Assembly: GCA_002269645.1 (NCBI GenBank)
Contig: NIVC01001461.1
Span: 121,313 to 185,312, forward strand
From: Macrostomum lignano
Taxonomy: Eukaryota
Length of the DNA: 64,000 bases
Reading direction: 5' to 3'
In this document: positions 1 through 64,000 of the stretch, piece by piece
Position numbering within the stretch: position 1 is the stretch's first letter
How the letters are laid out: each line of letters starts with the position of its first letter
The notes under the pieces: model-generated
Seen by the model: the letters and a program-made list of their open reading frames with translations, nothing else
Told to the model about the DNA's origin: nothing
Database searches by the model: none
Made by a program: the position numbers and the translations under genes

Positions 1-153
1 AACATAAAAGAAGCAGAGCCGTTCAAAAATCAAAGTCTGTGAAACAAGGAAAAGCATATTTTAAAAGACTTGCCCTTTTGCCCTTTTATTGCATGGAAAT
101 TCGCAAGCAGCGAAGCGGACAGGCAGGAGTTACAGCGGCCGGCAGTTACACAC

Positions 154-296
154 CTGCAGTCCTGCAACTGAATGGTCGGCACGCGGCCCCTGCATCGCCT
201 GTCGCCGCAGGCTGAGGTTCTCCTCGCGCAGCACCTTCACCCGCTCCTGCAGCTGCGCCATCGTCATCGCCGACGCGTCCACGCTGCCTCCCTCGG
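154..296 (-). CDS. Internal exon of an unidentified coiled-coil protein (gene continues off the left edge)
   Basis: Acceptor ttctctacag|CC and donor CTGCAG|gtgtgt. GC-rich open frame EGGSVDASAMTMAQLQERVKVLREENLSLRRQAMQGPRADHSVAGLQ with heptad character. ORF 541..861 may contain an upstream exon (unconfirmed). Confidence 0.6.
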
Positions 297-307
297 CTGT
301 AGAGAAT

Positions 308-470
308 ATCTATACAAGGACTGCAAGGACCATGCATACTCTGGATGCTGCTCCGCTTTCCATATGACAAGTCGGAGGGCACTGAGCATCGACAGCAGCT
401 CCGCCAGAGCGGAGAACACGAGCAGAACAGCAACGAGAATACGCACGGTCCCTGCAGTCCTTGTAGAGAT
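308..470 (-). other. Long imperfect inverted repeat / RNA hairpin (46-bp arms 308-353 and 425-470)
   Basis: Arms align without gaps with 8 differences. Five are transitions that form G.U pairs on the minus-strand RNA. Confidence 0.8.
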
Positions 471-1182
471 GCTTGGAATGGACAGAGCTGGCTTTGTTAG
501 TCGGAGTGGATTGATGAGCCTCACTGTGAGACATGCACACTCATATGTACAGTATATAGTGCTGGGAAGAGATAAGCATTGGTGTTCTCCCATACATCAC
601 GCCTCCGTGTGGGATAAATCTCAGTGAGTGGACCGGAAGGTGAGCACCCTGTGACTTGCTGCTAGAAGCAGATTTACGAGCGAGGCTGAGCGGGGTTGTT
701 TGACTCGACCTGCGTGGGGTGGGTCTGTGTCTGTGGCACTGTCCGGTAGGTAGCCGTGCTTTTTCTACGCCTTTCAAACCTCGCTTTGTGCTCAGAATCG
801 CTCGTTCTTGCTTAGGGCGTTGAATTTTTGCACTCCTGAGTAGCACCTCCGGATTGCACATGCCCGAGACTGCAAAAAGTCTAAAGGCTAGTGGAAATAA
901 CTTGAAATAATTGAAATAGTTATATCCTCAATAATGATCGCGAATCATCAGCGAAAGCTACTGAGAAATGAGAGTAACTCGTAGCAATCAAGTAAGGAAA
1001 GAGTATTTACGAGTCTCTTTGTGCCAAAAAAATAATAATGCGCCATATACTAATGAGGTTGTTGGATATAGGCATCTATATGTGATAGATTTCAGAAAAA
1101 ACGGCGCAACCAATTTTCACGAAACTTGCTGCCGTTGAAATATTTCCTCCTAAATCATCTCAGTCTATACCCAGTGGCAAAG

Positions 1183-1216
1183 CCGAGCTCGGTCCGAGCT
1201 CGGGCCGACGTCGGCC
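1183..1216. other. Three adjacent perfect palindromes
   Basis: CCGAGCTCGG (1183-1192), CCGAGCTCGG (1194-1203), GGCCGACGTCGGCC (1203-1216). Confidence 0.75.
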
Positions 1217-1614
1217 ACTCGGCATTCTACCTCGAAGGTACGTGAAGCCTTTTTTACACTTTTCACGTACTCTCATTATAAAAACTACATATCATTTCTT
1301 GTTCGTTCTCTCGACAAAAAAACAAGTTTACGCACTTAGAGCTCTTGCTTCGCTTTACCTTCACAAATAAAAACCAACTGCTGAACCATTCGATCAGAAA
1401 AATTGTCTCGTGGCAGTACTATACGTGTCGTGTGACTATAATAATTAAATTGCTCAGTGCTAAAAGGAATTAAATACTCGAAAACATATGCTTTTTGTAA
1501 AGATCAAGCAGATTTTTCGACTTACAGTGCATTGTATGTGTTCTGTTGTTGAATTAACGAACGCAGAAACAAGATAGATAATTATCCGGGCGCTCAGTGG
1601 CACCAAAAGAGGGG

Positions 1615-1735
1615 TTGGCCAATAGGAGGGCGGCTCGTATATTTATGCACGCGGGGAAGGAAAGTTCTAGAAAGACCGGGGAAGGAAACTTCTGGAACTA
1701 TGCGTAAACAAGTCCGCGGTGGAAGTTTCTAGAAA
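1615..1735. promoter_or_regulatory. Promoter between divergent genes, with CCAAT box, GC box, TATA-like element and three heat-shock elements
   Basis: CCAAT ~1619, GGGCGG ~1628, TATATTTAT ~1638. Perfect nGAAnnTTCnnGAAn at 1659-1673, 1684-1698 and 1721-1735. Confidence 0.7.
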
Positions 1736-2542
1736 CGCTGTCCCCGAACTACCCCTACGCCTCGCATGCCTTTGCAATACACAACAGTATGAATGCTAGA
1801 GAAAAAACTGACTGGCTAAATTCTGATTCCGATGGAGATTGCATCAAAGCGGAAAGCGCAAGTATATGAATGGAGCTATGAAACAAACACTTTAGACGAG
1901 CCTTCTGCATTTTTGACCACGCTTTGGCCCGTTTTTAGTTGCCTTTGTCACCACTTGACTCGCAATTTTTTTACAATGAACTTTTTGCTGCATTTTTGTG
2001 CAACTTTTTGGTGCACAGTGAGAACCAAAACCAAAACCAAAACTTTTTGCCGGCGCAGTCGTTTGTAAATTATCTTTAAGCGAAAGCTCTTCTAGTCATT
2101 AATTTCATGATATTTAAAATTTTAAAAGTAAAAACAAGCGTAGTCTTTTAAAAGGCTTTTTTCTTATGCCACAAATTGACACAATTTGTTTTTCTGCTAA
2201 ATTGTTAAAAAGGAAATTTTTTTAGTTTAGAACTATATTGCATATATTTAAATAGTTTTGGCAGAATTGGCAGAAATTTGTCGCTAGATTTCTTTGTTCA
2301 TAAAGCTACCACTGAATTTTATCTTGTTTAAAGTCATCAAGGGCAGATAACTATAATTTGGGCGAAGTCTGCTTGCCCTTGTCGTTTTTTCTCTGTTGAG
2401 CAAATAGTATTTTCGCCTGGCCGAGAGGCCTATTTTGACTTTGCCTTACCAGCACTTACTCAGCGTCAGCTTAAGATGAAGCTGAACCTATAGTTTTAAT
2501 ACTAACTCCTATATATTGTGCCAGCCTACGATATCTACAGCT

Positions 2543-5500
2543 ATGGAAGATCAAAGTGCTTTTGGTGTTGGTTCTGTAGATGGATATGGAAAGCAAGCGC
2601 AGCAGGGTCAGAATTTAGGTGAAGAAAATCCAACAGATGGTAGCAACACAAAAGATCCGTTTTACACAATGCCAGGAGTTTTGCACTTTCTACAAACTGA
2701 GTGGTCTAAGTTTGAGATGGAACGATCTCAATGGGAGGTAGAGCGAGCAGAACTACAGGTAAGTTACTAAAAATTCAATGGCAAATCTAACTAGACTCTA
2801 GAGGACTAGGGCCTATTTTTCTTATGTTGGCTCTGGTTCAAGTGTTTTAAATTAAAACGTTGAGTGCTTAACTATTCACTATCTGCAAGCAAGCCATTTT
2901 TAGTAGTGGGCCTAGTTGTTTTAGAAAATATATTTCAAAGTTACTAAGCATGTAATTAATAATTAATATCTTAGGCCTATGCTAATTATAACTATTTCTT
3001 TAGGAGCATTTTAAAGAACTAAGTATATTATTTATAAAATTAATTTGCTTTATTCTTTTAAACTGTTAAATGATACCTTTATTATAACAACTCTATAATT
3101 AGCAAAAATTAAAGCAGCTTGCTATTGTAATATTGTTTCAATCAACTATATTACATATATTATATAATATATATATTATACATTATATATTATACATATT
3201 TATAGATTTTTCAATTATAATATTTGATTTTTATCTTTCATAGCACATGGCATATCATATCATATAAGATAACTTTGGCCAATTGTTTTTTATCAATGTT
3301 AAACTGACATTAAGATATATATAGCTAAAGAAGTGACTTGTGAGATAGTTGTATATTAGACAACAAGTGAATTAGGATGGCTAACTAAGGCCCAAGGCCC
3401 CAGCAGTAGAGCAACCAGAAATTTTTTGAAAGGGGACAGATTCTAGATTTTAAAGACCAAGGCAAGAAGAGAGGCAAAGGGGCTAGCTTAGTATTTTGGC
3501 AAAAATGCACTTGGTCCCCTAACTCCCCTCTTAATTAGCTGATTTTTATCAAGTCTTCACCTAAGGGCCAAGAAGGGCAAATTTCCCTTCCTTATCCCCT
3601 CTTGGTTGCATTTTTGCTTGCTAGCCTCAAATTTAAACATTATTGTCATAAATTCTATAAATTCTATAAATGAAAGTTTCTATAAATACACAGTATCTTG
3701 CGTAATAAATAGACAATTTACTGAATTTATTGAACGATAATAGGCATCTACTGAACGATTTCTGCCATAGTCAGGAAGGTGGCACAGTGTGTGCTAGAAT
3801 AAATTTTTGGGACAATCTGTGCGCCGTCTATGTGCCCTCTATGCACCATTTGTGCGCTGTCTGTGCACCATGTCTATGCCTTTATTTTACATATTTTATG
3901 TAAATTATGTATTTTACAACAAATTTACAAAATTCTTAGAATTCATGCAGACAATATGCTATGCCAGTTTTATGCTAATAAAGATTCTATTCTGATTCCT
4001 TATGTACCAAAGTTATGCACAGCACCGCATATGTCAAGGACCTTATGCACCACATAGGGACCTCAGTGTGCATCATGATTGTGCGCCGCATGTGCCAGGG
4101 ACCTCAGTGTGCGCCATGATTGTGTGCCAAGTGCGCTAAGGACGCCCTGATTGCAGCGCATGGGCATTTTGGCGGACGGCGTCCGGCGCGGATCTAATAC
4201 AGCGCGGTGCGGCGCGTACGGCGAGCAGCAATTAGTACGGCGCGGCGCGGTACTAATTAGATGCCGAGGCATTTACGCTTGATAAGACAGTCATAGTTAC
4301 TCCTGCCGTTTACCCAAAACTGCGTTAATTTTGCTTTAGGGTTTCTTTCACAGGTAAGTCATTTCACAGCGTGGCGCAGGTTGTGTAGGCGTCTGGCGTA
4401 CTTAAGCCATGCGCTGCAATAGGGAAGGACGCCTTGTATGCACCGGAATTTTCCATGGCAAAGGCTACCTTCCTGACTATGGGCCCCAGGATAGAATTCT
4501 TGCATAAAAGTTGTTACGCATTTGTGCGCGCTGAAAAGGAGCCTACTTGCACACTCTTAAAGAAGTTGTTTGCACATTCCATCGTATGCACTTGTGCAAG
4601 AAGCTGTTTGCCACAGAATCATAGACAGGATTTGACTTTTACATGCATTAACATGGTTATGTGCCGTGTGGCGTATGTGCGCTCAAGTTCTCCTACTTTT
4701 CATAGTCTGGAAGGTGTTTTTACTTAAACTTTTTTTCTCTAAAAATATATTTATAAAGATAATATTATAAATATTAGTTTATTATTTAACATACAAATTC
4801 CAATCAGAAAATTGCATTTTCCCTAGTTTTTACTAAAGCAATTTAGAAAATTCTTTTTTGTGCATACATGCTACAATGATACATATTTAAGTGTAATTTC
4901 ATTGTTCTTTCTTACCTCATAAGCCTACAAGAAGCATTTTATTTATATGCCAGGTTCAAATTTTGTAGTACCATTTTTACCCAAAACTTTTAGTCTAAAT
5001 ATAGGCATATTACATACACTAATATTATACAAGTTAATATTTAAATGAAAAAAACATCTTAAAGATTTTTTGCAACAAGGAATTAGCAGTATATTTACTT
5101 TTAGAAAAAATATTTTTAGTATATTGGATGTTTGCTGGCAAACTTTGAACTTTAAATTAGTGGTTTTCGAAAAACTTAAAAATCCTTAGAAATTGTTTAT
5201 CTTTTTGAATAAAATAAAAAGTAAAGCAGAATACTTTCTGTTTTGTAAGTAGTGAAAACAATAGCCTTATTTTAGGTCTACAAGTCTTAAAATTAATTGT
5301 TTATCAATAAAAAAGTGAAACAAAAATTGTGAATTGGTTGACTCAAACATTTAAAATTCTTTTTTGTGGTTTTTTACTTATCTATTCAATAATGTAAAGT
5401 ATGAAAACAATATTTTTTTATCTAAAATTATTGTTAAAGACTTATCTGTCTTTCAAAAAGCTTTTTTCAATACATTACCTTCTATCAAATGTCTGCAGAT

Positions 5501-8500
5501 TTGTTTTACTGTTTTATCCCACATTTTTGGATTTCGCCATATATATATATAGCATTTTTAAATTCTACTAGCTATGCGAAATTTAAAAATCTAATATAGC
5601 TATCCATGTTATAGAAAGTGTAATATATGCCAGAAAATTCCAGCATACAAATGCTTTAGCTAGTTTACATATGACATACAAGGAAGAAATACAACTTTCT
5701 GGCATAATCATTGGCTTATAATTCCTAACTATATATATTTATATGTTCCAACTTGCGGCATAGCATGCAAAAGCATTGAACTATATGTCATATTTGCATA
5801 AATTATACTAAATATTAATCCTTTGCTATAGTATAGTTAATTTTGTAATTATGACTATAGATTAGGTTTTAAAATAATATACTGAATTTTTTCAGTTACT
5901 AATGAAATATATAACTAAATCAATAATATATAACTATTTTGTTTTACTATTTTTTCTATTTTTGAAATGGTGAGGTTTTATTTTTCTGTAGCAATTATTT
6001 GCTGCATCTATAGCTTATTGCATAGGTTATATGCTTAATAATAATACAATTTTAATGGCGTACAATTTACTAGAACAAATAATTGGTATAAATTACTACT
6101 TTACTAGGTAGCCAAATACTTTCTGACATACAGCACAATCTACAATATGAATAGCTAGTTCTAGTTGCAATTTTTTGTTTTATTTTAAATTTAAATTTTC
6201 TTTTGTTTTGTCCCTTGTTAGCCTTTTGCTTTTATATTTTTAGAGATGGACTAGTTTTGCAACTTATTTCTGGTTACTAGCCAAGTGGATAAAAAAACAA
6301 AATCGCTTAGAGATTAACATGTCTAACTCTAAGCCAGTCATTTTACCTTACTTTCTATCTTGTTCTAAGAATACTTATCAACTATGTCCTATATATTGGA
6401 AAGTGCTCTATTGTAATTATGGCTATGACCAGGCCCTTTATGGGGAAATTTAGAATGGCAATTTTTTAGCAAAGTTTGGTTATGGATTTTGGCTATCAAG
6501 ATTGCCTAGTGGCAGCCACAGTTATAGATTATGGAGATTTAGAGCACCTTACATAATTTTCCATATTATAAATCCTATAGGCATATGTATTCTTTGCTAA
6601 ATCCCAAAATATCCTTGCCAGGGCATTCCATGCTTATTTGAAAATTAGGTCTAGATAGGAAAATTCTGATTAAATAAATTGTAAAACAAATATGTCAGCA
6701 AGTATTTTTAGTATAAATATTCTGATAGCATTCTGTGTCAATTAAATTGTCTTTGTAGTTTATATGTAAGGTGCTATTGGCATTATTTTTTAAAAAACCA
6801 GCTTACAAGCTATAAACTCTTACATGTTATTTGGGCGAGGTATTTCCATCATTTCTAGTTTAAATCTTTAAGCTTTAACTTTTTCTGTAATTATTCTTTG
6901 CATTTATTTAAATGCATATTCTTGCTATGCTACTAACAGTAAGTGAGTAGTGCAAAATGCGAACAAACCAAAGATACCACCAAACCACACCCATCAGGCT
7001 CGCATCGCATTCCTGCAAGGCGAACGGAAAGGCCAGGAAAACCTGAAGCACGATCTGGTGCGCCGCATCAAGATGCTGGAATTCGCCCTGCGCCAGGAGC
7101 GCGCCAAATTTCACCGGCTCAAATTCGGCTCGGAGCCGCCGGGAGGGGCCGCCATCGCCGCCGCCACGGCTGGCGACGCCACAGATGGAGACAGCGGAGC
7201 GTCTCCGGCGGTGTCGCAGCTGCTGGATCCCGAGGAGCTGCTGCGCGAGACCAGCACTCAGACGGCTGCGACCAAGGCTAAGGCCAAGGACGGCAGGCAG
7301 CTGATTAGGCAATACCTGCAGGTGAGTGCTCTCTGTTCTAGGATAATTCTCACTGAGCTAGACCTAGTGAGGCATTAATTCCCTGTGAGTATTTGACTAA
7401 TCTGACTGTCCTTAGTAATTCCCTGTGAGCATTTAGCTAATCTGACTGTCCTAGTAATTCCCTGTGAGCATTCGGCTAATCTGACTGTCCTTAGTAATTC
7501 CCTGTGAGCATTTGGCTAATCTGACTGTCCTTAGTAATTCCCTGTGAGCATTTGGCTAATCTGACTGTCCTTAGTAATTCCCTGTGAGAATTTGGCTAAT
7601 CTGACTGTCCTTAGTAATTCCCTGTGAGCATTTAGCTAATCTGACTGTCCTAGTAATTCCCTGTGAGCATTCGGCTAATCTGACTGTCCTTAGTAATTCC
7701 CTGTGAGCATTCGGCTAATCTGACTGTCCTTAGTAATTCCCTGTGAGCATTTAGCTAATCTGACTGTCCTAGTAATTCCCTGTGAGCATTCGGCTAATCT
7801 GACTGTCCTTAGTAATTCGCTGTGAGTATTTGGCTAATCTGACTGTCCTTAGTAATTCGCTGTGAGTATTTGGCTAATCTGACTGTCCTTAGTAATTCGC
7901 TGTGAGTATTTGGCTAGTCTGTAATAGTAATTCGCTGTGAGTATTTGGCTAGTCTGTAATAGTAATTCGCTGTGAGTATTTGGCTAGTCTGTAATAGTAA
8001 TTCGCTGTGAGTATTTGGCTAGTCTGTAATAGTAATTCGCTGTGAGTATTTGGCTAGTCTGTAATAGTAATTCGCTGTGAGTATTTGGCTAGTCTGTAAT
8101 AGTAATTCCCTGTGAGCATTTGGCTAATCTGACTGTCCTTAGTAATTCCTTGTGAGCATTTGGTTAATCTGCCCCAGTAATTCCCTGTGAACCGTCCCGA
8201 TTTCCCGTGAACATTAGCAAGTCTAAGCTGGCAAATCACACACAGGAGATCGGCTACGTGGACACCATCCTGGATGCCAGACAGGCTCGCCTGCAGCAGC
8301 TCATTGGCGCCAGCGGTACGACAGCGTCGGCTGCGGCACCCGTTGCTGCCGCTGCCACCGTCAGCTCAGCCAGTAACGATTCTAAGCCGCCGACGTCTCA
8401 GCAGCAGCAGCCGCCGCCCCCGCCGTCGCACCAGCAGCACCAGCAGCAGCAGCAGCCGCAGCAGATGCGCCAGATAACAAGCAGGTCGCAGCAGCAGCCG

Positions 8501-11500
8501 CAACAGCGCGGCCGAAGCATTCAAGAGCAGCTGTCCAGCCTCATTCCCGGCATCAATATTGCCGGCGACGACGAGGATGACGACGAAGATGACGACGCTG
8601 ATGACGCCGACGTTGATGTTGGCGTCGGCGGCAGCGGACGGCTCGTCAGAGGCGGAGGAAAAACTGCGCTGTCTGAGGAGGATCAGGTGAGCAAAGCTGG
8701 CTTAATCCGCGATGCCAGTTTTTAAAAGTACATCATGGAGATGCTATAAGATAAAAGTACCAGCGAGATTCAGGTGTTATAGAGGATTTGGAATTAAGTT
8801 GTTGTAGCCTAGTGGTTAAGAGCGTCAAACTCACGACTGAAAGGTCGGGGGTTCGATTCTCGACCCACTCTGAACAACTTTTGTCCATGAGCGCTCTGGT
8901 TTCGGGACGATGTCGCCGAAGGCGTTGCGTCGAGGTGCGCACAGCCCTCGTGCGAATATTATTAGTGTTGTATAGATACTAATAATAGGGATTTAAGATA
9001 AAAGTACATTAAGGCGTTACTACGATAGACTGTAGACAGGTGTAAGATTGCTTCAATATTAAGGTGAGGTGGTGTAGGTAAAACAGAAGTACGCATTGCT
9101 TTATTTGTGATTTAAAAAAAATTAAATGTTAACTTGAGGGGTTGGCTAAAAGTTCATTAATTTAAAAGTACATCTGGGCGTCAGTAAGGTGACAAATCCA
9201 TGGTGACAAATCCGCAGGCCATGGCCACCTTCGACTTCGTGCTGGACCAGCAGGACTCCGACATTCAGCAGCCGGCTGAGGACTCTAAAGACTCCGCAGC
9301 CGCTGCTGTTGCCGGCGGCGAAGACGGCGCCGGAGGCGTCGACGAGGACGCCGAGTGGAACCTGGATGAGCGAACCCGGTCCAAGATGGAGGCCTTCAAG
9401 AAAGAGCGCATCAGGGGCTCGAAGAAATCCACCGGAAGCGCTGGCGGCGGCAGCGGCGGCGGAAGAGTCGGCATGCTGGACGCTTTTCTTGACGGCTTCG
9501 ACCGCGGCGAGGAGGGCGGCACCGTTGACGACTTCGACGGGGTGACGCCCAGCAGCGCGGCCGCTGCTGCCGTGGCCGCCTCCGAGGAGGAGGGCTTCCG
9601 GTCCGCTATGGGGCTCAGCCTGGGAGACCTGCAGGTTTGCGCGCGACTGTTGAAAGATTTCAGGAGATCTCTGTAAATGGATTTAGGACTGGGATCTCTG
9701 TGAATAGCTTTGGAATCTCGGTGAATAGCTTTGAGATCTCTGTGAATAGCCTCGAGATCTCTGTGAATAGCCCTGGCATCTCTGTGAATAGCTTTGGGAA
9801 CTCTGTGAATAGCTTTGGGAACTCTGTGAATAGCTTTGAGATCTCTGTGAATAGCCCCGGGATCTCTGTGAATAGCTTAGAGATCTCTGTGAATAGCTTT
9901 GAGATCTCTGTGAATAGCTTTGGGATCTCTGAATAGCTTTGAGATCTCTGTGAATAGCTTTGGGATCTCTGTGAATAGCTTTGGGATCTCGGTGAATAGC
10001 TTTGCGATCTCTGTGAATAGCCTTGGGATCTCTGTGAATAGCCTCGGGATCTCTTTGAATAGCCTCGGGATCTCTGTGAATAGCTTTGGGATCTTGGTGA
10101 ATAGCTTTGAGATCTCTGTGAATAGCCTCGGGATCTTTGTGAATAGCTTTGGGATCTCGGTGAATAGCTTTGAGATCTCTGTGAATAGCCCCAAGATCTC
10201 TGTAAATAGCCTTGGGATCTCTGTGAATAGCTTTGAGATCTCTGTGAATAGCTTTGGGATCTCTGTGAATAGCTTTGGGAACTCTGTGAATAGCTCTGAG
10301 ATCTCTGTGAATAGCTTTGGGATCTCTGTGAATAGCCCCGGGATCTCTGTAAATAGCCTTGGGATCTCTTTGAATAGCCTCGGGATTTCTGTGAATAGCC
10401 TCGGGATCTCTGTGAATAGCCTCGGGATCTCTGTGAATAGCTTTGCGATCTCTGTGAATAGCTTTGGGATCTCTGTGAATAGCTTTGGGAACTCTGTGAA
10501 TAGCTCTGAGATCTCTTTGAATAGCCTCGGGATCTCTGTGAATAGCTTTGAAGTATCTTTCTCTCTAACGCTTCCCACGCCCCGTGCCCCCAAATCCCAG
10601 AACATCGACGTGACCAACGAGCGCGACTACGACGACGATGTCGGCATTTCGGCCGGCGGATCCGCCTCGGCCCGCCGCACCTGGGCCTCCAAGTTCAACC
10701 TGCGCTCCCACCTGGACAGCGTTCGGAGCCTGGCCTTTCATCCCACCGATTCGGCCCTGCTGACGGCTTCCGAGGATGGCACAATGAAGCTGTGGAATCT
10801 GAGCGGCAGAGCCGTGCATCAGGTGCGGTGAATGGCTGAGGACCAGGCGGGGAAGGGATCAGGAGGGAGAGGGGATCAGGAGGGAGAGGGGATCAGGAGG
10901 GAGAGGGGATCAGGAGGGGAGAGGGGATCAGGAGGGAGAGGGGATCAAGAGGGAGAGTGGATCAGGAGGGAGAGGGGATCAGGAGGGAGAGGGGATCAGG
11001 AGGGAGAGGGGATCAGGAGGGGAGAGGGGATCAGGAGGAGAGGGGATCAAGAGGGAGAGTGGATCAGGAGGGAGAGGGGATCAGGAGGGGGAGAGGGAGT
11101 CAATTGGAGAGGAGATCAGGGGGAGGGAAGGGGTATCAGGAGAGAAGAGATGGAGAAGACATGCGGATGTAGGAAGAATAAGGAGGAAGCATCGCAATGT
11201 TGATAACCTAAAATCCGCTTGACCGCCCGGCACTCCAGGAGGCGGGCTCGCCCACATCGGCAGGGTCGGACAGCCAGCGCTCGGCAGGCGGCACGGCCGG
11301 TCCCCAGGTGGAGCTGGAGCCGGTGCACACATACCGCGGCCACGCTGGCCCTGTGCTGACCGTCTGCGTCTCTCCCGACGGCGGCCTCGCCTGCACTGGC
11401 GGCCTGGACGGCTGCGTGCGGGTCTGGCGGCTGCCGCCCAGCCTGTCCGGCCTGGACCAGTACGACGCCTTCGATGCCAGCCTGGTCGGCGAAGCTCTTG

Positions 11501-13402
11501 AAGGCCACCAGGATGCCGTGTGGAGTCTGGCCGCTATGGGGCCGGTGAGTTGCATTGGGGAAGCCTTTTTAAATAGTTTTGAAAATCCAAGGTGAGGAGT
11601 GAGCCTAGCGGTCAAAGCGACGGGCTCACGACTGAAAGGTCGGGGGTTCGATTCTCGACCTACCCGGAAAAAATTTTGTGTCCTTGAGCAAGACGCTTAA
11701 CTCTGCATTGCTTCAGTTCACCCAGCTGTAAAATGGGTGCCAGCATTAGCTGGGGTAATTGAGGGTGTGTGACGACCCCCCCCCCTCAGTCCTTGGACTG
11801 AACAGCCGTACGCAGCCTTCAGATGCGCCGCGCAATAGCTGCGGCTGAGCTGTCGGACCCCTAAGCACAGTGTTTACATGCAGCAGACAATCATCGTGTT
11901 CGCGGGGCTGCTCACAGAACTGAGAAAAGTGACGCTTCAGACTGGTTTCCATTGCAATTTTATTTTAATAATTTACCCAGCCAATACCTGCTTTTTCAGG
12001 ACACCGTGTTCTCCATCGGCGCTGATTCCACTCTGCGCGCCTGGCGCACTCGTCACCATGGCAACCAGCAGGGCGATGACGAATCTGGTTCGTCGAGTCC
12101 CCTGCTGCGCACCAGCGAGCTGCCCGGCCGGCCCACCAGCCTGGCTATTGTGCCCGCCGATCCCGGCAAGCTGCTCGTCTCCATGGCAACTGTTGCCGAC
12201 TCGGCCGGCTCCTGTCTGCTGCTGGTTGACGCCGAGACCGGCCAGACAGTGCTGCGAATGCCTACGTCATCTGCTGGCGAGGGCGAAGGCGCAGCCGCCT
12301 CTGCGACTCGGGTGGTGGCGCACCCGACTCAGGTGAGTTCGGAATCCAAGCTTTCCCTATTCGTGGGCGTTTGGTTGCTATGGAGATTCTAATTGGTTGG
12401 GGATTCTGATCCCATCCTGACTCTGATTGATTGGGGATTCTGATCCCATCCTGACTCTGATTGATTGGGGATTCTGATCCCATCCTGACTCTGATTGGGG
12501 ATTCTGATCTCATCCTGACTCTGATTGATTGGGGATTCTGATCCCATCCTGACTCTGATTGGGGATTCTGATCTCATCCTGACTCTGATTGATTGGGGAT
12601 TCTGATCCCATCCTGACTCTGATTGATTGGGGATTCTGATCCCATCCTGACTCTGATTGATTGGGGATTCTGATCCCATCCTGACTCTGATTGATTGGGG
12701 ATTCTGATCCCATCCTGACTTTGATTGGGGATTCTGATCCCATCCTGACTTTGATTGGGGATTCTGATCTCATCCTGACTCTGATTGATTGGGGATTCTG
12801 ATCCCATCCTGACTCTGATTGATTGGGGATTCTGATCCCATCCTGACTCTGATTGATTGGGGATTCTGATCCCATCCTGACTCTGATTGATTGGGGATTC
12901 TGATCCCATCCTGACTCTGATTGATTGGGGATTCTGATCCCATCCTGACTCTGATTGATTGGGGATTCTGATCCCATCCTGACTCTGATTGATTGGGGAT
13001 TCTGATCCCATCCTGACTCTGATTGATTGGGGATTCTGATCCCATCCTAAATCCCCCCACCAACAACTCCGTTGAATCTCACAGGCCACGGCCATGGCCG
13101 GCTACTCGGACCGCTGCATCCGTTGCTATGACTACGCATCGGGCGAGCTGACGCACAGCATGGTGGCCCACCTGGACTCGGTCACCAGCCTGGCCGTGGA
13201 CCCCAACGGTCTCTACTTGGTGTCTGGCAGCCACGACGCCTCTCTGCGCGTCTGGAGTCTCGACGATCCGCGCAGCTGTGTGCAGGAGATCGCCGCGCAC
13301 CGGCGCAAGTTCGACGAGGCCGTACACGACGTGGCCCTGCACCCGGCCAAGAGTCTCCTGGCCAGCGCCGGGGCCGACGCGCTGGCCAAAGTCTTTGTTT
13401 GA
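2543..13402 (+). CDS. STRN: Striatin family protein (PP2A B''' subunit, STRIPAK scaffold), 8 coding exons, ~858 aa
   Basis: join(2543..2758,6998..7321,8246..8686,9218..9634,10601..10822,11239..11544,12000..12332,13085..13402), all GT-AG. N-terminal YTMPGVLHFLQTEWSKFEMERSQWEVERAELQARIAFLQGERKGQENLKHDLVRRIKMLEFALRQER, calmodulin-binding RQLIRQYLQEIGY, WD40 repeats (LRSHLDSVRSLAFHP; SGSHDASLRVW), C-terminus ASAGADALAKVFV. Paralog (STRN/3/4) not resolvable. Confidence 0.95.
4145..4424. mobile_element. 280-bp MITE-like element with TIRs and target-site duplication, nested in the 718-bp element
   Basis: TIRs CCCTGATTGCAGCGCATGG / CCATGCGCTGCAATAGGG (14-bp perfect core). Flanking direct repeat AAGGACG (4138-4144, 4425-4431), extendable to AAGGACGCC. 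Confidence 0.7.
4253..4315 (-). pseudogene. 28S rRNA-derived fragment (helix 69-71 region)
   Basis: Minus strand GGGTAAACGGCAGGAGTAACTATGACTGTCTTATCAAGCGTAAATGCCTCGGCATCTAATTAG vs conserved eukaryotic 28S GGGTAAACGGCGGGAGTAACTATGACTCTCTTAAGGTAGCCAAATGCCTCGTCATCTAATTAG (recalled consensus): 52/63 identical, ungapped. Confidence 0.85.
7376..8193 (+). repeat. Minisatellite, 39-40-bp unit (34-bp variant distally), striatin intron 2
   Basis: Unit TAATTCCCTGTGAGCATTTGGCTAATCTGACTGTCCTTAG, ~20 copies. Confidence 0.95.
8801..8875 (+). mobile_element. tRNA-derived SINE head (truncated copy)
   Basis: A box TAGCCTAGTGG, B box GGTTCGATTC. Shares CTCACGACTGAAAGGTCGGGGGTTCGATTCTCGACC with the copy at 11598. 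Confidence 0.75.
9660..10553 (+). repeat. 21-bp minisatellite, striatin intron 4
   Basis: Unit GGGATCTCTGTGAATAGCTTT with variants, ~40 copies. Confidence 0.95.
10852..11140 (+). repeat. Purine-rich ~18-bp minisatellite, striatin intron 5
   Basis: Unit GGAGGGAGAGGGGATCAG. Confidence 0.9.
11598..11856 (+). mobile_element. tRNA-derived SINE with CORE-like middle domain and LINE-derived 3' tail (3'-truncated)
   Basis: Pol III A/B boxes; CCTTGAGCAAGACGCTTAACTC...CAGCTGTAAAATGGG resembles the CORE/MIR-type motif; tail CAGCCGTACGCAGCCTTCAGATGCG. Homologous to 40531-40833. Confidence 0.85.
12391..13050 (+). repeat. 30-34-bp minisatellite, striatin intron 7
   Basis: Unit GATTGGGGATTCTGATCCCATCCTGACTCT(GATT). 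Confidence 0.95.
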
Positions 13403-13540
13403 TTGAAGCCCCCGTGTGACGGCTTCTGTAGAGACATTTTGTTTCTTGGAGTTTTCAAGGCTTTTTGAGAACAACAGAGCGAATAAGCAGCATTGGTAGT
13501 CTAGATTTAAATATTGATTATTCCGAGGCTTCCGGGTTTG

Positions 13541-14246
13541 TCTGTAGCAGATTTGTGTTCAGTTTCTGGCAGATTGGTGTGCAGTTACTGGCAGATTGGT
13601 GTGCAGTTGCTGGCAGATTGGTGTGCAGTTGCTGGCAGATTGATGTGCAGTTGCTGGCAGATTGGTGTGCAGTTGCTGGCAGATTGATGTGCAGTTGCTG
13701 GCAGATTGGTGTGCAGTTGCTAGCAGATTGATGTGCAGTTGCTGGCAGATTTGTGTGCAGTTGCTGGCAGATTGGTGTGCAGTTGCTGGCAGATTTGTGT
13801 GCAGTTGCTGGCAGATTTGTGTGCAGTTGCTGGCAGATTTGTGTGCAGTTTCTGGCAGATTGGTGTGCAGTTGCTGGCAGATTGGTGTGCAGTTGCTGGC
13901 AGATTTGTGTGCAGTTGCTAGCAGATTGATGTGCAGTTGCTGACAGATTGGTGTGCAGTTGCTGGCAGATTGGTGTGCAGTTGCTGGCAGATTTGTGTGC
14001 AGTTGCTGGCAGATTTGTGTGCAGTTTCTGGCAGATTTGTGTGCAGTTGCTGGCAGATTTGTGTGCAGTTGTTGGCAGATTTGTGTGCAGTTGTTGGCAG
14101 ATTGGTGTGCAGTTGCTGGCAGATTGGTGTGCAGTTGCTGGCAGATTGGTGTGCAGTTGCTGGCAGATTTGTGTGCAGTTGCTGGCAGATTTGTGTGCAG
14201 TTGCTGGCAGATTGGTGTACAGTTGCTGGCAGATTGGTGTGCAGTA
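13541..14246 (+). repeat. 21-bp minisatellite just downstream of the striatin stop codon
   Basis: Unit GCAGTTGCTGGCAGATT(T/G)GTGT, ~33 copies. Confidence 0.95.
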
Positions 14247-15499
14247 TCTAGCAGGTCTGCAATCCTCCCAAGCCTCCCCGCAGACAAGGAGAATGGCTGT
14301 TTCATTGAACTGATGTCTGTTGCAATGTGCGCTGGAGGCAAAAAATCCCACATCTCAAAACAGCCCACTCGAGCGAGTATAATTGAGCCTTCAAAAATTT
14401 CTGAAAAAACAAAACTTTACCGTCATTTCACCGTGTTCAAGGACCTCTTTTAAGTTCCAAGTGGACTGCAGTTTGTCATCATAATTGTTTTCAGTCTGTT
14501 TGTCCCCCCTTGCCTAGTTGTCCTCGCCCCTCCGATTCTCAAGGACTACCGGAGCAATAAACTGGACTGTTGCACTTGTTTGCAACAGTACTGCAGGGTT
14601 TCCAGTCCAAATGCTTAATCTTTAATAGTTCAAGAACTTCTAATTGCTTTCGCTGTCTGCCATCGTCATTGTAGTCTTATTAACAAAATGTAGTAGTAAA
14701 AAGTGTAGTACAGTCGTTATAAAGTACTTTGTGCACTCTGCTGTCGCTTGCTCCCGCCTAATAAGAATACTAATATAATATAATATTATTTTAATGCTAC
14801 TACTAGTACTAATAGATAGTATGCCAGTCAGCATACGTGAATACTTGCTGTTTGTCTCTCTCCATATACACATATTCGATTACTATTTGCATATGTATTT
14901 GCCGATGGATCTAATAATATTGAAAATACACACATGTTCATAACTCTACTTAATAACAGTAGTCTGTAGAGCGCATATTTAGCCAGCTGTTTGGATGGAA
15001 TTTTATTTGCTAAACTACTGACTGCGTAAATAAAATTATTTAAATAAACAATCTTTTTTTTCGCTTTGTCAGTCCCTGATGTGTCTTGTGTTAAATGCCG
15101 TCATGTACTTTTATTTCTGTAATCCAGCCCGCTCGCCGTATGAACTTTCATACTCGAGCCGCCCTAAACTCGAATCTGTCACCAAGGATACCAGTGCTAA
15201 TTGAGGAGCTAACCCCACAAATAATCACATCTAGTAGTAATATATAATTTAGCATGCGTGGATTTACTGTAATTATTATTTAAAACGTGTTTTGCTTATT
15301 TAAACATTGCTCTTTTTGATAACAAATAGTTCTATATATTATACTGGAGCTAATTCACTGGCTGCTGTGCGGGCACTGTTGAAAATATACTGTGCTGCTG
15401 GGTTTGTACTTTTAAGCTGCCGCAATCTATTAAATTTAATGGTCCTTTTATGAGTTCTTTTATTGCGTTGCTTTTACAGCAAACTGCTGGAGCTGATTC

Positions 15500-15760
15500 T
15501 GGGAGGCTGGTGGCCCAGCATCTGAAAATCTGGGAGGTTGGTGGGCTGGGTGGCCCAGCAACTGAGGAACTGGGAGGCTGGCCAAGCAACTGAGGATCTG
15601 AGAGGCTGGCCAAGCAACTGAGGATCTGAGAGGCTGGTGGCCCAGCATTTAAGATTCTAGAAGGCTGGTGGCCCAGCAACTGAGGATCTGGGAGGCTGGC
15701 CCAGCAACTGAGGATCTGGGAGGCTGGCCCAGCAACTGACACTCCGGGAGGCTGGCCCAT
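15500..15760 (+). repeat. 28-31-bp minisatellite
   Basis: Unit GGCCCAGCAACTGAGGATCTGGGAGGCT(GGT). Confidence 0.85.
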
Positions 15761-16744
15761 CATCTGTTTAATGTGAATATTTTGTCACGCTTTCAACCAA
15801 CAAAAAACTGGGCAAGTTTCAGCAATTCTAGCTTTTATGTGGCTTCGAAGCTCGAAGAAAAAGTCCGACAAAAGCGACTTGCGCAGCATATAGACTCGGT
15901 ATATTTTTAATCACACATATATATATTATATTTTGCTTTGTGAAATATGGTTTCAAACTGAAATACGCAAATTCTACGATGAGTATAAGATTCGCATTAA
16001 TTAAAGTACTCTCTGATACCTATACGGCGCATGAGTCAAGAATTAGCCGCACAATGGCGACCACAAAATGAAATACTAAGGGGGGAGGCGACAGTAGCTG
16101 ATGCGGAGCACAAAACAGAAGAGTATGAAGAAAACCGGCCTTGACTAAAAGTACAAGAAAAATTTTACAATGCACAACAATTAAGCTGTCCATATGCCTA
16201 GCATAAAAAGAAGTCAAAGAAAACAAATTTTAAGCGCTAATGTTAAAGCAAAACGAAAACCGAGGCGGAGCACTGTTGAAATTCTGTGAACCTTGCGCTG
16301 CATAGACTACTGATTGCAGAGACCTGGTTAGAAGACTATCGGAACAACCAGTAGTAATTAAAGTACAAGTGCTATAGAGGCAAAAATCATTATTACTACA
16401 AAAAGCAGCTGCGACTACTGTAAGTAAAGTATTTAAGTGGCGCTGAAGTTACAGAATTATGCTTTGTGGCATACAAACAATATTTTGATTATTAGTTTGG
16501 GGCGAAGGCAAGAGAGTCGGTCAATCACCGTTGCCATAGCAACAAAGGAAGCTCAAAACCTGAGGCATTTGAACCGATAAAAAAGTAGGGAAATATTTTT
16601 TGTTCACAAGGTAAGACAGAGCTGCAACTGGCTATTTTATGAATGGGAAGTTTCAGTCTGTGCGACAGTAACTGCAGACAAGCAGATACTGCGTTGAAAT
16701 TCGAGCACGGCAAGCACTGCCGTCGACTGAATATTCAATAGGAA

Positions 16745-17525
16745 CTCTGAGTTAGCCTGAGTTCGAGTCCCATCCGTGTCTTGCAGGTGATCCCGAGTTC
16801 GAGTCCCATCCGTGTCTTACAGGTGGGCCTGAGTTCGAGTCCCATCCGTGTCTTGCAGGTGGGCCCGAGTTCGAGTCCCATCCGTGTCTTACAGGTGGGC
16901 CCGAGTTCGAGTCCCATCCGTGTCTTACAGGTGGGCCCGAGTTTGAGTTCCATCTGTGTCTTACAGGTGGGCCTGAGTTCGAGTCCCATCCGTGTCTTGC
17001 AGGTGGGCCTGAGTTCGAATCCCATCCGTGTCTTACAGGTGGGCCTGAGTTCGAGTCCCATCCGTGTCTTGCAGGTGGGCCCGAGTTCGAGTCCCATCCG
17101 TGTCTTACAGGTGGGCCCGAGTTTGAGTTCCATCTGTGTCTTACAGGTGGGCCCGAGTTTGAGTTCCATCTGTGTCTTACAGGTGGGCCCGAGTTCGAGT
17201 CCCATCTGTGTCTTACAGGTGGGCCCGAGTTCGAGTCCCATCTGTGTCTTACAGGTGGGCCCGAGTTCGAGTCCCATCTGTGTCTTACAGGTGGGCCTGA
17301 GTTCGAGTCCTATCTGTGACTTACAGGTGGGCCCGAGTTCGAGTCCCATCTGTGTCTTACAGGTGAGCCCGAGTTCGAGTCCCATCTGTGTCTTACAGGT
17401 GGGCCCGAGTTCGAGTCCCATCTGTGTCTTACAGGTGGGCCTGAGCTTGAGACCCATCCCGGTCAATAAGATGGCCCCGAGTTCGAGCCCCATTTCTGTT
17501 CAGCAGGTGGGCCTGAGTTCGAGAC
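16745..17525 (+). repeat. 36-bp minisatellite
   Basis: Unit CCATCCGTGTCTTACAGGTGGGCCCGAGTTCGAGTC, ~21 copies. Confidence 0.95.
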
Positions 17526-17879
17526 CAAAATTGCACCATAGAACAATCTGAGTAACGGAAACAAAAAGTAATAAATAAATAAACAAAAACATTAATGCTT
17601 AAAGCAAGACAAACATAAGGGTAGCAAGCAAGTGAACTAAATAACTGTTGTGTATTGCAGAATAGATGCATAATATATAATAATAATTGCATTGCGGAGC
17701 AACCCTAATCAAGTCAATACATGTTCAGAGTCTGAGACAACGCACTGGTTGCAAAGGAAATTTTACTGTTCACCAGTCACTCATCGGCAATAATTCGGTA
17801 TGAGTCATATTTTGCTGAGTAATCCTTAAGAAATGCAGCCATTTTAGCAACAACAATGGAGATGGGAGCGGATCATGGG

Positions 17880-19258
17880 CAGATTTTCAAGGACTGGGGA
17901 CTGATCAGGGGCGGATTCTCAAGGACTGAGGAGGCGGATTCTCAAGGACTGAGGGGGCGGATTCTCAAGGACTGAGGGGGCGGATTCTCAAGGACTGAGG
18001 GGGCGGATTCTCAAGGACTGAGGGGGCGGATTCTCAAGGACTGAGGAGGCGGATTCTCAAGGACTGAGGAGGCGGATTCTCAAGGACTGAGGAGGCGGAT
18101 TCTCAAGGACTGAGGAGGCGGATTCTCAAGGACTGAGGAGGCGGATTCTCAAGGACTGAGGGGGCGGATTCTCAAGGACTGAGGGGGCGGATTCTCAAGG
18201 ACTGAGGGGGCGGATTCTCAAGGACTGAGGGGGCGGATCAGGGGTGGATTCTTAAAGAGTGAGAGGGCGGATTGTCAAAGAGTGAGGGGCGGATCAGGGG
18301 CGGATTCCTAAAGAGTGAGGGGGCGGATTGTCAAAGAGTGAGGGGCGGATTGTCAAAGAGTGAGGGGCGGATTCTCAGAGTAAGGGGCGGATCAGGGGCG
18401 GATTCTTAAAGAGTGAGGGGGCGGATTCTCAAAGAGTGAGGGGCGGATTAGGGGCAGATTCTCAGAGTGAGGGGCGGATCAGGGGCGGATTCCTAAAGAG
18501 TGAGGGGGCGGATTGTCAAAGAGTGAGGGGCGGATTCTCAGAGTGAGGGGCGGATCAGGGGCGGATTCCTAAAGAGTGAGGGGGCGGATTGTCAAAGAGT
18601 GAGGGGGCGGATCAGGGGCGGATTCTCAGAGTGAGGGGGCGGATCAGGGGCGGATTCCTAAAGAGTGAGGGGGTGGATTGTCAAAGAGTGAGGGGCGGAT
18701 TCTCAGAGTGAGGGCGGATCAGGGGCGGATTCTTAAAGAGTGAGGGGACGAATTGTCAAAGAGTGAGGGGCGGATCAGGGGCAGATTCTCAGAGTGAGGG
18801 GCGGATCAGGGGCGGATTCCTAAAGAGTGTGGGGGGCGGATTGTCAAAGAGTGAGGGGCGGATCAGGGGCGGATTCTCAGAGTGAGGGGGCGGATCAGGG
18901 GCGGATTCTTAAAGAGTGAGGAGGCGGATCAGGGGCGGATTCTTAAAGAGTGAGGAGGCGGATCAGGGGCGGATTCTTAAAGAGTGAGGAGGCGGATCAG
19001 GGGCGGATTCAGAGTGAGGGGGGCGGATCAGGGGCGGATTCTTAAAGAGCGAGGGGGCTGATCAGGGGCGGATTCAAAGAGTGAGGGGGCGGATCAGGGG
19101 CGGATTCTTAAAGAGTGAGGGGGCGGATCAGGGGCGGATTCCTAAAGAGTGAGGGGGCGGATTGTCAAAGAGTGAGGGGGCGGATCAGGGGCGGATTCTC
19201 AGAGTGAGGGGGCGGATCAGGGGCGGATTCTCAAGGACTGAGGGGGGCGGATCAGAGA
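17880..19258 (+). repeat. G-rich compound minisatellite (GGGGCGGAT-based units) downstream of the MFSD2-like gene
   Basis: Units GGGGGCGGATTCTCAAGGACTGA and GGGGCGGATCAGGGGCGGATTCTTAAAGAGTGA. Confidence 0.9.
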
Positions 19259-19317
19259 TTCAGGATCACGAAGAGCCAAAGCATGGCTCGGTGGTGAGTT
19301 GGATAACTCTGGAATCC

Positions 19318-22300
19318 TCAGCAAACCGCGGCAGCCCCGCCAGACTGTGAGGACGAAGACGAGGACGACAGCCGCTTCTTCCTGCAGACGCCGTCGGGAT
19401 CGGAGGCGCTGTCGGAGCCGCCGCAGCCGCTGTCCCCGCCGCCGGGGTGCAGGCAGCAGCCGACGATCCCGGAGCCGGACGGGCCGCCGCCGCCGTTACT
19501 GTCGCCGTCAGCGGCCTCGGCAGCTGCCGACTGCAGCGATGCGACGTTGCCCGAGGCTGCCAGCGGGTCCACAGATGAGCCCAGGTAATCCAGGCTGTTC
19601 AAATTCATGGGCAATCCGTCCAGCTGGGCGGCTTTCAGCATCCGCTTGTCCAGATTGCGCCTGTGGAGGATGGGCAATTCGGACTGGTCATGCACACTTG
19701 TGATCTGGTCATTCGAACTGGTCATGCACACTTGTGATCTGGTCATTCGGACTGGTCATGCACACTTGTGATCTGGTCATTCGGACTGGTCATGCACACT
19801 TGTGATCTGGTCATTCGGACTGGTCATGCACACTTGTGATCTGGTCATTCGGACTGGTCATGCACACTTGTGATCTGGTCATTCGGACTGGTCATGCACA
19901 CTTGTGATCTGGTCATTCGGACTGGTCATGCACACTTGTGATCTGGTCATTCGGACTGGTCATGCACACTTGTGATCTGGTCATTCGGACTGGTCATGCA
20001 CACTTGTGATCTGGTCATTCGGACTGGTCATGCACACTTGTGATCTGGTCATTCGGACTGGTCATGCACACTTGTGATCTGGTCATTCGGACTGGTCATG
20101 CACACTTGTGATCTGGTCATTCGGACTGGTCATGCACACTTGTGATCTGGTCATTCGGACTGGTCATGCACACTTGTGATCTGGTCATTACGGATCGGTC
20201 ATAGACACCAGTGATCTAGTGATTACACAAAGCCAAGCCCTCACCTATACTCAGGTGTTATAGGATACAATCTGAGCACAATGAATGCTGCAACCACTAG
20301 CAGCATAGGTAGAGGGCCCATCATGACTCGCAGAGCGTAGCCAACCATCTCAGGCTGATGGCAGGAAGGCGGCAGCTGATAGCCGGTGAGGTGAAGTCCC
20401 AGCTGCAGACAGGCGGTGCTAATGCCCACAGCGAACTTGTTGAAGAACACGTACAGGCTGTAGAAGGCGGCCTCGTCCCGCCGACCGGTGCTGACCGTGT
20501 AGTCATCGATGACGTCGGGCAGCATAATCCAGGGCAGCAGCATGTTGATGCTGACGTAGCAGCCGGCCACCACCATGGTTGCGTAGTACTGGGGCACGAA
20601 TTGCACTCTGGGGTTGGCGGGGGGGGGTTGGATGGCTTTGTATTCTGCTGCTTGTTTGATCGGAAATTCACTCTGGATTCATAAAAATGGCAGCCCTGGA
20701 TTTGCAAAAATGGCGGCCCTGGATTTTCTCAAAATGGCGGCCCTGGATTTGCAAAAATGGCGGCCCTGGATTTTCTCAAAATGGCGGCCCTGGATTTGCA
20801 AAAATGGCGGCCCTGGATTTTCTCAAAATGGCGGCCCTGGATTTGCAAAAATGGCGGCCCTGGATTTTCTCAAAATGGCGGCCCTGGATTTGCAAAAATG
20901 GCGGCCCTGGATTTTCTCAAAATGGCGGCCCTGGATTTTCTCAAAATGGCGGCCCTGGATTTTCTCAAAATGGCGGCCCTGGATTTTCTCAAAATGGCGG
21001 CCCTGGATTTGCAAAAATGGCGGCCCTGGATTTTCTCAAAATGGCGGCCCTGGATTTTCTCAAAATGGCGGCCCTGGATTTTCTCAAAATGGCGGCCCTG
21101 GATTTTCTCAAAATGGCGGCCCTGGATTTGCAAAAATGGCGGCCCTGGATTTTCTCAAAATGGCGGCCCTGGATTTGCAAAAATGGCGGCCACGGATTTT
21201 CTCAAAATAGCGGCCCCGGATTTGACGAAAAATGGCGGCCCTGGATTTGCTCAAAATAGCGGCCCTGGATTTGAAAAAATGACGGCCCCGGATTTGACAA
21301 AAAGTGGCGGCCCTGAATTTGCAAAAATGGCGGCCCTGGATTTGCAAAAATGGCGGCCCTGGATTTGCAAAAATGGCGGCCTGAATTTGCAAAAATGGCG
21401 GCCCTGGATTTGCAAAAATGGCGGCCCTGGATTTGCTCAAAATGGCGGCCCTGGATTTGCTCAAAATGGCGGCCCTGGATTTGCTCAAAATGGCGGCCCT
21501 GGATTTACAGATTTACATAAACAGTCACTCTTAAAAATGCCCCTGTGACCTTAAAAATGGCCCATAGACAACAAACTGGCACTTGAGGAGTTACAAAAAT
21601 GGCCCATAGACAACAAACTGGCACTTGAGGAGTTACAAAAATGGCCCATAGACAACAAACTGGCACTTGAGGAGTTACAAAAATGGCCCATAGACAACAA
21701 ACTGGCACTTGAGGAGTTACAAAAATGGCCCGCGTGACAAACCTGGCAGGACAAAAAGTGGCAGACAGGCAGACAGGCAGTATCAGAGCCAGTCCGATGA
21801 TGAAGACGCGCTTTTTGCCCAGCCGCCGGATCAGATAGAACACCAATGGGGTGACCAGGATGGCCGTTACCATGACAACGGCGATAGCGAATTTCAAATG
21901 CGGCTTCATTTTCAGACTGTAGATGGTGTACAGAGCCAGGCTGTTCTGCACAGTCTGGATAGCCAGGGAGCTCAGCATGAAGCTCAGCATGAGCAGCCGG
22001 TAGGGCCGGTGGCAGAGGCAGCTCCGGAACGTGGCCAGCATGCTGTCGCTGTTTGAGTCGGCGACGGCGTTGCCCAACGTTGGTTTGGCCTGCTTGACCT
22101 CGGCGGCGATCTCCTTGGTGCCGAAGAAGCCGATGCCGCCGCACAGCAGCACCACGGCGCCGATGATGGACGCGCCAAGGCGGTAGCGGGCCTCCTCCTC
22201 TGGGGACACGTGGGCTGTGGCCGGCGCGGACTGGTTGCTAGGCAACAGGCTGCCGTTGGAGTGACTGTTGCCCGATGCCGAGGCCAGGGTGCACCTGTCC

Positions 22301-22388
22301 GGCCCGATCTGCGTGATGAAGGTGAAGGTCATCACGCCGAACAGGGTGCCGACCATCTCGAATACCATTCCTGCGGGTGGGTGGCGAT

Positions 22389-22443
<55 letters not shown>

Positions 22444-22542
22444 GCCTGTCTGTCTCTCTGTCTGTCTGTCTGTCTGTCTTAGTGTCTGTCTGTCTTAGGG
22501 TATGTCTGTCTGTCTTAGTGTCTGTCTGTCTGTCTGTCTTAG

Positions 22543-22587
<45 letters not shown>

Positions 22588-22730
22588 TAGTGTCTGTCTG
22601 TCTGTCTTAGTGTCTGTCTGTCTGTCTGTCTGTCTTAGTGTCTGTCTGTCTGTCTGTCTTAGTGTCTGTCTGTCTGTCTGTATGTCTTAGTGTCTGTCTG
22701 TCTGTCTGTCTGTCTTAGTGTCTGTCTTAG

Positions 22731-22811
<81 letters not shown>

Positions 22812-22926
22812 TAGTGTCTGTCTGTCTGTCTGTCTTAGTGTCTGTCTGTCTGTCTGTCTGTCTGTCTTAGTGTCTTAGTGTCTGTCTGTATGTCTTAGTG
22901 TCTGTCTGTCTGTCTGTCTGTCTTAG

Positions 22927-22968
<42 letters not shown>

Positions 22969-23092
22969 CCTGTCTGTCTTAGTGTCTGTCTGTCTGTCCG
23001 TCTGTCTTAGTGTCTGTCTTAGTGTCTGTCTTAGTGTCTGACTTAGTGTCTGTCTTAGTGTCTGACGTAGTGTGTCTTAGTGTCTGTCTTAG

Positions 23093-23141
<49 letters not shown>

Positions 23142-23212
23142 TAGTGTCTGTCTGTCTTAGGGTCTGTCTGTCTGTCTTAGTGTCTGTCTGTCTGTCTGTC
23201 TTAGTGTCTTAG

Positions 23213-23249
<37 letters not shown>

Positions 23250-23368
23250 TAGTGTCTGTCTGTCTGTCTGTCTGTCTTAGTGTCTGTCTGTCTTAGGGTC
23301 TGTCTGTCTGTCTTAGTGTCTGTCTGTCTGTCTGTCTTAGTGTCTGTCTGTCTGTCTGTCTGTCTTAG

Positions 23369-23426
<58 letters not shown>

Positions 23427-26400
23427 CCTGTCTGTCTTAGTGTCTGTCTGTCTGTCTGTCCGTCTGTCTTAGTGTCTGTCTTTAGTGTCTTAGTATCTGT
23501 CTTAGTGTCTGTCTTAGTGTCTGTCTGTCTGTCTGTACCGAAAAATTACAGAAAAAACAAACAAAATAAACGCACTACCAGCCTACTCACAATCAGTAGA
23601 GTAATAAGAACAGCACGACTGCACTAAAAATTCTCCAAACGAGTCAAAAACAAGGCAGACATAAAAATCCCCAAACCCTCAATGGGAAAAGAGAGTGCGG
23701 GCGAACTTGGCTGGGGGCGGGAAGGAAGGGGAAGAGAGGAAAACAGGGGAAGAGGCAAGACACGGGGATGTGGTGGAGGGGAAATCCTCCCTCTCTCACA
23801 GCGGGTGTTTGGCGTGGAAACGCAGACAGCTAGTCAACCCCTCCCCCTGTAACAGCCACCCCAGGTCCCCCATACCCAAGCCCCGAAGTCAGACCACGTG
23901 GCCAATCCACCCCATCCCCACTCCCCACATGAATTCCCCTCATGCCCAAGCCGCAGAGAGCGGGCTTAGTCACACCACCCGGGACTTCCAGTTCGGGCTG
24001 CACTGCAGGGCTTGGCAACTGATACAGGAGGAACGGGCCCTGCCCAGTCCAGAAAAACAGACAGCCACGTGGCCTGGCCAACATATTTAGCTCGCATATC
24101 TATGAAGCCATTCTATTCTGGCTATAAGGATAGGCTGGAAAGTACAAACAGCATTTGTGCAGACTGTGTAGGTGGCTGAGTGGGGGCAGTGGTACCACTC
24201 TAAACGGCTTTCATTCCCCACTCAACACTGAAATTCCGCAGCCAGCTCTAAAAGATTTGTCTCAGCTGCGAACGGTACAGTTTAGCAGTCTTGAACCGGC
24301 GGCCTCGGGGTTCTAATTATTGCTTACTTAGCTGAGCTAGATTGACTATTCTGCACAGGATTTACTAGCCATGTAGCTTTCGAATATGCTCCCTGCTCCA
24401 CTCTTCCCTGCCTTCTCATTCTCACTGTCATTCCCCCTCTCGTGCTGTCACTCCCCCCCTCTCTCACTGTCATTCCCCCTCTCATGCTGTCACTCCCTCC
24501 CTCTCACTGTCATTCCCCCTCTCATGCTGTCACTCCCTCCTCTCTCACTGTCATTCCCCCTCTCGTGCTGTCACTCCCCCCTCTCTCACTGTCATTCCCC
24601 CTCTCATGCTGTCACTCCCTCCCTCTCACTGTCATTCCCCCTCTCATGCTGTCACTCCCTCCCTCTCACTGTCATTCCCCCTCTCATGCTGTCACTCCCT
24701 CCTCTCTCACTGTCATTCCCCCTCTCGTGCTGTCACTCCCCCCTCTCTCACTGTCATTCCCCCTCTCTCACACTGTCACTCCCCATCTCTCACGCTGTCA
24801 CTCCCCCTCTCTCACACTGTCATTCCCCCTCTCTCACACTGTCACTCCCCATCTCTCACGCTGTCACTCCCCATCTCTCACGCTGTCACTCCCCCTCTCT
24901 CACGCTGTCACTCCCCCTCTCTCACACTGTCACTCCCCCTCTTTCACATTGTCACTCCCCCTCTCTCACACTGTCACTCCCCATCTCTCACGCTGTCACT
25001 CCCCATCTCTCACGCTGTCACCCCCCCTCTCTCACACTGTCACTCCCCCTCTTTCACATTGTTACACCCCATCTTTCACAGAATCCCTGTCCGCGCAAGC
25101 AGTGCCCAAACAAAGCACACAGGCAATGCTTGCTCGCAGTGATTCACAAGTGACACGGAGCCCCACCCCAGTGTTTACAAATTTTGTTCATAAAAAACAG
25201 TTGTTCTAATCAAGGTGGACCCGAGGGCAAAAAAACAGCGCCTTATCACTATAAGGATCGCGGGCACTATTACGCCTGTTAACACCGCTATGAGTGAACT
25301 GCAGTCCAATAGCTTTGGCACAACAAAATCTGTTCTCAACTTTCCACTTGCAAGCGAAAAAAAGATTTACTTCTTGACCCAGCCAGATTGGTCCGGCCAA
25401 CCGTCATGGCAGCTGTTGCAACTGGCATTCTCATATTCAGCACCCTCTCTCTCTCTCTCTCTCTCCAAAACAGCAACAAAAGCAGACGAGAAAAAATCAA
25501 TTTCCACCTCTTCAACTAAACTTTCACATCCACCCACACGTGAACAGAAAACACGTTGTTAATAAAAAATAGAAAAAATAAAGTTCTCACTAAAGGTGGT
25601 GGCGGCGTCCCTGTCTACAGTCCTGCTCGATATGAGCATTGTCATGGCCGTGTACGGGATGTGATAGGTCTGAAACAGGAAATTTAACAGTTATGAGTTT
25701 TTACTGAGCTATAGGCATAACTACGAGTAAATGCATGAAAATGAAAGCTCCATTCTGCCACACACACTGGCAGTCAGCATATTCATACTTTTAGTTTATC
25801 AAGATTCTAGTTTATGATGATTTTAGTTTATCAAGATTCTAGTTTATGATGATTTTAGTTTATGGCGATTTTAGTTTATCAAGATTCTAGTTTAGGATGA
25901 TTTTAGTTTATCAAGATTCTAGTTTATGATGATTTTAGTTTATGATGATTTTAGTTTATCAAGATTCTATTTTAGGATGATTTTAGTTTATCAAGATTCT
26001 AGTTTAGGATGATTTTAGTTTATCAAGATTCTAGTTTATGATGATTTTAGTTTATGATGATTTTAGTTTATCAAGATTCTATTTTAGGATGATTTTAGTT
26101 TATCAAGATTCTAGTTTATGATGATTTTAGTTTATCAAGATTCTAGTTTATGATGATTTTAGTTTATGATGATTTTAGTTTATGATGATTTTAGTTTATC
26201 AAGATTCTAGTTTAGGATGATTTTAGTTTATCAAGATTCTAGTTTATGATGATTCTAGCTAATGAAAGACTCCAGTCAGTGAAATTTATTTATCAGAACG
26301 AAATGAACTCTGGTCTCTCGTCTGGCTCGCACTGGCCAAGGTCGAATTGGACAGCGAGGCACAGAAGAGAGGAACTTGGATGAGGCGACACGGGCTAAAA

Positions 26401-29400
26401 ATAGGCCGACTAGGGGGAGGGGAGGCAAGGACTGAGTGCGGCAGGGTGGGGTGATTGGGGCGAGAGAGAGAGAGAGAAAGGAGAGAACACGAGTCACGTG
26501 ACGCATGCGCACTAAGGCCGGCCCGCCCCGAGTGCGCCAGAACTCAAGGGTGGGCGTCGGTATTAGATTTAGAATTAGGCAGGGGGGGGGGGCAATATAG
26601 CATCAGCTTGATAGACATTTTGTTGGATGTTGCCGAAGCCTCGGATGCATCAAGTGCGACTTAGCAAGCAGCGACATAAACAATTCGTGAAGCCATGAAA
26701 ATATTTTAGTAGCAATGTTTTAAAGGGAATGAGATTCTCAATAGGGGATTTTTCAAGGAATGAGATTCTCTATAGGGGATTTTTCAAGGAATGAGATTCT
26801 CAATAGGGGATTTTTCAAGGGATGAGATTCTCAATAGGGGATTTTTCAAGGAATGAGATTCTCTATAGGGGATTTTTCAAGGAATGAGATTCTCAATAGA
26901 GGATTTTTCAAGGGATGAGATTCTCAATAGAAGATTTTTCAAGGAATGAGATTCTCAATAGAGGATTTTTCAAGGGATGAGATTCTCAATAGGGGATTTT
27001 TCAAGGGGTGAGATTCTCAATAGGGGATTTTTCAGGGGGTGAGATTCTCAATAGGAGAAGGGTGAGATTTCTTAGCTCAGGGGTGAGATTCTATACAATT
27101 TTCTATTGCAACAACAATTATTATTATATTTATAATAAATACAAACCGTCAGAAACGTGCAGAAGGCGAAGTAAACCACAAAGTAGTAGATAAATCTTCC
27201 AGGTGTCCACTGCCAGGAGGGCGTGTGGAACAGCAGAATGAAGGAGGTGGCGCACAGCGGAGCGGAGCCCAGCACCCAGATGCGGCACTTGCCCCACCTG
27301 CGGATCGGAGACGGCAGGGAGGAATTTCAGCTTACTGGCTTGATCAACTGGAAGTATCATTTCGTTGCATGGCCTAATGACCTAATGAAGTATCTGATTC
27401 TATTGTATGGCCTAATGACCTACTGAACTATCTGATTCTATTGTATGGCCTAATGACCTACTGAACTATCTGATTCTATTGTATGGCCTAATGACCTAAT
27501 GAACTATCTGATTCTATTGTATGGCCTAATGACCTACTGAACTATCTGATTCTATCGCATGGTCTAATGAACCGAATGAAGTATCTGATTCTATCGCATG
27601 GCCTAATGAACCGAATGAAGTATCTGATTCTATCGCATGGTCTAATGAACCGAATGAAGTATCTGATTCTATCGCATGGCCTAATGAACCGAATGAAGAA
27701 TCTGATTCTATCGCATGGCCTAATGAACTAATTATCTGATTCTATCGCATGGCCTAATGAACTAATTATCTGATTCTATCGCATGGCCTAATGAACCGAA
27801 TGAAGTATCTGATTCTATCGCATGGCCTAATGAACTAATTATCTGATTCTATCGCATGGCCTAATGAACCGAATGAAGTATCTGATTCTATCGCATGGCC
27901 TAATGAACCGAATGAAGTATCTGATTCTATCGCATGGCCTAATGACCTAATTAAGTATCTGATTCTATCGCATGGCCTAATGAACCGAATGAAGTATCTG
28001 ATTCTATCGCATGGCCTAATGACCTAATTAAGTATCTGATCCTATCGCATGGTCTAATGAATGATCCTGAAGCTTCACTCTATCCTCATGATCAGGCGAC
28101 CCTGAAGTCCCATATCCACATTAATCAAATACAATGTCCTCACCTAGTCTTGGTCCGGGTGACCAAGTAGCCAATAAGCGGATCGGACACGGCATCCCAG
28201 AACCTGCCAGCAAAGGAGATGGTCAGCACCAGGCCAGGCGAGAGCTTGGCCACCTCCAGCAGGTAGACAGACATGAGGAAGCCAAGTATATTGCCGCACA
28301 TTGCCGATGGCGGGGCGGCCAAGCCATACAGAAGGCGCCGGCAGGTGGACAAAGCTGGCACTTCCATGACATTCACCTCCAGGTTGGGGTACACTGACTG
28401 ATTGGAGGTGATCAGCGGGTCCATTGTCTGTAAAGAATTCGATTGATTGATAGTGTTCAATAAACTTATAAACCTATTAGTAAATTGAATCTATGCTATC
28501 AAATTATATTGGTTTTCTATGTCTGGCCAGTCAGACATCAATAATAATAATATAACTAATAAATGTAGTTCAATACTAAGAGAAAAAATAGTTGTCTATG
28601 ATGATGAAAATTAAGATAAGAAAGATATCTAATACATTTTATATCTATTAGTTTAAGATTACCTATCTAGAAACAAAATTTTCACTTTTCAGTTTTCTTT
28701 TACTTAGTTTAATTAAAATATAAATAACTTTTATTAAAATGTGTTAAAATGTAAAAAAATTCAATAATAAATTATATACTTGTTGTTTGTCATCAATTTA
28801 CATCTTTATTAATATTAGAAAGTTGTCTACATAGTTTAGGACTATATATGATTATATAGAAAACTTCTAGAAAAAACTAATAAAAACAAATTCCTAATGT
28901 TGTTTACTATTTACTATTTACTATAGCTATATCTACTTATTCAATCTAAGCCATATTATAGCAAATCTAAAATATTTATAGATGCCCTTTCAATTTTAAG
29001 CAAACAAGTTTATAATTAGACTTATAGGATGTTTCATAAAAGGCTAGATATTATACATAATGATAAACTTTAAAAGTCTAAGTTTGTAATGCATTTGGTA
29101 CTTAACTCTAAAAACTGATAATACCATACCAAAAGATACCATAGTATTATGGTATATAAATGAAACGGAATGTATAAAAGCATAAAGAATACATGTCAAT
29201 ATAAATTTAAAAAATTGGGACAAAATTATAAAACCCTAAAAATATATTTGTATGTTCACATAAAAACTCACACTTACATTCGAATGAGTTAATGTTGCAA
29301 CACTTGGTATAGCACTTGGTTGAGCACCATTCTCTTCATTTAATTCCATTGCAGATTCATTTGAGAATGGTTGGCCATGGCTTCTCATTTTTGGACTTGA

Positions 29401-29427
29401 GTGATGGCGATGGGGATATGGTGGCAT
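19318..29427 (-). CDS. MFSD2: MFSD2-like major facilitator (GPH/MelB family) transporter, putative lysophospholipid symporter, 7 exons, ~665 aa
   Basis: complement(join(19318..19660,20245..20607,21743..22370,25591..25669,27147..27297,28144..28427,29278..29427)), phases consistent. Motifs [70 protein letters not shown]. The first exon (29278-29427) is less certain. Confidence 0.88.
19678..20215 (+). repeat. 34-bp minisatellite, MFSD2 last intron
   Basis: Near-perfect unit CTGGTCATTCGGACTGGTCATGCACACTTGTGAT, ~15 copies. Confidence 0.95.
20683..21505 (+). repeat. 24-25-bp minisatellite containing AAAATGGCGGC
   Basis: Units TTTGCAAAAATGGCGGCCCTGGAT / TTTTCTCAAAATGGCGGCCCTGGAT, roughly 30 copies. 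Confidence 0.95.
21553..21730 (+). repeat. 42-bp tandem repeat x4
   Basis: Unit AAAAATGGCCCATAGACAACAAACTGGCACTTGAGGAGTTAC. Confidence 0.9.
22390..23535 (+). repeat. (TGTC)n microsatellite with TTAG interruptions
   Basis: Directly visible. Confidence 0.95.
24415..25075 (+). repeat. CT-rich ~20/40-bp minisatellite
   Basis: Unit CTGTCACTCCCCCTCTCTCACA and variants. Confidence 0.9.
25790..26258 (+). repeat. AT-rich compound minisatellite
   Basis: Alternating TTTTAGTTTATGATGA and TTTTAGTTTATCAAGATTCTAG units. Confidence 0.9.
26728..27080 (+). repeat. 32-bp minisatellite
   Basis: Unit GAATGAGATTCTCAATAGGGGATTTTTCAAGG. Confidence 0.9.
27365..28058 (+). repeat. 34-39-bp minisatellite
   Basis: Unit TATCTGATTCTATCGCATGGCCTAATGAACCGAATGAAG. 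Confidence 0.9.
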
Positions 29428-29899
29428 TCCAATCAAATTTCAGACGAGCAAGCTTAGAGCTAATGGCTTAGACTTATGATTTACTAAAAATATTTATAAA
29501 ATATTTTGAATATTGATTGAAGATTGAAAACTGTGCTTCACTGCTTTATTATTGCTTAATGATAAACTTTTAAGTAACAAACAAAGTAGATGAAGAACAA
29601 AAGGTAATAAATTTGCCGCAAAAAAGGAGTCTTGAAAAATCGGAGAATACAAAAATTCAAAGTTTTGTCACGTGTTAGATACTAAAAGTCTTAAAAAAAA
29701 CATTTAGTTTAGTGGCTTGCCAACTCCGGCGAGGCGGCGTGCGTGACTCATTATATTTAATTATCGTGTGCACTTAATCAAATTTAAAAATGCACGTTAT
29801 TAGGATATTAGTGTTAACAAAAGTTTGACTTATACTACAACTTAAGTTGAACAGCATTGAATGTTGATCGCAGCAAGATTTACTAAAGTTATTTTTATA

Positions 29900-30977
29900 T
29901 AATAATAATAATAGTTACGCCCCACGCCAGCCATAGAAGTGGCCAAAAGGGGGGAGCGTCAAATCGCGCGTTTCAGAACTACGTCTCTAATGTGCTTCAC
30001 ACAGGCCGCCTGGCTGGGTGCTCGCGCATCTTCAAAAAGGCGGTCGACGTAGCGGGTAGCCTGCGCGGTCCCGCGGTGTCCACAGCAGGACGTCCTGCAG
30101 CGGCTCTGGGCAGTAAGCTTCGGCCCGGATGACATGTCCGGCCAGCCGCAGGCGCCGCTGACTCAGCAGGGCAGAAGGCCGCGTCAGGCCTGTGCGCTTG
30201 TACAGGGACTCGGTTGTCTCGCTGCCAGGGCCGCGGCGGGCGCCGAAAGCGGCGCGGACTAGGGCCGCATGTGCCGCGTCGAGCTGCGCCTCAAGCGCCC
30301 CGGTCAGCGTCCAGGTCTCAGCATTGTACAGCAGGGCGGTCTCAACAACCGCCTGGAACAGCTGGGACCTGGCGCCGTCGGACAGGGCCTCGGAGAGCAG
30401 CACCGCCCGCACAGATCGGAAGGCAGCCCATGCCTTGCCGCGCCGTCTCGCTAGGTCGTCGCCGACGTCCGGCACCAGTCCGCCGAGGTAGACGAACTGA
30501 AGGCACTTCGGGAGCGCCGTCCCGGGGCCGTCGCCGTCTCGAAGTCGAATCTCGGCGGGTAGATCATGCGGCACCGTCAGCACCTCGGTCTTCCTCGCGT
30601 TGATGACGAGACCGACCCTCGCCGCCGCCGCAGTCAAGCCGTCCAGCAGCCGTTGGGCGCCTTCGGCCGTCGAAGACAGCAGGACGAGGTCGTCCGCGTA
30701 GCCAAGGACAGACAGTTTCTTCTCCGGGTGCCGTCTACTGGTGCGCCTTTGCAGCAGAAAGCCGTCCTCTGATGTCGGCAGGCCAATCCTGAGCACCCAG
30801 TCCATCACCAGCACGAAGAGAAAGGGCGCCAGAGTGTCACCCTGTAGCACTCCGGACGTCGTGCTAAACAGGTCCGACGGTCCGTCTGGCGTCGCTACCG
30901 CGGCGGTGGTGTCCTGATACAGCGCCATGATGGCGGAGATAAGCTGCTGCGGCACGTTGTAGGCACGGAGCACAGCA
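29900..30977 (-). mobile_element. 5'-truncated RTE-type non-LTR retrotransposon (RT C-terminal half, 3' UTR, (ATT)n tail)
   Basis: ORF 30032..30973 with TTSGVLQGDTLAPFLF, LGYADDLVL, GLVINARKTEV and FVYLGG RT motifs. The minus-strand end reads GGGGCGTAACTATTATTATTATT. Confidence 0.92.
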
Positions 30978-32241
30978 GATGTATATAGTTATACATCTCT
31001 CTTTTAAGGAGCTGCATATCTCAAAATCCGAAGAAGTTGCAGTAGAGACAAATGTCTTTTGGTAGACTTACTAACGGAATGAAAACTCGCACCCACAGCG
31101 CCTCTATAAATTCGCTTTCACCTCAAACAGTTCAGGTTCATCTGGAACAGGCAGCTTCTCTACAGCCGTTTCTGAACTAGCTTGTAACAGGTCGTTTATC
31201 GGTAGTCTCTGAAAGGCCTCTCACGCCAACTACCTTACACGCCTGCTACCCCTCTGTCACGACAGACAGAAGCTTCGAAGAACTGAGACAAGTCCTTTTC
31301 TTAGGTTTGAGCTCAAACTTTACTCAACTCGGCAGTGGAGAGCCTCGGCTCTTTCAATTGCATTGTATTTATAACGCTCGGCATTGTGTTTGGGGGCAGC
31401 GTTGGGGTGGTGGCGTAATATTTTTCCGCCCCACCCATCTTATTTGCTTTTTGCATAGTTAGGGAGTTAGATGAATTAACACAGAGAGGGCACGCATTGT
31501 CTGCGTGGCTGTTTTAGTGCAGGCAAATGGGTGGGTCTAATATTAAATATCTATGATAAGTTTGTAATTGCATATCACCGTTTTGAACGCTGATGGCGCC
31601 AATGCCTTGCTCTCAGCTTACGGCGTCGACTAGAGGGACCCTCAATTATGGGAGCAGTCCATGCACCTGTGCCGAGAACGCTGTCGCTCTTGGGAGTTCT
31701 GTCCTTAATGTCAAACGCAGTTTGCTTCCGTTAGTATATGACACGGTGACCAAAAACGTCGAATGACTTGAAGATTCAACAGCCGCATGGTCTATAATAT
31801 TTTATCCACCGCTCCAGTTGTTGCATTGAAGACTTGCTAACAATTGGTTTTCATTCGTTGGTCTATGGTTTAATTTCCAGCTTGAGAGTCGATTCAGAGT
31901 GAAAAGGGAGAACAGTTATCGGGTCTGGCATATTACATGCATACCGGGTCGGGTTTATTCTTGTGGTTTACCACACCATATGCATTCACCTTTCTGTTCT
32001 TTAGCCTTCAGCGTGCAATTGCATTAGTTGTTTTAAAATATGATGAGATCAGCAAGAATATTGTTTGTCCAAAAACGTGATTTGAAAAAGTTCGAGAAAA
32101 AAATTGCAATTGTCTTTATGAAGAAGAAAAAATAAAATAAATTTGCAAGTGAAAGTATAAGAGATTAAGAGATTATTATTAAAAAGTGCATCTGCATCAA
32201 GCGGGGCAGTGTTGCATCCAGAAGATGGATCACGCGGACGC

Positions 32242-35200
32242 CTATCGGTGGTCGCGGTACATCTTTGTGAACGTTTCGCCAAATAATCGACGCAACTCGT
32301 TGCGCATAGCCTTGAACGTTGGCGTCAGGAGGCCGTTCTCAACGCTAAACGGCTCGTGGTGCAGGTGTATGTCCCGCACCTGCAAGTGACAGGATGGTAA
32401 GCGATATAGCCTCATACTAGCTGCTGAATGCATTCTAAAACCTACATGTAAATTGGCGTTGGAATGGATTGAAGTTGGAATTGGTTGTAAAGGGCCTTAG
32501 CGAGACACATGTAGTACATTTCGATTCGATATATCACTGAGCCTCCATTACCGCATATGATTAGCCTTTACACAAAACCAATTGCGCAGTAAAACTTTAC
32601 ATACGATGTCGCCGTACCTGCTCGAAAGACTTGAGATCATTAGCCTTCCCCGTGGCTTGCATACTCTGCAGGATCTCCGTTTTTAGTTCCAAATCGTTGC
32701 ACAGGTCTTTCAAATTTTCCGGTTTGCGCCGCTTCTTTGCCCAAGCCATCACAGCCTCCGGGTTGGGCACAACCGCGGCCAGAATGAAATTCTCCAGGCT
32801 GTCTCCGTGCACGAACACCTGATACACGTAGACGTTGGTGCTGTAAATCTGTTCAATCTTTTCTGGAGCAACGTACTCGCCCTGGGACAACTTGAAAATG
32901 TGCTTCTTTCGGTCGATGATCTTCAGAAAACCGTCGCTGGTCCATTGACCAATGTCACCCGTGTGCATCCAGCCGTCGGAGTCCATGATCTTGGCCGTCT
33001 CCGCTTCCATTTGGAAGTAGCCAAGCGTGACGTTCAAGCCTTTGATGCAGACTTCGCCCGAGCCGTCTTTAGCGTAGTAGCCCATTTCCGGGACGTCCTG
33101 CAGCTGGACGACGTTGTTGAACAACGGCATGCCGACGTTGCCCGTCTGCGGGTTGCCTGGAAGCGTGACAGTGGAGCCACCTGTGGTCTCCGTCTGGCCG
33201 TAGCCTTCCACTACCGGACAGCCGAAGGCCGCCCTTGAGAAGCGCATCACCTTTTCGGCTAGAGGAGCGGAGCCCACAATGACCAGCCGGATGCGGTTGC
33301 CGGTGGAGGCCTGCTCAATGGGTTCAAAATAAATTTGCTGCTTTTTTCTGGACTTTATGATCGTTTTGAAATTTAGAGCCCAAAATATAAATTATAAAGC
33401 TGATTTGAGACTTGCTGGAGGAACGCCTCACATTACTGATGACCACTACCATAACCTGAATGGTCGATTTTTCACCGCGCTAATCGCGTCTTTCCACAAT
33501 TTTTCATTGCCTTCCTTCCTAAAACTGCCTTGTACATTTTCACTGCACAGTGGTGTACGCAGAGGGGCACAGGTGTCATTAGTACGTGTACGTCAACAAA
33601 ATTCGCCTAAGTGGTCTATCTACTAGTTACAGTACGCGATCATGAGTCATGACCAATGCATCAACGTTAATAACAGGGAGCTCTCACCTGAATCTTGCTA
33701 AACACCAGCGAGTCCCAGATGGAATTCTTCCGAATGACTCGCCGATTAACTTCATTAGTTTTGCGTCTAAGCGCCATGCGGAAGATGGCAGCCCCAAGAC
33801 AGTTGGAGTTCGCCTGGGCCAAGGTCTTGTCGTAAATCCGATTCAGCAGCCGAGGCACCGTGCAGAAAATGGTCGGCTTGAGCTCCTTCATGTCGTCGAC
33901 TAGAGTGAGAATGTCGCCACGGTAGAATCCGATTCTCATGCCATGCATGAAGCATAAAACGTGCATAATTCGCTCGAAGATGTGAGCCAGAGGCAGGTAG
34001 CTCAGGTAGACGTCATCGCAGCTGGCGGTGGACACGTACTGTGAAATTTCCGGGTTTGAAGCTGTCGACACCTTCTTCACGCTTAAATAGACTCAGCCAG
34101 ATAAAATATTGTCGACAGTCAATCGAATCAATTAACTGTCGGCAACCTCAAACTTTAGCAAACTTGTTCTCTCACCTGCTTGCCGTGAGTTATCAAAAGG
34201 TCCGTCATGGCCAGCGATTCGGCTATTAAATTGCCGTGCGTAATTTGAACGCCCTTCGGGAGGCCTGGGTGCAAAAGCAGGGGGAAAATATTAAAGAATG
34301 TACGAGCTAAGAATGCGATTCTCCCCATTCATACTGTCCTTGTCTGCTCACATCTGTCTAATTTCAACATTTTGTGCTTTTGCCATAATAAACCTTGACT
34401 GCTGCTTTCCCAAGCCTGTGGTTTCGGTTTTGCCGGTAGACTCCATTGACCTACAGCGTATTGGCTATTTCTGTCTTCGGAGGGGCATTATATAAAACTG
34501 GAGAACGCTACACCTGTTGAAATCAGTTTCTTAGTTTCCGAGGTCCGGGATTGCTCTCGTTTGTAGCAATTTTAGAAGGAAAATGATTTGTTGATTTCTG
34601 CATACGCGCCATGCATTCATCAGATACTTAATGGAATAGGACTCGCGACAAAAAAACTACATGTAAGGCTTCAAAGACTGTCAAACAACTTGAAGAGACT
34701 TGATTTTAGATACGTTTGCCTCTGAGATTCATTTTCCCTTGACGCACCGGTAGTTCCGCTGGTGTAGCACAGCAGAGCCAGGCTTTTCCTGTTGGGCTGC
34801 TGGCGCTGCTCGACTGGATTTTCCCGCCCTGCCTTCAGCGCCTCCTGCCAGCCCCAGGCCTGCTGCTTGATCTCGTTGACCTTTGGTATCCGGCCGCTCA
34901 GCTGAATGATGTGCAGGATCTGGGCGGAGTTCTTCAAGCGCAGCAGATTGGTCACGTGCTGGGGAGTCTCGCACAGGATGACACTAATGCGAGTCTGCAT
35001 CAGAATGTGGTCCGTGGCCTCCGGGCCCAAGGTGTCGTACAGCGGCACTGGGGTGAGGCAGTACAGGTAGCAGCCGAGCTCCAGTATCACCCACTCGGCG
35101 CGGTTCTTGGTGTAAATTCCCACAAAACTTTCCGGCGGCAGTTTGAGAACGGCGGCCAGGAATGCACCGATGTTGAGCGCTTCGGTGAACACCTATAAGT

Positions 35201-36562
35201 TTTTTTCAAGTTATAAGTCTGTGTTATAAGTCTGTCAAAAGTCAATGGGCTGCTAATTATTACGACAGTCAATCTACCGGGGGCCGCCCACCCCCCCCCC
35301 CCCCAAATCACCCGCTACAGACTCGTTGAATAACAAGAGCTCCATTTCAGCCACCTCTTCGACAGGGCATCTGAGTGTACAGCACACACCAAAAACCCAC
35401 CAAGAGACAGTGACGTCCACCAAGAGACAGCCACGTCCACCAAGAACGAAGAGACAGTGACGTCCACCAAGAGACAGTGACGCCCACCAAGAGACAGTGA
35501 CGCCCACCAAGAGACAGTGACGTCCACCAAGAGACAGCCACGTCCACCAAGAGACAGTGACGCCCACCAAGAGACAGTGACGCCCACCAAGAGACAGTGA
35601 CGTCCACCAAGAGACAGTGACGTCCACCAAGAGACAGCGACATCCACCAAGAGTCAGTGACGTCAACCAGGAGACAGTGACACGAACAAGAAACCTTATT
35701 CACAAACATACTGAGTACACTAAAAGAGATTTGCTTCACATTCTTTCTTTGCCACTCTTCAGTGGGATCTCAGATATTCCAGGAATTACCAACCCATCAT
35801 GAACTGTGGTGACAGTCGGCCCGTTACCGCTCTACTTTTTAATATAAAAAAATCAAAATACTCGTAGTATACATGTACAGGAGGGCTGTTGGCACCCTGG
35901 CGCTGAGGCAATTCTGCCCATTCCGCTGACTCCTGAGCACATGCAGGCGCGCCAATGCTGTACGCAGGCACGTACTCAAACACGCTCACACAGGATGCGC
36001 AGCGGTCCTGACTTTCTCAGGCGTGTACTCTAGTTCTGTGCATTGGAGGGTTGGCCCTCGTAGGGGGGGGGCGGACTAAGCTGTTCTGCTTCCGAAATCG
36101 AAATTAAGGCCCAAAATTATGATGAGATTTATGTCTTAACTAAATTCTTCAGCAGGGCGCAAGCACATCCCACTAAATTACAAGTTCACAGTGAACTTTA
36201 CCTCCTGATAAGACATCCAGGTGAATGGCGAGTTGATATCGAACCTGGTACCCAGACAGGGCCTGGACGCCGAGACCCGCATGCCGCTCTTGAAGACGTC
36301 CACAACGCTCGCATCGGGGTATTCTTCAAACCTCCGGCTGAACACTTTGAGTCGCTGAATTTTAAAGAAATAGGTAAAACCGTGCATGTAAAGTTGCTGA
36401 TAAAGCGTATTATGCTTCAGCCTGCTCTCTCCCCTATGCCTAAAACTGTCTCTCCCATCGAGTACTCACATCATCTTGTTTGTCGATGGAGGTGCTCGAC
36501 AAGATCTCGGCGTCCTTCTCGTTAACTTTATTTGCTGCTGGATTAACCTTAGCATGCGGCAT
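32242..36562 (-). CDS. ACSL: Long-chain fatty acyl-CoA synthetase (ACSL1/5/6-like), 7 exons, ~653 aa
   Basis: complement(join(32242..32379,32618..33310,33688..34038,34176..34264,34748..35192,36202..36354,36470..36562)). AMP-binding LCYTSGTTG|LPKG, YLSYLPLAHIFER, VVEGYGQTE, DGWMHTGDIG, IIDRKKHIFKLSQGEYVAPEKIE, NGLLTPTFK. Confidence 0.95.
35398..35682 (+). repeat. 20-bp minisatellite, ACSL intron 2
   Basis: Unit CCACCAAGAGACAGTGACGT. Confidence 0.9.
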
Positions 36563-36740
36563 TGCTGCGTACGTAGATGCTCTGCTCTAGAAGGGAAATA
36601 ACTAGCTTTGTCTTCTCTGTGCTCAGATATAAATATTCGCTTTTTTTGCTAGTACCGAAAAAAATCTCTATGGCTTTGAAGCTTTGCTCTTTAGATTTAA
36701 GGCTTAATAAAAAAAATCGAGCTTGTATCCATCTAAGCCC

Positions 36741-36826
36741 ACGTCAGAAACGCTCGGGTTTATACCCTCAAACAGGCAATGCTCCTTTCTATCCATAATT
36801 ATCTTGTCCAGCAGTCCCGTGATTGG
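36741..36826 (-). promoter_or_regulatory. Candidate ACSL promoter (CCAAT, TATAAA, TGACGT)
   Basis: Minus strand: AGCCAATCA 36822-36826, TATAAA 36759-36764, TGACGT 36741-36746. Confidence 0.45.
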
Positions 36827-37260
36827 CTTTTTAGTCCAGTCCAGCCGCACCTGTGCTCAAATCCCTCTCCCTCAGTTTCTGCACCTGAGCCAATTGAGTC
36901 AGGCAGAGTCTGGGTCTTCTTGCCCTCATCAAATCTTTCAAATCATCCAGTAATTTTAAAAAATCGCTTCTTAGAAAACCGGAAATTAAACGGTCCGGAT
37001 TTTCTGCAGCAACTCTTCCTGTGCTGAATTCAAGTAAGCAGCGGTCATTCGGTGCTGATAAATCTTTTGAACTCGGTAGGAATAGCAAAAAAATTAACAA
37101 ATATTACGTAGTACAGCAGCGGTTCATTTTAACAAACAAGAATTATGCTCATTAGCTGTTGAACAAAACAAAATTTAGTTAAAATTTCAACCCAATCAGC
37201 TTCATAAAGTTCAATTTAAAGCTACCAAAAAGAGCTGGGTTCACATTAAAATTCTATCAA

Positions 37261-40200
37261 TCAGAAATAGTGCGTCTCCGGCTGCCACCGAGCACTTCCT
37301 CCATTATTGTTTGACCCAGCCGAGTCCTGGTGCAAGTAGCAGCTGGGATAGACCGATGCCCGTCTCTGTCGGTAGCTTCCAGCGCTGAGCTCCATCAAAA
37401 CAGTCGAACGCCGGTTGGAGGATTCACCGCAGCCACGGGAACGGCATCCGCATCTTCTGGCGAACTGCTGACCCACAGCGAGCCGGATGTAGCTCAGCAG
37501 CAGGTCGAGAATCTCCAGCACTGTCAGCACGCTGACACCGATCCACAGGCCGAGGTTTCCGCCAAGATCCGACAGAAGCTTCTCCATGGTGTAGGCCAGC
37601 TCCTCGACCTCCAGATCGGCCAGGTAGCTCTCGGCCAGGACGTCGATTTTCGTGACTCGCTGCTCGAGCTCGCTCATCGGCAGACTCCGATTGTTGGCGA
37701 ATTCGTTGAGCACGGTGAATCTGTAGGAGTTTGATGGAGTCTGAGTCAGTGTTTTCAGCGGATACTCTTGTTAGATAATGAAGACGAAGCGAAGGGAAAG
37801 GAGAGGCTGAGAAAGACGGCGATGAAAAGAAGAGTAGATGGTGAATGAAGGTAAAACTTAAGGTACATTTAAGCACAGATACTATAAACACTAGATAGGC
37901 CACTCCAGCTAATTTTCACAACACGACAGTTTACTCTACTTTCTGCTTAGTAGTAGTAAAAACATTTTAGCGTTATTTATATTTTTTAAAAATAAAAAAA
38001 CAGATGAATGCAATGCAGCAATTGTATTGATTTTTTTGCAAAAAGAAACTTATAATTATACTTTCCACAATTCAAAGCAACATTGTGAATGCTTTAGATT
38101 GCATAGAAGGCTATATTATTGCAGTCAACTATTGTATATTTAGCAAATACGAGCTATATCATATACTCCATAATCCATATTCGTGTAGCAAAATAGAAAG
38201 ATTTCTCATCTTAATCAGCTCATCTGTTTGTGAAACTCGCAGCGTGCTGTTGAAGAACAGGGTCGCCAGTCGCCCTTGTTCAGAGGCAGCATTCAGAACG
38301 GCCCAACAGATGAAAAAAAACTGGCGAATGCGCCACTTCAAGGTCCAGGGATGTATCCGATGGAGAGCCAATCCTCAGTGGTTTCGTAACAGGCAGCCGA
38401 TAAGCAGCAGGACTTTTGTGGTGCAGCTGCAATGAGCTGCTGATGAGATGACATCCTTTGACCAGAGCACCCCTGACTGCGAGCGCCCTGCCGCCCAGTC
38501 GACCGCTGGAAGCTGCGCTAGCCACGCCTCCACAGTCCATGGATGCACGACTGCGCTGCACTTGCCTTGACCATCGAATGTTGCCGCTGCAGCCGCTTGA
38601 TTTGCCTGTCGCTTTCGGGATTGCCGCTGCAGCCGCTTGATTTGCCTGTCGTTTTCGGGATTGCCGCTGCAGCCGCTTGATTTGCCTGTCGCTTTCGGGA
38701 TTGCCGCTGCAGCCGCTTGATTTGCCTGTCGTTTTCGGGATTGCCGCTGCAGCCGCTTGATTTGCCTGTCGCTTTCGGGATTGCCGCTGCAGCCGCTTGA
38801 TTTGCCTGTCGTTTTCGGGATTGCCGCTGCAGCCGCTTGATTTGCCTGTCGCTTTCGGGATTGCCGCTGCAGCCGCTTGATTTGCCTGTCGCTTTCGGGA
38901 TTGCCGCTGCAGCCGCTTGATTCGCCTGTCACTTTCGGAGTCGGGATCGTTGCTGCAGCCGCTTGATCGTTGCCTCTAGCGCTTGGAACCCGCGAATCGG
39001 CTGCAGAGGTGAGAGCTTTCAGCCGCAACAGCTGTTCTCGGCGCAGAATCTGGTAGCCGAAGGTTGCTCTGCCACAGCACTGGCAGCAGGCAAGTCGCAG
39101 GCTCGGCTGCAGATAGATTGCTAATTGGCCCCAGCACTGGAGGGTACATGTCGTCTGCCTCTTCATCGTTTATCAGTCCTTTGCACAGAGGGTAGCTGGT
39201 CTATTTGAACGAGCCGAGGCAGCATCAACTCTTGGTGTGGGATTGCGTCCCAGCGAAAACAGATGTCTTGCACATCCGTGGCACTTTGTAAGGCAGCAGT
39301 AGGCCTCGTCCATAAAGTGCAAGCTGAACACACGGAGGCCCCGTGATTTAATTGTTTATAAAGGTCAATATCCACGCTCCTGCAGTAGCTGCTGCCAGCG
39401 CTTCGCCAGTGTCATCTTTTGGTAATTTATGCATTCGCAACGGATTTTTCTTTCTCGGATGTTAATAGCACTAGTACAAAGCTCGTGCAAGTGGGAGCAC
39501 AGCAGTGGTTCGAATCAAAACATTTCTCGAGTACAAGATTAGATAGAAAAGCTAGTATGCACTCGAACTTTCTTTAACTCTGACTCTTGTCCTGTTCATC
39601 TATATAAGCTTGTATTTAAGCACGATTCGCCACCCCCAAATTTTCTAACCCACAACCTCTCAACCCCCACCCCTAACCCAGGCTAGCTATGTGCAGTCCT
39701 TTATTTTCTATCCCACCACCAGTGGGCCTAAATTATCGATCCACTCACCCTGCCTTATACGAAACTGATATTAACCCTATTCCAGACTACCCCCCTTCCT
39801 CCACTTTGAAAGATAGCGGCATTGCACACTGTCTGTCGCGTCTTAATGTACACCATTACTGCACAAAACAAGTTAGTTGTTTATGGCGTTAGCAAAACGA
39901 TGTCTTAAAAACAGTCACTCGATTTGTCTAATTTAGCAAATAATACTGTTGCTTCCTTTCATTGCTACTAAGCAGAAAGTAGAATAAAAAACTTGCCCAG
40001 AAAATTAGCCTGAGTGGCCTATCTAGTGTTTATAGTATCTGTGCATTTAAGCGTCGAATATTCCAGTCAAGTAAGTTCATAAAACCAAATGAAGTTGACT
40101 GTGTGAACTATACTAGCGGGCTTTAGCGGAGAAGGTGCAAATAGGTGCTTTGTTTAAGCAAATTGCTTAACAGAAAATACTTTTCCTATAGTTTGACTCC

Positions 40201-43200
40201 TTACTGTAGGAAATAAGTAGAAACGCACCTGCCAGTCAGATTGGCCTGGTCGAACATGATGTTCAGGCGGGACATCAGAACCGGATAGGCAGCCGCGGTG
40301 GGCCACTTGGCCATGGACACAACATTGGTGTAGGACTGCCTGACGCACGGATGCGCGCAGCTGTTCAGAGCTTCAGTGGTTGCGGCCGCTTCCGGACTGT
40401 TAAAGTAGCGATCGTGACAGAGGCTCCTATCGATCAGGCGGTCGACCGCCTAGGAGCGAATTGGGGTGACATTCGATCGATCGCGATGTCTGCCACCGGG
40501 CATGATGGCACCCTCCTTGAGCAGGGTACGATAATAATTCACTACACCTGCCCCAATTGGGTCAGATGTGCAACCGACAGCTCAGCCGCAGCTATTGCGC
40601 GGCGCATCTGAAGGCTGCGTACGGCTGTTCAGTCCAAGGACTGGGAGAGGGAAGTCGCCACACACGCCCTCAATTACCCCAGCTAATGCTGGCACCCATT
40701 TTACAGCTGGGTGAACTGATGCAATGCAGAGTTAAGTGTCTTGCTCAAGGAGACGAATTTTTCCAGTGGGATTGGGAATCGAACCCCCGACCTTCAAGTC
40801 GAGAGTCCGACGCTCTAACCCCTAGGCTACAGCCCCCTCCCAAAAAAGTGCTCTCAAAAATTCTGCCGCATCTTGTTGGCGCGGGATAAAGACTTCTCCA
40901 TTGATCTAGATTATTTGTCTGCTGTCCTGCTAGATATTGATCCAATTTATTGGAAACTTTTTCTAATTGTTTCTGAATGAACTCTCCTATATGCTCCTCT
41001 TTCTCGATCGTCCAGGGTATAGTTTTTCAACATTTAGTACTCAGACTTATGAACTGGAAGATGCTTTAACTAATTTTTATTCGTATGAGCTACCTTTCGC
41101 GCTGTCGCATTCCAGCTCACGTAGTGCGTCGTAGCCAGGTATTTGAGCCATTCGGCTGACAGGTAGTGGCACTGGTCCCGCAGCTGGTACTGCTCAAACA
41201 CCGGATAAGCGTACGAGATGCAGCCGCACTGCGAGTAGAGAAAAATCTGATAGGAGCGCATCAGGCAGACCTCCTGGTCGTAGGCGAACTCCGTCAGCTG
41301 GCCGTTGGTCCTGTCCAGCACGCGCACCGAGCCCGCCGCCTGGTCCGTCTGGCACGGCTTGGCCGGGGTCGACAGGCTGCGGGTCTCCAGCATGCGCACG
41401 CTGAACTGGTAGGCCTTGGCCGAGGCCATGGTGACTCCCCGGAACTCCGGCACCGGGTAGGTCGTGTGCGGATGGATGATGGTCTTGATGCCCTCAACTC
41501 GGTCCAGCCGCTCGCCATCCGACCGGCCATCGGGCAGCAGCGTCAGGTTGCTCGCTACGGTTTCTGCATCGGCGGAGGAGCTGCTGTGCTCATTCTGCGT
41601 GAACAGCACCAGACGCATTCCGTAGGAGAAGAGGTCGATCTGTTTGGGGCAATCGAAATGTGATCGGAATTTTAACTGGCACCAACGGGGGGCTGAGTTC
41701 GCTAGTCCAATTACTAAATCAACAATCGCCTCATGATGCCTTTGTTTTGAACGTCCTAAATATCGCTTAGGCTGACAATGAATAAGAAGCACTATATACA
41801 AGTACATAGAGTCTTGAAGCGACCCAACACTGCATTGGTTCGGATTTCAAACTCAAAGTGGAACCGATTAAGCTTTTTTAAACAAAAAACCGTTAAAAAG
41901 CTTGACTGTCTTGAAAGCTACGAAACTTTAAAAGTTATTATTGGAGAGCGGCAACACTTAAAAATTATGTTAGGCTTCCTAAACAGACTTCGGAAAGAAG
42001 TTGGAAGGATATATAGATTTGCCTTCGCACAGTCCTGGGTGAGGTTTTGCCATAGACAAAACACGCTTGATTTGGACTTGGGAAGTCCGTAAGGTGAGGC
42101 AATGGTTACTTATGGATACATAATGATCAATTGTCACGAGTGGCGAAGCCCATTTCGCCGACTCCCCTGAGCAGGCACACAAGCGCGCAGATACGTACGC
42201 AGTCATACGTACAAGCACACTCACAGAAGTGTACAGGGCCTTGACTTTGTTTGTCGTTAGGCATGTACACTTCGCTGTGCCTTGGGGGTTGGCTCACAAA
42301 GGTATTAATTGCACGTGCAGAGAGCCAAGCCGAGATTCCAATTTGGCCTCAAATTTATTTGACTGCACTCGGAATCGAGCCTGGGCCGGTGGCACATCAG
42401 AGCGCCGGGCGGGACCACTGGGCTACGTCCCCCATTGTGTATTCATACTGAACTGCTGGCGAACAACAAAGCTGAAAGCTACCGAAAACAAACTCGCAAC
42501 GTGTTGTACAGTTTCAGATCCAATGAGTCTCCCCATCCCCATATCCACGGGAAAATTCGCACCATTTTTTCGCTGGATTCGCTTCTGTCGCTTCTCTCAA
42601 TTCTTTCGCTGTGAAACGTGTAGCAGCCGCGGTACTGGCTGCTGCTGTGCTGGGTGAACATGCTGGCGTTGCACGGCACTCCATGAATCACGCAGTCTAC
42701 CAGCATGTCCTCTAGCGGCAGGTAGAAATCCTTCTCGTTCACGCTGCAGTACCTGCGCATTTTTTTAGGAGGTTTCGTTGTGCCGAGAAATCTGTTGTAC
42801 ATATAAAGTCCATTATATCCAATAAAAGCCATGGAACCTCCACAAATTAGGGCTTATTGCAGCAAACAAACATTTTTGTTGAGAAAAGTAGCAGAAATAC
42901 CAAATTTTGTTCCCTGATTTCTCCTACTCATACCTATTATTTAGCCAATTTCCTTTGAATTCACTATAAATCATTTTCGTGCAGGCAAGCAGAAGTTCTC
43001 TTTGAAGCCTTTGAATAGAGAACGGTGCTTTTGAAAATGTTCCATAAATCGAGAACAAATTGCTCTGTAAATCAGAGAAAGAAAACTGAATTTGAAACAA
43101 TTTTTGATAGAGAAAGTGGCAGAGAGGAGAGGCGGGAGAGGCACGAATGAGAGGATAGAGAGGCACAAAGGGTGAGAGGCCTAGAGGAGAAGCAGATAAG

Positions 43201-44991
43201 CACAGAGAGGAGAGGCAGATAAGCACAGAGAGGAGAGGCAGATAAGATAAGCACAGAGAGGAGAGGAAGATAAGATAAGCACAGAGAGGAGAGGAAGATA
43301 AGATAAGCACAGAGAGGAGAGGAAGATAAATAGAGGAATGGCAGATAAGCACAGAGAGGAGAGGCAGATAAGGATAGAGGAATGGCAAATAAGCACAGAG
43401 AGAAGAGGCAGATAAGCACAGAGAACAGGCAGATAAGCACACAGAGGGGAGACTGATGAGCACACAGAAGAGAGGCAGATAAGCACAGAGGAGAGGCAGA
43501 TAAGCACATAGGAGAGGCAGATAAGCACAGAGAAGAGGCAGATAAGCACAGAGAAGAGGCAGATAAGCACAGAGAAGAGGCAGATAAGCACAGAGGAGAG
43601 GCAGACAAGCACAGAGAAGAGGCAGATAAGCACAGAGGAGAGGCAGATAAGCCCACAGAGGGGAGGCAGATAAGCACACAGAGGGGAGGCTGATGAGCAC
43701 ACAGATAAGCACAGAGGAGAGGCAGATAAGCACAGATGAGAGGCAGATAAGCACAGATGAGAGGCAGATAAGCACAGATGAGAGGCAGATAAGCACAGAG
43801 GAGAGGCAGATAAGCACAGAGGAGAGGCAGATAAGCACAGAGAGAAGAGCCAGATAAGGATAGAGGAATGGCAGATAAGCACACAGAGGAGAGGCAGATA
43901 AGCACAGGGGAGAGGCAGATAAGCACACAGAAGAGAGGCAGATAAGCACAGATGAGAGGCAGATAAGCAGGGAGGAAAGAGGACGTATAGATAGAACACC
44001 AATTATATTTCTAACAGAGGTGAAGGTGGCCACCCCACCCCTACGGCACAGGTGCTTCAGAACGCTGTTTTGGCAAACTCTGCACGCCAAACGTGAGCAG
44101 TTTTCAGCCACGTGATGCCGAGAATTCCTCTCAAATAGCAACCATTTTTCGAAAATCTGAAGGCCGAATTCCTTCACAGGCTTTTTCCCCTAAAAACAAA
44201 TCCCAAAGGGAATTAACATGTGTGCGGCTAACCTTATCAAAGCTCTTTAATCTGCTCAAATGTCATGCAGTGATTCGAAAGAATGTTGTTTAAGCGGCTT
44301 AGTCAAAAATCTGTGGGATGGATTCAATGCGCGAAGGCATTTTCATCGAGACTTATCCGAACAAAGCTTTGACAACACTTTCCTCATTTCATTTCTGTAG
44401 CAAAGCAAGCCCTTGTCTCGAATCCCAATCCGAAGCCCGAATCCCCATCCGAAACTCGAATCCCAATCCGAAACTCGAATCCCAATCCGAAATTCAAACC
44501 CCAATCCGAAACTCAAATCCCCATCCCAGTCTCGAATTCTGAACTCAAATGTCCAACTCGAACCCCTGTCCATCTAACCGTATCCGGGACACCAGCTTGA
44601 ACAGGTCCGGCACTCGGTTCTCGTTCTCCATCTGCAGGTTCTCAAGGTTGGCCTCCAGAGCCAGCAGCTGTTTGCTCTGCTCCAGCTCTGGGCGCTCCAA
44701 GAAGTTGCCGGCCACGCAGAACGTCAGATCGGGAAAGTGGAAGGCCACCGACTGAGACAGACGCTTCACGGACACGGGGTACTGCTTGTACTGATCAAGC
44801 AGGATGCTGAACTGCACCAGGAAGCCCAGGATGCAGGCCACGGTCAGCAGAGACCAGCAGAGCCGGGCGTTCACCGTGCGGGCGCCGGCAGCGCGCCTGA
44901 CACCGTGCATGGTGGTGGTGTCGGAGAATTCGCCAAACAGGCGGCAGGCTCGGCTGCATGGTGTCGATGGAGGTTCGACCGTTGGCAACAT
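37261..44991 (-). CDS. DEG/ENaC (amiloride-sensitive) cation channel subunit, FaNaC/ASIC-like, 5 exons, ~622 aa
   Basis: complement(join(37261..37720,40229..40449,41094..41639,42563..42791,44579..44991)), phases consistent. HG motif FSDTTTMHG, TM1 LCWSLLTVACILGFLVQFSILL, FPDLTFC, Cys-rich thumb (CLMRSYQIFLYSQCGC; CAHPC...SMAKWP), TM2 LLSDLGGNLGLWIGVSVLT. Confidence 0.92.
38580..38975 (+). repeat. 40-bp minisatellite, ENaC intron 4
   Basis: Unit TTGCCGCTGCAGCCGCTTGATTTGCCTGTCG(C/T)TTTCGGGA, ~9 copies. Confidence 0.95.
40531..40833 (-). mobile_element. Full-length tRNA-derived SINE (~300 bp) with (ATT)-type tail
   Basis: Minus strand: TAGCCTAGGGG A box, GGTTCGATTC B box, CORE-like block, tail ...GGGGCAGGTGTAGTGAATTATTAT. 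Homologous to 11598-11856. Confidence 0.88.
43185..43975 (+). repeat. Purine-rich ~21-23-bp minisatellite, ENaC intron 1
   Basis: Unit GGCAGATAAGCACAGAGGAGA. Confidence 0.9.
44420..44560 (+). repeat. ~19-bp degenerate tandem repeat next to the ENaC exon 1 donor
   Basis: Unit AATCCCAATCCGAAACTCG. Confidence 0.8.
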
Positions 44992-45057
44992 GCCGGAGGC
45001 GAGCTGTTCGAGGCTTGGAGTCTCTACTTGGATAGCAGCTATCCTGATAGTCGGTCA

Positions 45058-45200
45058 CAATTTGAGCACGGTTTGAGCTTTGAGCGAGGTTTGAGCACAG
45101 TTTGGTCACGGTTTGAGCACAGTTTGGTCACGGTTTGAGCACAGTTTGGTCACGGTTTGAGCACAGTCTGGTCACGTCTTGATTACGGTTCGAGCAGGCT
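45058..45200 (+). repeat. 22-bp tandem repeat upstream of the ENaC start codon
   Basis: Unit GTTTGAGCACAGTTTGGTCACG. Confidence 0.85.
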
Positions 45201-45714
45201 GTTAGAGCACTGTTTGAGCGAGGACTCAGTGAGGTTTGATCACAAACAAGAAACTTCGACAAAGCCCTCATTAGGTCCTTAACCCAACCGAACTTTACAT
45301 TTGCATGAAGCTAGTTGCTAGGCCAGGTGGTTCGAGCGGCAATAGCTACTCGAATCTGATCGACTTTCAAGTGCCAATTGTTGCCAAGGCTGTCAAGAGG
45401 GCGTGGAAAACAACTGACTAACGACTTCCGAGCCCCGCCCTCGACAGAATTTGATAGACGAGTTGCATTTGATCTGGCGGTAGTTTTCCACCGTTGGCTG
45501 TCTGAATTTTTCAATTCGATTCTAGAATATTCTAAACTGGAGCTGCTCGATCCAGGCATGCCCTGATCGAATGCAGTTGTATCATTTTATAAAATCGATT
45601 GCGAATTCAAACTGTTGGAAAGTTCTCTAAAAAATCTGGGCTGCTTGCATTTTGTCCAATTTTAAGCAAACACGTGCATTGCCACACCTAGGGAAAAATC
45701 CGTAGTGAGAATGA

Positions 45715-46200
45715 AAGCTGATTCTGCCTCTCCGGTGTCGAGAATGCGGAGCACTTCATCTGTGAATGCCCGCCTTTACTCAGGACAGGCTCACCTACCT
45801 CGGTCCAAACCCGGACCCTTCCGACGTTTTCAGGCCCGAGAATCTCTGCCAGCTCGTCCGCTACCTAAGGGCTACCGAGTGAGCGAACATCCACCTCCTG
45901 GACTCTCCGGAGGGGGACCGCGCTGCGGACACCGGCACCACCGGATCTCCCTGCACGATACCGCAGCACCAGCTGCCCGTGGTCGCCAGGGGTTAGCGGA
46001 ATGTCGGCAACGCCTCTTTGCTGCATCCGGATGCACGGAGCCCCCTGCAGCTGAGTCAAGTACGTCAAGACACACGTGTGGACTTGGACTTGACAGCCGT
46101 ACGCAGCCTTCAGATGCGTCGCGCAATAGCTGCGGCTGAGCTGTCGGTTGCACATCTGGCCCAGTTGGGGCAGGTGTAATCAATTATAATAATTATTATT
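45715..46200 (+). mobile_element. 3' end of a non-LTR retrotransposon (I/R1/LOA-group-like C-terminal CCHC finger, 3' UTR and tail)
   Basis: From 45722: FCLSGVENAEHFICECP, then a frameshift, then DRLTYLGPNPDPSDVFRPENLCQLVRYLRATE* (stop 45880-45882). Ends GGGGCAGGTGTAATCAATTATAATAATTATTATT. Confidence 0.7.
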
Positions 46201-46269
46201 GCGGAACGGGGCATTGTGCTGGCAGGTCTCTCTGACCCCATCCTAAGCTGCACGCTCCTTACGGAAGTG

Positions 46270-46510
46270 TAAATACCATATAAGCTGCATGTAGAAGTAC
46301 TGCGGTCCGAGGCCCCACCTGACCGCCAGAAGGTGGCGCTGTTCCAAGCGGTGGTCAAGACCGTTCTGCTGTACAACGCTGAGACCCGGATGCTGACGGA
46401 CTCGCTCGATCAGCAAGGAGACGCGGCTCACGCTGGCCTGCTGTGGGCGACTGCAGCTGGCAGGCCACATCATCCGCGCAGAGTCGCACTGCACACAGCT
46501 GATGGAGATG
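46270..46510 (+). mobile_element. Degenerate RTE-type LINE fragment
   Basis: LFQAVVKTVLLYNAETRMLTDSLDQQGDAAHAGLL is homologous to LFQAVVETALLYNAETWTLTGALEAQLDAAHAALV in the 30-kb element. Confidence 0.8.
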
Positions 46511-47730
46511 CTGCTGCTGACGCTGCAGGCTTTTTAAGACCCTGGCCGCGTATTTTGTTGTTGTTGAACTTTAAGTAAATACGAATTTCCCAGCTGAGTT
46601 TATGCTTGTAAGATGTAAAATTAGGCAATTTGCAGAGTAGACTACTACTGGTAAGTAAGCGTCAACAGTTATAGCAGTCAAATTTTACCAAGTCGGCAGG
46701 AATCGAGAATGACGCAGAAGAACCGCTTTTTAGCAATATAAAAACAAAAGACTACAGAAACAATAAATTTAAACAGTAATAGGGCGTGTGTATTTCTTTT
46801 AATAATTTAGACAAGTTCCACATGAATTTAGTGGTTGATTCTTGAAATATGACATGGCTGCTCAAGTGTACATTGTTGATAGCAGTCTTAATCTGTCTTA
46901 GTAAGGGCTGCTGGGCTATTTTGTATATTGTTCAGTTTTAGAAAGTAAAGTTGAAATTTATAACAAAAAACGGAAAAAACAAGACAAAAATCAGTCTGTT
47001 TATGCACAGTTTATCACAGTTTTTACTGTCACGGTTGGATCTACTTGTCGTGACCCTTCCCGTACCCGTGCCCGTTACCGTGACCGTGACCGTGACCGTG
47101 ACCTGCAATGCGTAAAGGTAGGACAAAATATCAACGCCAACGTATGGGAGAAATCAACGAATGTGTTGCGGGATCACTCACCGCGGCCGCCGCCGCCGCA
47201 CACCAGTTTGCCATTGGCTCCGCCCATGTTTGCGCTATAGGAATAGGTTGTGAGTATAGGTGAGATCGGTAGGCGCTCAATTTGCACTGCCTAGGCTGTT
47301 GACGCCTCTGCAATCAGCCCAGCCTCCCAGTTTTATATAAACGCTACTGAGAGTGGGTGGGTCGGTCTGCGGAGAATAACAAAATCCTAACCTTCTCAGG
47401 CTAACCTCACACCCCACCCCACATACCCCGACATCCAACAACACCGAGTATCTGTACTGTGTGCCCCCCTGGGCCAAGTGCCACCCCTGCCTGCAAAAGC
47501 AGAGTTGTAGCAGACTTGGCTTGGGGTTAGGTGGGACTTTGGACAGATTGAAGTATAGCAGTTGTTATCAGTGAGACTTTTTGGTATGCGGCGCGAGGTT
47601 TTGCCAGTCCTTCAACTGATGGGGAATGGGATGCTGCAGATTCTCTTCTTATCCTAGTTTCCCTACCTATCCCCCCCTGTCTCCTTGTAGATAATGCATA
47701 TATGATGTTTTGCCTTGCGTCATTCTTGCT

Positions 47731-47971
47731 CAGGGGCATCTCCACCAGGGGGGACAGGGGGGACATGTCCATGCTTTGTCCCCCACACCACCTCGTTATC
47801 CGTTATGAAAATTGAAATCAATAATTTTGCTTCAGGCGCCAAAATATAGCGCCTACCAAAATGAGTGCCTGTAGCGCCAAAATAAAGCGCTAACAACACC
47901 GATTCTCAAAATATTGTACATGTAGAATTCTTGGCTTTGTCCCCCCACCATAAAATCTATGGCGACGCCCT
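47731..47971. mobile_element. Possible decayed hAT-like MITE
   Basis: Ends CAGGGGCATCTCCA...GGGGGGACA and TGTCCCCCC...TGGCGACGCCCT are roughly inverted. Flanks TTCTTGCT / TAATTGCT match at 6 of 8 positions. Confidence 0.4.
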
Positions 47972-48019
47972 TAATTGCTAATATAGCTTAACAGTAGGAC
48001 GGGCCACTCGACTTCTAAA

Positions 48020-48305
48020 ATACTACATTAATACACTACTACACTACTACACTACTACATTAATACACTACTACACTACTACATTAATACACTACTACAC
48101 TACTACATTAATACACTACTACACTACTACATTAATACACTACTACACTACTACATTAATACACTACTACACTACTACATTAATACACTACTACACTACT
48201 ACATTAATACACTACTACACTACTACATTAATACACTACTACACTACTACATTAATACACTACTACACTACTATATTAATGCACTACGACACTACGACAC
48301 TACTA
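48020..48305 (+). repeat. 24-bp minisatellite
   Basis: Unit TAATACACTACTACACTACTACAT. Confidence 0.95.
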
Positions 48306-48954
48306 GACTGTGAAGCAAAGTTGAAGTCTACTTGACAACTTGCCCAGTCCGTCAATAGTGTGTGACGGGTGGACTGAGTGTGAACAGTGCATCACCCGAC
48401 CCCCGCTGCGATAAACAAGACCCCACCCCACTGCGTCTGCTCAGAATGCATTCAACATCTGCTCCAGCCAATGGCAGCTCCGGAACGGCCTCTCGTACTC
48501 AGCTGAGGATTAGAGAGTTGAGGGGGGTGAGTCGCGTGACGGCTTCACTCCGTTGCCATTGGCAACAGGTGAATAGAAAAAGCGTGGAAAGGTCAATCTC
48601 CAAATAAACACTTTGCCACAGACTGACGCAGGGTTCACGGGTGGCTGCTGCTGTGTGCGACACAGACTAACGGGGAGAGAGGTGCGACCCTGGCCATTGC
48701 TGGTCCGAGCAAGCATACCTACTTCTATTAAAAGCAACGAAAAGAAAGTTGCACTGCTACAATTAAGGTCACACCGCTCGAGAGCTCACCCACGACTGGC
48801 ATAGTATAATAGACCCAACAATGAACAGAGAGAGTGTTTGGAGACTGAGAAGTGCTCTCTAAGGGGTTGTAAACTATAATATTTTAATATTTACTTGAGA
48901 GTGTGACAAGCCTGAGGCTGAGGCTGGAATGCTGCGAAAATGAGCGATGACGCA

Positions 48955-49595
48955 AGAGAATGAGATAGAGAATTCTGTGAGAGTGAGATTGAGAAATCTG
49001 TGAGAATGAGATTGAGAATTCTGTGAGAACGAGATTGAGAATTCTGTGAGAATGAGATTGAGAAGTCTGTGAGAGTGAGATTGAGAAGTCTGTGAGAATA
49101 AGATTGAGAATTCAGTGAGAATGAGATTGAGAATTCGGTGAGAATGAGATTGAGAATTTGGTGAGAATGAGATTGAGAATTCAGTGAGAATGAGATTGAG
49201 AATTCGGTGAGAATGAGATTGAGAATTTGGTGAGAATGAGATTGCAAATTTCCTAAGAATGAGATTGAGAATGCTCTGAGAATGCTCTGAGATGAGAATG
49301 AGATGAGATTGAGATGAAAATGAGATGAGAGTGAGATGAGAATGAGATGAGATCGAGAATGCTCTGAGAATGCTCTGAGATGAGAATGAGATGAGATCGA
49401 GAATGCTCTGAGATGAGAATGAGATGAGATTGAGAATGCTCTGAGACGATAATGAGATGAGATTGAGGTGAGATTGAGATGAGATTGAGAATGCTCTGAG
49501 ATGATAATGAGATGAGATTGAGGTGAGATTGAGATGAGATTGAGGTGAGATTGAAATGAGATTGAGATGAGATTGAGATGAGATTGAGATGAGAT
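48955..49595 (+). repeat. GAGA(A/T)T-based compound minisatellite
   Basis: Units GAGAATGAGATTGAGAATT(C/T)NGT and GAGATGAGATT. Confidence 0.9.
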
Positions 49596-49972
49596 TAAAT
49601 ATATTCCACGAAACGCGCATAACTGCTCAGGTGAGAAATTTATGCAGTTTTATTCTACTCCATAAACAAAAATATTTCCGCTTCATTTCGAATATTTTGG
49701 GGGAAATTGGCTGCAAACTACTCAAAAGTAGTCTTCAGTAGTATTCATCATATATTTTAATTTTAATTCAAACAGTTTTAAATTTAGCTTAAAAATAGAG
49801 AAAGCATCATTGAGAGCCCTGTTAAATACATGTACAGTAAAACAGAATATTGGAATATATTTCCAAACTGTAATGATTTAACCATCATATAGTTTCTGTC
49901 AGTGTCAGATTGCCTGTTCCTCCATCAATCAGATTCTGAAATGTATTGAGGATTGCTGCACTAAAACAATTG

Positions 49973-51265
49973 CTAAAGAACTTCTTGAACTTGAATTAAA
50001 AAGTGTTTACTCTGCTCTGCCGGCTCCGGGTCGGCTTCGACGGTGCTTTTCGATGCCGCGGCTTCAGAGTCAGTCACGTGACTTCCAGCCAGCTGGCCGG
50101 CTTCGGCGGCTGAAGGTGGACGATTTTAGTATTGAATTGTGTGCTTGACTGTTCTTTGTCCTTGCTTGGCTAGACTAACAATCCATTCTATTGTATCATC
50201 TCTGTGATTGGCTAGATTAGCAATCCATTCTATTGTATTATCTCTGTGATTGGCTAGATTAGCAATCCACTCTATTGTATCATCTCTGTGATTGGCTAGA
50301 CTAGCAATCCACTCTATTGTATCATCTCTGTGATTGGCTAGAGTAGCAATCCATTCTATTGTATTATCTCTGTGATTGGCTAGATTAGCAATCCACTCTA
50401 TTGTATCATCTCTGTGATTGGCTAGACTAGCAATCCATTCTATTGTATCATCTCTGTGATTGGCTAGACTAGCAATCCATTCTATTGTATCATCTCTGTG
50501 ATTGGCTAGACTAGCAATCCATTCTATTGTATCATCTCTGTGATTGGCTAGAGTAGCAATCCATTCTATTGTATCATCTCTGTGATTGGCTAGACTAGCA
50601 ATCCAGCCAAATCCCAAAGTGCTTTACCATTAGGGTCGTCCTGTTTCTCAACAGGTGCGACCTCCTCAGTCTCCGGGGCCGCATCATCCGGTTGCCGCGA
50701 AGACTCAGCCGCTGCCGTCGCTGCGACCGTCCGTCCGCTTTCAGCGGCAGCCGCGGCTGCCTGTCGCTTGCCGGCTGCTGGGGCGGGCGCTGAAAGCGGC
50801 GGGCGGTTGACAAAGAATGTGTTGCATAGCAACAGGAGGCAGGCTAAAAAAGTATGAAGAGAGATCTAGAAGACACGAGAGAGGAGAGGGATGCGGTAGC
50901 ACGGACAGGATAGGGGGATTTGGGATAGAGGGATTTGGGATAGGGGAATTGGGGATAGAGGGATTGGTGGATAGAGGGATTGGGGATAGGGGGATTTGGG
51001 ATAGAGGGATTTGGGATAGAGGGATTTGAGATATAGGGATTGGTGGATAGTGGGATTGGGGGCAGAGGGATTGGAATAGAGGGATTGGGGATTGGGGATT
51101 GGTGGATAGAGGGATAGAGGCATTAGAGGGATTGGGGACAGATAAAGAACCAAAGGGGGAAGCATAGAGGAACCTGTGTAGAATCGAGTCCGAGCATTTC
51201 CCAGAGTCCAATCCGGCCTCACCTTGACTTCCAACCGCGGCGGATTTGCTGCCTTCGCAACCCAT
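49973..51265 (-). CDS. Small Ala/Glu-rich disordered protein with N-terminal myristoylation/palmitoylation signal
   Basis: complement(join(49973..50109,50628..50789,51223..51265)), phase-1 GT-AG introns. Protein: MGCEGSKSAAVGSQAPAPAAGKRQ...ETEEVAPVEKQDDPNAAEAGQLAGS...EPAEQ. The 3' end is uncertain (alternative donor near 50009). Confidence 0.65.
50165..50610 (+). repeat. 42-bp minisatellite in an intron of the small gene
   Basis: Unit TTGGCTAGACTAGCAATCCATTCTATTGTATCATCTCTGTGA, ~10 copies. Confidence 0.95.
50912..51140 (+). repeat. GGG-tract minisatellite (G-quadruplex-prone)
   Basis: Unit GGGATAGAGGGATTT(G). Confidence 0.85.
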
Positions 51266-51834
51266 GCTGTCTGCAGGTGAGGGCGATTGTTAACTGATGA
51301 GATGAGTCTGAGATCCGCTGAGCACAGCCGTCTGAGCCGGTAAACCTCATTAACTATCGACAAGATTCGTATTTATATAGCACGCTCAGATTTTAGTCAC
51401 ACAAATAATTTTGTTGTCTCTAACAACCCGTAACCATGGCGATTTATGCTATATGAATATAGCACTCTGTTCTATATATTGAGTGGCTCTTTCGAGCGCC
51501 TCACTATTTGTCTGTTTGGCGGAAAATTGCGCAGATTTACTTGGTTGCCAATGACAACAACAGTGTCGCTGTCGCTGGGTCAAAGCTACAAGTTTAGGCA
51601 AAGATATTTGGATAAAAGTTAGTCCGCAGATTGAGACTAGACTCTTATCTTCTAGCCTAGCAATGTCCCTGTCACTTGAGCTTAGCTCAAAAATGACAAG
51701 TTTGTGTGCTTTGTGTGTCTGTCCGACTCAACATTTTGAGAGCTTGTGTGTGTGTGTGTGTGTGTGTGTGCACTGAGCGGCTGACTTGCGGCGTTGTGAC
51801 ATTGACATTGTGAGCTAACATATGAGTATGAAGA

Positions 51835-52318
51835 CTGAGAGGGAAAGATGGGAGGGAGAGGTGAGAGGGAGAGGTGAGAGGGAGAGGTGAGAGGGAGAGG
51901 TGAGAGGGAGAGGTGAGAGGGAGAGGTGAGAGGGAGAGGTGAGAGGGTGATTAAGAGAGGGAGGTGAGAGGGAGAATTGAGAGAGAGAGGGTGAGTAAGA
52001 GGGAGAGGTGAGAGGGGGTGAGAGGGGGTGAGAGGGGGTGAGAGGGTGATTAAGAGGGAGAGGTGAGAAGAAGAGGTGAGAGGGAGAGGTGAGAAGAAGA
52101 GGTGAGAGGGAGAGGTGAGAAGGAGAGATGAGACGGAGAGGTGAGAGGGGGTGAGAGGGGTGAGAGGGTGATTAAGAGGGAGAGGTGAGAGAGAGAGGGA
52201 GAGGTGAGAGGGTGATTAAGAGGGAGAGGTGAGAGGGTGATTAAGAGGGAGAGGTGAGAAGGAGAGGTGAGAAGGAGAGGTGGGAGGGAGAGGTGAGAGG
52301 GAGATGTGGGAGAGAAGA
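51835..52318 (+). repeat. 13-bp purine-rich minisatellite
   Basis: Unit GAGAGGGAGAGGT. Confidence 0.9.
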
Positions 52319-52954
52319 CAGCCGGCAAGCAGCAGTCAATATCTAAATCGCAAATATTATTGAACAGACGTAGAGTGCGAGCTATAAAAAGCCCACCTTG
52401 CTAATTACGTAGAGAGTCGCGTGATATTTATTTCGTCATAGTGCCGTTTTGTGAAATATCCAGAAAAACACGGAGGGAGCCTCCAGCCGGCTTACGCACG
52501 CGAGCTGGCTTTCCCGAAAGCCCGTTTATGCCGGTGGCGTGTTTACGATAAATAAGTCAGCCTTTTAAAATAGTCGTATTGTCGCTGCCAGCGCAGAACT
52601 GCGTCCTGGATCGCCGCTGTTATGAAGTCAAAACAAAATTGGTTTGGTCACAATGGCGTCAGGGATCATTAACAGGGTAAGAGGGCAATATTTCCCAACG
52701 CGACGCCGCGGAGACCTGATCCCCGATCCCGGACATGCACAGCCGTTCGCGACAGCGCTTCACATTTTAGCCTGTTTACAGTCTGCATATCAGGAGGAAT
52801 TAAGCGGACTTGAAAGGACTGTGGGACAAAAAATAGATTCTGCGGTTAAATTTAGCCTGGCTTGGAGCTAATGGAACGGTGGACCAGTTCGTGTCGCGTG
52901 CATGCAGTGGGTTGTATGCTTACTTCTGAATTGTGGGTATGCTGATCTACTTGT

Positions 52955-53165
52955 CGATTGGGAATTTGGAGATCTGCATGTCGATTGGGGATGTCGAGAT
53001 CTGCATGTCGATTGGGCATGTCGAGATCTGCATTTCGATTGGGCATGTCGAGATCTGCATGTCGATTGGGGATGTCGAGATCGGCATGTCGATTGGGGAT
53101 GTCGAGATCGGCATGTCGATTGGGGATGTCAAAATCTTCCTGTCGATGCCGATTGGGGATGTGGA
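52955..53165 (+). repeat. 27-bp minisatellite
   Basis: Unit ATGTCGATTGGGGATGTCGAGATCTGC. Confidence 0.9.
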
Positions 53166-53224
53166 AATCTACGAGCTCGCATTTTAGATTGAGGATGTGG
53201 AGATCTTTGGACCCAGAGATCTAT

Positions 53225-53590
53225 AATCGATGGGGAATGTGGAGATCTAGATTGGGGATGTGGAGATCTAGATTGGGGATGTGAGATCTAGATAAGGTAT
53301 GTGGAGATCTAGATTGGGGATGTGGAGATCTAGATTGGGGATGTGAGATCTAGATAAGGTATATGGAGGTCTAGATTGGGGATGTGGAGATCTAGATAAG
53401 GGATGTGGAGATCTAGATAAGGTATGTGGAGATCTAGATAAGGTATATGGAGGTCTAGATTGGGGATGTGGAGATCTAGATAAGGGATGTGGAGATCTAG
53501 ATAAGGTATGTGGAGATCTAGATAAGGTATATGGAGATCTAGATTGGGGATGTGGAGGTCTAGATAGATGATGTAAAGATCTAGATTTGT
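53225..53590 (+). repeat. 21-bp minisatellite
   Basis: Unit GATCTAGATTGGGGATGTGGA / GATCTAGATAAGGTATGTGGA. Confidence 0.9.
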
Positions 53591-54137
53591 TTGTGAGTTT
53601 TTGTTTCCAGTTTTTGTATCTGCGGTAGTTCAAAATAACGCTGTAAAGTTGAAAAACGATTTTATAACTATACTTAAGGGAATTTTAATTTATTTCATTT
53701 TCATAAGTTAATTTTCACATTCCACTATAGTAGAGGACTTAGTGTTTAAACAGCTGAGGCCACGAGCGTTCTAACTACATTGTAGTGCACTTGCCCCGTC
53801 AGTGATAGCGTTGCCCTCAGATTGGCGGGTTTCCCCCTGTCAATTGGCTCCCTTCCTCCTTCAGTGCGCGTGTAGGCTTGGGGAGTGCAGAGCCGCCTTG
53901 CCCCGAGAGAGGGTAGGTACGCAAATTGCCAGAAACCGCCCCGGGACCCGCCCAGCAACCGACCGGACGCCCACCCCAAGTTCCTCCGCTATTCTCCCTG
54001 GCCGGCGTGCACCCTCCCACTCACGCACCGCCCATTGCACGGAGCGATTTCCCCAATAAAAAGGGAATCTGAATGAATTCGCAGCGAGGGAGGCCAGAGG
54101 ATTTTGAGCCAGTTGAGAACAGAAGACGCCTGCTGCC

Positions 54138-57100
54138 ATGGAGTCGCCAAACTTTGACAACCTCGACTGCGGCATCGTGGAACGCCGAGGCAGACGAAAA
54201 ATCTCCTTCCAGCGGGACGACGAAGCGGAAGACGACGACTGCGACTCCGGCTGCGGCGACTTCGATAACAACCTGCGACTGCCCGACTACCGGGTGTCCT
54301 GTGCGGAGTCCCTGATGAGCACCACCTCGGCTAATGAGTCCTGCTTTGGTGCCGCGTTGTGCAGGTGATGCTTGGCTGCCTTTTTAGTTTTTTGCTTGTT
54401 TTATTGTTTGGTTAGCTAATTGGTTGGTTGGTTTGGTTGGTTGGTTGGTTGGTTGGTTGGTTGGTTGGTTGGTTGGTTGGTTGGTTGGTTGGTTGGTTGT
54501 TTCTGAAAGCGTGTAGCAGTTCTTGCACTACTCTGACTCAATAGAGACATTGCGCAATATTGTGCAAGCAGTTGAGCTGCATCAGCCTGGTCGGGGGTCT
54601 GTACCGAATAAGTACTCTTGGCTGCCGGCTTGGCAAACAGTGCCGCTTCCGCTCCCAGGGTGGTGGGCGGGCCGAGCTCTCCGCAAGCAAAAAATGAAAA
54701 AATCCACCATTCCGGGGCCATCAATCCGTCCAGCCCCAGGACCGCACGCCACGCCCCAGTCGTAATAAACACAGTCGCCGCGCCACCCCCTCAAACCGCG
54801 ACCGTGTCAACTGGAATGAACTGGATTCCGGTGTCCCCTACTTCTCTCTCTACTATACTAGGGAAAATGTTTTTCACTATTTTGAAGAGTACCCGTTTGC
54901 TACGCAATGTCCTTCCCTTAGGCGCACGAGAACCGGAGATCTGAGTTGGGAACTTTTGAATAGGGAATGAAGGCATGCGAGAGGCGCGTGCGCTGGATTT
55001 GTACTCTCTTGAGCAACTCAAAGCCAATTTCCTGCGGCCGTGCATGCTCAGGCTTTTGCATCTCCCTCTCTACTCTGTCGGTGTTGCTTTGACAACCAAC
55101 AGCTGGGGCTCCCAGTGAGGGCGTGTAGGCAGTTGTAGGCCAGCCCTCTCTGTTCCGTCTTCTACTCCGTGTTTTTCCTCACTGTGAGCCGCTCCTGCTC
55201 TCGTTAGGCGAGCTGTGTGCAGTTACAGCTATTTTTAAGGGTAGCTTTCTGTCACCCTTTGTTGCTAGCGACTGAAAATTGGTTTCACTTTTCAGAGGGA
55301 TTATTTTTGTCAACTCGCAGTTGTTCAGAAGAAAAGCAAATCTAATTTGAGTTCTCTACTGTAGGACACGTAACTAATGCTACCTATAATTAGCCTATAT
55401 GTTATTAATTTGTTTAACAGTAATTTTCACCTGCGCTCAACCCTCATTTAATTAAACTTGCAGTCTGAGCCCCGCCACTGAAGACGAGTGCCGGCTCGCT
55501 TTGAAGGCCTGGGCCAGGAGGCACTTCCTGCTGTGCGGCGGCAAGATCAAAGAGATTAAATTCCGGAATATCAGCCAGCGGAGGGCTTTCCAGGTTGGTG
55601 GAGTCTGCGGGTTGCACAGCCGCACTGGTTCAGGTGGAATACCAGATTAGAATAGAGAGATACATCAAGTTCAGTGGGGTGCAAGGTTCTTCGGAATTTC
55701 CGGGTTTACTTTTCGTCGTAAATTTTATAACAACTCGGGAGGGGGTAATGCGGCCAACCAGTCACTTTGCCACTTGGCTAGCTCGTCGCCTCTCAAGGGA
55801 AATTTCACATGAACGACATCACTTTAGAGCTTGAAAAATGATAGATGATGGACGAGTCTCTGCAGTAGAGAATTAAGACGAATGTAAAATTTCTCTGCTT
55901 TCGATGCCTCATTACCAAAGAGATTAAAGCTCTCAAAGTTATGGGAGATTTTGAGGAGTGCATTCGGAGTCTGAGAGCTCAAGCCTGCCCGCTGTCCGCA
56001 GTACTCGCTAGACACGTACGTCGAGACCCGCAACGTTCACTCGGCCGTGGAGCCGCTAGAGAACTTGAAGAACGCCTGCCGGCAGTTCCCGCAGTCGCTG
56101 TGGGACATCGAGTGCCGACCGGGCGGCAGGCCGTTCGAGAGCTCCGAGCAGCGCGTGGCCATCCCGGGCACGGCCAGGGTGATCCTCTGCTCCGCCTGCA
56201 ACGGGCGCGGCTGGCAGGTGTGCGTCGCCTGTCACGGCAGCGGCCGCGCCGACTGCGATACCTGCTTCGGCGGTGACTTCGCCGGGCCTGGCAGCCGCCG
56301 ACTGGAGTTTCCGTCGCAGGCGGTGTACGGCCGGCACGCGTGTCACGAGTGCAACGAGACCGGGGAGTACGGCTGCCCCTACTGCACCGGGGTCGGCCAC
56401 CTGCACTGCAAGGCCTGCCTGGGAAAGGGCAAACTGCAGCGCTACATGCAGCTCACCGTCCGATTGTGAGTTTTCAGTTTATGTGAACTGAACAGATTGT
56501 CGTAGCTTAGGGTTTCGGGGTTTCGTGGGATATAGCTTGGTGTGTTTAAGACTGTCGTAGCTTGGGGTTTCGGGAGATGTAGCTTGGTGTGTTTAAGACT
56601 GTCGTAGCTTGGGGTTTCGGGAGATGTAGCTTGGTGTGTTTAAGACTGTCGTAGCTTGGGGTTTCGGGAGATGTAGCTTGGTGTGTTTAAGACTGTCGTA
56701 GCTTGGGGTTTCGGGAGATGTAGCTTGGTGTGTTTAAGACTGTCGTAGCTTGAGGCTTCGGGAGATGTAGCTTGGTGTGTTTAAGACTGTCGTAGCTTGG
56801 GGCTTCGGGAGATGTAGCTTGGTGTGTTTAAGACTGTCGTAGCTTGGGGTTTCGGGAGATGTAGCTTGGTGTGTTTAAGACTGTCGTAGCTTGGGGTTTC
56901 GGGAGATGTAGCTTGGTGTGTTTAAGACTGTCGTAGCTTAGGGCTTCGGGAGATGTAGCTTGGTGTGTTTAAGACTGTTGTAGCTTGGGGCTTCGGGAGA
57001 TGTAGCTTGGTGTGTTTAAGACTGTTGTAGCTTGGGGTTTCGGGAGATGTAGCTTGGTGTGTTTAAGACTGTTGTAGCTTGGATCTTCGGGAGATGTAGC

Positions 57101-57523
57101 TTGGTTCACTATTTTTTCTTTAATCTTTCGCCCGCGTCGATTCAATCAAATCGCTGTCATCATTCCAGCGACAGCATCTCGTCCAACCAGCTGATGTGCG
57201 AGCGCATGGACCTGCTGGAGAGTCGCCTGTCGAAGGTCACCGGCGTCCTGCTGCACGAGACCGACTCGGCCGCGGAGGGCCTCCCGCTGACGCAGTTCTC
57301 CAAGGAGGTGCGCCAGCTGTCCCAGGCCATGCTGGATTATCACGCCGAGCAGGCAAAACGCACCGAGGCTCGAATCCTGCGCCAGCGCCAGGTGCTGCAC
57401 GCGGTGCCCGTGACTCAGGTAGATTACACCTGGCGTGGTCGAAACGGCACCCTGTGGATCTACGGCAACGAACAAAAGTGCTTCTGTCCCCAGTTGGCGC
57501 GCTCCAGCTGCGCCGTGCTGTGA
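54138..57523 (+). CDS. SSUH2: SSUH2 homolog (DnaJ-type CxxCxGxG zinc-finger protein with C-terminal CaaX), 4 exons, ~391 aa
   Basis: join(54138..54364,55464..55593,56002..56465,57169..57523), phases consistent. Segments [21 protein letters not shown], repeated [67 protein letters not shown]-terminus SSCAVL. Confidence 0.85.
54420..54500 (+). repeat. (TTGG)n microsatellite
   Basis: Directly visible. Confidence 0.95.
56505..57105 (+). repeat. 47-bp minisatellite, SSUH2 intron 3
   Basis: Unit GTAGCTTGGTGTGTTTAAGACTGTCGTAGCTTGGGGTTTCGGGAGAT, ~12 copies. Confidence 0.95.
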
Positions 57524-58789
57524 GTGAAGTAACAAATAAGATCGCTGCATGGTCGTTAATAAAGCCGGAGAATATGAATTCCTAGAAGCACCGGCGAATC
57601 CCACCATTAATTTATCCGTAGGAAGAATGAAGTACGCCGTTTTTCCCAACTTCATTAACGTTTTTAAATATTAATAATATTATACCTTCTGTAACAGATT
57701 TAACTTCAATTTCGCATTCTTAAAACTAATTTTTTTTCGAACTGGTTTGGATGCGGTTTTAGACCCACGCGAAATTTAGCTGCAGCAGAAGCAGCAATAT
57801 CCAAGCACTGCGCTATCTTCTACCACGGACACCTAAAGTAGAATACCTGTCCTTAATCTACTGCACTCTACCGCATCGCAGATCTCGCCTCAAATGTGTC
57901 TGAATTCTCCCGCGCATCGCATTTTTTAGTTACTGAATTTGTTCAAATCCGTTGTTGTTTCACTTACATTTAAAAAAAAATCGCTGTCAACTTAACAGAT
58001 TCTCATCATTCTTTCACGGCTCGCAGTCGCACCTATCGGTGGAGCGTCCTGCCATGGCCAAGGGTTTCTCTATACGTGTAGAAGTACGTCAGATATATTT
58101 ATTTTTCCCCAGCTACCATTCTTTCATAACCAATTTGAAAAAAACATTTTTGTTCAAACTTGTAAACGCTGTGCGAGATTTTATCGAGTATAACAAACAG
58201 TAAATATAAAAATGCAGAACTGAAGCCAGGCGGTTGGCTACACAGCTGGCTGCTGCTGCTGAAAGAAGACATCGGCAAAACGAAGATGTTGACTTTCTTC
58301 GTGGTAAATCAATGTATTCATTGGCCGGTCCGCTCTGGCGAAGCAGAGCCGGAACAACCGTGAGCCTGCATGCTAATGAGCACGGATCTGGGAAAATATG
58401 AAGCGAAATGGGAAGCCACTCCTCTCTTGCTGGCGCTCGAGAAGGGAGGAAAGTAATTCGAGGTTATATTTGACCTTAGTTGACCCTTTCTTCATGCACT
58501 TTTACTCCCTGCCTGAAGCTTCGTATCAAATTATTAAATATTCGAGAATGTCAGAGTTCCTTTGAGCAAGTAACTGAGAGCTGGCTGAGAGAAAAGCCAA
58601 CTCATATTAAATAATAAGCCCTTAGTTTATGCCACTGACTACTGCAGAGGTTTTGTGCTGGAGTAAAGCGATTCGAAATATTCGCAATCGTAAGAATTTT
58701 GAGCTCGTATAAGTGTGAGCGACTGCTGACCAGGGTCCGAATGAAAAGTAAAAAATTAATCATACGCCATACCTTTATACGAGCTACTA

Positions 58790-59180
58790 AGCTCGATTAA
58801 GCCTTACACTAAGCTCGGTTAAGCCTTATACTAAGCTTGGTTAAGCCTTACACTAAGCTTGGTTAAGCCGTATGCTAAAACTTGGTTAAGCCTTATACTA
58901 AGCTTGGTTAAGCCAGATACTAAGCGTTGTTAAGCCAGATACTAAGCGTGGCTAAGCCAGATACTATGCGTGGCTAAGCCAAATACTAAGCGTGGTTAAG
59001 CCAGATACTAAGCGTGGTTAAGCCAGATACTAAGCGTGGCTAAGCCAAATACTAAGCTTGGTTAAGCCAGATACTAAGCGTTGTTAAGCCAGATACTAAG
59101 CTTGGTTAAGCCAGATACTAAGCGTGGTTAAGCCAAATACTAAGCGTGGTTAAGCCAGATACAAAGCGTGGTTAAGCCAG
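58790..59180 (+). repeat. 22-bp minisatellite
   Basis: Unit TAAGCCAGATACTAAGCGTGGT. Confidence 0.9.
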
Positions 59181-59837
59181 ATACAAAAGCGGCCCATAAG
59201 TACAACATTCATTAAGATTGCTTGGCGAAATGTGGCTATTAAAAATTCATAGCCGAGTGCCGAGTGGCACCAGATATTGGACAGCGCGACCTGCCAGGCT
59301 GCCCTGACAAGTGAGCTGTGAGCAGACGACACTCTCCTATTGAGCTGCATTGGGGTTTCTTCCCTTTCTCAGCAAGTGTTGCGCCCTGCCAGTCAGTCAC
59401 TGGCGCCGCTCTGGGGAAAGTGGCATTATAAAACTGGCACCCGGGCTCACAGGAGTGCTCCAGTGTCCAAGTTGCTTGTGAGCTGTGCGGATTTTCAAGC
59501 GAGTGCAATGGCCGCACAATGGAGCGGTATGAGATTAGCCAATGGACCGTATTGATCTCAGTCGGCAAAGATTCCCTGGGAGGTCGGCATTCACCGAGAG
59601 AGAAATGGTTGCTCTATTGTAAAAGCTGCAATTATGAGTATGAAGTAGCCTTCCCCTTTGGAAATTTTGAAGCTTTATGAGTCCGATTATGGGCCTTTAA
59701 ATGTGTCTGCATGCAAGCGCTATGCGCCTGAAGTATCTGTCTGTATCGACTCTGGCTGTGAGTCGGGGGTGTCGAAATAGAGAGTTTATGAGTGAGTCTT
59801 CGAAAGGTATAACTGAGAGACAGGATTGGGGTATTGG

Positions 59838-60295
59838 TTAGGGTTTTTTAGGGTTTTTTAGGGTTTTGTTTACGGTTTTAGTTAGGGTCTTGGTTAGGGT
59901 TTTGGTTAGGGTGTTGGTTAGGGTTTTGGTTAGGGTTTTGGTTAGGGTGTTGGTTAGGGTGTTGGTTAGGGTTTTGATTAGGGTGTTGGTTAGGGTTTTG
60001 GTTAGGGTGTTGGTTAGGGTTTTGATTAGGGTGTTGGTTAGGGTTTTGGTTAGGGTTTTGATTAGGGTGTTGGTTAGGGTTTTGATTAGGGTGTTGGTTA
60101 GGGTTTTGGTTAGGGTGTTGGTTAGGGTTTTGATTAGGGTGTTGGTTAGGGTTTTGGTTAGGGTGTTGGTTAGGGTTTTGATTAGGGTGTTGGTTAGGGT
60201 GTTGGTTAGGGTGTTGGTTAGGGTTTTGGTTAGGGTGTTGGTTAGAGTTTTGGTCAGGGTTTTGTTTAGGTTGGTTTTGGTTAGGGTTTTGATTG
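59838..60295 (+). repeat. Telomere-like 12-bp repeat containing TTAGGG
   Basis: Units TTAGGGTTTTGG, TTAGGGTGTTGG and TTAGGGTTTTGA, ~35 copies. Confidence 0.9.
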
Positions 60296-60819
60296 GTTGT
60301 TTAACCTTTTTGTGTCTGCCTGCGCGTATGACTGCGTGCTTATCCAAGCATACGCATCGTTCTCATGTTGACACCAGAATGTTTAAGCACTGGTGAATCG
60401 AGACTCCAGTGAACTGCTCATTCAGATTCAGATAGTGGAAGGCCTTCTGATAATTTCAGCAGCAATGGAAAATCTCCCCTTATCAGTGGCTGCCAGTCCT
60501 GCAGACTCTCTAATTATTCTGGTAGGGCTCGCGAACTCGAGGCCTCAGGCATGCAATCCAGCCTCTTGCGGTGAACGCGCGGACCGGACTAGGCTTCAAA
60601 TTGTAGGGCCCGGAGGTTACAGCGGGAGCGAGTCGCTCCGGCGGAGTCACGCACAGCGCGTCGAGTAGCTCTGTATGCAGAACTCGCCCACTTCCTGGTC
60701 GATGTCTTATTGACAGCTGGCTGAGCTGCTGCTCTTGTTGACCCTGGCTGTTCGGAGATCAATCAGCTGTGCTGACAGATACTGAGTACTTGATGGACTC
60801 TATAGCCGCTGAATATAGT

Positions 60820-61955
60820 CTATCTACAGTGTCTATCTACAGTGTCTATCTACACTGTCTATCTACAGTGTCTATCTACAGTGTCTATCTACAGTGTCTA
60901 TCTACAGTGTCTATCTACAGTGTCTATCTACAGTGTCTATCTACAGTGTCTATCTACAGTGTCTATCTACAGTGTCTATCTACAGTGTCTATCTACAGTG
61001 TCTATCTACAGTGTCTATCTACAGTGTCTATCTACAGTGTCTATCTACAGTGTCTATCTACAGTGTCTATCTACAGTGTCTATCTACAGTGTCTATCTAC
61101 AGTGTCTATCTACGGTGACTATCTACAGTGTCTATCTACAGTGTCTATCTACAGTGTCTATCTACAGTGTCTATCTACAGTGTCTATCTACAGTGTCTAT
61201 CTACAGTGTCTATCTACAGTGTCTATCTACAGTGTCTGTCTATCTACAGTGTCTATCTACAGTGTCTATCTACAGTGCCTATCTACAGTGTCTATCTACA
61301 GTGTCTATCTACAGTGTCTATCTACAGTGTCTATCTACAGTGTCTATCTACAGTGTCTATCTACAGTGTCTATCTACAGTGTCTATCTACAGTGTCTATC
61401 TACACTGTCTATCTACAGTGTCTATCTACACTGTCTATCTACAGTGTCTATCTACAGTGTCTATCTACAGTGTCTATCTACAGTGTCTATCTACAGTGTC
61501 TATCTACAGTGTCTATCTACAGTGTCTATCTACAGTGTCTATCTACAGTGTCTATCTACAGTGTCTATCTACAGTGTCTATCTACAGTGCCTATCTACAG
61601 TGTCTATCTACAGTGTCTACAGTGTCTACAGTGTCTATCTACAGTGTCTATCTACAGTGTCTATCTACAGTGTCTATCAACAGTGTCTATCTACAGTGCC
61701 TGTCTACAGTGTCTATCTACACTGTCTATCTACAGTGTCTATCTACAGTGCCTATCTACAGTGTTATCTACAGTGTCTATCTACAGTGTCTGTCTACAGT
61801 GTCTATCTACAGTGTCTATCTACAGTGTCTATCTACAGTGTCTATCTACAGTGTCTATCTACAGTGTCTATCTACAGTGTCTATCTACAGTGTCTATCTA
61901 CAGTGTCTATCTACAGTGTCTATCTACAGTGTCTATCTACAGTGCCTATCTACAG
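60820..61955 (+). repeat. 13-bp minisatellite
   Basis: Unit ACAGTGTCTATCT, ~85 highly uniform copies. Confidence 0.97.
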
Positions 61956-62379
61956 CACCTTACTGCGCTGCATATACAATAGTATGCACCGCCGATATTC
62001 CGGTGCCAAGATGCGGCTTAGAGAATGGATCAAAGCACAAATCAGATTAAAGAAAACTTCAAAAGTGGCGATTCGCCTGAATATCAAATTTTGGTTTTTC
62101 AGCCCAGGGCGAAAATCTTCACTCAGCGCGGGCTGGCATTCGCCTCTGCTTGGCCTTCTTGGCGGGTTCTCCGCGCATCCGCTGATCAAAGGGGAAATCT
62201 TTTACGAGTCCGGCAATTGGGATAATCCTTCCCCATTCGCACCCTGCGGCTTTTGCGAAGCAGCCTTTTGTGGGGGCTCTTGTGAGGGCGAATGCGGCTA
62301 ATTATGGCGGGCATAGATCAGCTGCGAGCCGTTTATGGCTGCCGTGTCTGAGCTTCTTGCCGAAATGAACTCAATTTCT

Positions 62380-62870
<491 letters not shown>

Positions 62871-63082
62871 AGTGAATCAGTGAAGTTGATGTCTTCAGCA
62901 ATCAGTCTGGAAAAGAGCGCATAATTACCTAATGGGTTTTATTTATTCTCAAAAAACAAAACCAAGCAATTCAAGGCAGTTCACGTAAAAAGTAGAAAAA
63001 CAGTCGAGTTATTATATGAATAAAACAGTCCGTGACGGCCCGGACCGAGTCGGCTTAGCAAAAACACCTTCGAACGACTCCA

Positions 63083-63410
63083 TCAATCGAAGTTCTTTGG
63101 CAGCGGAGTCACGATGTGGCTCTCCAGCGTCTCGAACACGGTCTCCACGTCCTGGTCGCAGTTGACGTCCAGCGCGAGCGACTTCGAGGCGTAGAAATCG
63201 CGAAGCTCCTCGCGGAATGTTGAATATCGCGACAGGCGTCGGTTGACTTCGGCCTCGGTGTCGCGCGGGTGCTGCATCAGCCGCTCCTTCACCTGCGCGT
63301 CGGTCGGCGGGTCGTAGATGCTCTGGTAGCGGCGGCCCGTCACCGGGTCCGTCATGCGGTTGGTCAGCCGCTCCAGCACCTGTGCGTTGCCCAGCTCCAT
63401 GAAGAACACC
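63083..63410 (-). CDS. AK8: Last coding exon of an adenylate kinase 8-like protein (upstream exons apparently beyond the window)
   Basis: Acceptor ccaccccag|G. Translation RVFFMELGNAQVLERLTNRMTDPVTGRRYQSIYDPP...ERLMQHPRDTEAEVNRRLSRY...DVNCDQDVETVFETLESHIVTPLPKNFD*, which has the ADK LID region and an AK8-type C-terminus. Confidence 0.8.
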
Positions 63411-63424
63411 CTGGGGTGGCGGTG

Positions 63425-63472
63425 CGTAGGGTCTGCATTAGTGTCTGCATTAGTGTCTGCATTAGTGTCTGC

Positions 63473-63569
<97 letters not shown>

Positions 63570-63570
63570 C
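63425..63570 (+). repeat. Short 14-bp repeat plus (TATC)n microsatellite
   Basis: GTCTGCATTAGT-type units x3, then (ATCT)n. Confidence 0.9.
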
Positions 63571-64000
63571 TCTTATTTATCAATCAAATAAAAGTACAAG
63601 CATGCTCTTATTAATAAGCCATAAAAGTGCAGCTCAGGAGGACACGGGGCCGGCACTGCACGCGAAGTGTGTAATTAGGAAGCTGCAGTCGTGATGAAGA
63701 CAAGATGAGAACGGGGATAGCAGCAGGGAAGAGATTCGAGCCCTGGGGTGAAAAGTCGATCGGCTCCGGCAGTCGAACAGCGGAAGCCGAAAGTGCAGGC
63801 GGAGTTTGGCAAAGTGCCAAGCCTCTGTCAGCCACAGTTTTCAATCACATTTTTGAGACCAATTAATCACCGAGTGCGCGCGAAGCCACGCAGTGAAGAA
63901 GACAAACAGAGATCTTGGAAAAGCTTTTAAGCCAGAGCTTCATCTGTTTACCCAATATGACTGCGAGCTCAACAAAGCTTTTCTAATCCAAGCCAAGGTA

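What the first reader, a model, noticed from the sequence alone, without database searches (positions are those of the whole stretch)
308..470. Intronic 46-bp RNA hairpin with strand-specific G.U signature abutting a splice acceptor
Seen: arms 308-353 and 425-470 are inverted copies with 8 differences. All five transitions give G.U pairs on the minus-strand RNA (A.C mismatches on the plus strand), and minus is the strand of the host exon. The stem ends about 11 nt before the acceptor at 297/296 and would cover the branch/pyrimidine region. The 71-nt loop has extra pairing (CTCCGCT/AGCGGAG). Inference: a selected RNA structure (hpRNA or miRNA-like precursor, ADAR substrate, or splicing switch) rather than a neutral DNA inversion.
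Basis: partly seen in the sequence, partly recalled or inferred. Interest (0 to 1): 0.7.

Follow-up and report, generated by a model that had tools for sequence, protein, structure and literature searches.

The report
Old inverted-repeat hairpin beside a pseudo-exon
The 163-base hairpin is real, but it lies in unannotated DNA between two flatworm genes, next to a broken backwards copy of a neighbouring exon, and it changes as fast as the junk DNA around it, so it is most likely an ordinary leftover of DNA rearrangement rather than a selected RNA switch.

Summary
Arms 308-357 and 421-470 pair over 50 nt at 82%. All six transition mismatches are A.C on the plus strand and G.U on the minus strand. 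The minus-strand RNA folds at -94.5 kcal/mol and the plus strand at -75.5.

The window is Macrostomum lignano contig NIVC01001461.1:121313-185312. The hairpin lies between a plus-strand coiled-coil gene and plus-strand striatin, and GenBank annotates no gene over it. The "host exon" (296-154, minus) is a truncated, inverted copy of about 220-240 bp of the upstream gene's penultimate exon. The "acceptor" AG sits exactly where that homology starts.

A homeologous locus (L002) also carries the hairpin, but there it evolves at the local neutral rate: 7-9 substitutions and 3 indels in 161 nt, against 4.1% in the neighbouring intergenic DNA. One further stem change in L002 again gives G.U on the minus strand, making 7 of 7 (two-sided p = 0.016). 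Other M. lignano foldbacks show mixed, sometimes skewed, orientations.

My best reading is a neutral, old foldback repeat at a rearrangement junction. A selected minus-strand RNA, an ADAR-type plus-strand duplex and a MITE all remain open. Interest is low to moderate.

The parts
308..357 (.). Left arm of the inverted repeat. It is the 3' arm of the minus-strand RNA hairpin.
   Evidence: the repeat finder I1; mismatch table. Present in homeolog L002 at 8887-8940 with a 3-nt CAT insertion, a 1-nt insertion, A336->G and A308->C.
358..420 (.). 63-nt spacer or 'loop'. It contains a local palindrome, CTCCGCCAGAGCGGAG (399-414), and AGCGGAG (408-414), which can alternatively pair with CTCCGCT (351-357).
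   Evidence: Sequence; MFE structures. In L002 a 2-nt deletion shortens the 399-414 palindrome and there are 2 substitutions.
421..470 (.). Right arm of the inverted repeat. It is the 5' arm of the minus-strand RNA hairpin.
   Evidence: L002 differs at 446 (C->T), 447 (G->A) and 452 (C->T), and has a 1-nt T insertion.
298..305 (.). 8-mer TGTAGAGA. It is a direct repeat of 462-469 and an inverted repeat (7/8) of 309-316, so 298-316 is a small palindrome at the base of the stem. On the minus strand it reads UCUCUACA, the pyrimidine-rich run before the AG.
   Evidence: Script scan for flanking direct repeats; sequence. Conserved in L002. It is not a canonical target-site duplication, because the right copy lies inside the arm.
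297..302 (-). Acceptor-like hexamer CTACAG|CC (minus strand). The A comes from the 8-mer and the G is the first base of clear homology to the parent exon.
   Evidence: It matches the M. lignano SL trans-splice acceptor motif [T/C]TNCAG (PMC8629364). Use of the site is unverified.
154..296 (-). Pseudo-exon: an inverted partial copy of the penultimate exon of the upstream plus-strand coiled-coil gene (parent at L001 about 5070-5218). It ends at a GT (CAG|GTGTGT).
   Evidence: blastn and MAFFT. Relative to the parent it has an 11-nt deletion and an 8-nt insertion. L002 instead has a +2 insertion and lacks the 8-nt insertion. No gene is annotated here.
79..153 (-). Remainder of the inverted duplicate, derived from the parent's downstream intron (parent at L001 about 5219-5272). 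It is much more diverged than the exon part.

Best explanation
The hairpin is an old, passively inherited DNA-level foldback. A 50-bp segment was copied in inverted orientation 63 nt away, and the copy now sits in intergenic DNA of Macrostomum lignano.

Location and neighbours:
- It lies about 1.7 kb downstream of the stop codon of a coiled-coil gene.
- It lies about 2.1 kb upstream of the acceptor and ATG of striatin.
- It directly abuts a second rearrangement product, an inverted fragment of about 220-240 bp copied from the coiled-coil gene's penultimate exon.

Inferred origin (not shown): a palindrome-associated break or template switch, in the manner of fold-back priming or templated-insertion repair, produced both structures at one junction. 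The same event left the small palindrome and 8-mer repeat at the stem base, and by juxtaposition created an acceptor-like CTACAG.

Shown history: both arms have since drifted to 18% divergence. The locus was then duplicated with the genome, and the two copies have gone on diverging at the local neutral rate.

Any RNA that crosses it will fold into a stem of about 50 bp. That could be the striatin outron on the plus strand or an unannotated upstream-antisense RNA on the minus strand. On this reading the folding is a by-product and not a selected function, and the one-sided G.U pattern is a sampling fluctuation.
For: 1. Position. The window is 100% identical to NIVC01001461.1. No gene is annotated between L001 6021 and 10001, and both neighbours are on the plus strand.
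2. The adjacent 'exon' is an inverted, truncated duplicate whose clear homology starts at window 297, 11 nt from the stem. An 8-mer repeat and a small palindrome occupy the junction.
3. Neutral tempo between homeologs L001 and L002:
- The neighbouring intergenic DNA has 57 substitutions in 1387 nt (4.1%) and 20 indels.
- The hairpin has 7-9 substitutions in 161 nt and 3 indels.
- The two arms together have 5-7 substitutions where 4.1 are expected.
4. There are no compensatory double changes. The loop mini-hairpin is eroded in L002. The L002 minus-strand energy falls to -83.5 kcal/mol against -78.6 for its plus strand.
5. The transition-to-transversion ratio between the arms is 6:3, as expected for neutral decay.
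6. Foldbacks are common in this genome. About four separate foldback elements occur in the 29 kb of L004, with mixed G.U orientation.
7. There is no Rfam family at gathering or relaxed thresholds. No other copy exists in about 170 kb of M. lignano DNA.
Against: All 7 distinct transition mismatches (6 in L001 plus 331/447 in L002) give G.U on the minus strand, with a two-sided p of 0.016. Four of the five stem substitutions between homeologs interconvert Watson-Crick and G.U on that strand. The chance of that is about 0.04 if each neutral substitution has a one-in-three chance of doing so (my own estimate).

The hairpin has survived roughly four times longer than the homeolog split, judged by arm divergence of 18% against 4%.

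The origin mechanism is inferred from adjacency only.

GenBank's annotation deliberately omits non-coding transcripts (PMC5730564), so the absence of a gene there does not show absence of transcription.
Confidence: 0.4

Rival explanations
1. Selected minus-strand RNA hairpin. An unannotated RNA is transcribed leftwards, for example divergently from the striatin upstream region. It folds into the 46-50-bp stem, which tolerates G.U pairs. The stem would then act in one of two ways. It could be a Dicer or Drosha substrate, giving a lineage-specific miRNA-like or short hpRNA locus. Or it could sequester the branch-point region upstream of the CTACAG acceptor and so control cis- or SL trans-splicing of the exon-like segment.
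For: - 7 of 7 transition mismatches are G.U on the minus strand.
- Minus-strand folding is 19 kcal/mol better than plus in L001.
- CTACAG matches the SL-acceptor motif.
- The exon-like segment is unusually conserved between homeologs: 1 substitution in 136 nt, Poisson p = 0.025 against the local rate.
- That segment keeps an ATG-to-GT open frame in both copies.
- M. lignano has Drosha, Dicer and Argonaute (PMC4604429) and factors that amplify the RNAi signal (PMC5594548).
- The annotation omits ncRNAs.
Against: - Substitution and indel rates in the stem are neutral.
- L002 has three indels in the stem, and its strand asymmetry shrinks to 5 kcal/mol.
- There is no compensatory change.
- The architecture is wrong for a canonical animal pri-miRNA or a mirtron (membership tests).
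- The arms show no homology to any possible target in the sequence at hand.
- No downstream exon is visible.
- Comparator foldbacks show that orientation skews arise without regard to the host strand.
Confidence: 0.2
2. Decayed MITE or other non-autonomous DNA transposon. On this reading the arms are terminal inverted repeats of a 156-163-bp element that inserted next to the exon fragment before the genome duplication. It is inert now.
For: - The size, the absence of coding capacity and the long inverted termini fit.
- An 8-bp direct repeat TGTAGAGA flanks positions 306-461, and 8 bp is the hAT-type duplication length (the hAT length is from my own knowledge).
- TA dinucleotides flank the core CAAGGACTGCA...TGCAGTCCTTG.
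- Foldback and MITE-like repeats are frequent in M. lignano loci, and one has a second partial copy nearby.
Against: - The 8-mer's right copy lies inside the arm. With those boundaries the inverted repeats are not terminal, because they are offset by 11 nt.
- No direct repeat flanks the true ends of the inverted repeat at 308 and 470.
- There is no second copy in about 170 kb of M. lignano DNA, counting homeologous copies.
- The arm pattern has no hit in metagenome contigs.
- A search of 1.84 billion proteins with the translated hairpin found nothing.
- The sample can exclude only very high copy numbers.
Confidence: 0.2
3. Plus-strand duplex. The region is transcribed with the striatin outron or as read-through of the upstream gene. 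The six A.C mismatches are then the context that ADARs edit best, since A->I would turn each into an I.C pair. Editing would make genomic G->A changes, and U->C changes opposite an edited A, harmless, and that would produce the one-sided pattern.
For: - Both annotated neighbours are on the plus strand.
- Striatin starts 2 nt after a CTACAG acceptor, typical of an SL trans-spliced gene with an upstream outron.
- All transition mismatches are A.C on plus.
- The four post-duplication changes are two G->A and two T->C on plus under parsimony.
- ADAR1 and ADAR2 exist in planarian flatworms, where mRNA editing depends on ADAR2 (PMC8797187).
- The ADAR preference for A.C mismatches is from my own knowledge.
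Against: - ADAR was not examined in M. lignano here.
- The outron length is unknown. The hairpin is 2.1 kb from the acceptor, and the 1.2 kb between them is absent from the homeolog.
- The published operon criterion is under 1 kb after repeat subtraction, so co-transcription with the upstream gene is doubtful.
- The overall evolutionary rate is neutral.
Confidence: 0.1

Closest known systems
Foldback or inverted-duplication relics from fold-back priming, template switching or templated insertion at DNA breaks
   Same: It has two inverted arms with a short spacer. It abuts a short inverted copy of nearby sequence (about 220-240 bp, templated from 2.5 kb away). There is a microrepeat and small palindrome at the junction. 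It is single-locus and evolves at the neutral rate.
   Different: The mechanism is inferred from adjacency only. No breakpoint microhomology could be assigned unambiguously. The arms (18%) and the exon copy (about 7% in the exon part, over 25% in the intron part) give inconsistent ages.
MITEs (miniature inverted-repeat transposable elements), including those that gave rise to miRNA genes
   Same: It is 163 bp and non-coding, has long inverted termini, and folds into a long, near-perfect hairpin when transcribed.
   Different: There is no canonical target-site duplication at the repeat ends. No other copies were found in the limited sequence available. Mobility is untested.
Drosophila-type hpRNA loci (endo-siRNA hairpins)
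   Same: It is a genomic inverted repeat that would give an intramolecular dsRNA longer than a miRNA stem, in an animal that has Dicer and Argonaute.
   Different: From my own knowledge, hpRNA stems are usually hundreds of bp and are derived from, and complementary to, a target gene. Here the stem is about 50 bp and the arms match nothing else in the loci examined. No small-RNA data were available.
Canonical animal miRNA precursors and mirtrons
   Same: It is a stable hairpin. The lower stem, 308-342 paired with 436-470, is 35 bp before a small internal loop.
   Different: The total length is 163 nt, with 12 more base pairs and a structured 63-nt apical region. There is no Rfam family. The arms are not better conserved than the loop or the flanks. 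The hairpin ends do not coincide with splice sites: there is an 11-nt tail at the 3' end and no GU at the 5' end.
Stems that hide or reposition the branch point or 3' splice site, as in structure-dependent 3'ss choice in yeast introns
   Same: The stem ends 10-11 nt upstream of a YTNCAG. It would bury the usual branch-point window at 18-40 nt upstream.
   Different: There is no evidence that this AG is a used acceptor or that the exon belongs to a gene. The stem is not constrained between homeologs.

Membership tests
Canonical animal pri-/pre-miRNA | Hairpin of about 60-80 nt with a stem of about 35 bp capped by a simple apical loop | tested here: not met
   The element is 163 nt, with a 50-bp stem and a structured 63-nt apical region.
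Canonical animal pri-/pre-miRNA | Membership of a described miRNA family | tested here: not met
   No Rfam hit over 308-470 at gathering threshold or at E <= 10.
Canonical animal pri-/pre-miRNA | Arms evolve more slowly than the loop and flanks | tested here: not met
   L001 against L002 by MAFFT: arms 7 substitutions in 100 nt plus 2 indels; loop 2 in 61 nt plus 1 indel; neutral flank 4.1%.
Canonical animal pri-/pre-miRNA | Discrete reads of about 22 nt forming a duplex with 2-nt 3' overhangs | not testable with these tools
   There is no access to small-RNA libraries. Such libraries exist for this species (PMC4604429).
Mirtron | One or both hairpin ends coincide with the splice sites | tested here: not met
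   The 3' end of the stem (308) is 11 nt from the AG (298-297). There is no GU at the 5' end of the hairpin (470 and upstream).
hpRNA / endo-siRNA hairpin | Long inverted repeat giving an extended, near-perfect dsRNA | tested here: inconclusive
   The stem is 46-50 bp with 3 non-pairing mismatches. That is longer than a miRNA stem and much shorter than described hpRNAs.
hpRNA / endo-siRNA hairpin | Arms homologous to a target gene | tested here: inconclusive
   There is no match to the arms elsewhere in the window or in L001-L005, about 170 kb. The whole transcriptome could not be searched.
MITE | Terminal inverted repeats, small size and no coding capacity | tested here: met
   The open frames that cross it have no homologues.
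MITE | Target-site duplication directly flanking the terminal repeats | tested here: not met
   No direct repeat lies outside 308 and 470. The 8-mer TGTAGAGA (298-305 and 462-469) has its right copy inside the arm.
MITE | Many dispersed copies in the genome | tested here: inconclusive
   No extra copies in about 170 kb of M. lignano DNA, none in metagenome contigs and no translated matches. The 764-Mb assembly could not be searched.
ADAR substrate | Intramolecular dsRNA of roughly 30 bp or more in a transcribed region | tested here: inconclusive
   The duplex is predicted on both strands. Transcription is not established.
ADAR substrate | A-to-G differences between RNA and DNA | not testable with these tools
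   There is no RNA-seq access.
Splicing-regulatory stem | Lies in a bona fide intron or outron, upstream of a used 3' splice site | tested here: inconclusive
   The site matches the YTNCAG motif. No gene is annotated there. The exon is a truncated inverted duplicate with no visible partner exon.
Splicing-regulatory stem | Pairing maintained by selection (covariation or reduced rate) | tested here: not met
   No double-sided changes. The rate is neutral and L002 has three stem indels. Only the one-sided G.U bias argues for selection.

The most novel reading that the evidence does not exclude
The hairpin and the exon-like segment together form an unannotated minus-strand gene. It would be transcribed divergently from the striatin upstream region and SL trans-spliced at CTACAG. 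The stem upstream of the acceptor would be a flatworm-specific Dicer substrate (a short hpRNA or long-stem miRNA-like locus), or it would gate use of the acceptor. The retained sense copy of the neighbour's exon would link this RNA to regulation of the coiled-coil gene. That would explain both the 7 of 7 G.U bias and the unusually low divergence of the exon copy.
Probability: 0.12. Interest if true: 0.55.

Novelty: new member of a known kind. Interest (0 to 1): 0.22.

Why it matters
If the neutral reading is right, this is a worked caution about reading raw sequence. An exon-like open frame with AG and GT borders can be a rearranged fragment of the neighbouring gene. A one-sided G.U pattern in a single hairpin (p of about 0.02-0.03) is not enough to call selection or to assign the transcribed strand. 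The same data read as A.C mismatches on the other strand, and other foldbacks in the same genome show comparable skews.

The finding also documents a small complex rearrangement in M. lignano: a foldback together with an inverted templated exon copy, which predates the genome duplication.

If instead the minus-strand RNA reading is right, this would be a first candidate for a long-stem hairpin RNA locus in a macrostomid flatworm. The species has transgenesis, RNAi, small-RNA and SL-read data, so the question could be settled quickly.

Tried and rejected
1. Homologue search with the 48-aa exon peptide found nothing. From the tool appears to list only proteins up to about 1.75 times the query length, so this search was uninformative.
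2. The striatin N-terminus alone (201 aa) gave at best 59% identity. Only the rebuilt 843-aa striatin identified the species.
3. An exact look-up of ten window ORFs, including three that cross the hairpin, found none in the collection.
4. A metagenome scan with a 23-nt arm pattern gave 0 hits.
5. A search of 1.84 billion protein representatives with the translated hairpin, used as a proxy for dispersed copies, gave 0 hits.
6. Rfam at gathering and relaxed thresholds, and a tRNA scan, found nothing over the hairpin.
7. Homology between the hairpin and the intron upstream of the parent exon: the local alignment score of 19 is indistinguishable from shuffles at 17.5 +/- 2.1. I rejected it. A possible 11/13 match of window 298-310 to the parent intron after a 29-nt gap stays ambiguous, because the same bases are also the 8-mer repeat of the hairpin.
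8. The older striatin paralogue loci L004 and L005 have different neighbours and no hairpin, so they cannot serve as an outgroup.
9. Selection on long-range pairing between the parent exon and its inverted copy: 4 transitions split 1:3 and there are 6 transversions, which is no signal (read by me from the alignment).
10. Recent gene conversion from parent to copy as the reason the copy is so conserved: I rejected it, because both copies share states that differ from their own parents.
11. An operon with the upstream gene is unlikely, because the gap is 3-4 kb against the published criterion of 1 kb after repeat subtraction.

Full report
**1. The observation**

The repeat finder reports arms 308-357 and 421-470, 50 nt, 82% complementary, with 63 nt between them.

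A base-by-base comparison gives nine differences. Six are transitions (326/452, 332/446, 336/442, 339/439, 351/427, 354/424). Three are transversion-type (312/466, 343/435, 345/433). Every transition is A.C on the plus strand and therefore G.U on the minus strand.

Folding agrees with this:

| RNA | Energy (kcal/mol) | z-score |
|---|---|---|
| Minus strand, 298-480 | -94.5 | -9.6 |
| Plus strand, 298-480 | -75.5 | -6.5 |
| Minus strand, arms only | -78.9 | |
| Plus strand, arms only | -58.4 | |

The loop pairing CTCCGCT (351-357) with AGCGGAG (408-414) is real. It competes with a local palindrome at 399-414.

The repeat is much the stronger of only two inverted repeats of that size class in the 64-kb window. 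Its arm core occurs nowhere else there. No Rfam family or tRNA matches it.

**2. Where the window comes from**

The window is eukaryotic, and its introns are full of minisatellites. I rebuilt an 843-aa striatin from eight plus-strand exons. It matched Macrostomum lignano protein PAA67711.1 (BOX15_Mlig031478g1) at 97% identity.

The contig that encodes it, retrieved as locus L001, is 100% identical to the window over the 14 kb I compared. That places the window at NIVC01001461.1:121313-185312, running to the contig end. L001 also adds 7.5 kb to the left of the window.

The annotation there lists three genes:
- a plus-strand gene of 1262 residues whose CDS ends at L001 6021;
- striatin on the plus strand, with its ATG at window 2543;
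- an MFS transporter on the minus strand.

One caveat applies. The GenBank annotation of this assembly deliberately excludes non-coding transcripts and transcripts that overlap repeats (PMC5730564).

**3. The "host exon" is a rearranged fragment of the neighbour**

Self-comparison of L001 shows that window 297-139 (minus strand) is an inverted copy of L001 5070-5231, 82% identical over 170 aligned columns. A further 33 nt match just beyond it.

The parent segment is the penultimate exon of the upstream coiled-coil gene. It reads ...KAMAQLQERVKALREENLSLRRQAMQGPGGGRVPTIQVQ|GT and joins in phase to the last exon, which ends at 6021.

The parent's own polypyrimidine tract, its CAG and its first 10 exon bases are missing from the copy.

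The bases immediately outside, TGTAGAGA at 298-305, are a perfect direct repeat of 462-469 inside the right arm. They are also a 7/8 inverted repeat of 309-316, so 298-316 is a small palindrome at the base of the stem. The acceptor-like UCUCUACAG|CC is therefore a junction product. Its A comes from the hairpin-associated 8-mer and its G from the exon fragment.

The hexamer does match the published M. lignano SL trans-splice acceptor motif [T/C]TNCAG, as does the striatin acceptor CTACAG|CT two bases before its ATG (PMC8629364). Use of the site therefore cannot be excluded.

No partner exon is visible on the minus strand between the copy and the upstream gene's 3' end.

**4. A second copy of the locus allows a test of constraint**

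M. lignano carries three homeologous subgenomes, with about 2% SNP divergence between them (PMC10733133). The cluster of the striatin protein held two further M. lignano proteins.
- One gave locus L002, with the same gene order and an alignable upstream region.
- The third homeolog, L003, starts inside striatin and lacks the upstream region.

L002 carries the exon copy and the hairpin, the latter at 8887-9052 and 166 nt long.

Divergence between L001 and L002:

| Region | Substitutions | Indels |
|---|---|---|
| Neighbouring intergenic DNA | 57 in 1387 nt (4.1%) | 20 |
| Hairpin | 7-9 in 161 nt | 3 |
| Exon copy | 1 in 136 nt | 2 |

The three hairpin indels are all in the stem: a CAT insertion and a T insertion in the left arm, and a T insertion in the right arm. 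In the spacer of L002 a 2-nt deletion also shortens the 399-414 mini-hairpin. The two arms together show 5-7 substitutions where 4.1 are expected. The hairpin is therefore not evolving more slowly than its surroundings.

RNAalifold finds three one-sided changes that keep pairing and no double-sided change.

The stem substitutions between homeologs are as follows.
- 336 A/G, 446 C/T, 447 G/A and 452 C/T each interconvert a Watson-Crick pair and a G.U pair on the minus strand.
- 308 A/C breaks the terminal pair.

That brings the tally to 7 of 7 transitions giving G.U on the minus strand, with a two-sided p of 0.016.

In L002 the energy asymmetry shrinks: -83.5 kcal/mol for the minus strand against -78.6 for the plus strand.

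**5. How much weight the G.U bias can carry**

Three points limit it.

First, it is a single hairpin with a p of about 0.02-0.03.

Second, I used other M. lignano foldbacks as comparators. About four separate foldback elements occur in the 29 kb of the paralogous striatin locus L004, and one more in the window. Their plus-G.U to minus-G.U counts are 3:7, 1:4, 6:2, 1:1, 3:1 and 2:2. The nested element that totals 4:11 lies inside a plus-strand gene, yet it favours the antisense strand. Orientation skews therefore arise here without tracking the host strand.

Third, the pattern has a mirror reading. On the plus strand, which is the strand of both annotated neighbours, every transition mismatch is A.C. 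From my own knowledge, that is the context ADARs edit most readily. ADARs exist in planarian flatworms, where mRNA editing depends on ADAR2 (PMC8797187).

DNA sequence alone cannot separate three possibilities: G.U tolerated on the minus strand, A.C made harmless by editing on the plus strand, and chance.

**6. What it most likely is**

Shown:
- The hairpin is single-locus within the sequence available.
- It predates the homeolog split.
- It abuts a second inverted-duplication product.
- There is a microrepeat and small palindrome at the junction.
- It evolves at the neutral rate.
- No known RNA family matches it.

Inferred: both structures came from a break or template-switch event at or near a palindrome, and any RNA folding is a by-product.

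My probabilities are as follows.

| Explanation | Probability |
|---|---|
| Neutral local foldback at a rearrangement junction | 0.40 |
| Selected minus-strand RNA (Dicer or Drosha substrate, or a stem that masks the branch-point region of the CTACAG acceptor) | 0.20 |
| Decayed MITE | 0.20 |
| Plus-strand, ADAR-type duplex | 0.10 |
| Something else, such as a DNA-level element of the striatin upstream region | 0.10 |

I found no other copy in about 170 kb of M. lignano DNA, none in metagenome contigs, and no translated matches among 1.84 billion proteins. That excludes only very abundant families.

**7. Comparison with known kinds**

- It fails the defining architecture of canonical miRNA precursors and of mirtrons.
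- It is much shorter than described hpRNAs, and it lacks a recognisable target.
- It has MITE-like arms but no canonical target-site duplication.
- It resembles stems that occlude a branch point or 3' splice site only if the AG is really used.

M. lignano does have Drosha, Dicer and Argonaute (PMC4604429) and factors that amplify the RNAi signal (PMC5594548), so a small-RNA role is mechanistically possible.

**8. One thing left unexplained**

The exon copy is more conserved between homeologs (1 in 136 nt) than its functional parent exon (7 in 160 nt). It keeps an ATG-to-GT open frame in both copies, although through different frameshifts that change the encoded peptide. Against the local rate this has a p of about 0.025. 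Against the genome-wide rate of 2.2% it is unremarkable.

Recent gene conversion from the parents does not explain it, because the two copies share states that differ from their own parents.

**9. Verdict**

The intron, acceptor and host-exon context is not supported. Selection on an RNA structure is not demonstrated, and the neutral evolutionary tempo argues against it, although the one-sided G.U bias persists.

The feature is a new instance of a known kind, a foldback inverted repeat, and its interest is low to moderate. Mapping the existing small-RNA, SL-read and stranded RNA-seq data, together with a whole-genome BLAST, would settle the question.

Noticed in passing
window 79-310 (minus) and L001 5034-5272 (plus): An inverted partial duplicate of about 220-240 bp of the upstream coiled-coil gene's penultimate exon, with short flanking intron sequence, lies 2.3 kb downstream of the parent. 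If one RNA spanned both, they could form a dsRNA of about 200 bp. The mismatch pattern shows no sign of selection for that pairing.
   Followed up: yes
window 154-296 against L002 about 8746-8880: The exon copy differs by 1 substitution in 136 nt between homeologs, while the functional parent exon differs by 7 in 160 nt. Both copies keep an ATG-to-GT open frame through different frameshift indels. This is unexplained.
   Followed up: partly
window 644-1873: A segment of about 1.2 kb between the hairpin and striatin is absent from the homeologous locus L002. It is either an insertion in this copy or a deletion in the other. It begins right after a GTGAG donor-like site (AAG|GTGAGC, with the GT at window 639-640).
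   Followed up: partly
L002 9395-9465: The homeolog has its own palindrome with arms of about 20 bp (GGACTTCTTAAGCTAGCAC...GTGCTAGCTTAAAAAGTCC), and this window has no equivalent sequence.
   Followed up: no
L004 12730-13594, 14311-14617, 27293-27630, 10566-10891 and 22035-22134: Foldback inverted repeats are frequent in the paralogous striatin locus. They include a palindrome of about 870 bp with a second partial copy 1 kb away. All are shared with the homeolog L005.
   Followed up: partly
window 1182-1215: A GC-rich palindrome, GCCGAGCTCGGTCCGAGCTCGGGCCGACGTCGGC (21-nt overlapping arms, 86%), lies in the AT-rich stretch upstream of striatin.
   Followed up: no
window 7376-63700 (many sites): Introns and intergenic DNA are packed with minisatellites, with units of 8-47 bp and up to 95 copies. 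They create long spurious ORFs on both strands.
   Followed up: no
window 30032-30973 (minus): A 313-aa ORF carries the C-terminal half of a reverse-transcriptase domain (RVT_1, E = 1e-12). It is a retrotransposon fragment.
   Followed up: partly
window 20241-22368, 32597-35192 and 37261-44991 (all minus): Exons of an MFS transporter, an AMP-binding acyl-CoA synthetase-like gene and an amiloride-sensitive sodium channel (ASC) family gene.
   Followed up: partly
The search for homologous proteins: In these searches the tool listed no protein longer than about 1.75 times the query length. Single-exon queries therefore miss full-length proteins of the same species. The species was found only with a rebuilt full-length query.
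   Followed up: yes

What the first reader, a model, noticed from the sequence alone, without database searches (positions are those of the whole stretch)
4145..4424. MITE-like element carrying a 28S rRNA H69-H71 copy recoded exactly at the R2/homing-endonuclease cut site
Seen: a 280-bp unit with TIRs (14-bp perfect core) and a 7-9-bp flanking direct repeat AAGGACG(CC). It contains a 63-nt ungapped match (52/63) to one of the most conserved 28S segments. Eight of the 11 differences form one block (AGGTAGCC to TCAAGCGT) immediately after CTCTCTTA. A 9-bp hairpin (AATTAGTAC/GTACTAATT, 4230-4258) adjoins it. Established: CTCTCTTAAGGTAGC is the I-PpoI site and the R2 retrotransposon target, Pokey-type elements insert in this neighbourhood, and group I introns cluster here. 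Inference: either a cut-and-repaired, now resistant target captured by a transposon, an element using rDNA mimicry as decoy or targeting sequence, or a source of RNA antisense to 28S (the striatin pre-mRNA strand is the antisense). I know of no described family like this, but I cannot search.
Basis: partly seen in the sequence, partly recalled or inferred. Interest (0 to 1): 0.85.

Follow-up and report, generated by a model that had tools for sequence, protein, structure and literature searches.

The report
Flatworm mini-transposon carrying dead 28S piece
A 280-bp transposon remnant in an intron of the flatworm Macrostomum lignano's striatin gene carries a broken, non-functional copy of a highly conserved stretch of 28S ribosomal RNA; this is real but most likely passive cargo, and only one copy could be examined.

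Summary
Window 4145-4424 has 19/18-nt terminal inverted repeats with a 14-nt perfect core. It is flanked by a perfect 7-bp duplication, AAGGACG. None of 300 shuffles reproduced that combination. Its interior (4243-4361, minus strand) is a 28S rRNA pseudo-fragment covering H69-H71, with E=1.5e-14 against a profile of 52 real 28S genes. An 8-nt block is replaced at the R2/I-PpoI site, and the fragment ends in a 14-nt fold-back.

The window is Macrostomum lignano contig NIVC01001461.1. The element sits in intron 1 of striatin, with the 28S-like strand antisense to the gene. It is nested inside an older inverted-repeat element.

The best reading is a MITE-like non-autonomous DNA transposon whose interior was patched together from rDNA-derived filler. 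The rRNA helices are broken and the Rfam score is 22.6 bits against a cut-off of 50, so I see no sign of function.

Whether it belongs to a family could not be tested. There is one copy in 169 kb of held M. lignano DNA, and no eukaryotic genome search was available.

One unexpected result: the homeologous striatin intron holds a second, older, AT-decayed relic of the same 28S region. It has no inverted repeats, and its changes also cluster around the R2 site. That keeps the cut-and-repair idea alive at low probability. The decoy and antisense ideas have no support.

The parts
2543..2761 (+). Striatin exon 1 (context: start of the host intron 1)
   Evidence: tblastn of P0001 (M. lignano PAA67711.1), aa 1-73, 98.6% identity. 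The gene call is L001 10001-20860, which equals window 2543-13402.
3765..3780 (.). Left arm of an outer 16-bp perfect inverted repeat, CCATAGTCAGGAAGGT. The element is nested inside this older unit.
   Evidence: A third copy with one mismatch lies at 4701-4715 (I3).
4138..4144 (.). Target-site duplication, left copy (AAGGACG)
   Evidence: D6; significance.
4145..4163 (+). Left terminal inverted repeat, CCCTGATTGCAGCGCATGG
   Evidence: (I2).
4164..4229 (.). GC-rich filler. It includes a third, partial copy (4184-4198, CGGCGCGGATCTAAT) of the 15-mer that ends the 28S-like piece.
   Evidence: D8: 4184-4198 vs 4243-4257, 87%. No match to 28S profiles.
4230..4243 (.). Fold-back arm: an inverted copy of the last 14 nt of the 28S-like piece (AATTAGTACGGCGC)
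   Evidence: I8, 13/14 complementary to 4245-4258.
4245..4315 (-). Well-preserved 28S core (H69-H71), 58/71 identical to the eukaryotic consensus
   Evidence: nhmmer E=1.5e-14, profile positions 584-654. Column comparison.
4275..4282 (-). The 8-nt replaced block (minus strand TCAAGCGT in place of AGGTAGCC). It covers the R2 nick and part of the I-PpoI site.
   Evidence: Target sequences.
4316..4361 (-). Decayed 5' extension of the 28S-like piece, about 60-65% identical with small insertions
   Evidence: Infernal alignment to LSU model positions 2200-2314. Single-sequence nhmmer alignments reach 4354-4365. A separate local alignment of this part alone is not significant (P=0.40).
4362..4406 (.). 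Right sub-terminal unique sequence
   Evidence: No similarity found elsewhere.
4407..4424 (-). Right terminal inverted repeat (reverse complement CCCTATTGCAGCGCATGG)
4425..4431 (.). Target-site duplication, right copy (AAGGACG)
4467..4482 (.). Right arm of the outer 16-bp inverted repeat
6995..7348 (+). Striatin exon 2 (context: end of the host intron 1)

Best explanation
Window 4145-4424 is one copy of a short, non-coding, cut-and-paste (terminal-inverted-repeat) transposon. It inserted with a 7-bp target duplication into an older inverted-repeat element in intron 1 of the Macrostomum lignano striatin gene.

Shown:
- The ends, the duplication and the nesting.
- About 119 nt of the interior is a degenerate copy of 28S rRNA H68/69-H71.
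- That copy stops abruptly at ...GTACCGCGC, where an inverted copy of its own last 14 nt begins. A third partial copy of the same 15 nt lies 59 nt further on.

Inferred:
- The interior is filler, stitched together during double-strand-gap repair by template switching and snap-back synthesis. The template was rDNA or an rDNA pseudogene.
- The unit was then moved by a transposase supplied in trans, which recognises the 18-19-nt ends. The superfamily is unknown. A 7-bp duplication fits P-like, hAT-like or MULE-like enzymes.
- The rRNA piece is passive cargo that is decaying.
- The 8-nt block at the R2/I-PpoI site is one complex multi-nucleotide mutation in a pseudogene, possibly a template switch. 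TCAAGCG+TAAA resembles CAAGCG(CGGG)TAAA, which lies just 5' of the core in real 28S.
- The older, AT-decayed 28S relic in the homeologous intron and this copy probably descend from one 28S-derived progenitor.
For: Ends and duplication. None of 300 shuffles gave an inverted repeat plus duplication.

No coding capacity: ORFs are at most 69 aa, and a six-frame peptide query against 5.8 billion proteins found nothing.

The 28S identity is real.

The 28S piece is not functional. It scores 22.6 bits against a gathering score of 50, and Infernal flags non-canonical pairs in H69 and H71.

Fold-back and local duplications of the fragment's tail: (I8, D8).

Nesting in a 16-bp inverted-repeat unit.

The stretch around the element (window 3114-5538) has no counterpart in the homeolog L002, apart from two short pieces. 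This is consistent with lineage-specific insertions.

Against: Only one copy with these ends exists in 169 kb of M. lignano DNA. Multi-copy status, the defining trait of a MITE family, is therefore unproven.

No clean empty site was recovered. The 'restored local repeat unit' argument is weak (P=0.026, with the control scoring nearly as high).

No transposase partner was identified.

Simple insertion does not explain why the only other rDNA-like DNA in 169 kb lies in the same intron of the homeolog.

Neutral decay does not predict that both copies have their changes, mostly transversions, concentrated in the same 16 nt around the R2 nick.
Confidence: 0.55

Rival explanations
1. Endonuclease scar, or survivor bias. 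Ectopic copies of the 28S target are recognised by a 28S-specific element's endonuclease (R2, NeSL-type, or a homing endonuclease). They are either filled by an insertion or mutated by error-prone repair. The short copies still visible are the ones whose cleavage site has been destroyed.
For: In the window copy, 9 of the 16 positions around AAGG^TAGCC differ, against 2 of 48 in the flanks (Fisher P=1.8e-5). In the independent L002 relic the figures are 10/16 against 8/48 (P=9e-4). The two middle blocks are unlike each other (3/16), which suggests separate events. The changes in the middle are mostly transversions, while the L002 flanks show GC to AT transitions. Flatworms are known to carry R2 and NeSL elements that target 28S (PMC5035012).
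Against: There are only two copies, and the block boundaries were chosen after seeing the data. Both changes preserve length exactly, whereas end-joining scars usually change it. No R2 3' end is present at either site. The presence of R2 or any 28S-targeting element in M. lignano could not be tested. The one RT fragment in the window (30032-30973) is not next to any 28S-like DNA.
Confidence: 0.15
2. Not a transposon. A double-strand break in the intron was repaired by copying rDNA-derived filler with repeated snap-back synthesis. This produced the internal fold-back and, by the same process, the inverted termini. The 7-bp repeat would come from fill-in of a staggered break.
For: The interior shows fold-back and local duplication of one 15-mer in three places. 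Only a single copy was seen. The surrounding region is full of small tandem and inverted repeats.
Against: An 18/19-nt inverted repeat exactly at both ends, abutted at symmetric positions by a perfect 7-bp direct repeat, is the classic transposase signature and never arose in 300 shuffles. The terminal repeat sequence is unrelated to the duplicated 15-mer.
Confidence: 0.12
3. The block is the remnant of an extremely 5'-truncated insertion of a 28S-specific retroelement in the rDNA unit that served as the source of the fragment. The element would have captured an already-interrupted 28S copy.
For: The block sits on the R2 nick. 5'-truncated R2 copies and target-site alterations at R2 junctions are well documented (PMC4370867 abstract; PMC5035012).
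Against: R2 3' junctions are normally precise (R2 tail followed by TAGCC), and TAGCC is missing here. This reading requires three events that happen to sum to zero net length. It does not explain the L002 copy.
Confidence: 0.06
4. Functional mimic. The module acts either as a decoy that titrates R2 protein through the retained upstream and downstream binding regions, or as a source of RNA antisense to 28S from the striatin pre-mRNA.
For: The two flanks retained at high identity correspond roughly to the 60-bp substrate used for R2Bm binding and cleavage. The window copy is antisense to 28S on the transcribed strand. Two of the three changes in H71 are compensatory (U-A to G-C).
Against: The homeolog copy lies in the opposite orientation to the gene and is decaying by AT-biased transitions. 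The longest perfect complementarity to 28S is 15 nt. Helices H69 and H71 carry unpaired changes. No expression, small-RNA or conservation data are available.
Confidence: 0.04

Closest known systems
MITEs / non-autonomous TIR DNA transposons with filler or captured host DNA
   Same: Short (280 bp) and non-coding. It has terminal inverted repeats, a target-site duplication and an intronic location. The interior is unrelated to any transposase and is built from foreign pieces.
   Different: Multi-copy status is not shown, and the superfamily and autonomous partner are unknown. The cargo is a 28S rRNA coding fragment. That is not among the rDNA-derived transposon pieces tabulated in the 2024 review (PMC10946416).
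Pokey / mPok (piggyBac, Daphnia)
   Same: A DNA transposon and its MITEs associated with rDNA. They carry rDNA-derived internal repeats, and their target lies in the same 28S neighbourhood.
   Different: Pokey makes TTAA duplications, carries IGS repeats rather than 28S coding sequence, and sits inside 28S genes. This element has a 7-bp AAGGACG duplication and sits in a protein-gene intron.
R2 families with 28S-like 3' UTR (R2Gs, R2Bs-A/B and others; Kojima et al. 2016, PMC5035012)
   Same: A mobile element that carries 110-130 bp of diverged 28S sequence abutting the canonical R2 site.
   Different: Those are non-LTR retrotransposons inserted in rDNA, and their 28S-like part covers only the upstream side. 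Here the 28S-like piece spans both sides of the site and lies inside a TIR-bounded unit with no RT.
SINE28 (mammals)
   Same: A transposable element built partly from 28S rDNA.
   Different: SINE28 is a retroposon derived from a different part of 28S, with no inverted repeats.
Dada DNA transposons
   Same: They make 6-7-bp target duplications and carry short sequences identical to their RNA-gene target.
   Different: Dada elements have no terminal inverted repeats and are found inserted in snRNA/tRNA genes. This element has clear inverted repeats and non-genic flanks.
Dispersed rDNA pseudogene fragments
   Same: A decayed, non-functional rRNA piece outside the rDNA array. The L002 relic fits this description fully.
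   Different: The window copy is packaged within inverted repeats and a target duplication. No other rDNA-like fragments occur in 169 kb, so they are not a common background here.

Membership tests
MITE (non-autonomous TIR transposon) | Terminal inverted repeats at both ends | tested here: met
   18 matches plus one indel, with a 14-nt perfect core.
MITE (non-autonomous TIR transposon) | Target-site duplication directly abutting the ends | tested here: met
   AAGGACG at 4138-4144 and 4425-4431. None of 300 shuffles gave an inverted repeat plus duplication.
MITE (non-autonomous TIR transposon) | Small size and no coding capacity | tested here: met
   280 bp. ORFs are at most 69 aa. No protein relatives.
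MITE (non-autonomous TIR transposon) | Many similar copies in the genome with different flanks | tested here: inconclusive
   One copy in 169 kb of M. lignano DNA. For comparison, an abundant SINE-like repeat gave at least 8 hits in the same sample. No whole-genome search was possible.
MITE (non-autonomous TIR transposon) | Empty site in an allele, homeolog or relative | tested here: inconclusive
   In homeolog L002 the whole stretch 3114-5538 is unalignable. A flank ORF look-up found no other assembly of the locus.
piggyBac / Pokey | TTAA target duplication | tested here: not met
   The duplication is AAGGACG.
hAT | 8-bp target duplication and YARNG termini | tested here: not met
   No register gives an 8-bp identical repeat. 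The termini start CCCTG/CCCTA.
Dada | No terminal inverted repeats; inserted in a small-RNA gene | tested here: not met
   Clear inverted repeats are present. The flanks are a local 41-nt tandem repeat, not an RNA gene.
R2 or its internally deleted derivatives | Flanked by 28S on both sides at AAGG^TAGCC, with an R2 3' UTR and no inverted repeats | tested here: not met
   The 28S-like DNA is internal. The flanks are non-rDNA.
Functional 28S rRNA gene segment | Reaches the Rfam gathering score; helices H69 and H71 intact | tested here: not met
   22.6 bits against 50. Non-canonical pairs are flagged in both helices. There was no hit at the gathering threshold.

The most novel reading that the evidence does not exclude
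Macrostomum lignano carries a mobile family of cleavage-site-mutated copies of the R2/I-PpoI target. These would be 28S H69-H71 modules that keep the protein-binding flanks but have a destroyed cut site. They would be either the surviving record of repeated attack by a 28S-specific endonuclease on ectopic targets, or decoys for it. The two copies in homeologous striatin introns would be members of different ages.
Probability: 0.07. Interest if true: 0.8.

Novelty: new member of a known kind. Interest (0 to 1): 0.4.

Why it matters
If it is passive cargo, this is one more example of how MITE interiors are assembled from filler DNA. It would add a 28S coding fragment to the short list of rDNA pieces found inside transposons, which is useful mainly for repeat annotation of the M. 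lignano genome.

It would matter more if a genome-wide survey showed many copies with the cut site selectively destroyed. That would be a natural record of off-target activity of a 28S-specific endonuclease. It would also show which target positions tolerate change, a topic of current interest because R2 proteins are being developed for site-specific gene insertion.

Tried and rejected
Searches for further copies, all empty:
- Exact-pattern scans for the inverted-repeat pair and for the variant core in viral, metagenome and bacterial/archaeal genome collections.
- A six-frame peptide query of the element against 5.8 billion proteins, meant to catch ORFs called on other copies.
- A look-up of the right-flank ORF, to find another assembly of the locus or an empty allele. 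It was not on record.

An RT-based search intended to sample more M. lignano DNA returned mostly short metagenome contigs and was not useful.

Homeolog comparison gave no empty site. L002 is unalignable over the whole region, and L003 lacks intron 1.

Ideas rejected:
- A snoRNA or other known RNA. There were no Rfam hits apart from the weak LSU match, and the two copies have opposite orientations relative to the gene.
- tRNA-derived SINE. No tRNA was found.
- Dada, Pokey and hAT membership (see the membership tests).
- Host 28S carrying the variant. This was judged implausible because the block is invariant in every reference retrieved and the two M. lignano copies differ from each other. The host 28S itself could not be fetched.
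- The block as an inversion or complement of the original 8-mer. It does not match.
- Origin from an R2 3' UTR. The upstream 28S-like part next to the site is not less conserved than the downstream part (31/33 against 27/30).

The 'restored repeat unit' at the joined flanks is only weakly significant.
Full report
**What is in the sequence.** Reading 3900-4700 shows AAGGACG|CCCTGATTGCAGCGCATGG ... CCATGCGCTGCAATAGGG|AAGGACG.
- The ends are inverted repeats of 19 and 18 nt: 18 matches and one 1-nt indel, with a 14-nt perfect core at 4150-4163 / 4407-4420.
- They are abutted by a perfect 7-bp direct repeat at 4138-4144 and 4425-4431.
- In the real window there are three perfect inverted repeats of at least 14 bp at 100-800 bp spacing, and only this one has a flanking 7-mer duplication.
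- In 300 shuffles that preserve local composition, the mean was 0.24 such inverted repeats, and none had a duplication.

**The rRNA-like interior.**
- Infernal aligns 4245-4360 (minus strand) to LSU_rRNA_eukarya positions 2200-2314. The score is 22.6 bits, E=0.0028 for a 601-nt search, well below the gathering score of 50. It flags non-canonical pairs in H69 and H71. Nothing reaches gathering in the window.
- To get real references, I retrieved eukaryotic 28S genes that contaminate bacterial assemblies and built a 1.3-kb profile from 52 distinct sequences.
- That profile matches 4245-4315 at E=1.5e-14.
- Twelve whole rDNA contigs used singly give E about 1e-8, with alignments running over 4243-4365.
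- In ungapped register the core is 58/71 identical to the consensus.
- Eight of the 13 differences are one run, AGGTAGCC to TCAAGCGT (+ strand 4275-4282). No run of 8 occurred in 200,000 shuffles of the mismatch positions.
- The block covers -3 to +5 around the R2 bottom-strand nick, AAGG^TAGCC. This is the nick position given by the cleaved-product oligos in PMC13000458. The block also lies inside the I-PpoI/I-Vdi141I site (PMC2602781).
- The gapped alignments from Infernal and nhmmer keep AG(C). 'Eight substitutions' is therefore one of two possible descriptions.

**How the fragment ends.**
- The 28S similarity stops at ...AATTAGTACCGCGC. Immediately after one base, the reverse complement of those 14 nt follows (4230-4243 against 4245-4258, 13/14, I8).
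- A third, direct partial copy of the same 15-mer lies at 4184-4198 (D8), within a GC-rich stretch that matches nothing.
- This is the look of filler made by snap-back and template-switching synthesis, not of a cleanly excised gene piece.
- The block plus its right neighbour (TCAAGCG-TAAA) resembles CAAGCG(CGGG)TAAA, the 28S sequence just 5' of the core. A template switch could have written the block. This is a lead, not a result.

**Where it is.**
- A striatin pseudo-protein assembled from the window's exons hits Macrostomum lignano PAA67711.1.
- The contig that encodes it, NIVC01001461.1 of GCA_002269645.1, is 100% identical to the window.
- Exon 1 is 2543-2761 and exon 2 is 6995-7348.
- The element is nested inside another unit bounded by a 16-bp perfect inverted repeat (3765-3780 / 4467-4482), with a further copy of that motif at 4701-4715.
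- It inserted next to a 41-nt tandem duplication (4056-4137).

**Is it a family?** This could not be decided.
- No tool here searches eukaryotic genomes by DNA.
- I collected 169 kb of non-redundant M. lignano DNA: the window, homeolog L002, partial homeolog L003, and paralog loci L004 and L005.
- The element's ends and GC-rich half occur once.
- As a yardstick, an abundant SINE-like repeat of about 255 bp gives at least 8 hits in the same sample.
- Exact-pattern scans of viral, metagenome and prokaryote collections were empty, as was a six-frame protein search.
- The homeolog gives no empty site. Window 3114-5538 and L002 10836-11985 do not align, except for two short pieces.

**The unexpected second copy.** One of those two short pieces is a second 28S-like fragment.
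- It lies at L002 11234-11295 on the + strand, opposite to the window copy.
- It scores E=1.8e-4 with the 71-nt consensus and E=7e-4 with the profile.
- It is AT-rich. Its differences from 28S in the flanks are almost all GC to AT transitions, and it has no detectable inverted repeats.
- It probably extends further into 28S on both sides than the window copy. The upstream alignment has P=0.044. The downstream alignment reaches about +115 nt, P=0.018, and both are collinear with the core. It therefore cannot derive from the window element.
- No other rDNA-like DNA exists in the 169 kb. Two fragments of the same 28S sub-region in the same intron of two homeologs are very unlikely to be independent.
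- The window copy is nonetheless nested in lineage-specific insertions.
- The two copies share three derived states: G12A at a CpG, G39C and G65A.
- I infer a common 28S-derived progenitor, perhaps with local re-insertion, but cannot show it.

**The site-specific clustering.**
- In the window copy, the 16 nt CTCTCTTAAGGTAGCC carry 9 differences against 2 in the 48 flanking positions (Fisher P=1.8e-5).
- In L002 the figures are 10 against 8 (P=9e-4).
- The two middle blocks resemble each other in only 3/16 positions, and both keep the length.
- The changes in the middle are mostly transversions.
- Neutral decay does not predict this. Repeated cutting by a 28S-specific endonuclease, or survival only of copies with a destroyed site, would.
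- Flatworms do carry R2 and NeSL elements aimed at 28S (PMC5035012).
- Against this: n=2, the block was defined after looking, end-joining scars rarely conserve length, neither site holds an R2 tail, and I could not test whether M. lignano has R2.

**Function.**
- Nothing supports a decoy or antisense role.
- The helices are disrupted. One H71 pair does change compensatorily.
- The longest perfect complementarity to 28S is 15 nt, and the homeolog copy has the opposite orientation and is decaying.
- Folding of either strand is only modestly better than shuffles (z = -2.5 and -2.9), as expected from the inverted repeats and the fold-back alone.

**Comparison with what is known.**
- The 2024 review of rDNA-transposon interplay lists Pokey/mPok (IGS repeats), SINE28, 5S-derived SINEs and Cassandra-type LTR elements as transposons with rDNA-derived parts. 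It lists no MITE with a 28S coding fragment.
- Kojima et al. 2016 describe R2 families carrying 110-130 bp of 28S-like sequence next to the R2 site in their 3' UTR. That is the closest precedent for a mobile copy of this neighbourhood, but in a retrotransposon and only on the upstream side.
- Dada elements make 6-7-bp duplications and carry target-like motifs. They lack terminal inverted repeats and sit in small-RNA genes.
- The element fails the tests for Pokey (TTAA), hAT (8 bp, YARNG), Dada and R2 derivatives. It meets the structural tests for a MITE, except copy number and an empty site, which remain open.

**Verdict.** The most likely reading is an ordinary MITE-like insertion with a 28S pseudo-fragment as filler (confidence about 0.55). 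The 'recoded cut site' is real as a description. It remains open only as a low-probability endonuclease-scar hypothesis, which one genome-wide BLAST would settle. Interest is moderate.

Noticed in passing
L002 11210-11410 (core 11234-11295, + strand): The homeologous striatin intron 1 holds an AT-decayed 28S H69-H71 relic with no inverted repeats. It lies in the opposite orientation to the window copy and reaches further into 28S on both sides. It contains a perfect 8-bp hairpin, TGACAAAA-ATG-TTTTGTCA, created by its substitutions.
   Followed up: partly
window 3765-3780 / 4467-4482, and 4701-4715: A 16-bp perfect inverted repeat, CCATAGTCAGGAAGGT, brackets a 718-bp unit that contains the element. 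A third copy of the motif, with one mismatch, forms a second inverted pair with 4467-4481. This is probably another foldback- or MITE-like element. No clear target duplication was seen.
   Followed up: partly
window 40574-40828; also 11602-11856, 46083-46187, 8803-8869; L002 19441-19694, L003 4029-4284, L004 and L005: An abundant repeat of about 255 bp, 85-93% identical between copies, with a tRNA-like head (Rfam tRNA 28.6 bits against a cut-off of 29 at 40767-40836, minus strand). It is likely a tRNA-derived SINE of M. lignano. One copy lies in a striatin intron shared by all three homeologs.
   Followed up: partly
window 7376-8171, 9690-10550, 10840-11142, 12388-13048, 13547-14245: The striatin introns and the downstream spacer are packed with long minisatellites. 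Periods are 40, 21, 17, 34 and 22 nt, with 17-41 copies at 87-94% identity. They also generate many spurious long ORFs across the window.
   Followed up: no
window 30032-30973 (minus strand): A 313-aa reverse-transcriptase fragment (Pfam RVT_1). Its only PDB sequence matches are Bombyx R2 protein chains (8gh6, 8ibw; E about 1e-10), but it is not next to any 28S-like DNA. Its closest relatives (74-85% identity) sit on short ENA, JGI and Logan contigs.
   Followed up: partly
window 3287-3328 vs L002 10975-11016: A 42-nt piece of intron 1 is conserved between homeologs (86%) but inverted. A neighbouring AT-rich piece (3160-3230 vs L002 11037-11106) keeps its orientation. This suggests small rearrangements or an old inverted-repeat structure in this intron.
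   Followed up: no
Eukaryotic rDNA contamination of prokaryote genome records appears widespread.
   Followed up: no
window 4056-4137: A tandem duplication of a 41-nt unit (80% identical) lies immediately left of the insertion site. The joined flanks weakly continue the local AAGGAC..CTT.TATGCACC motif.
   Followed up: partly
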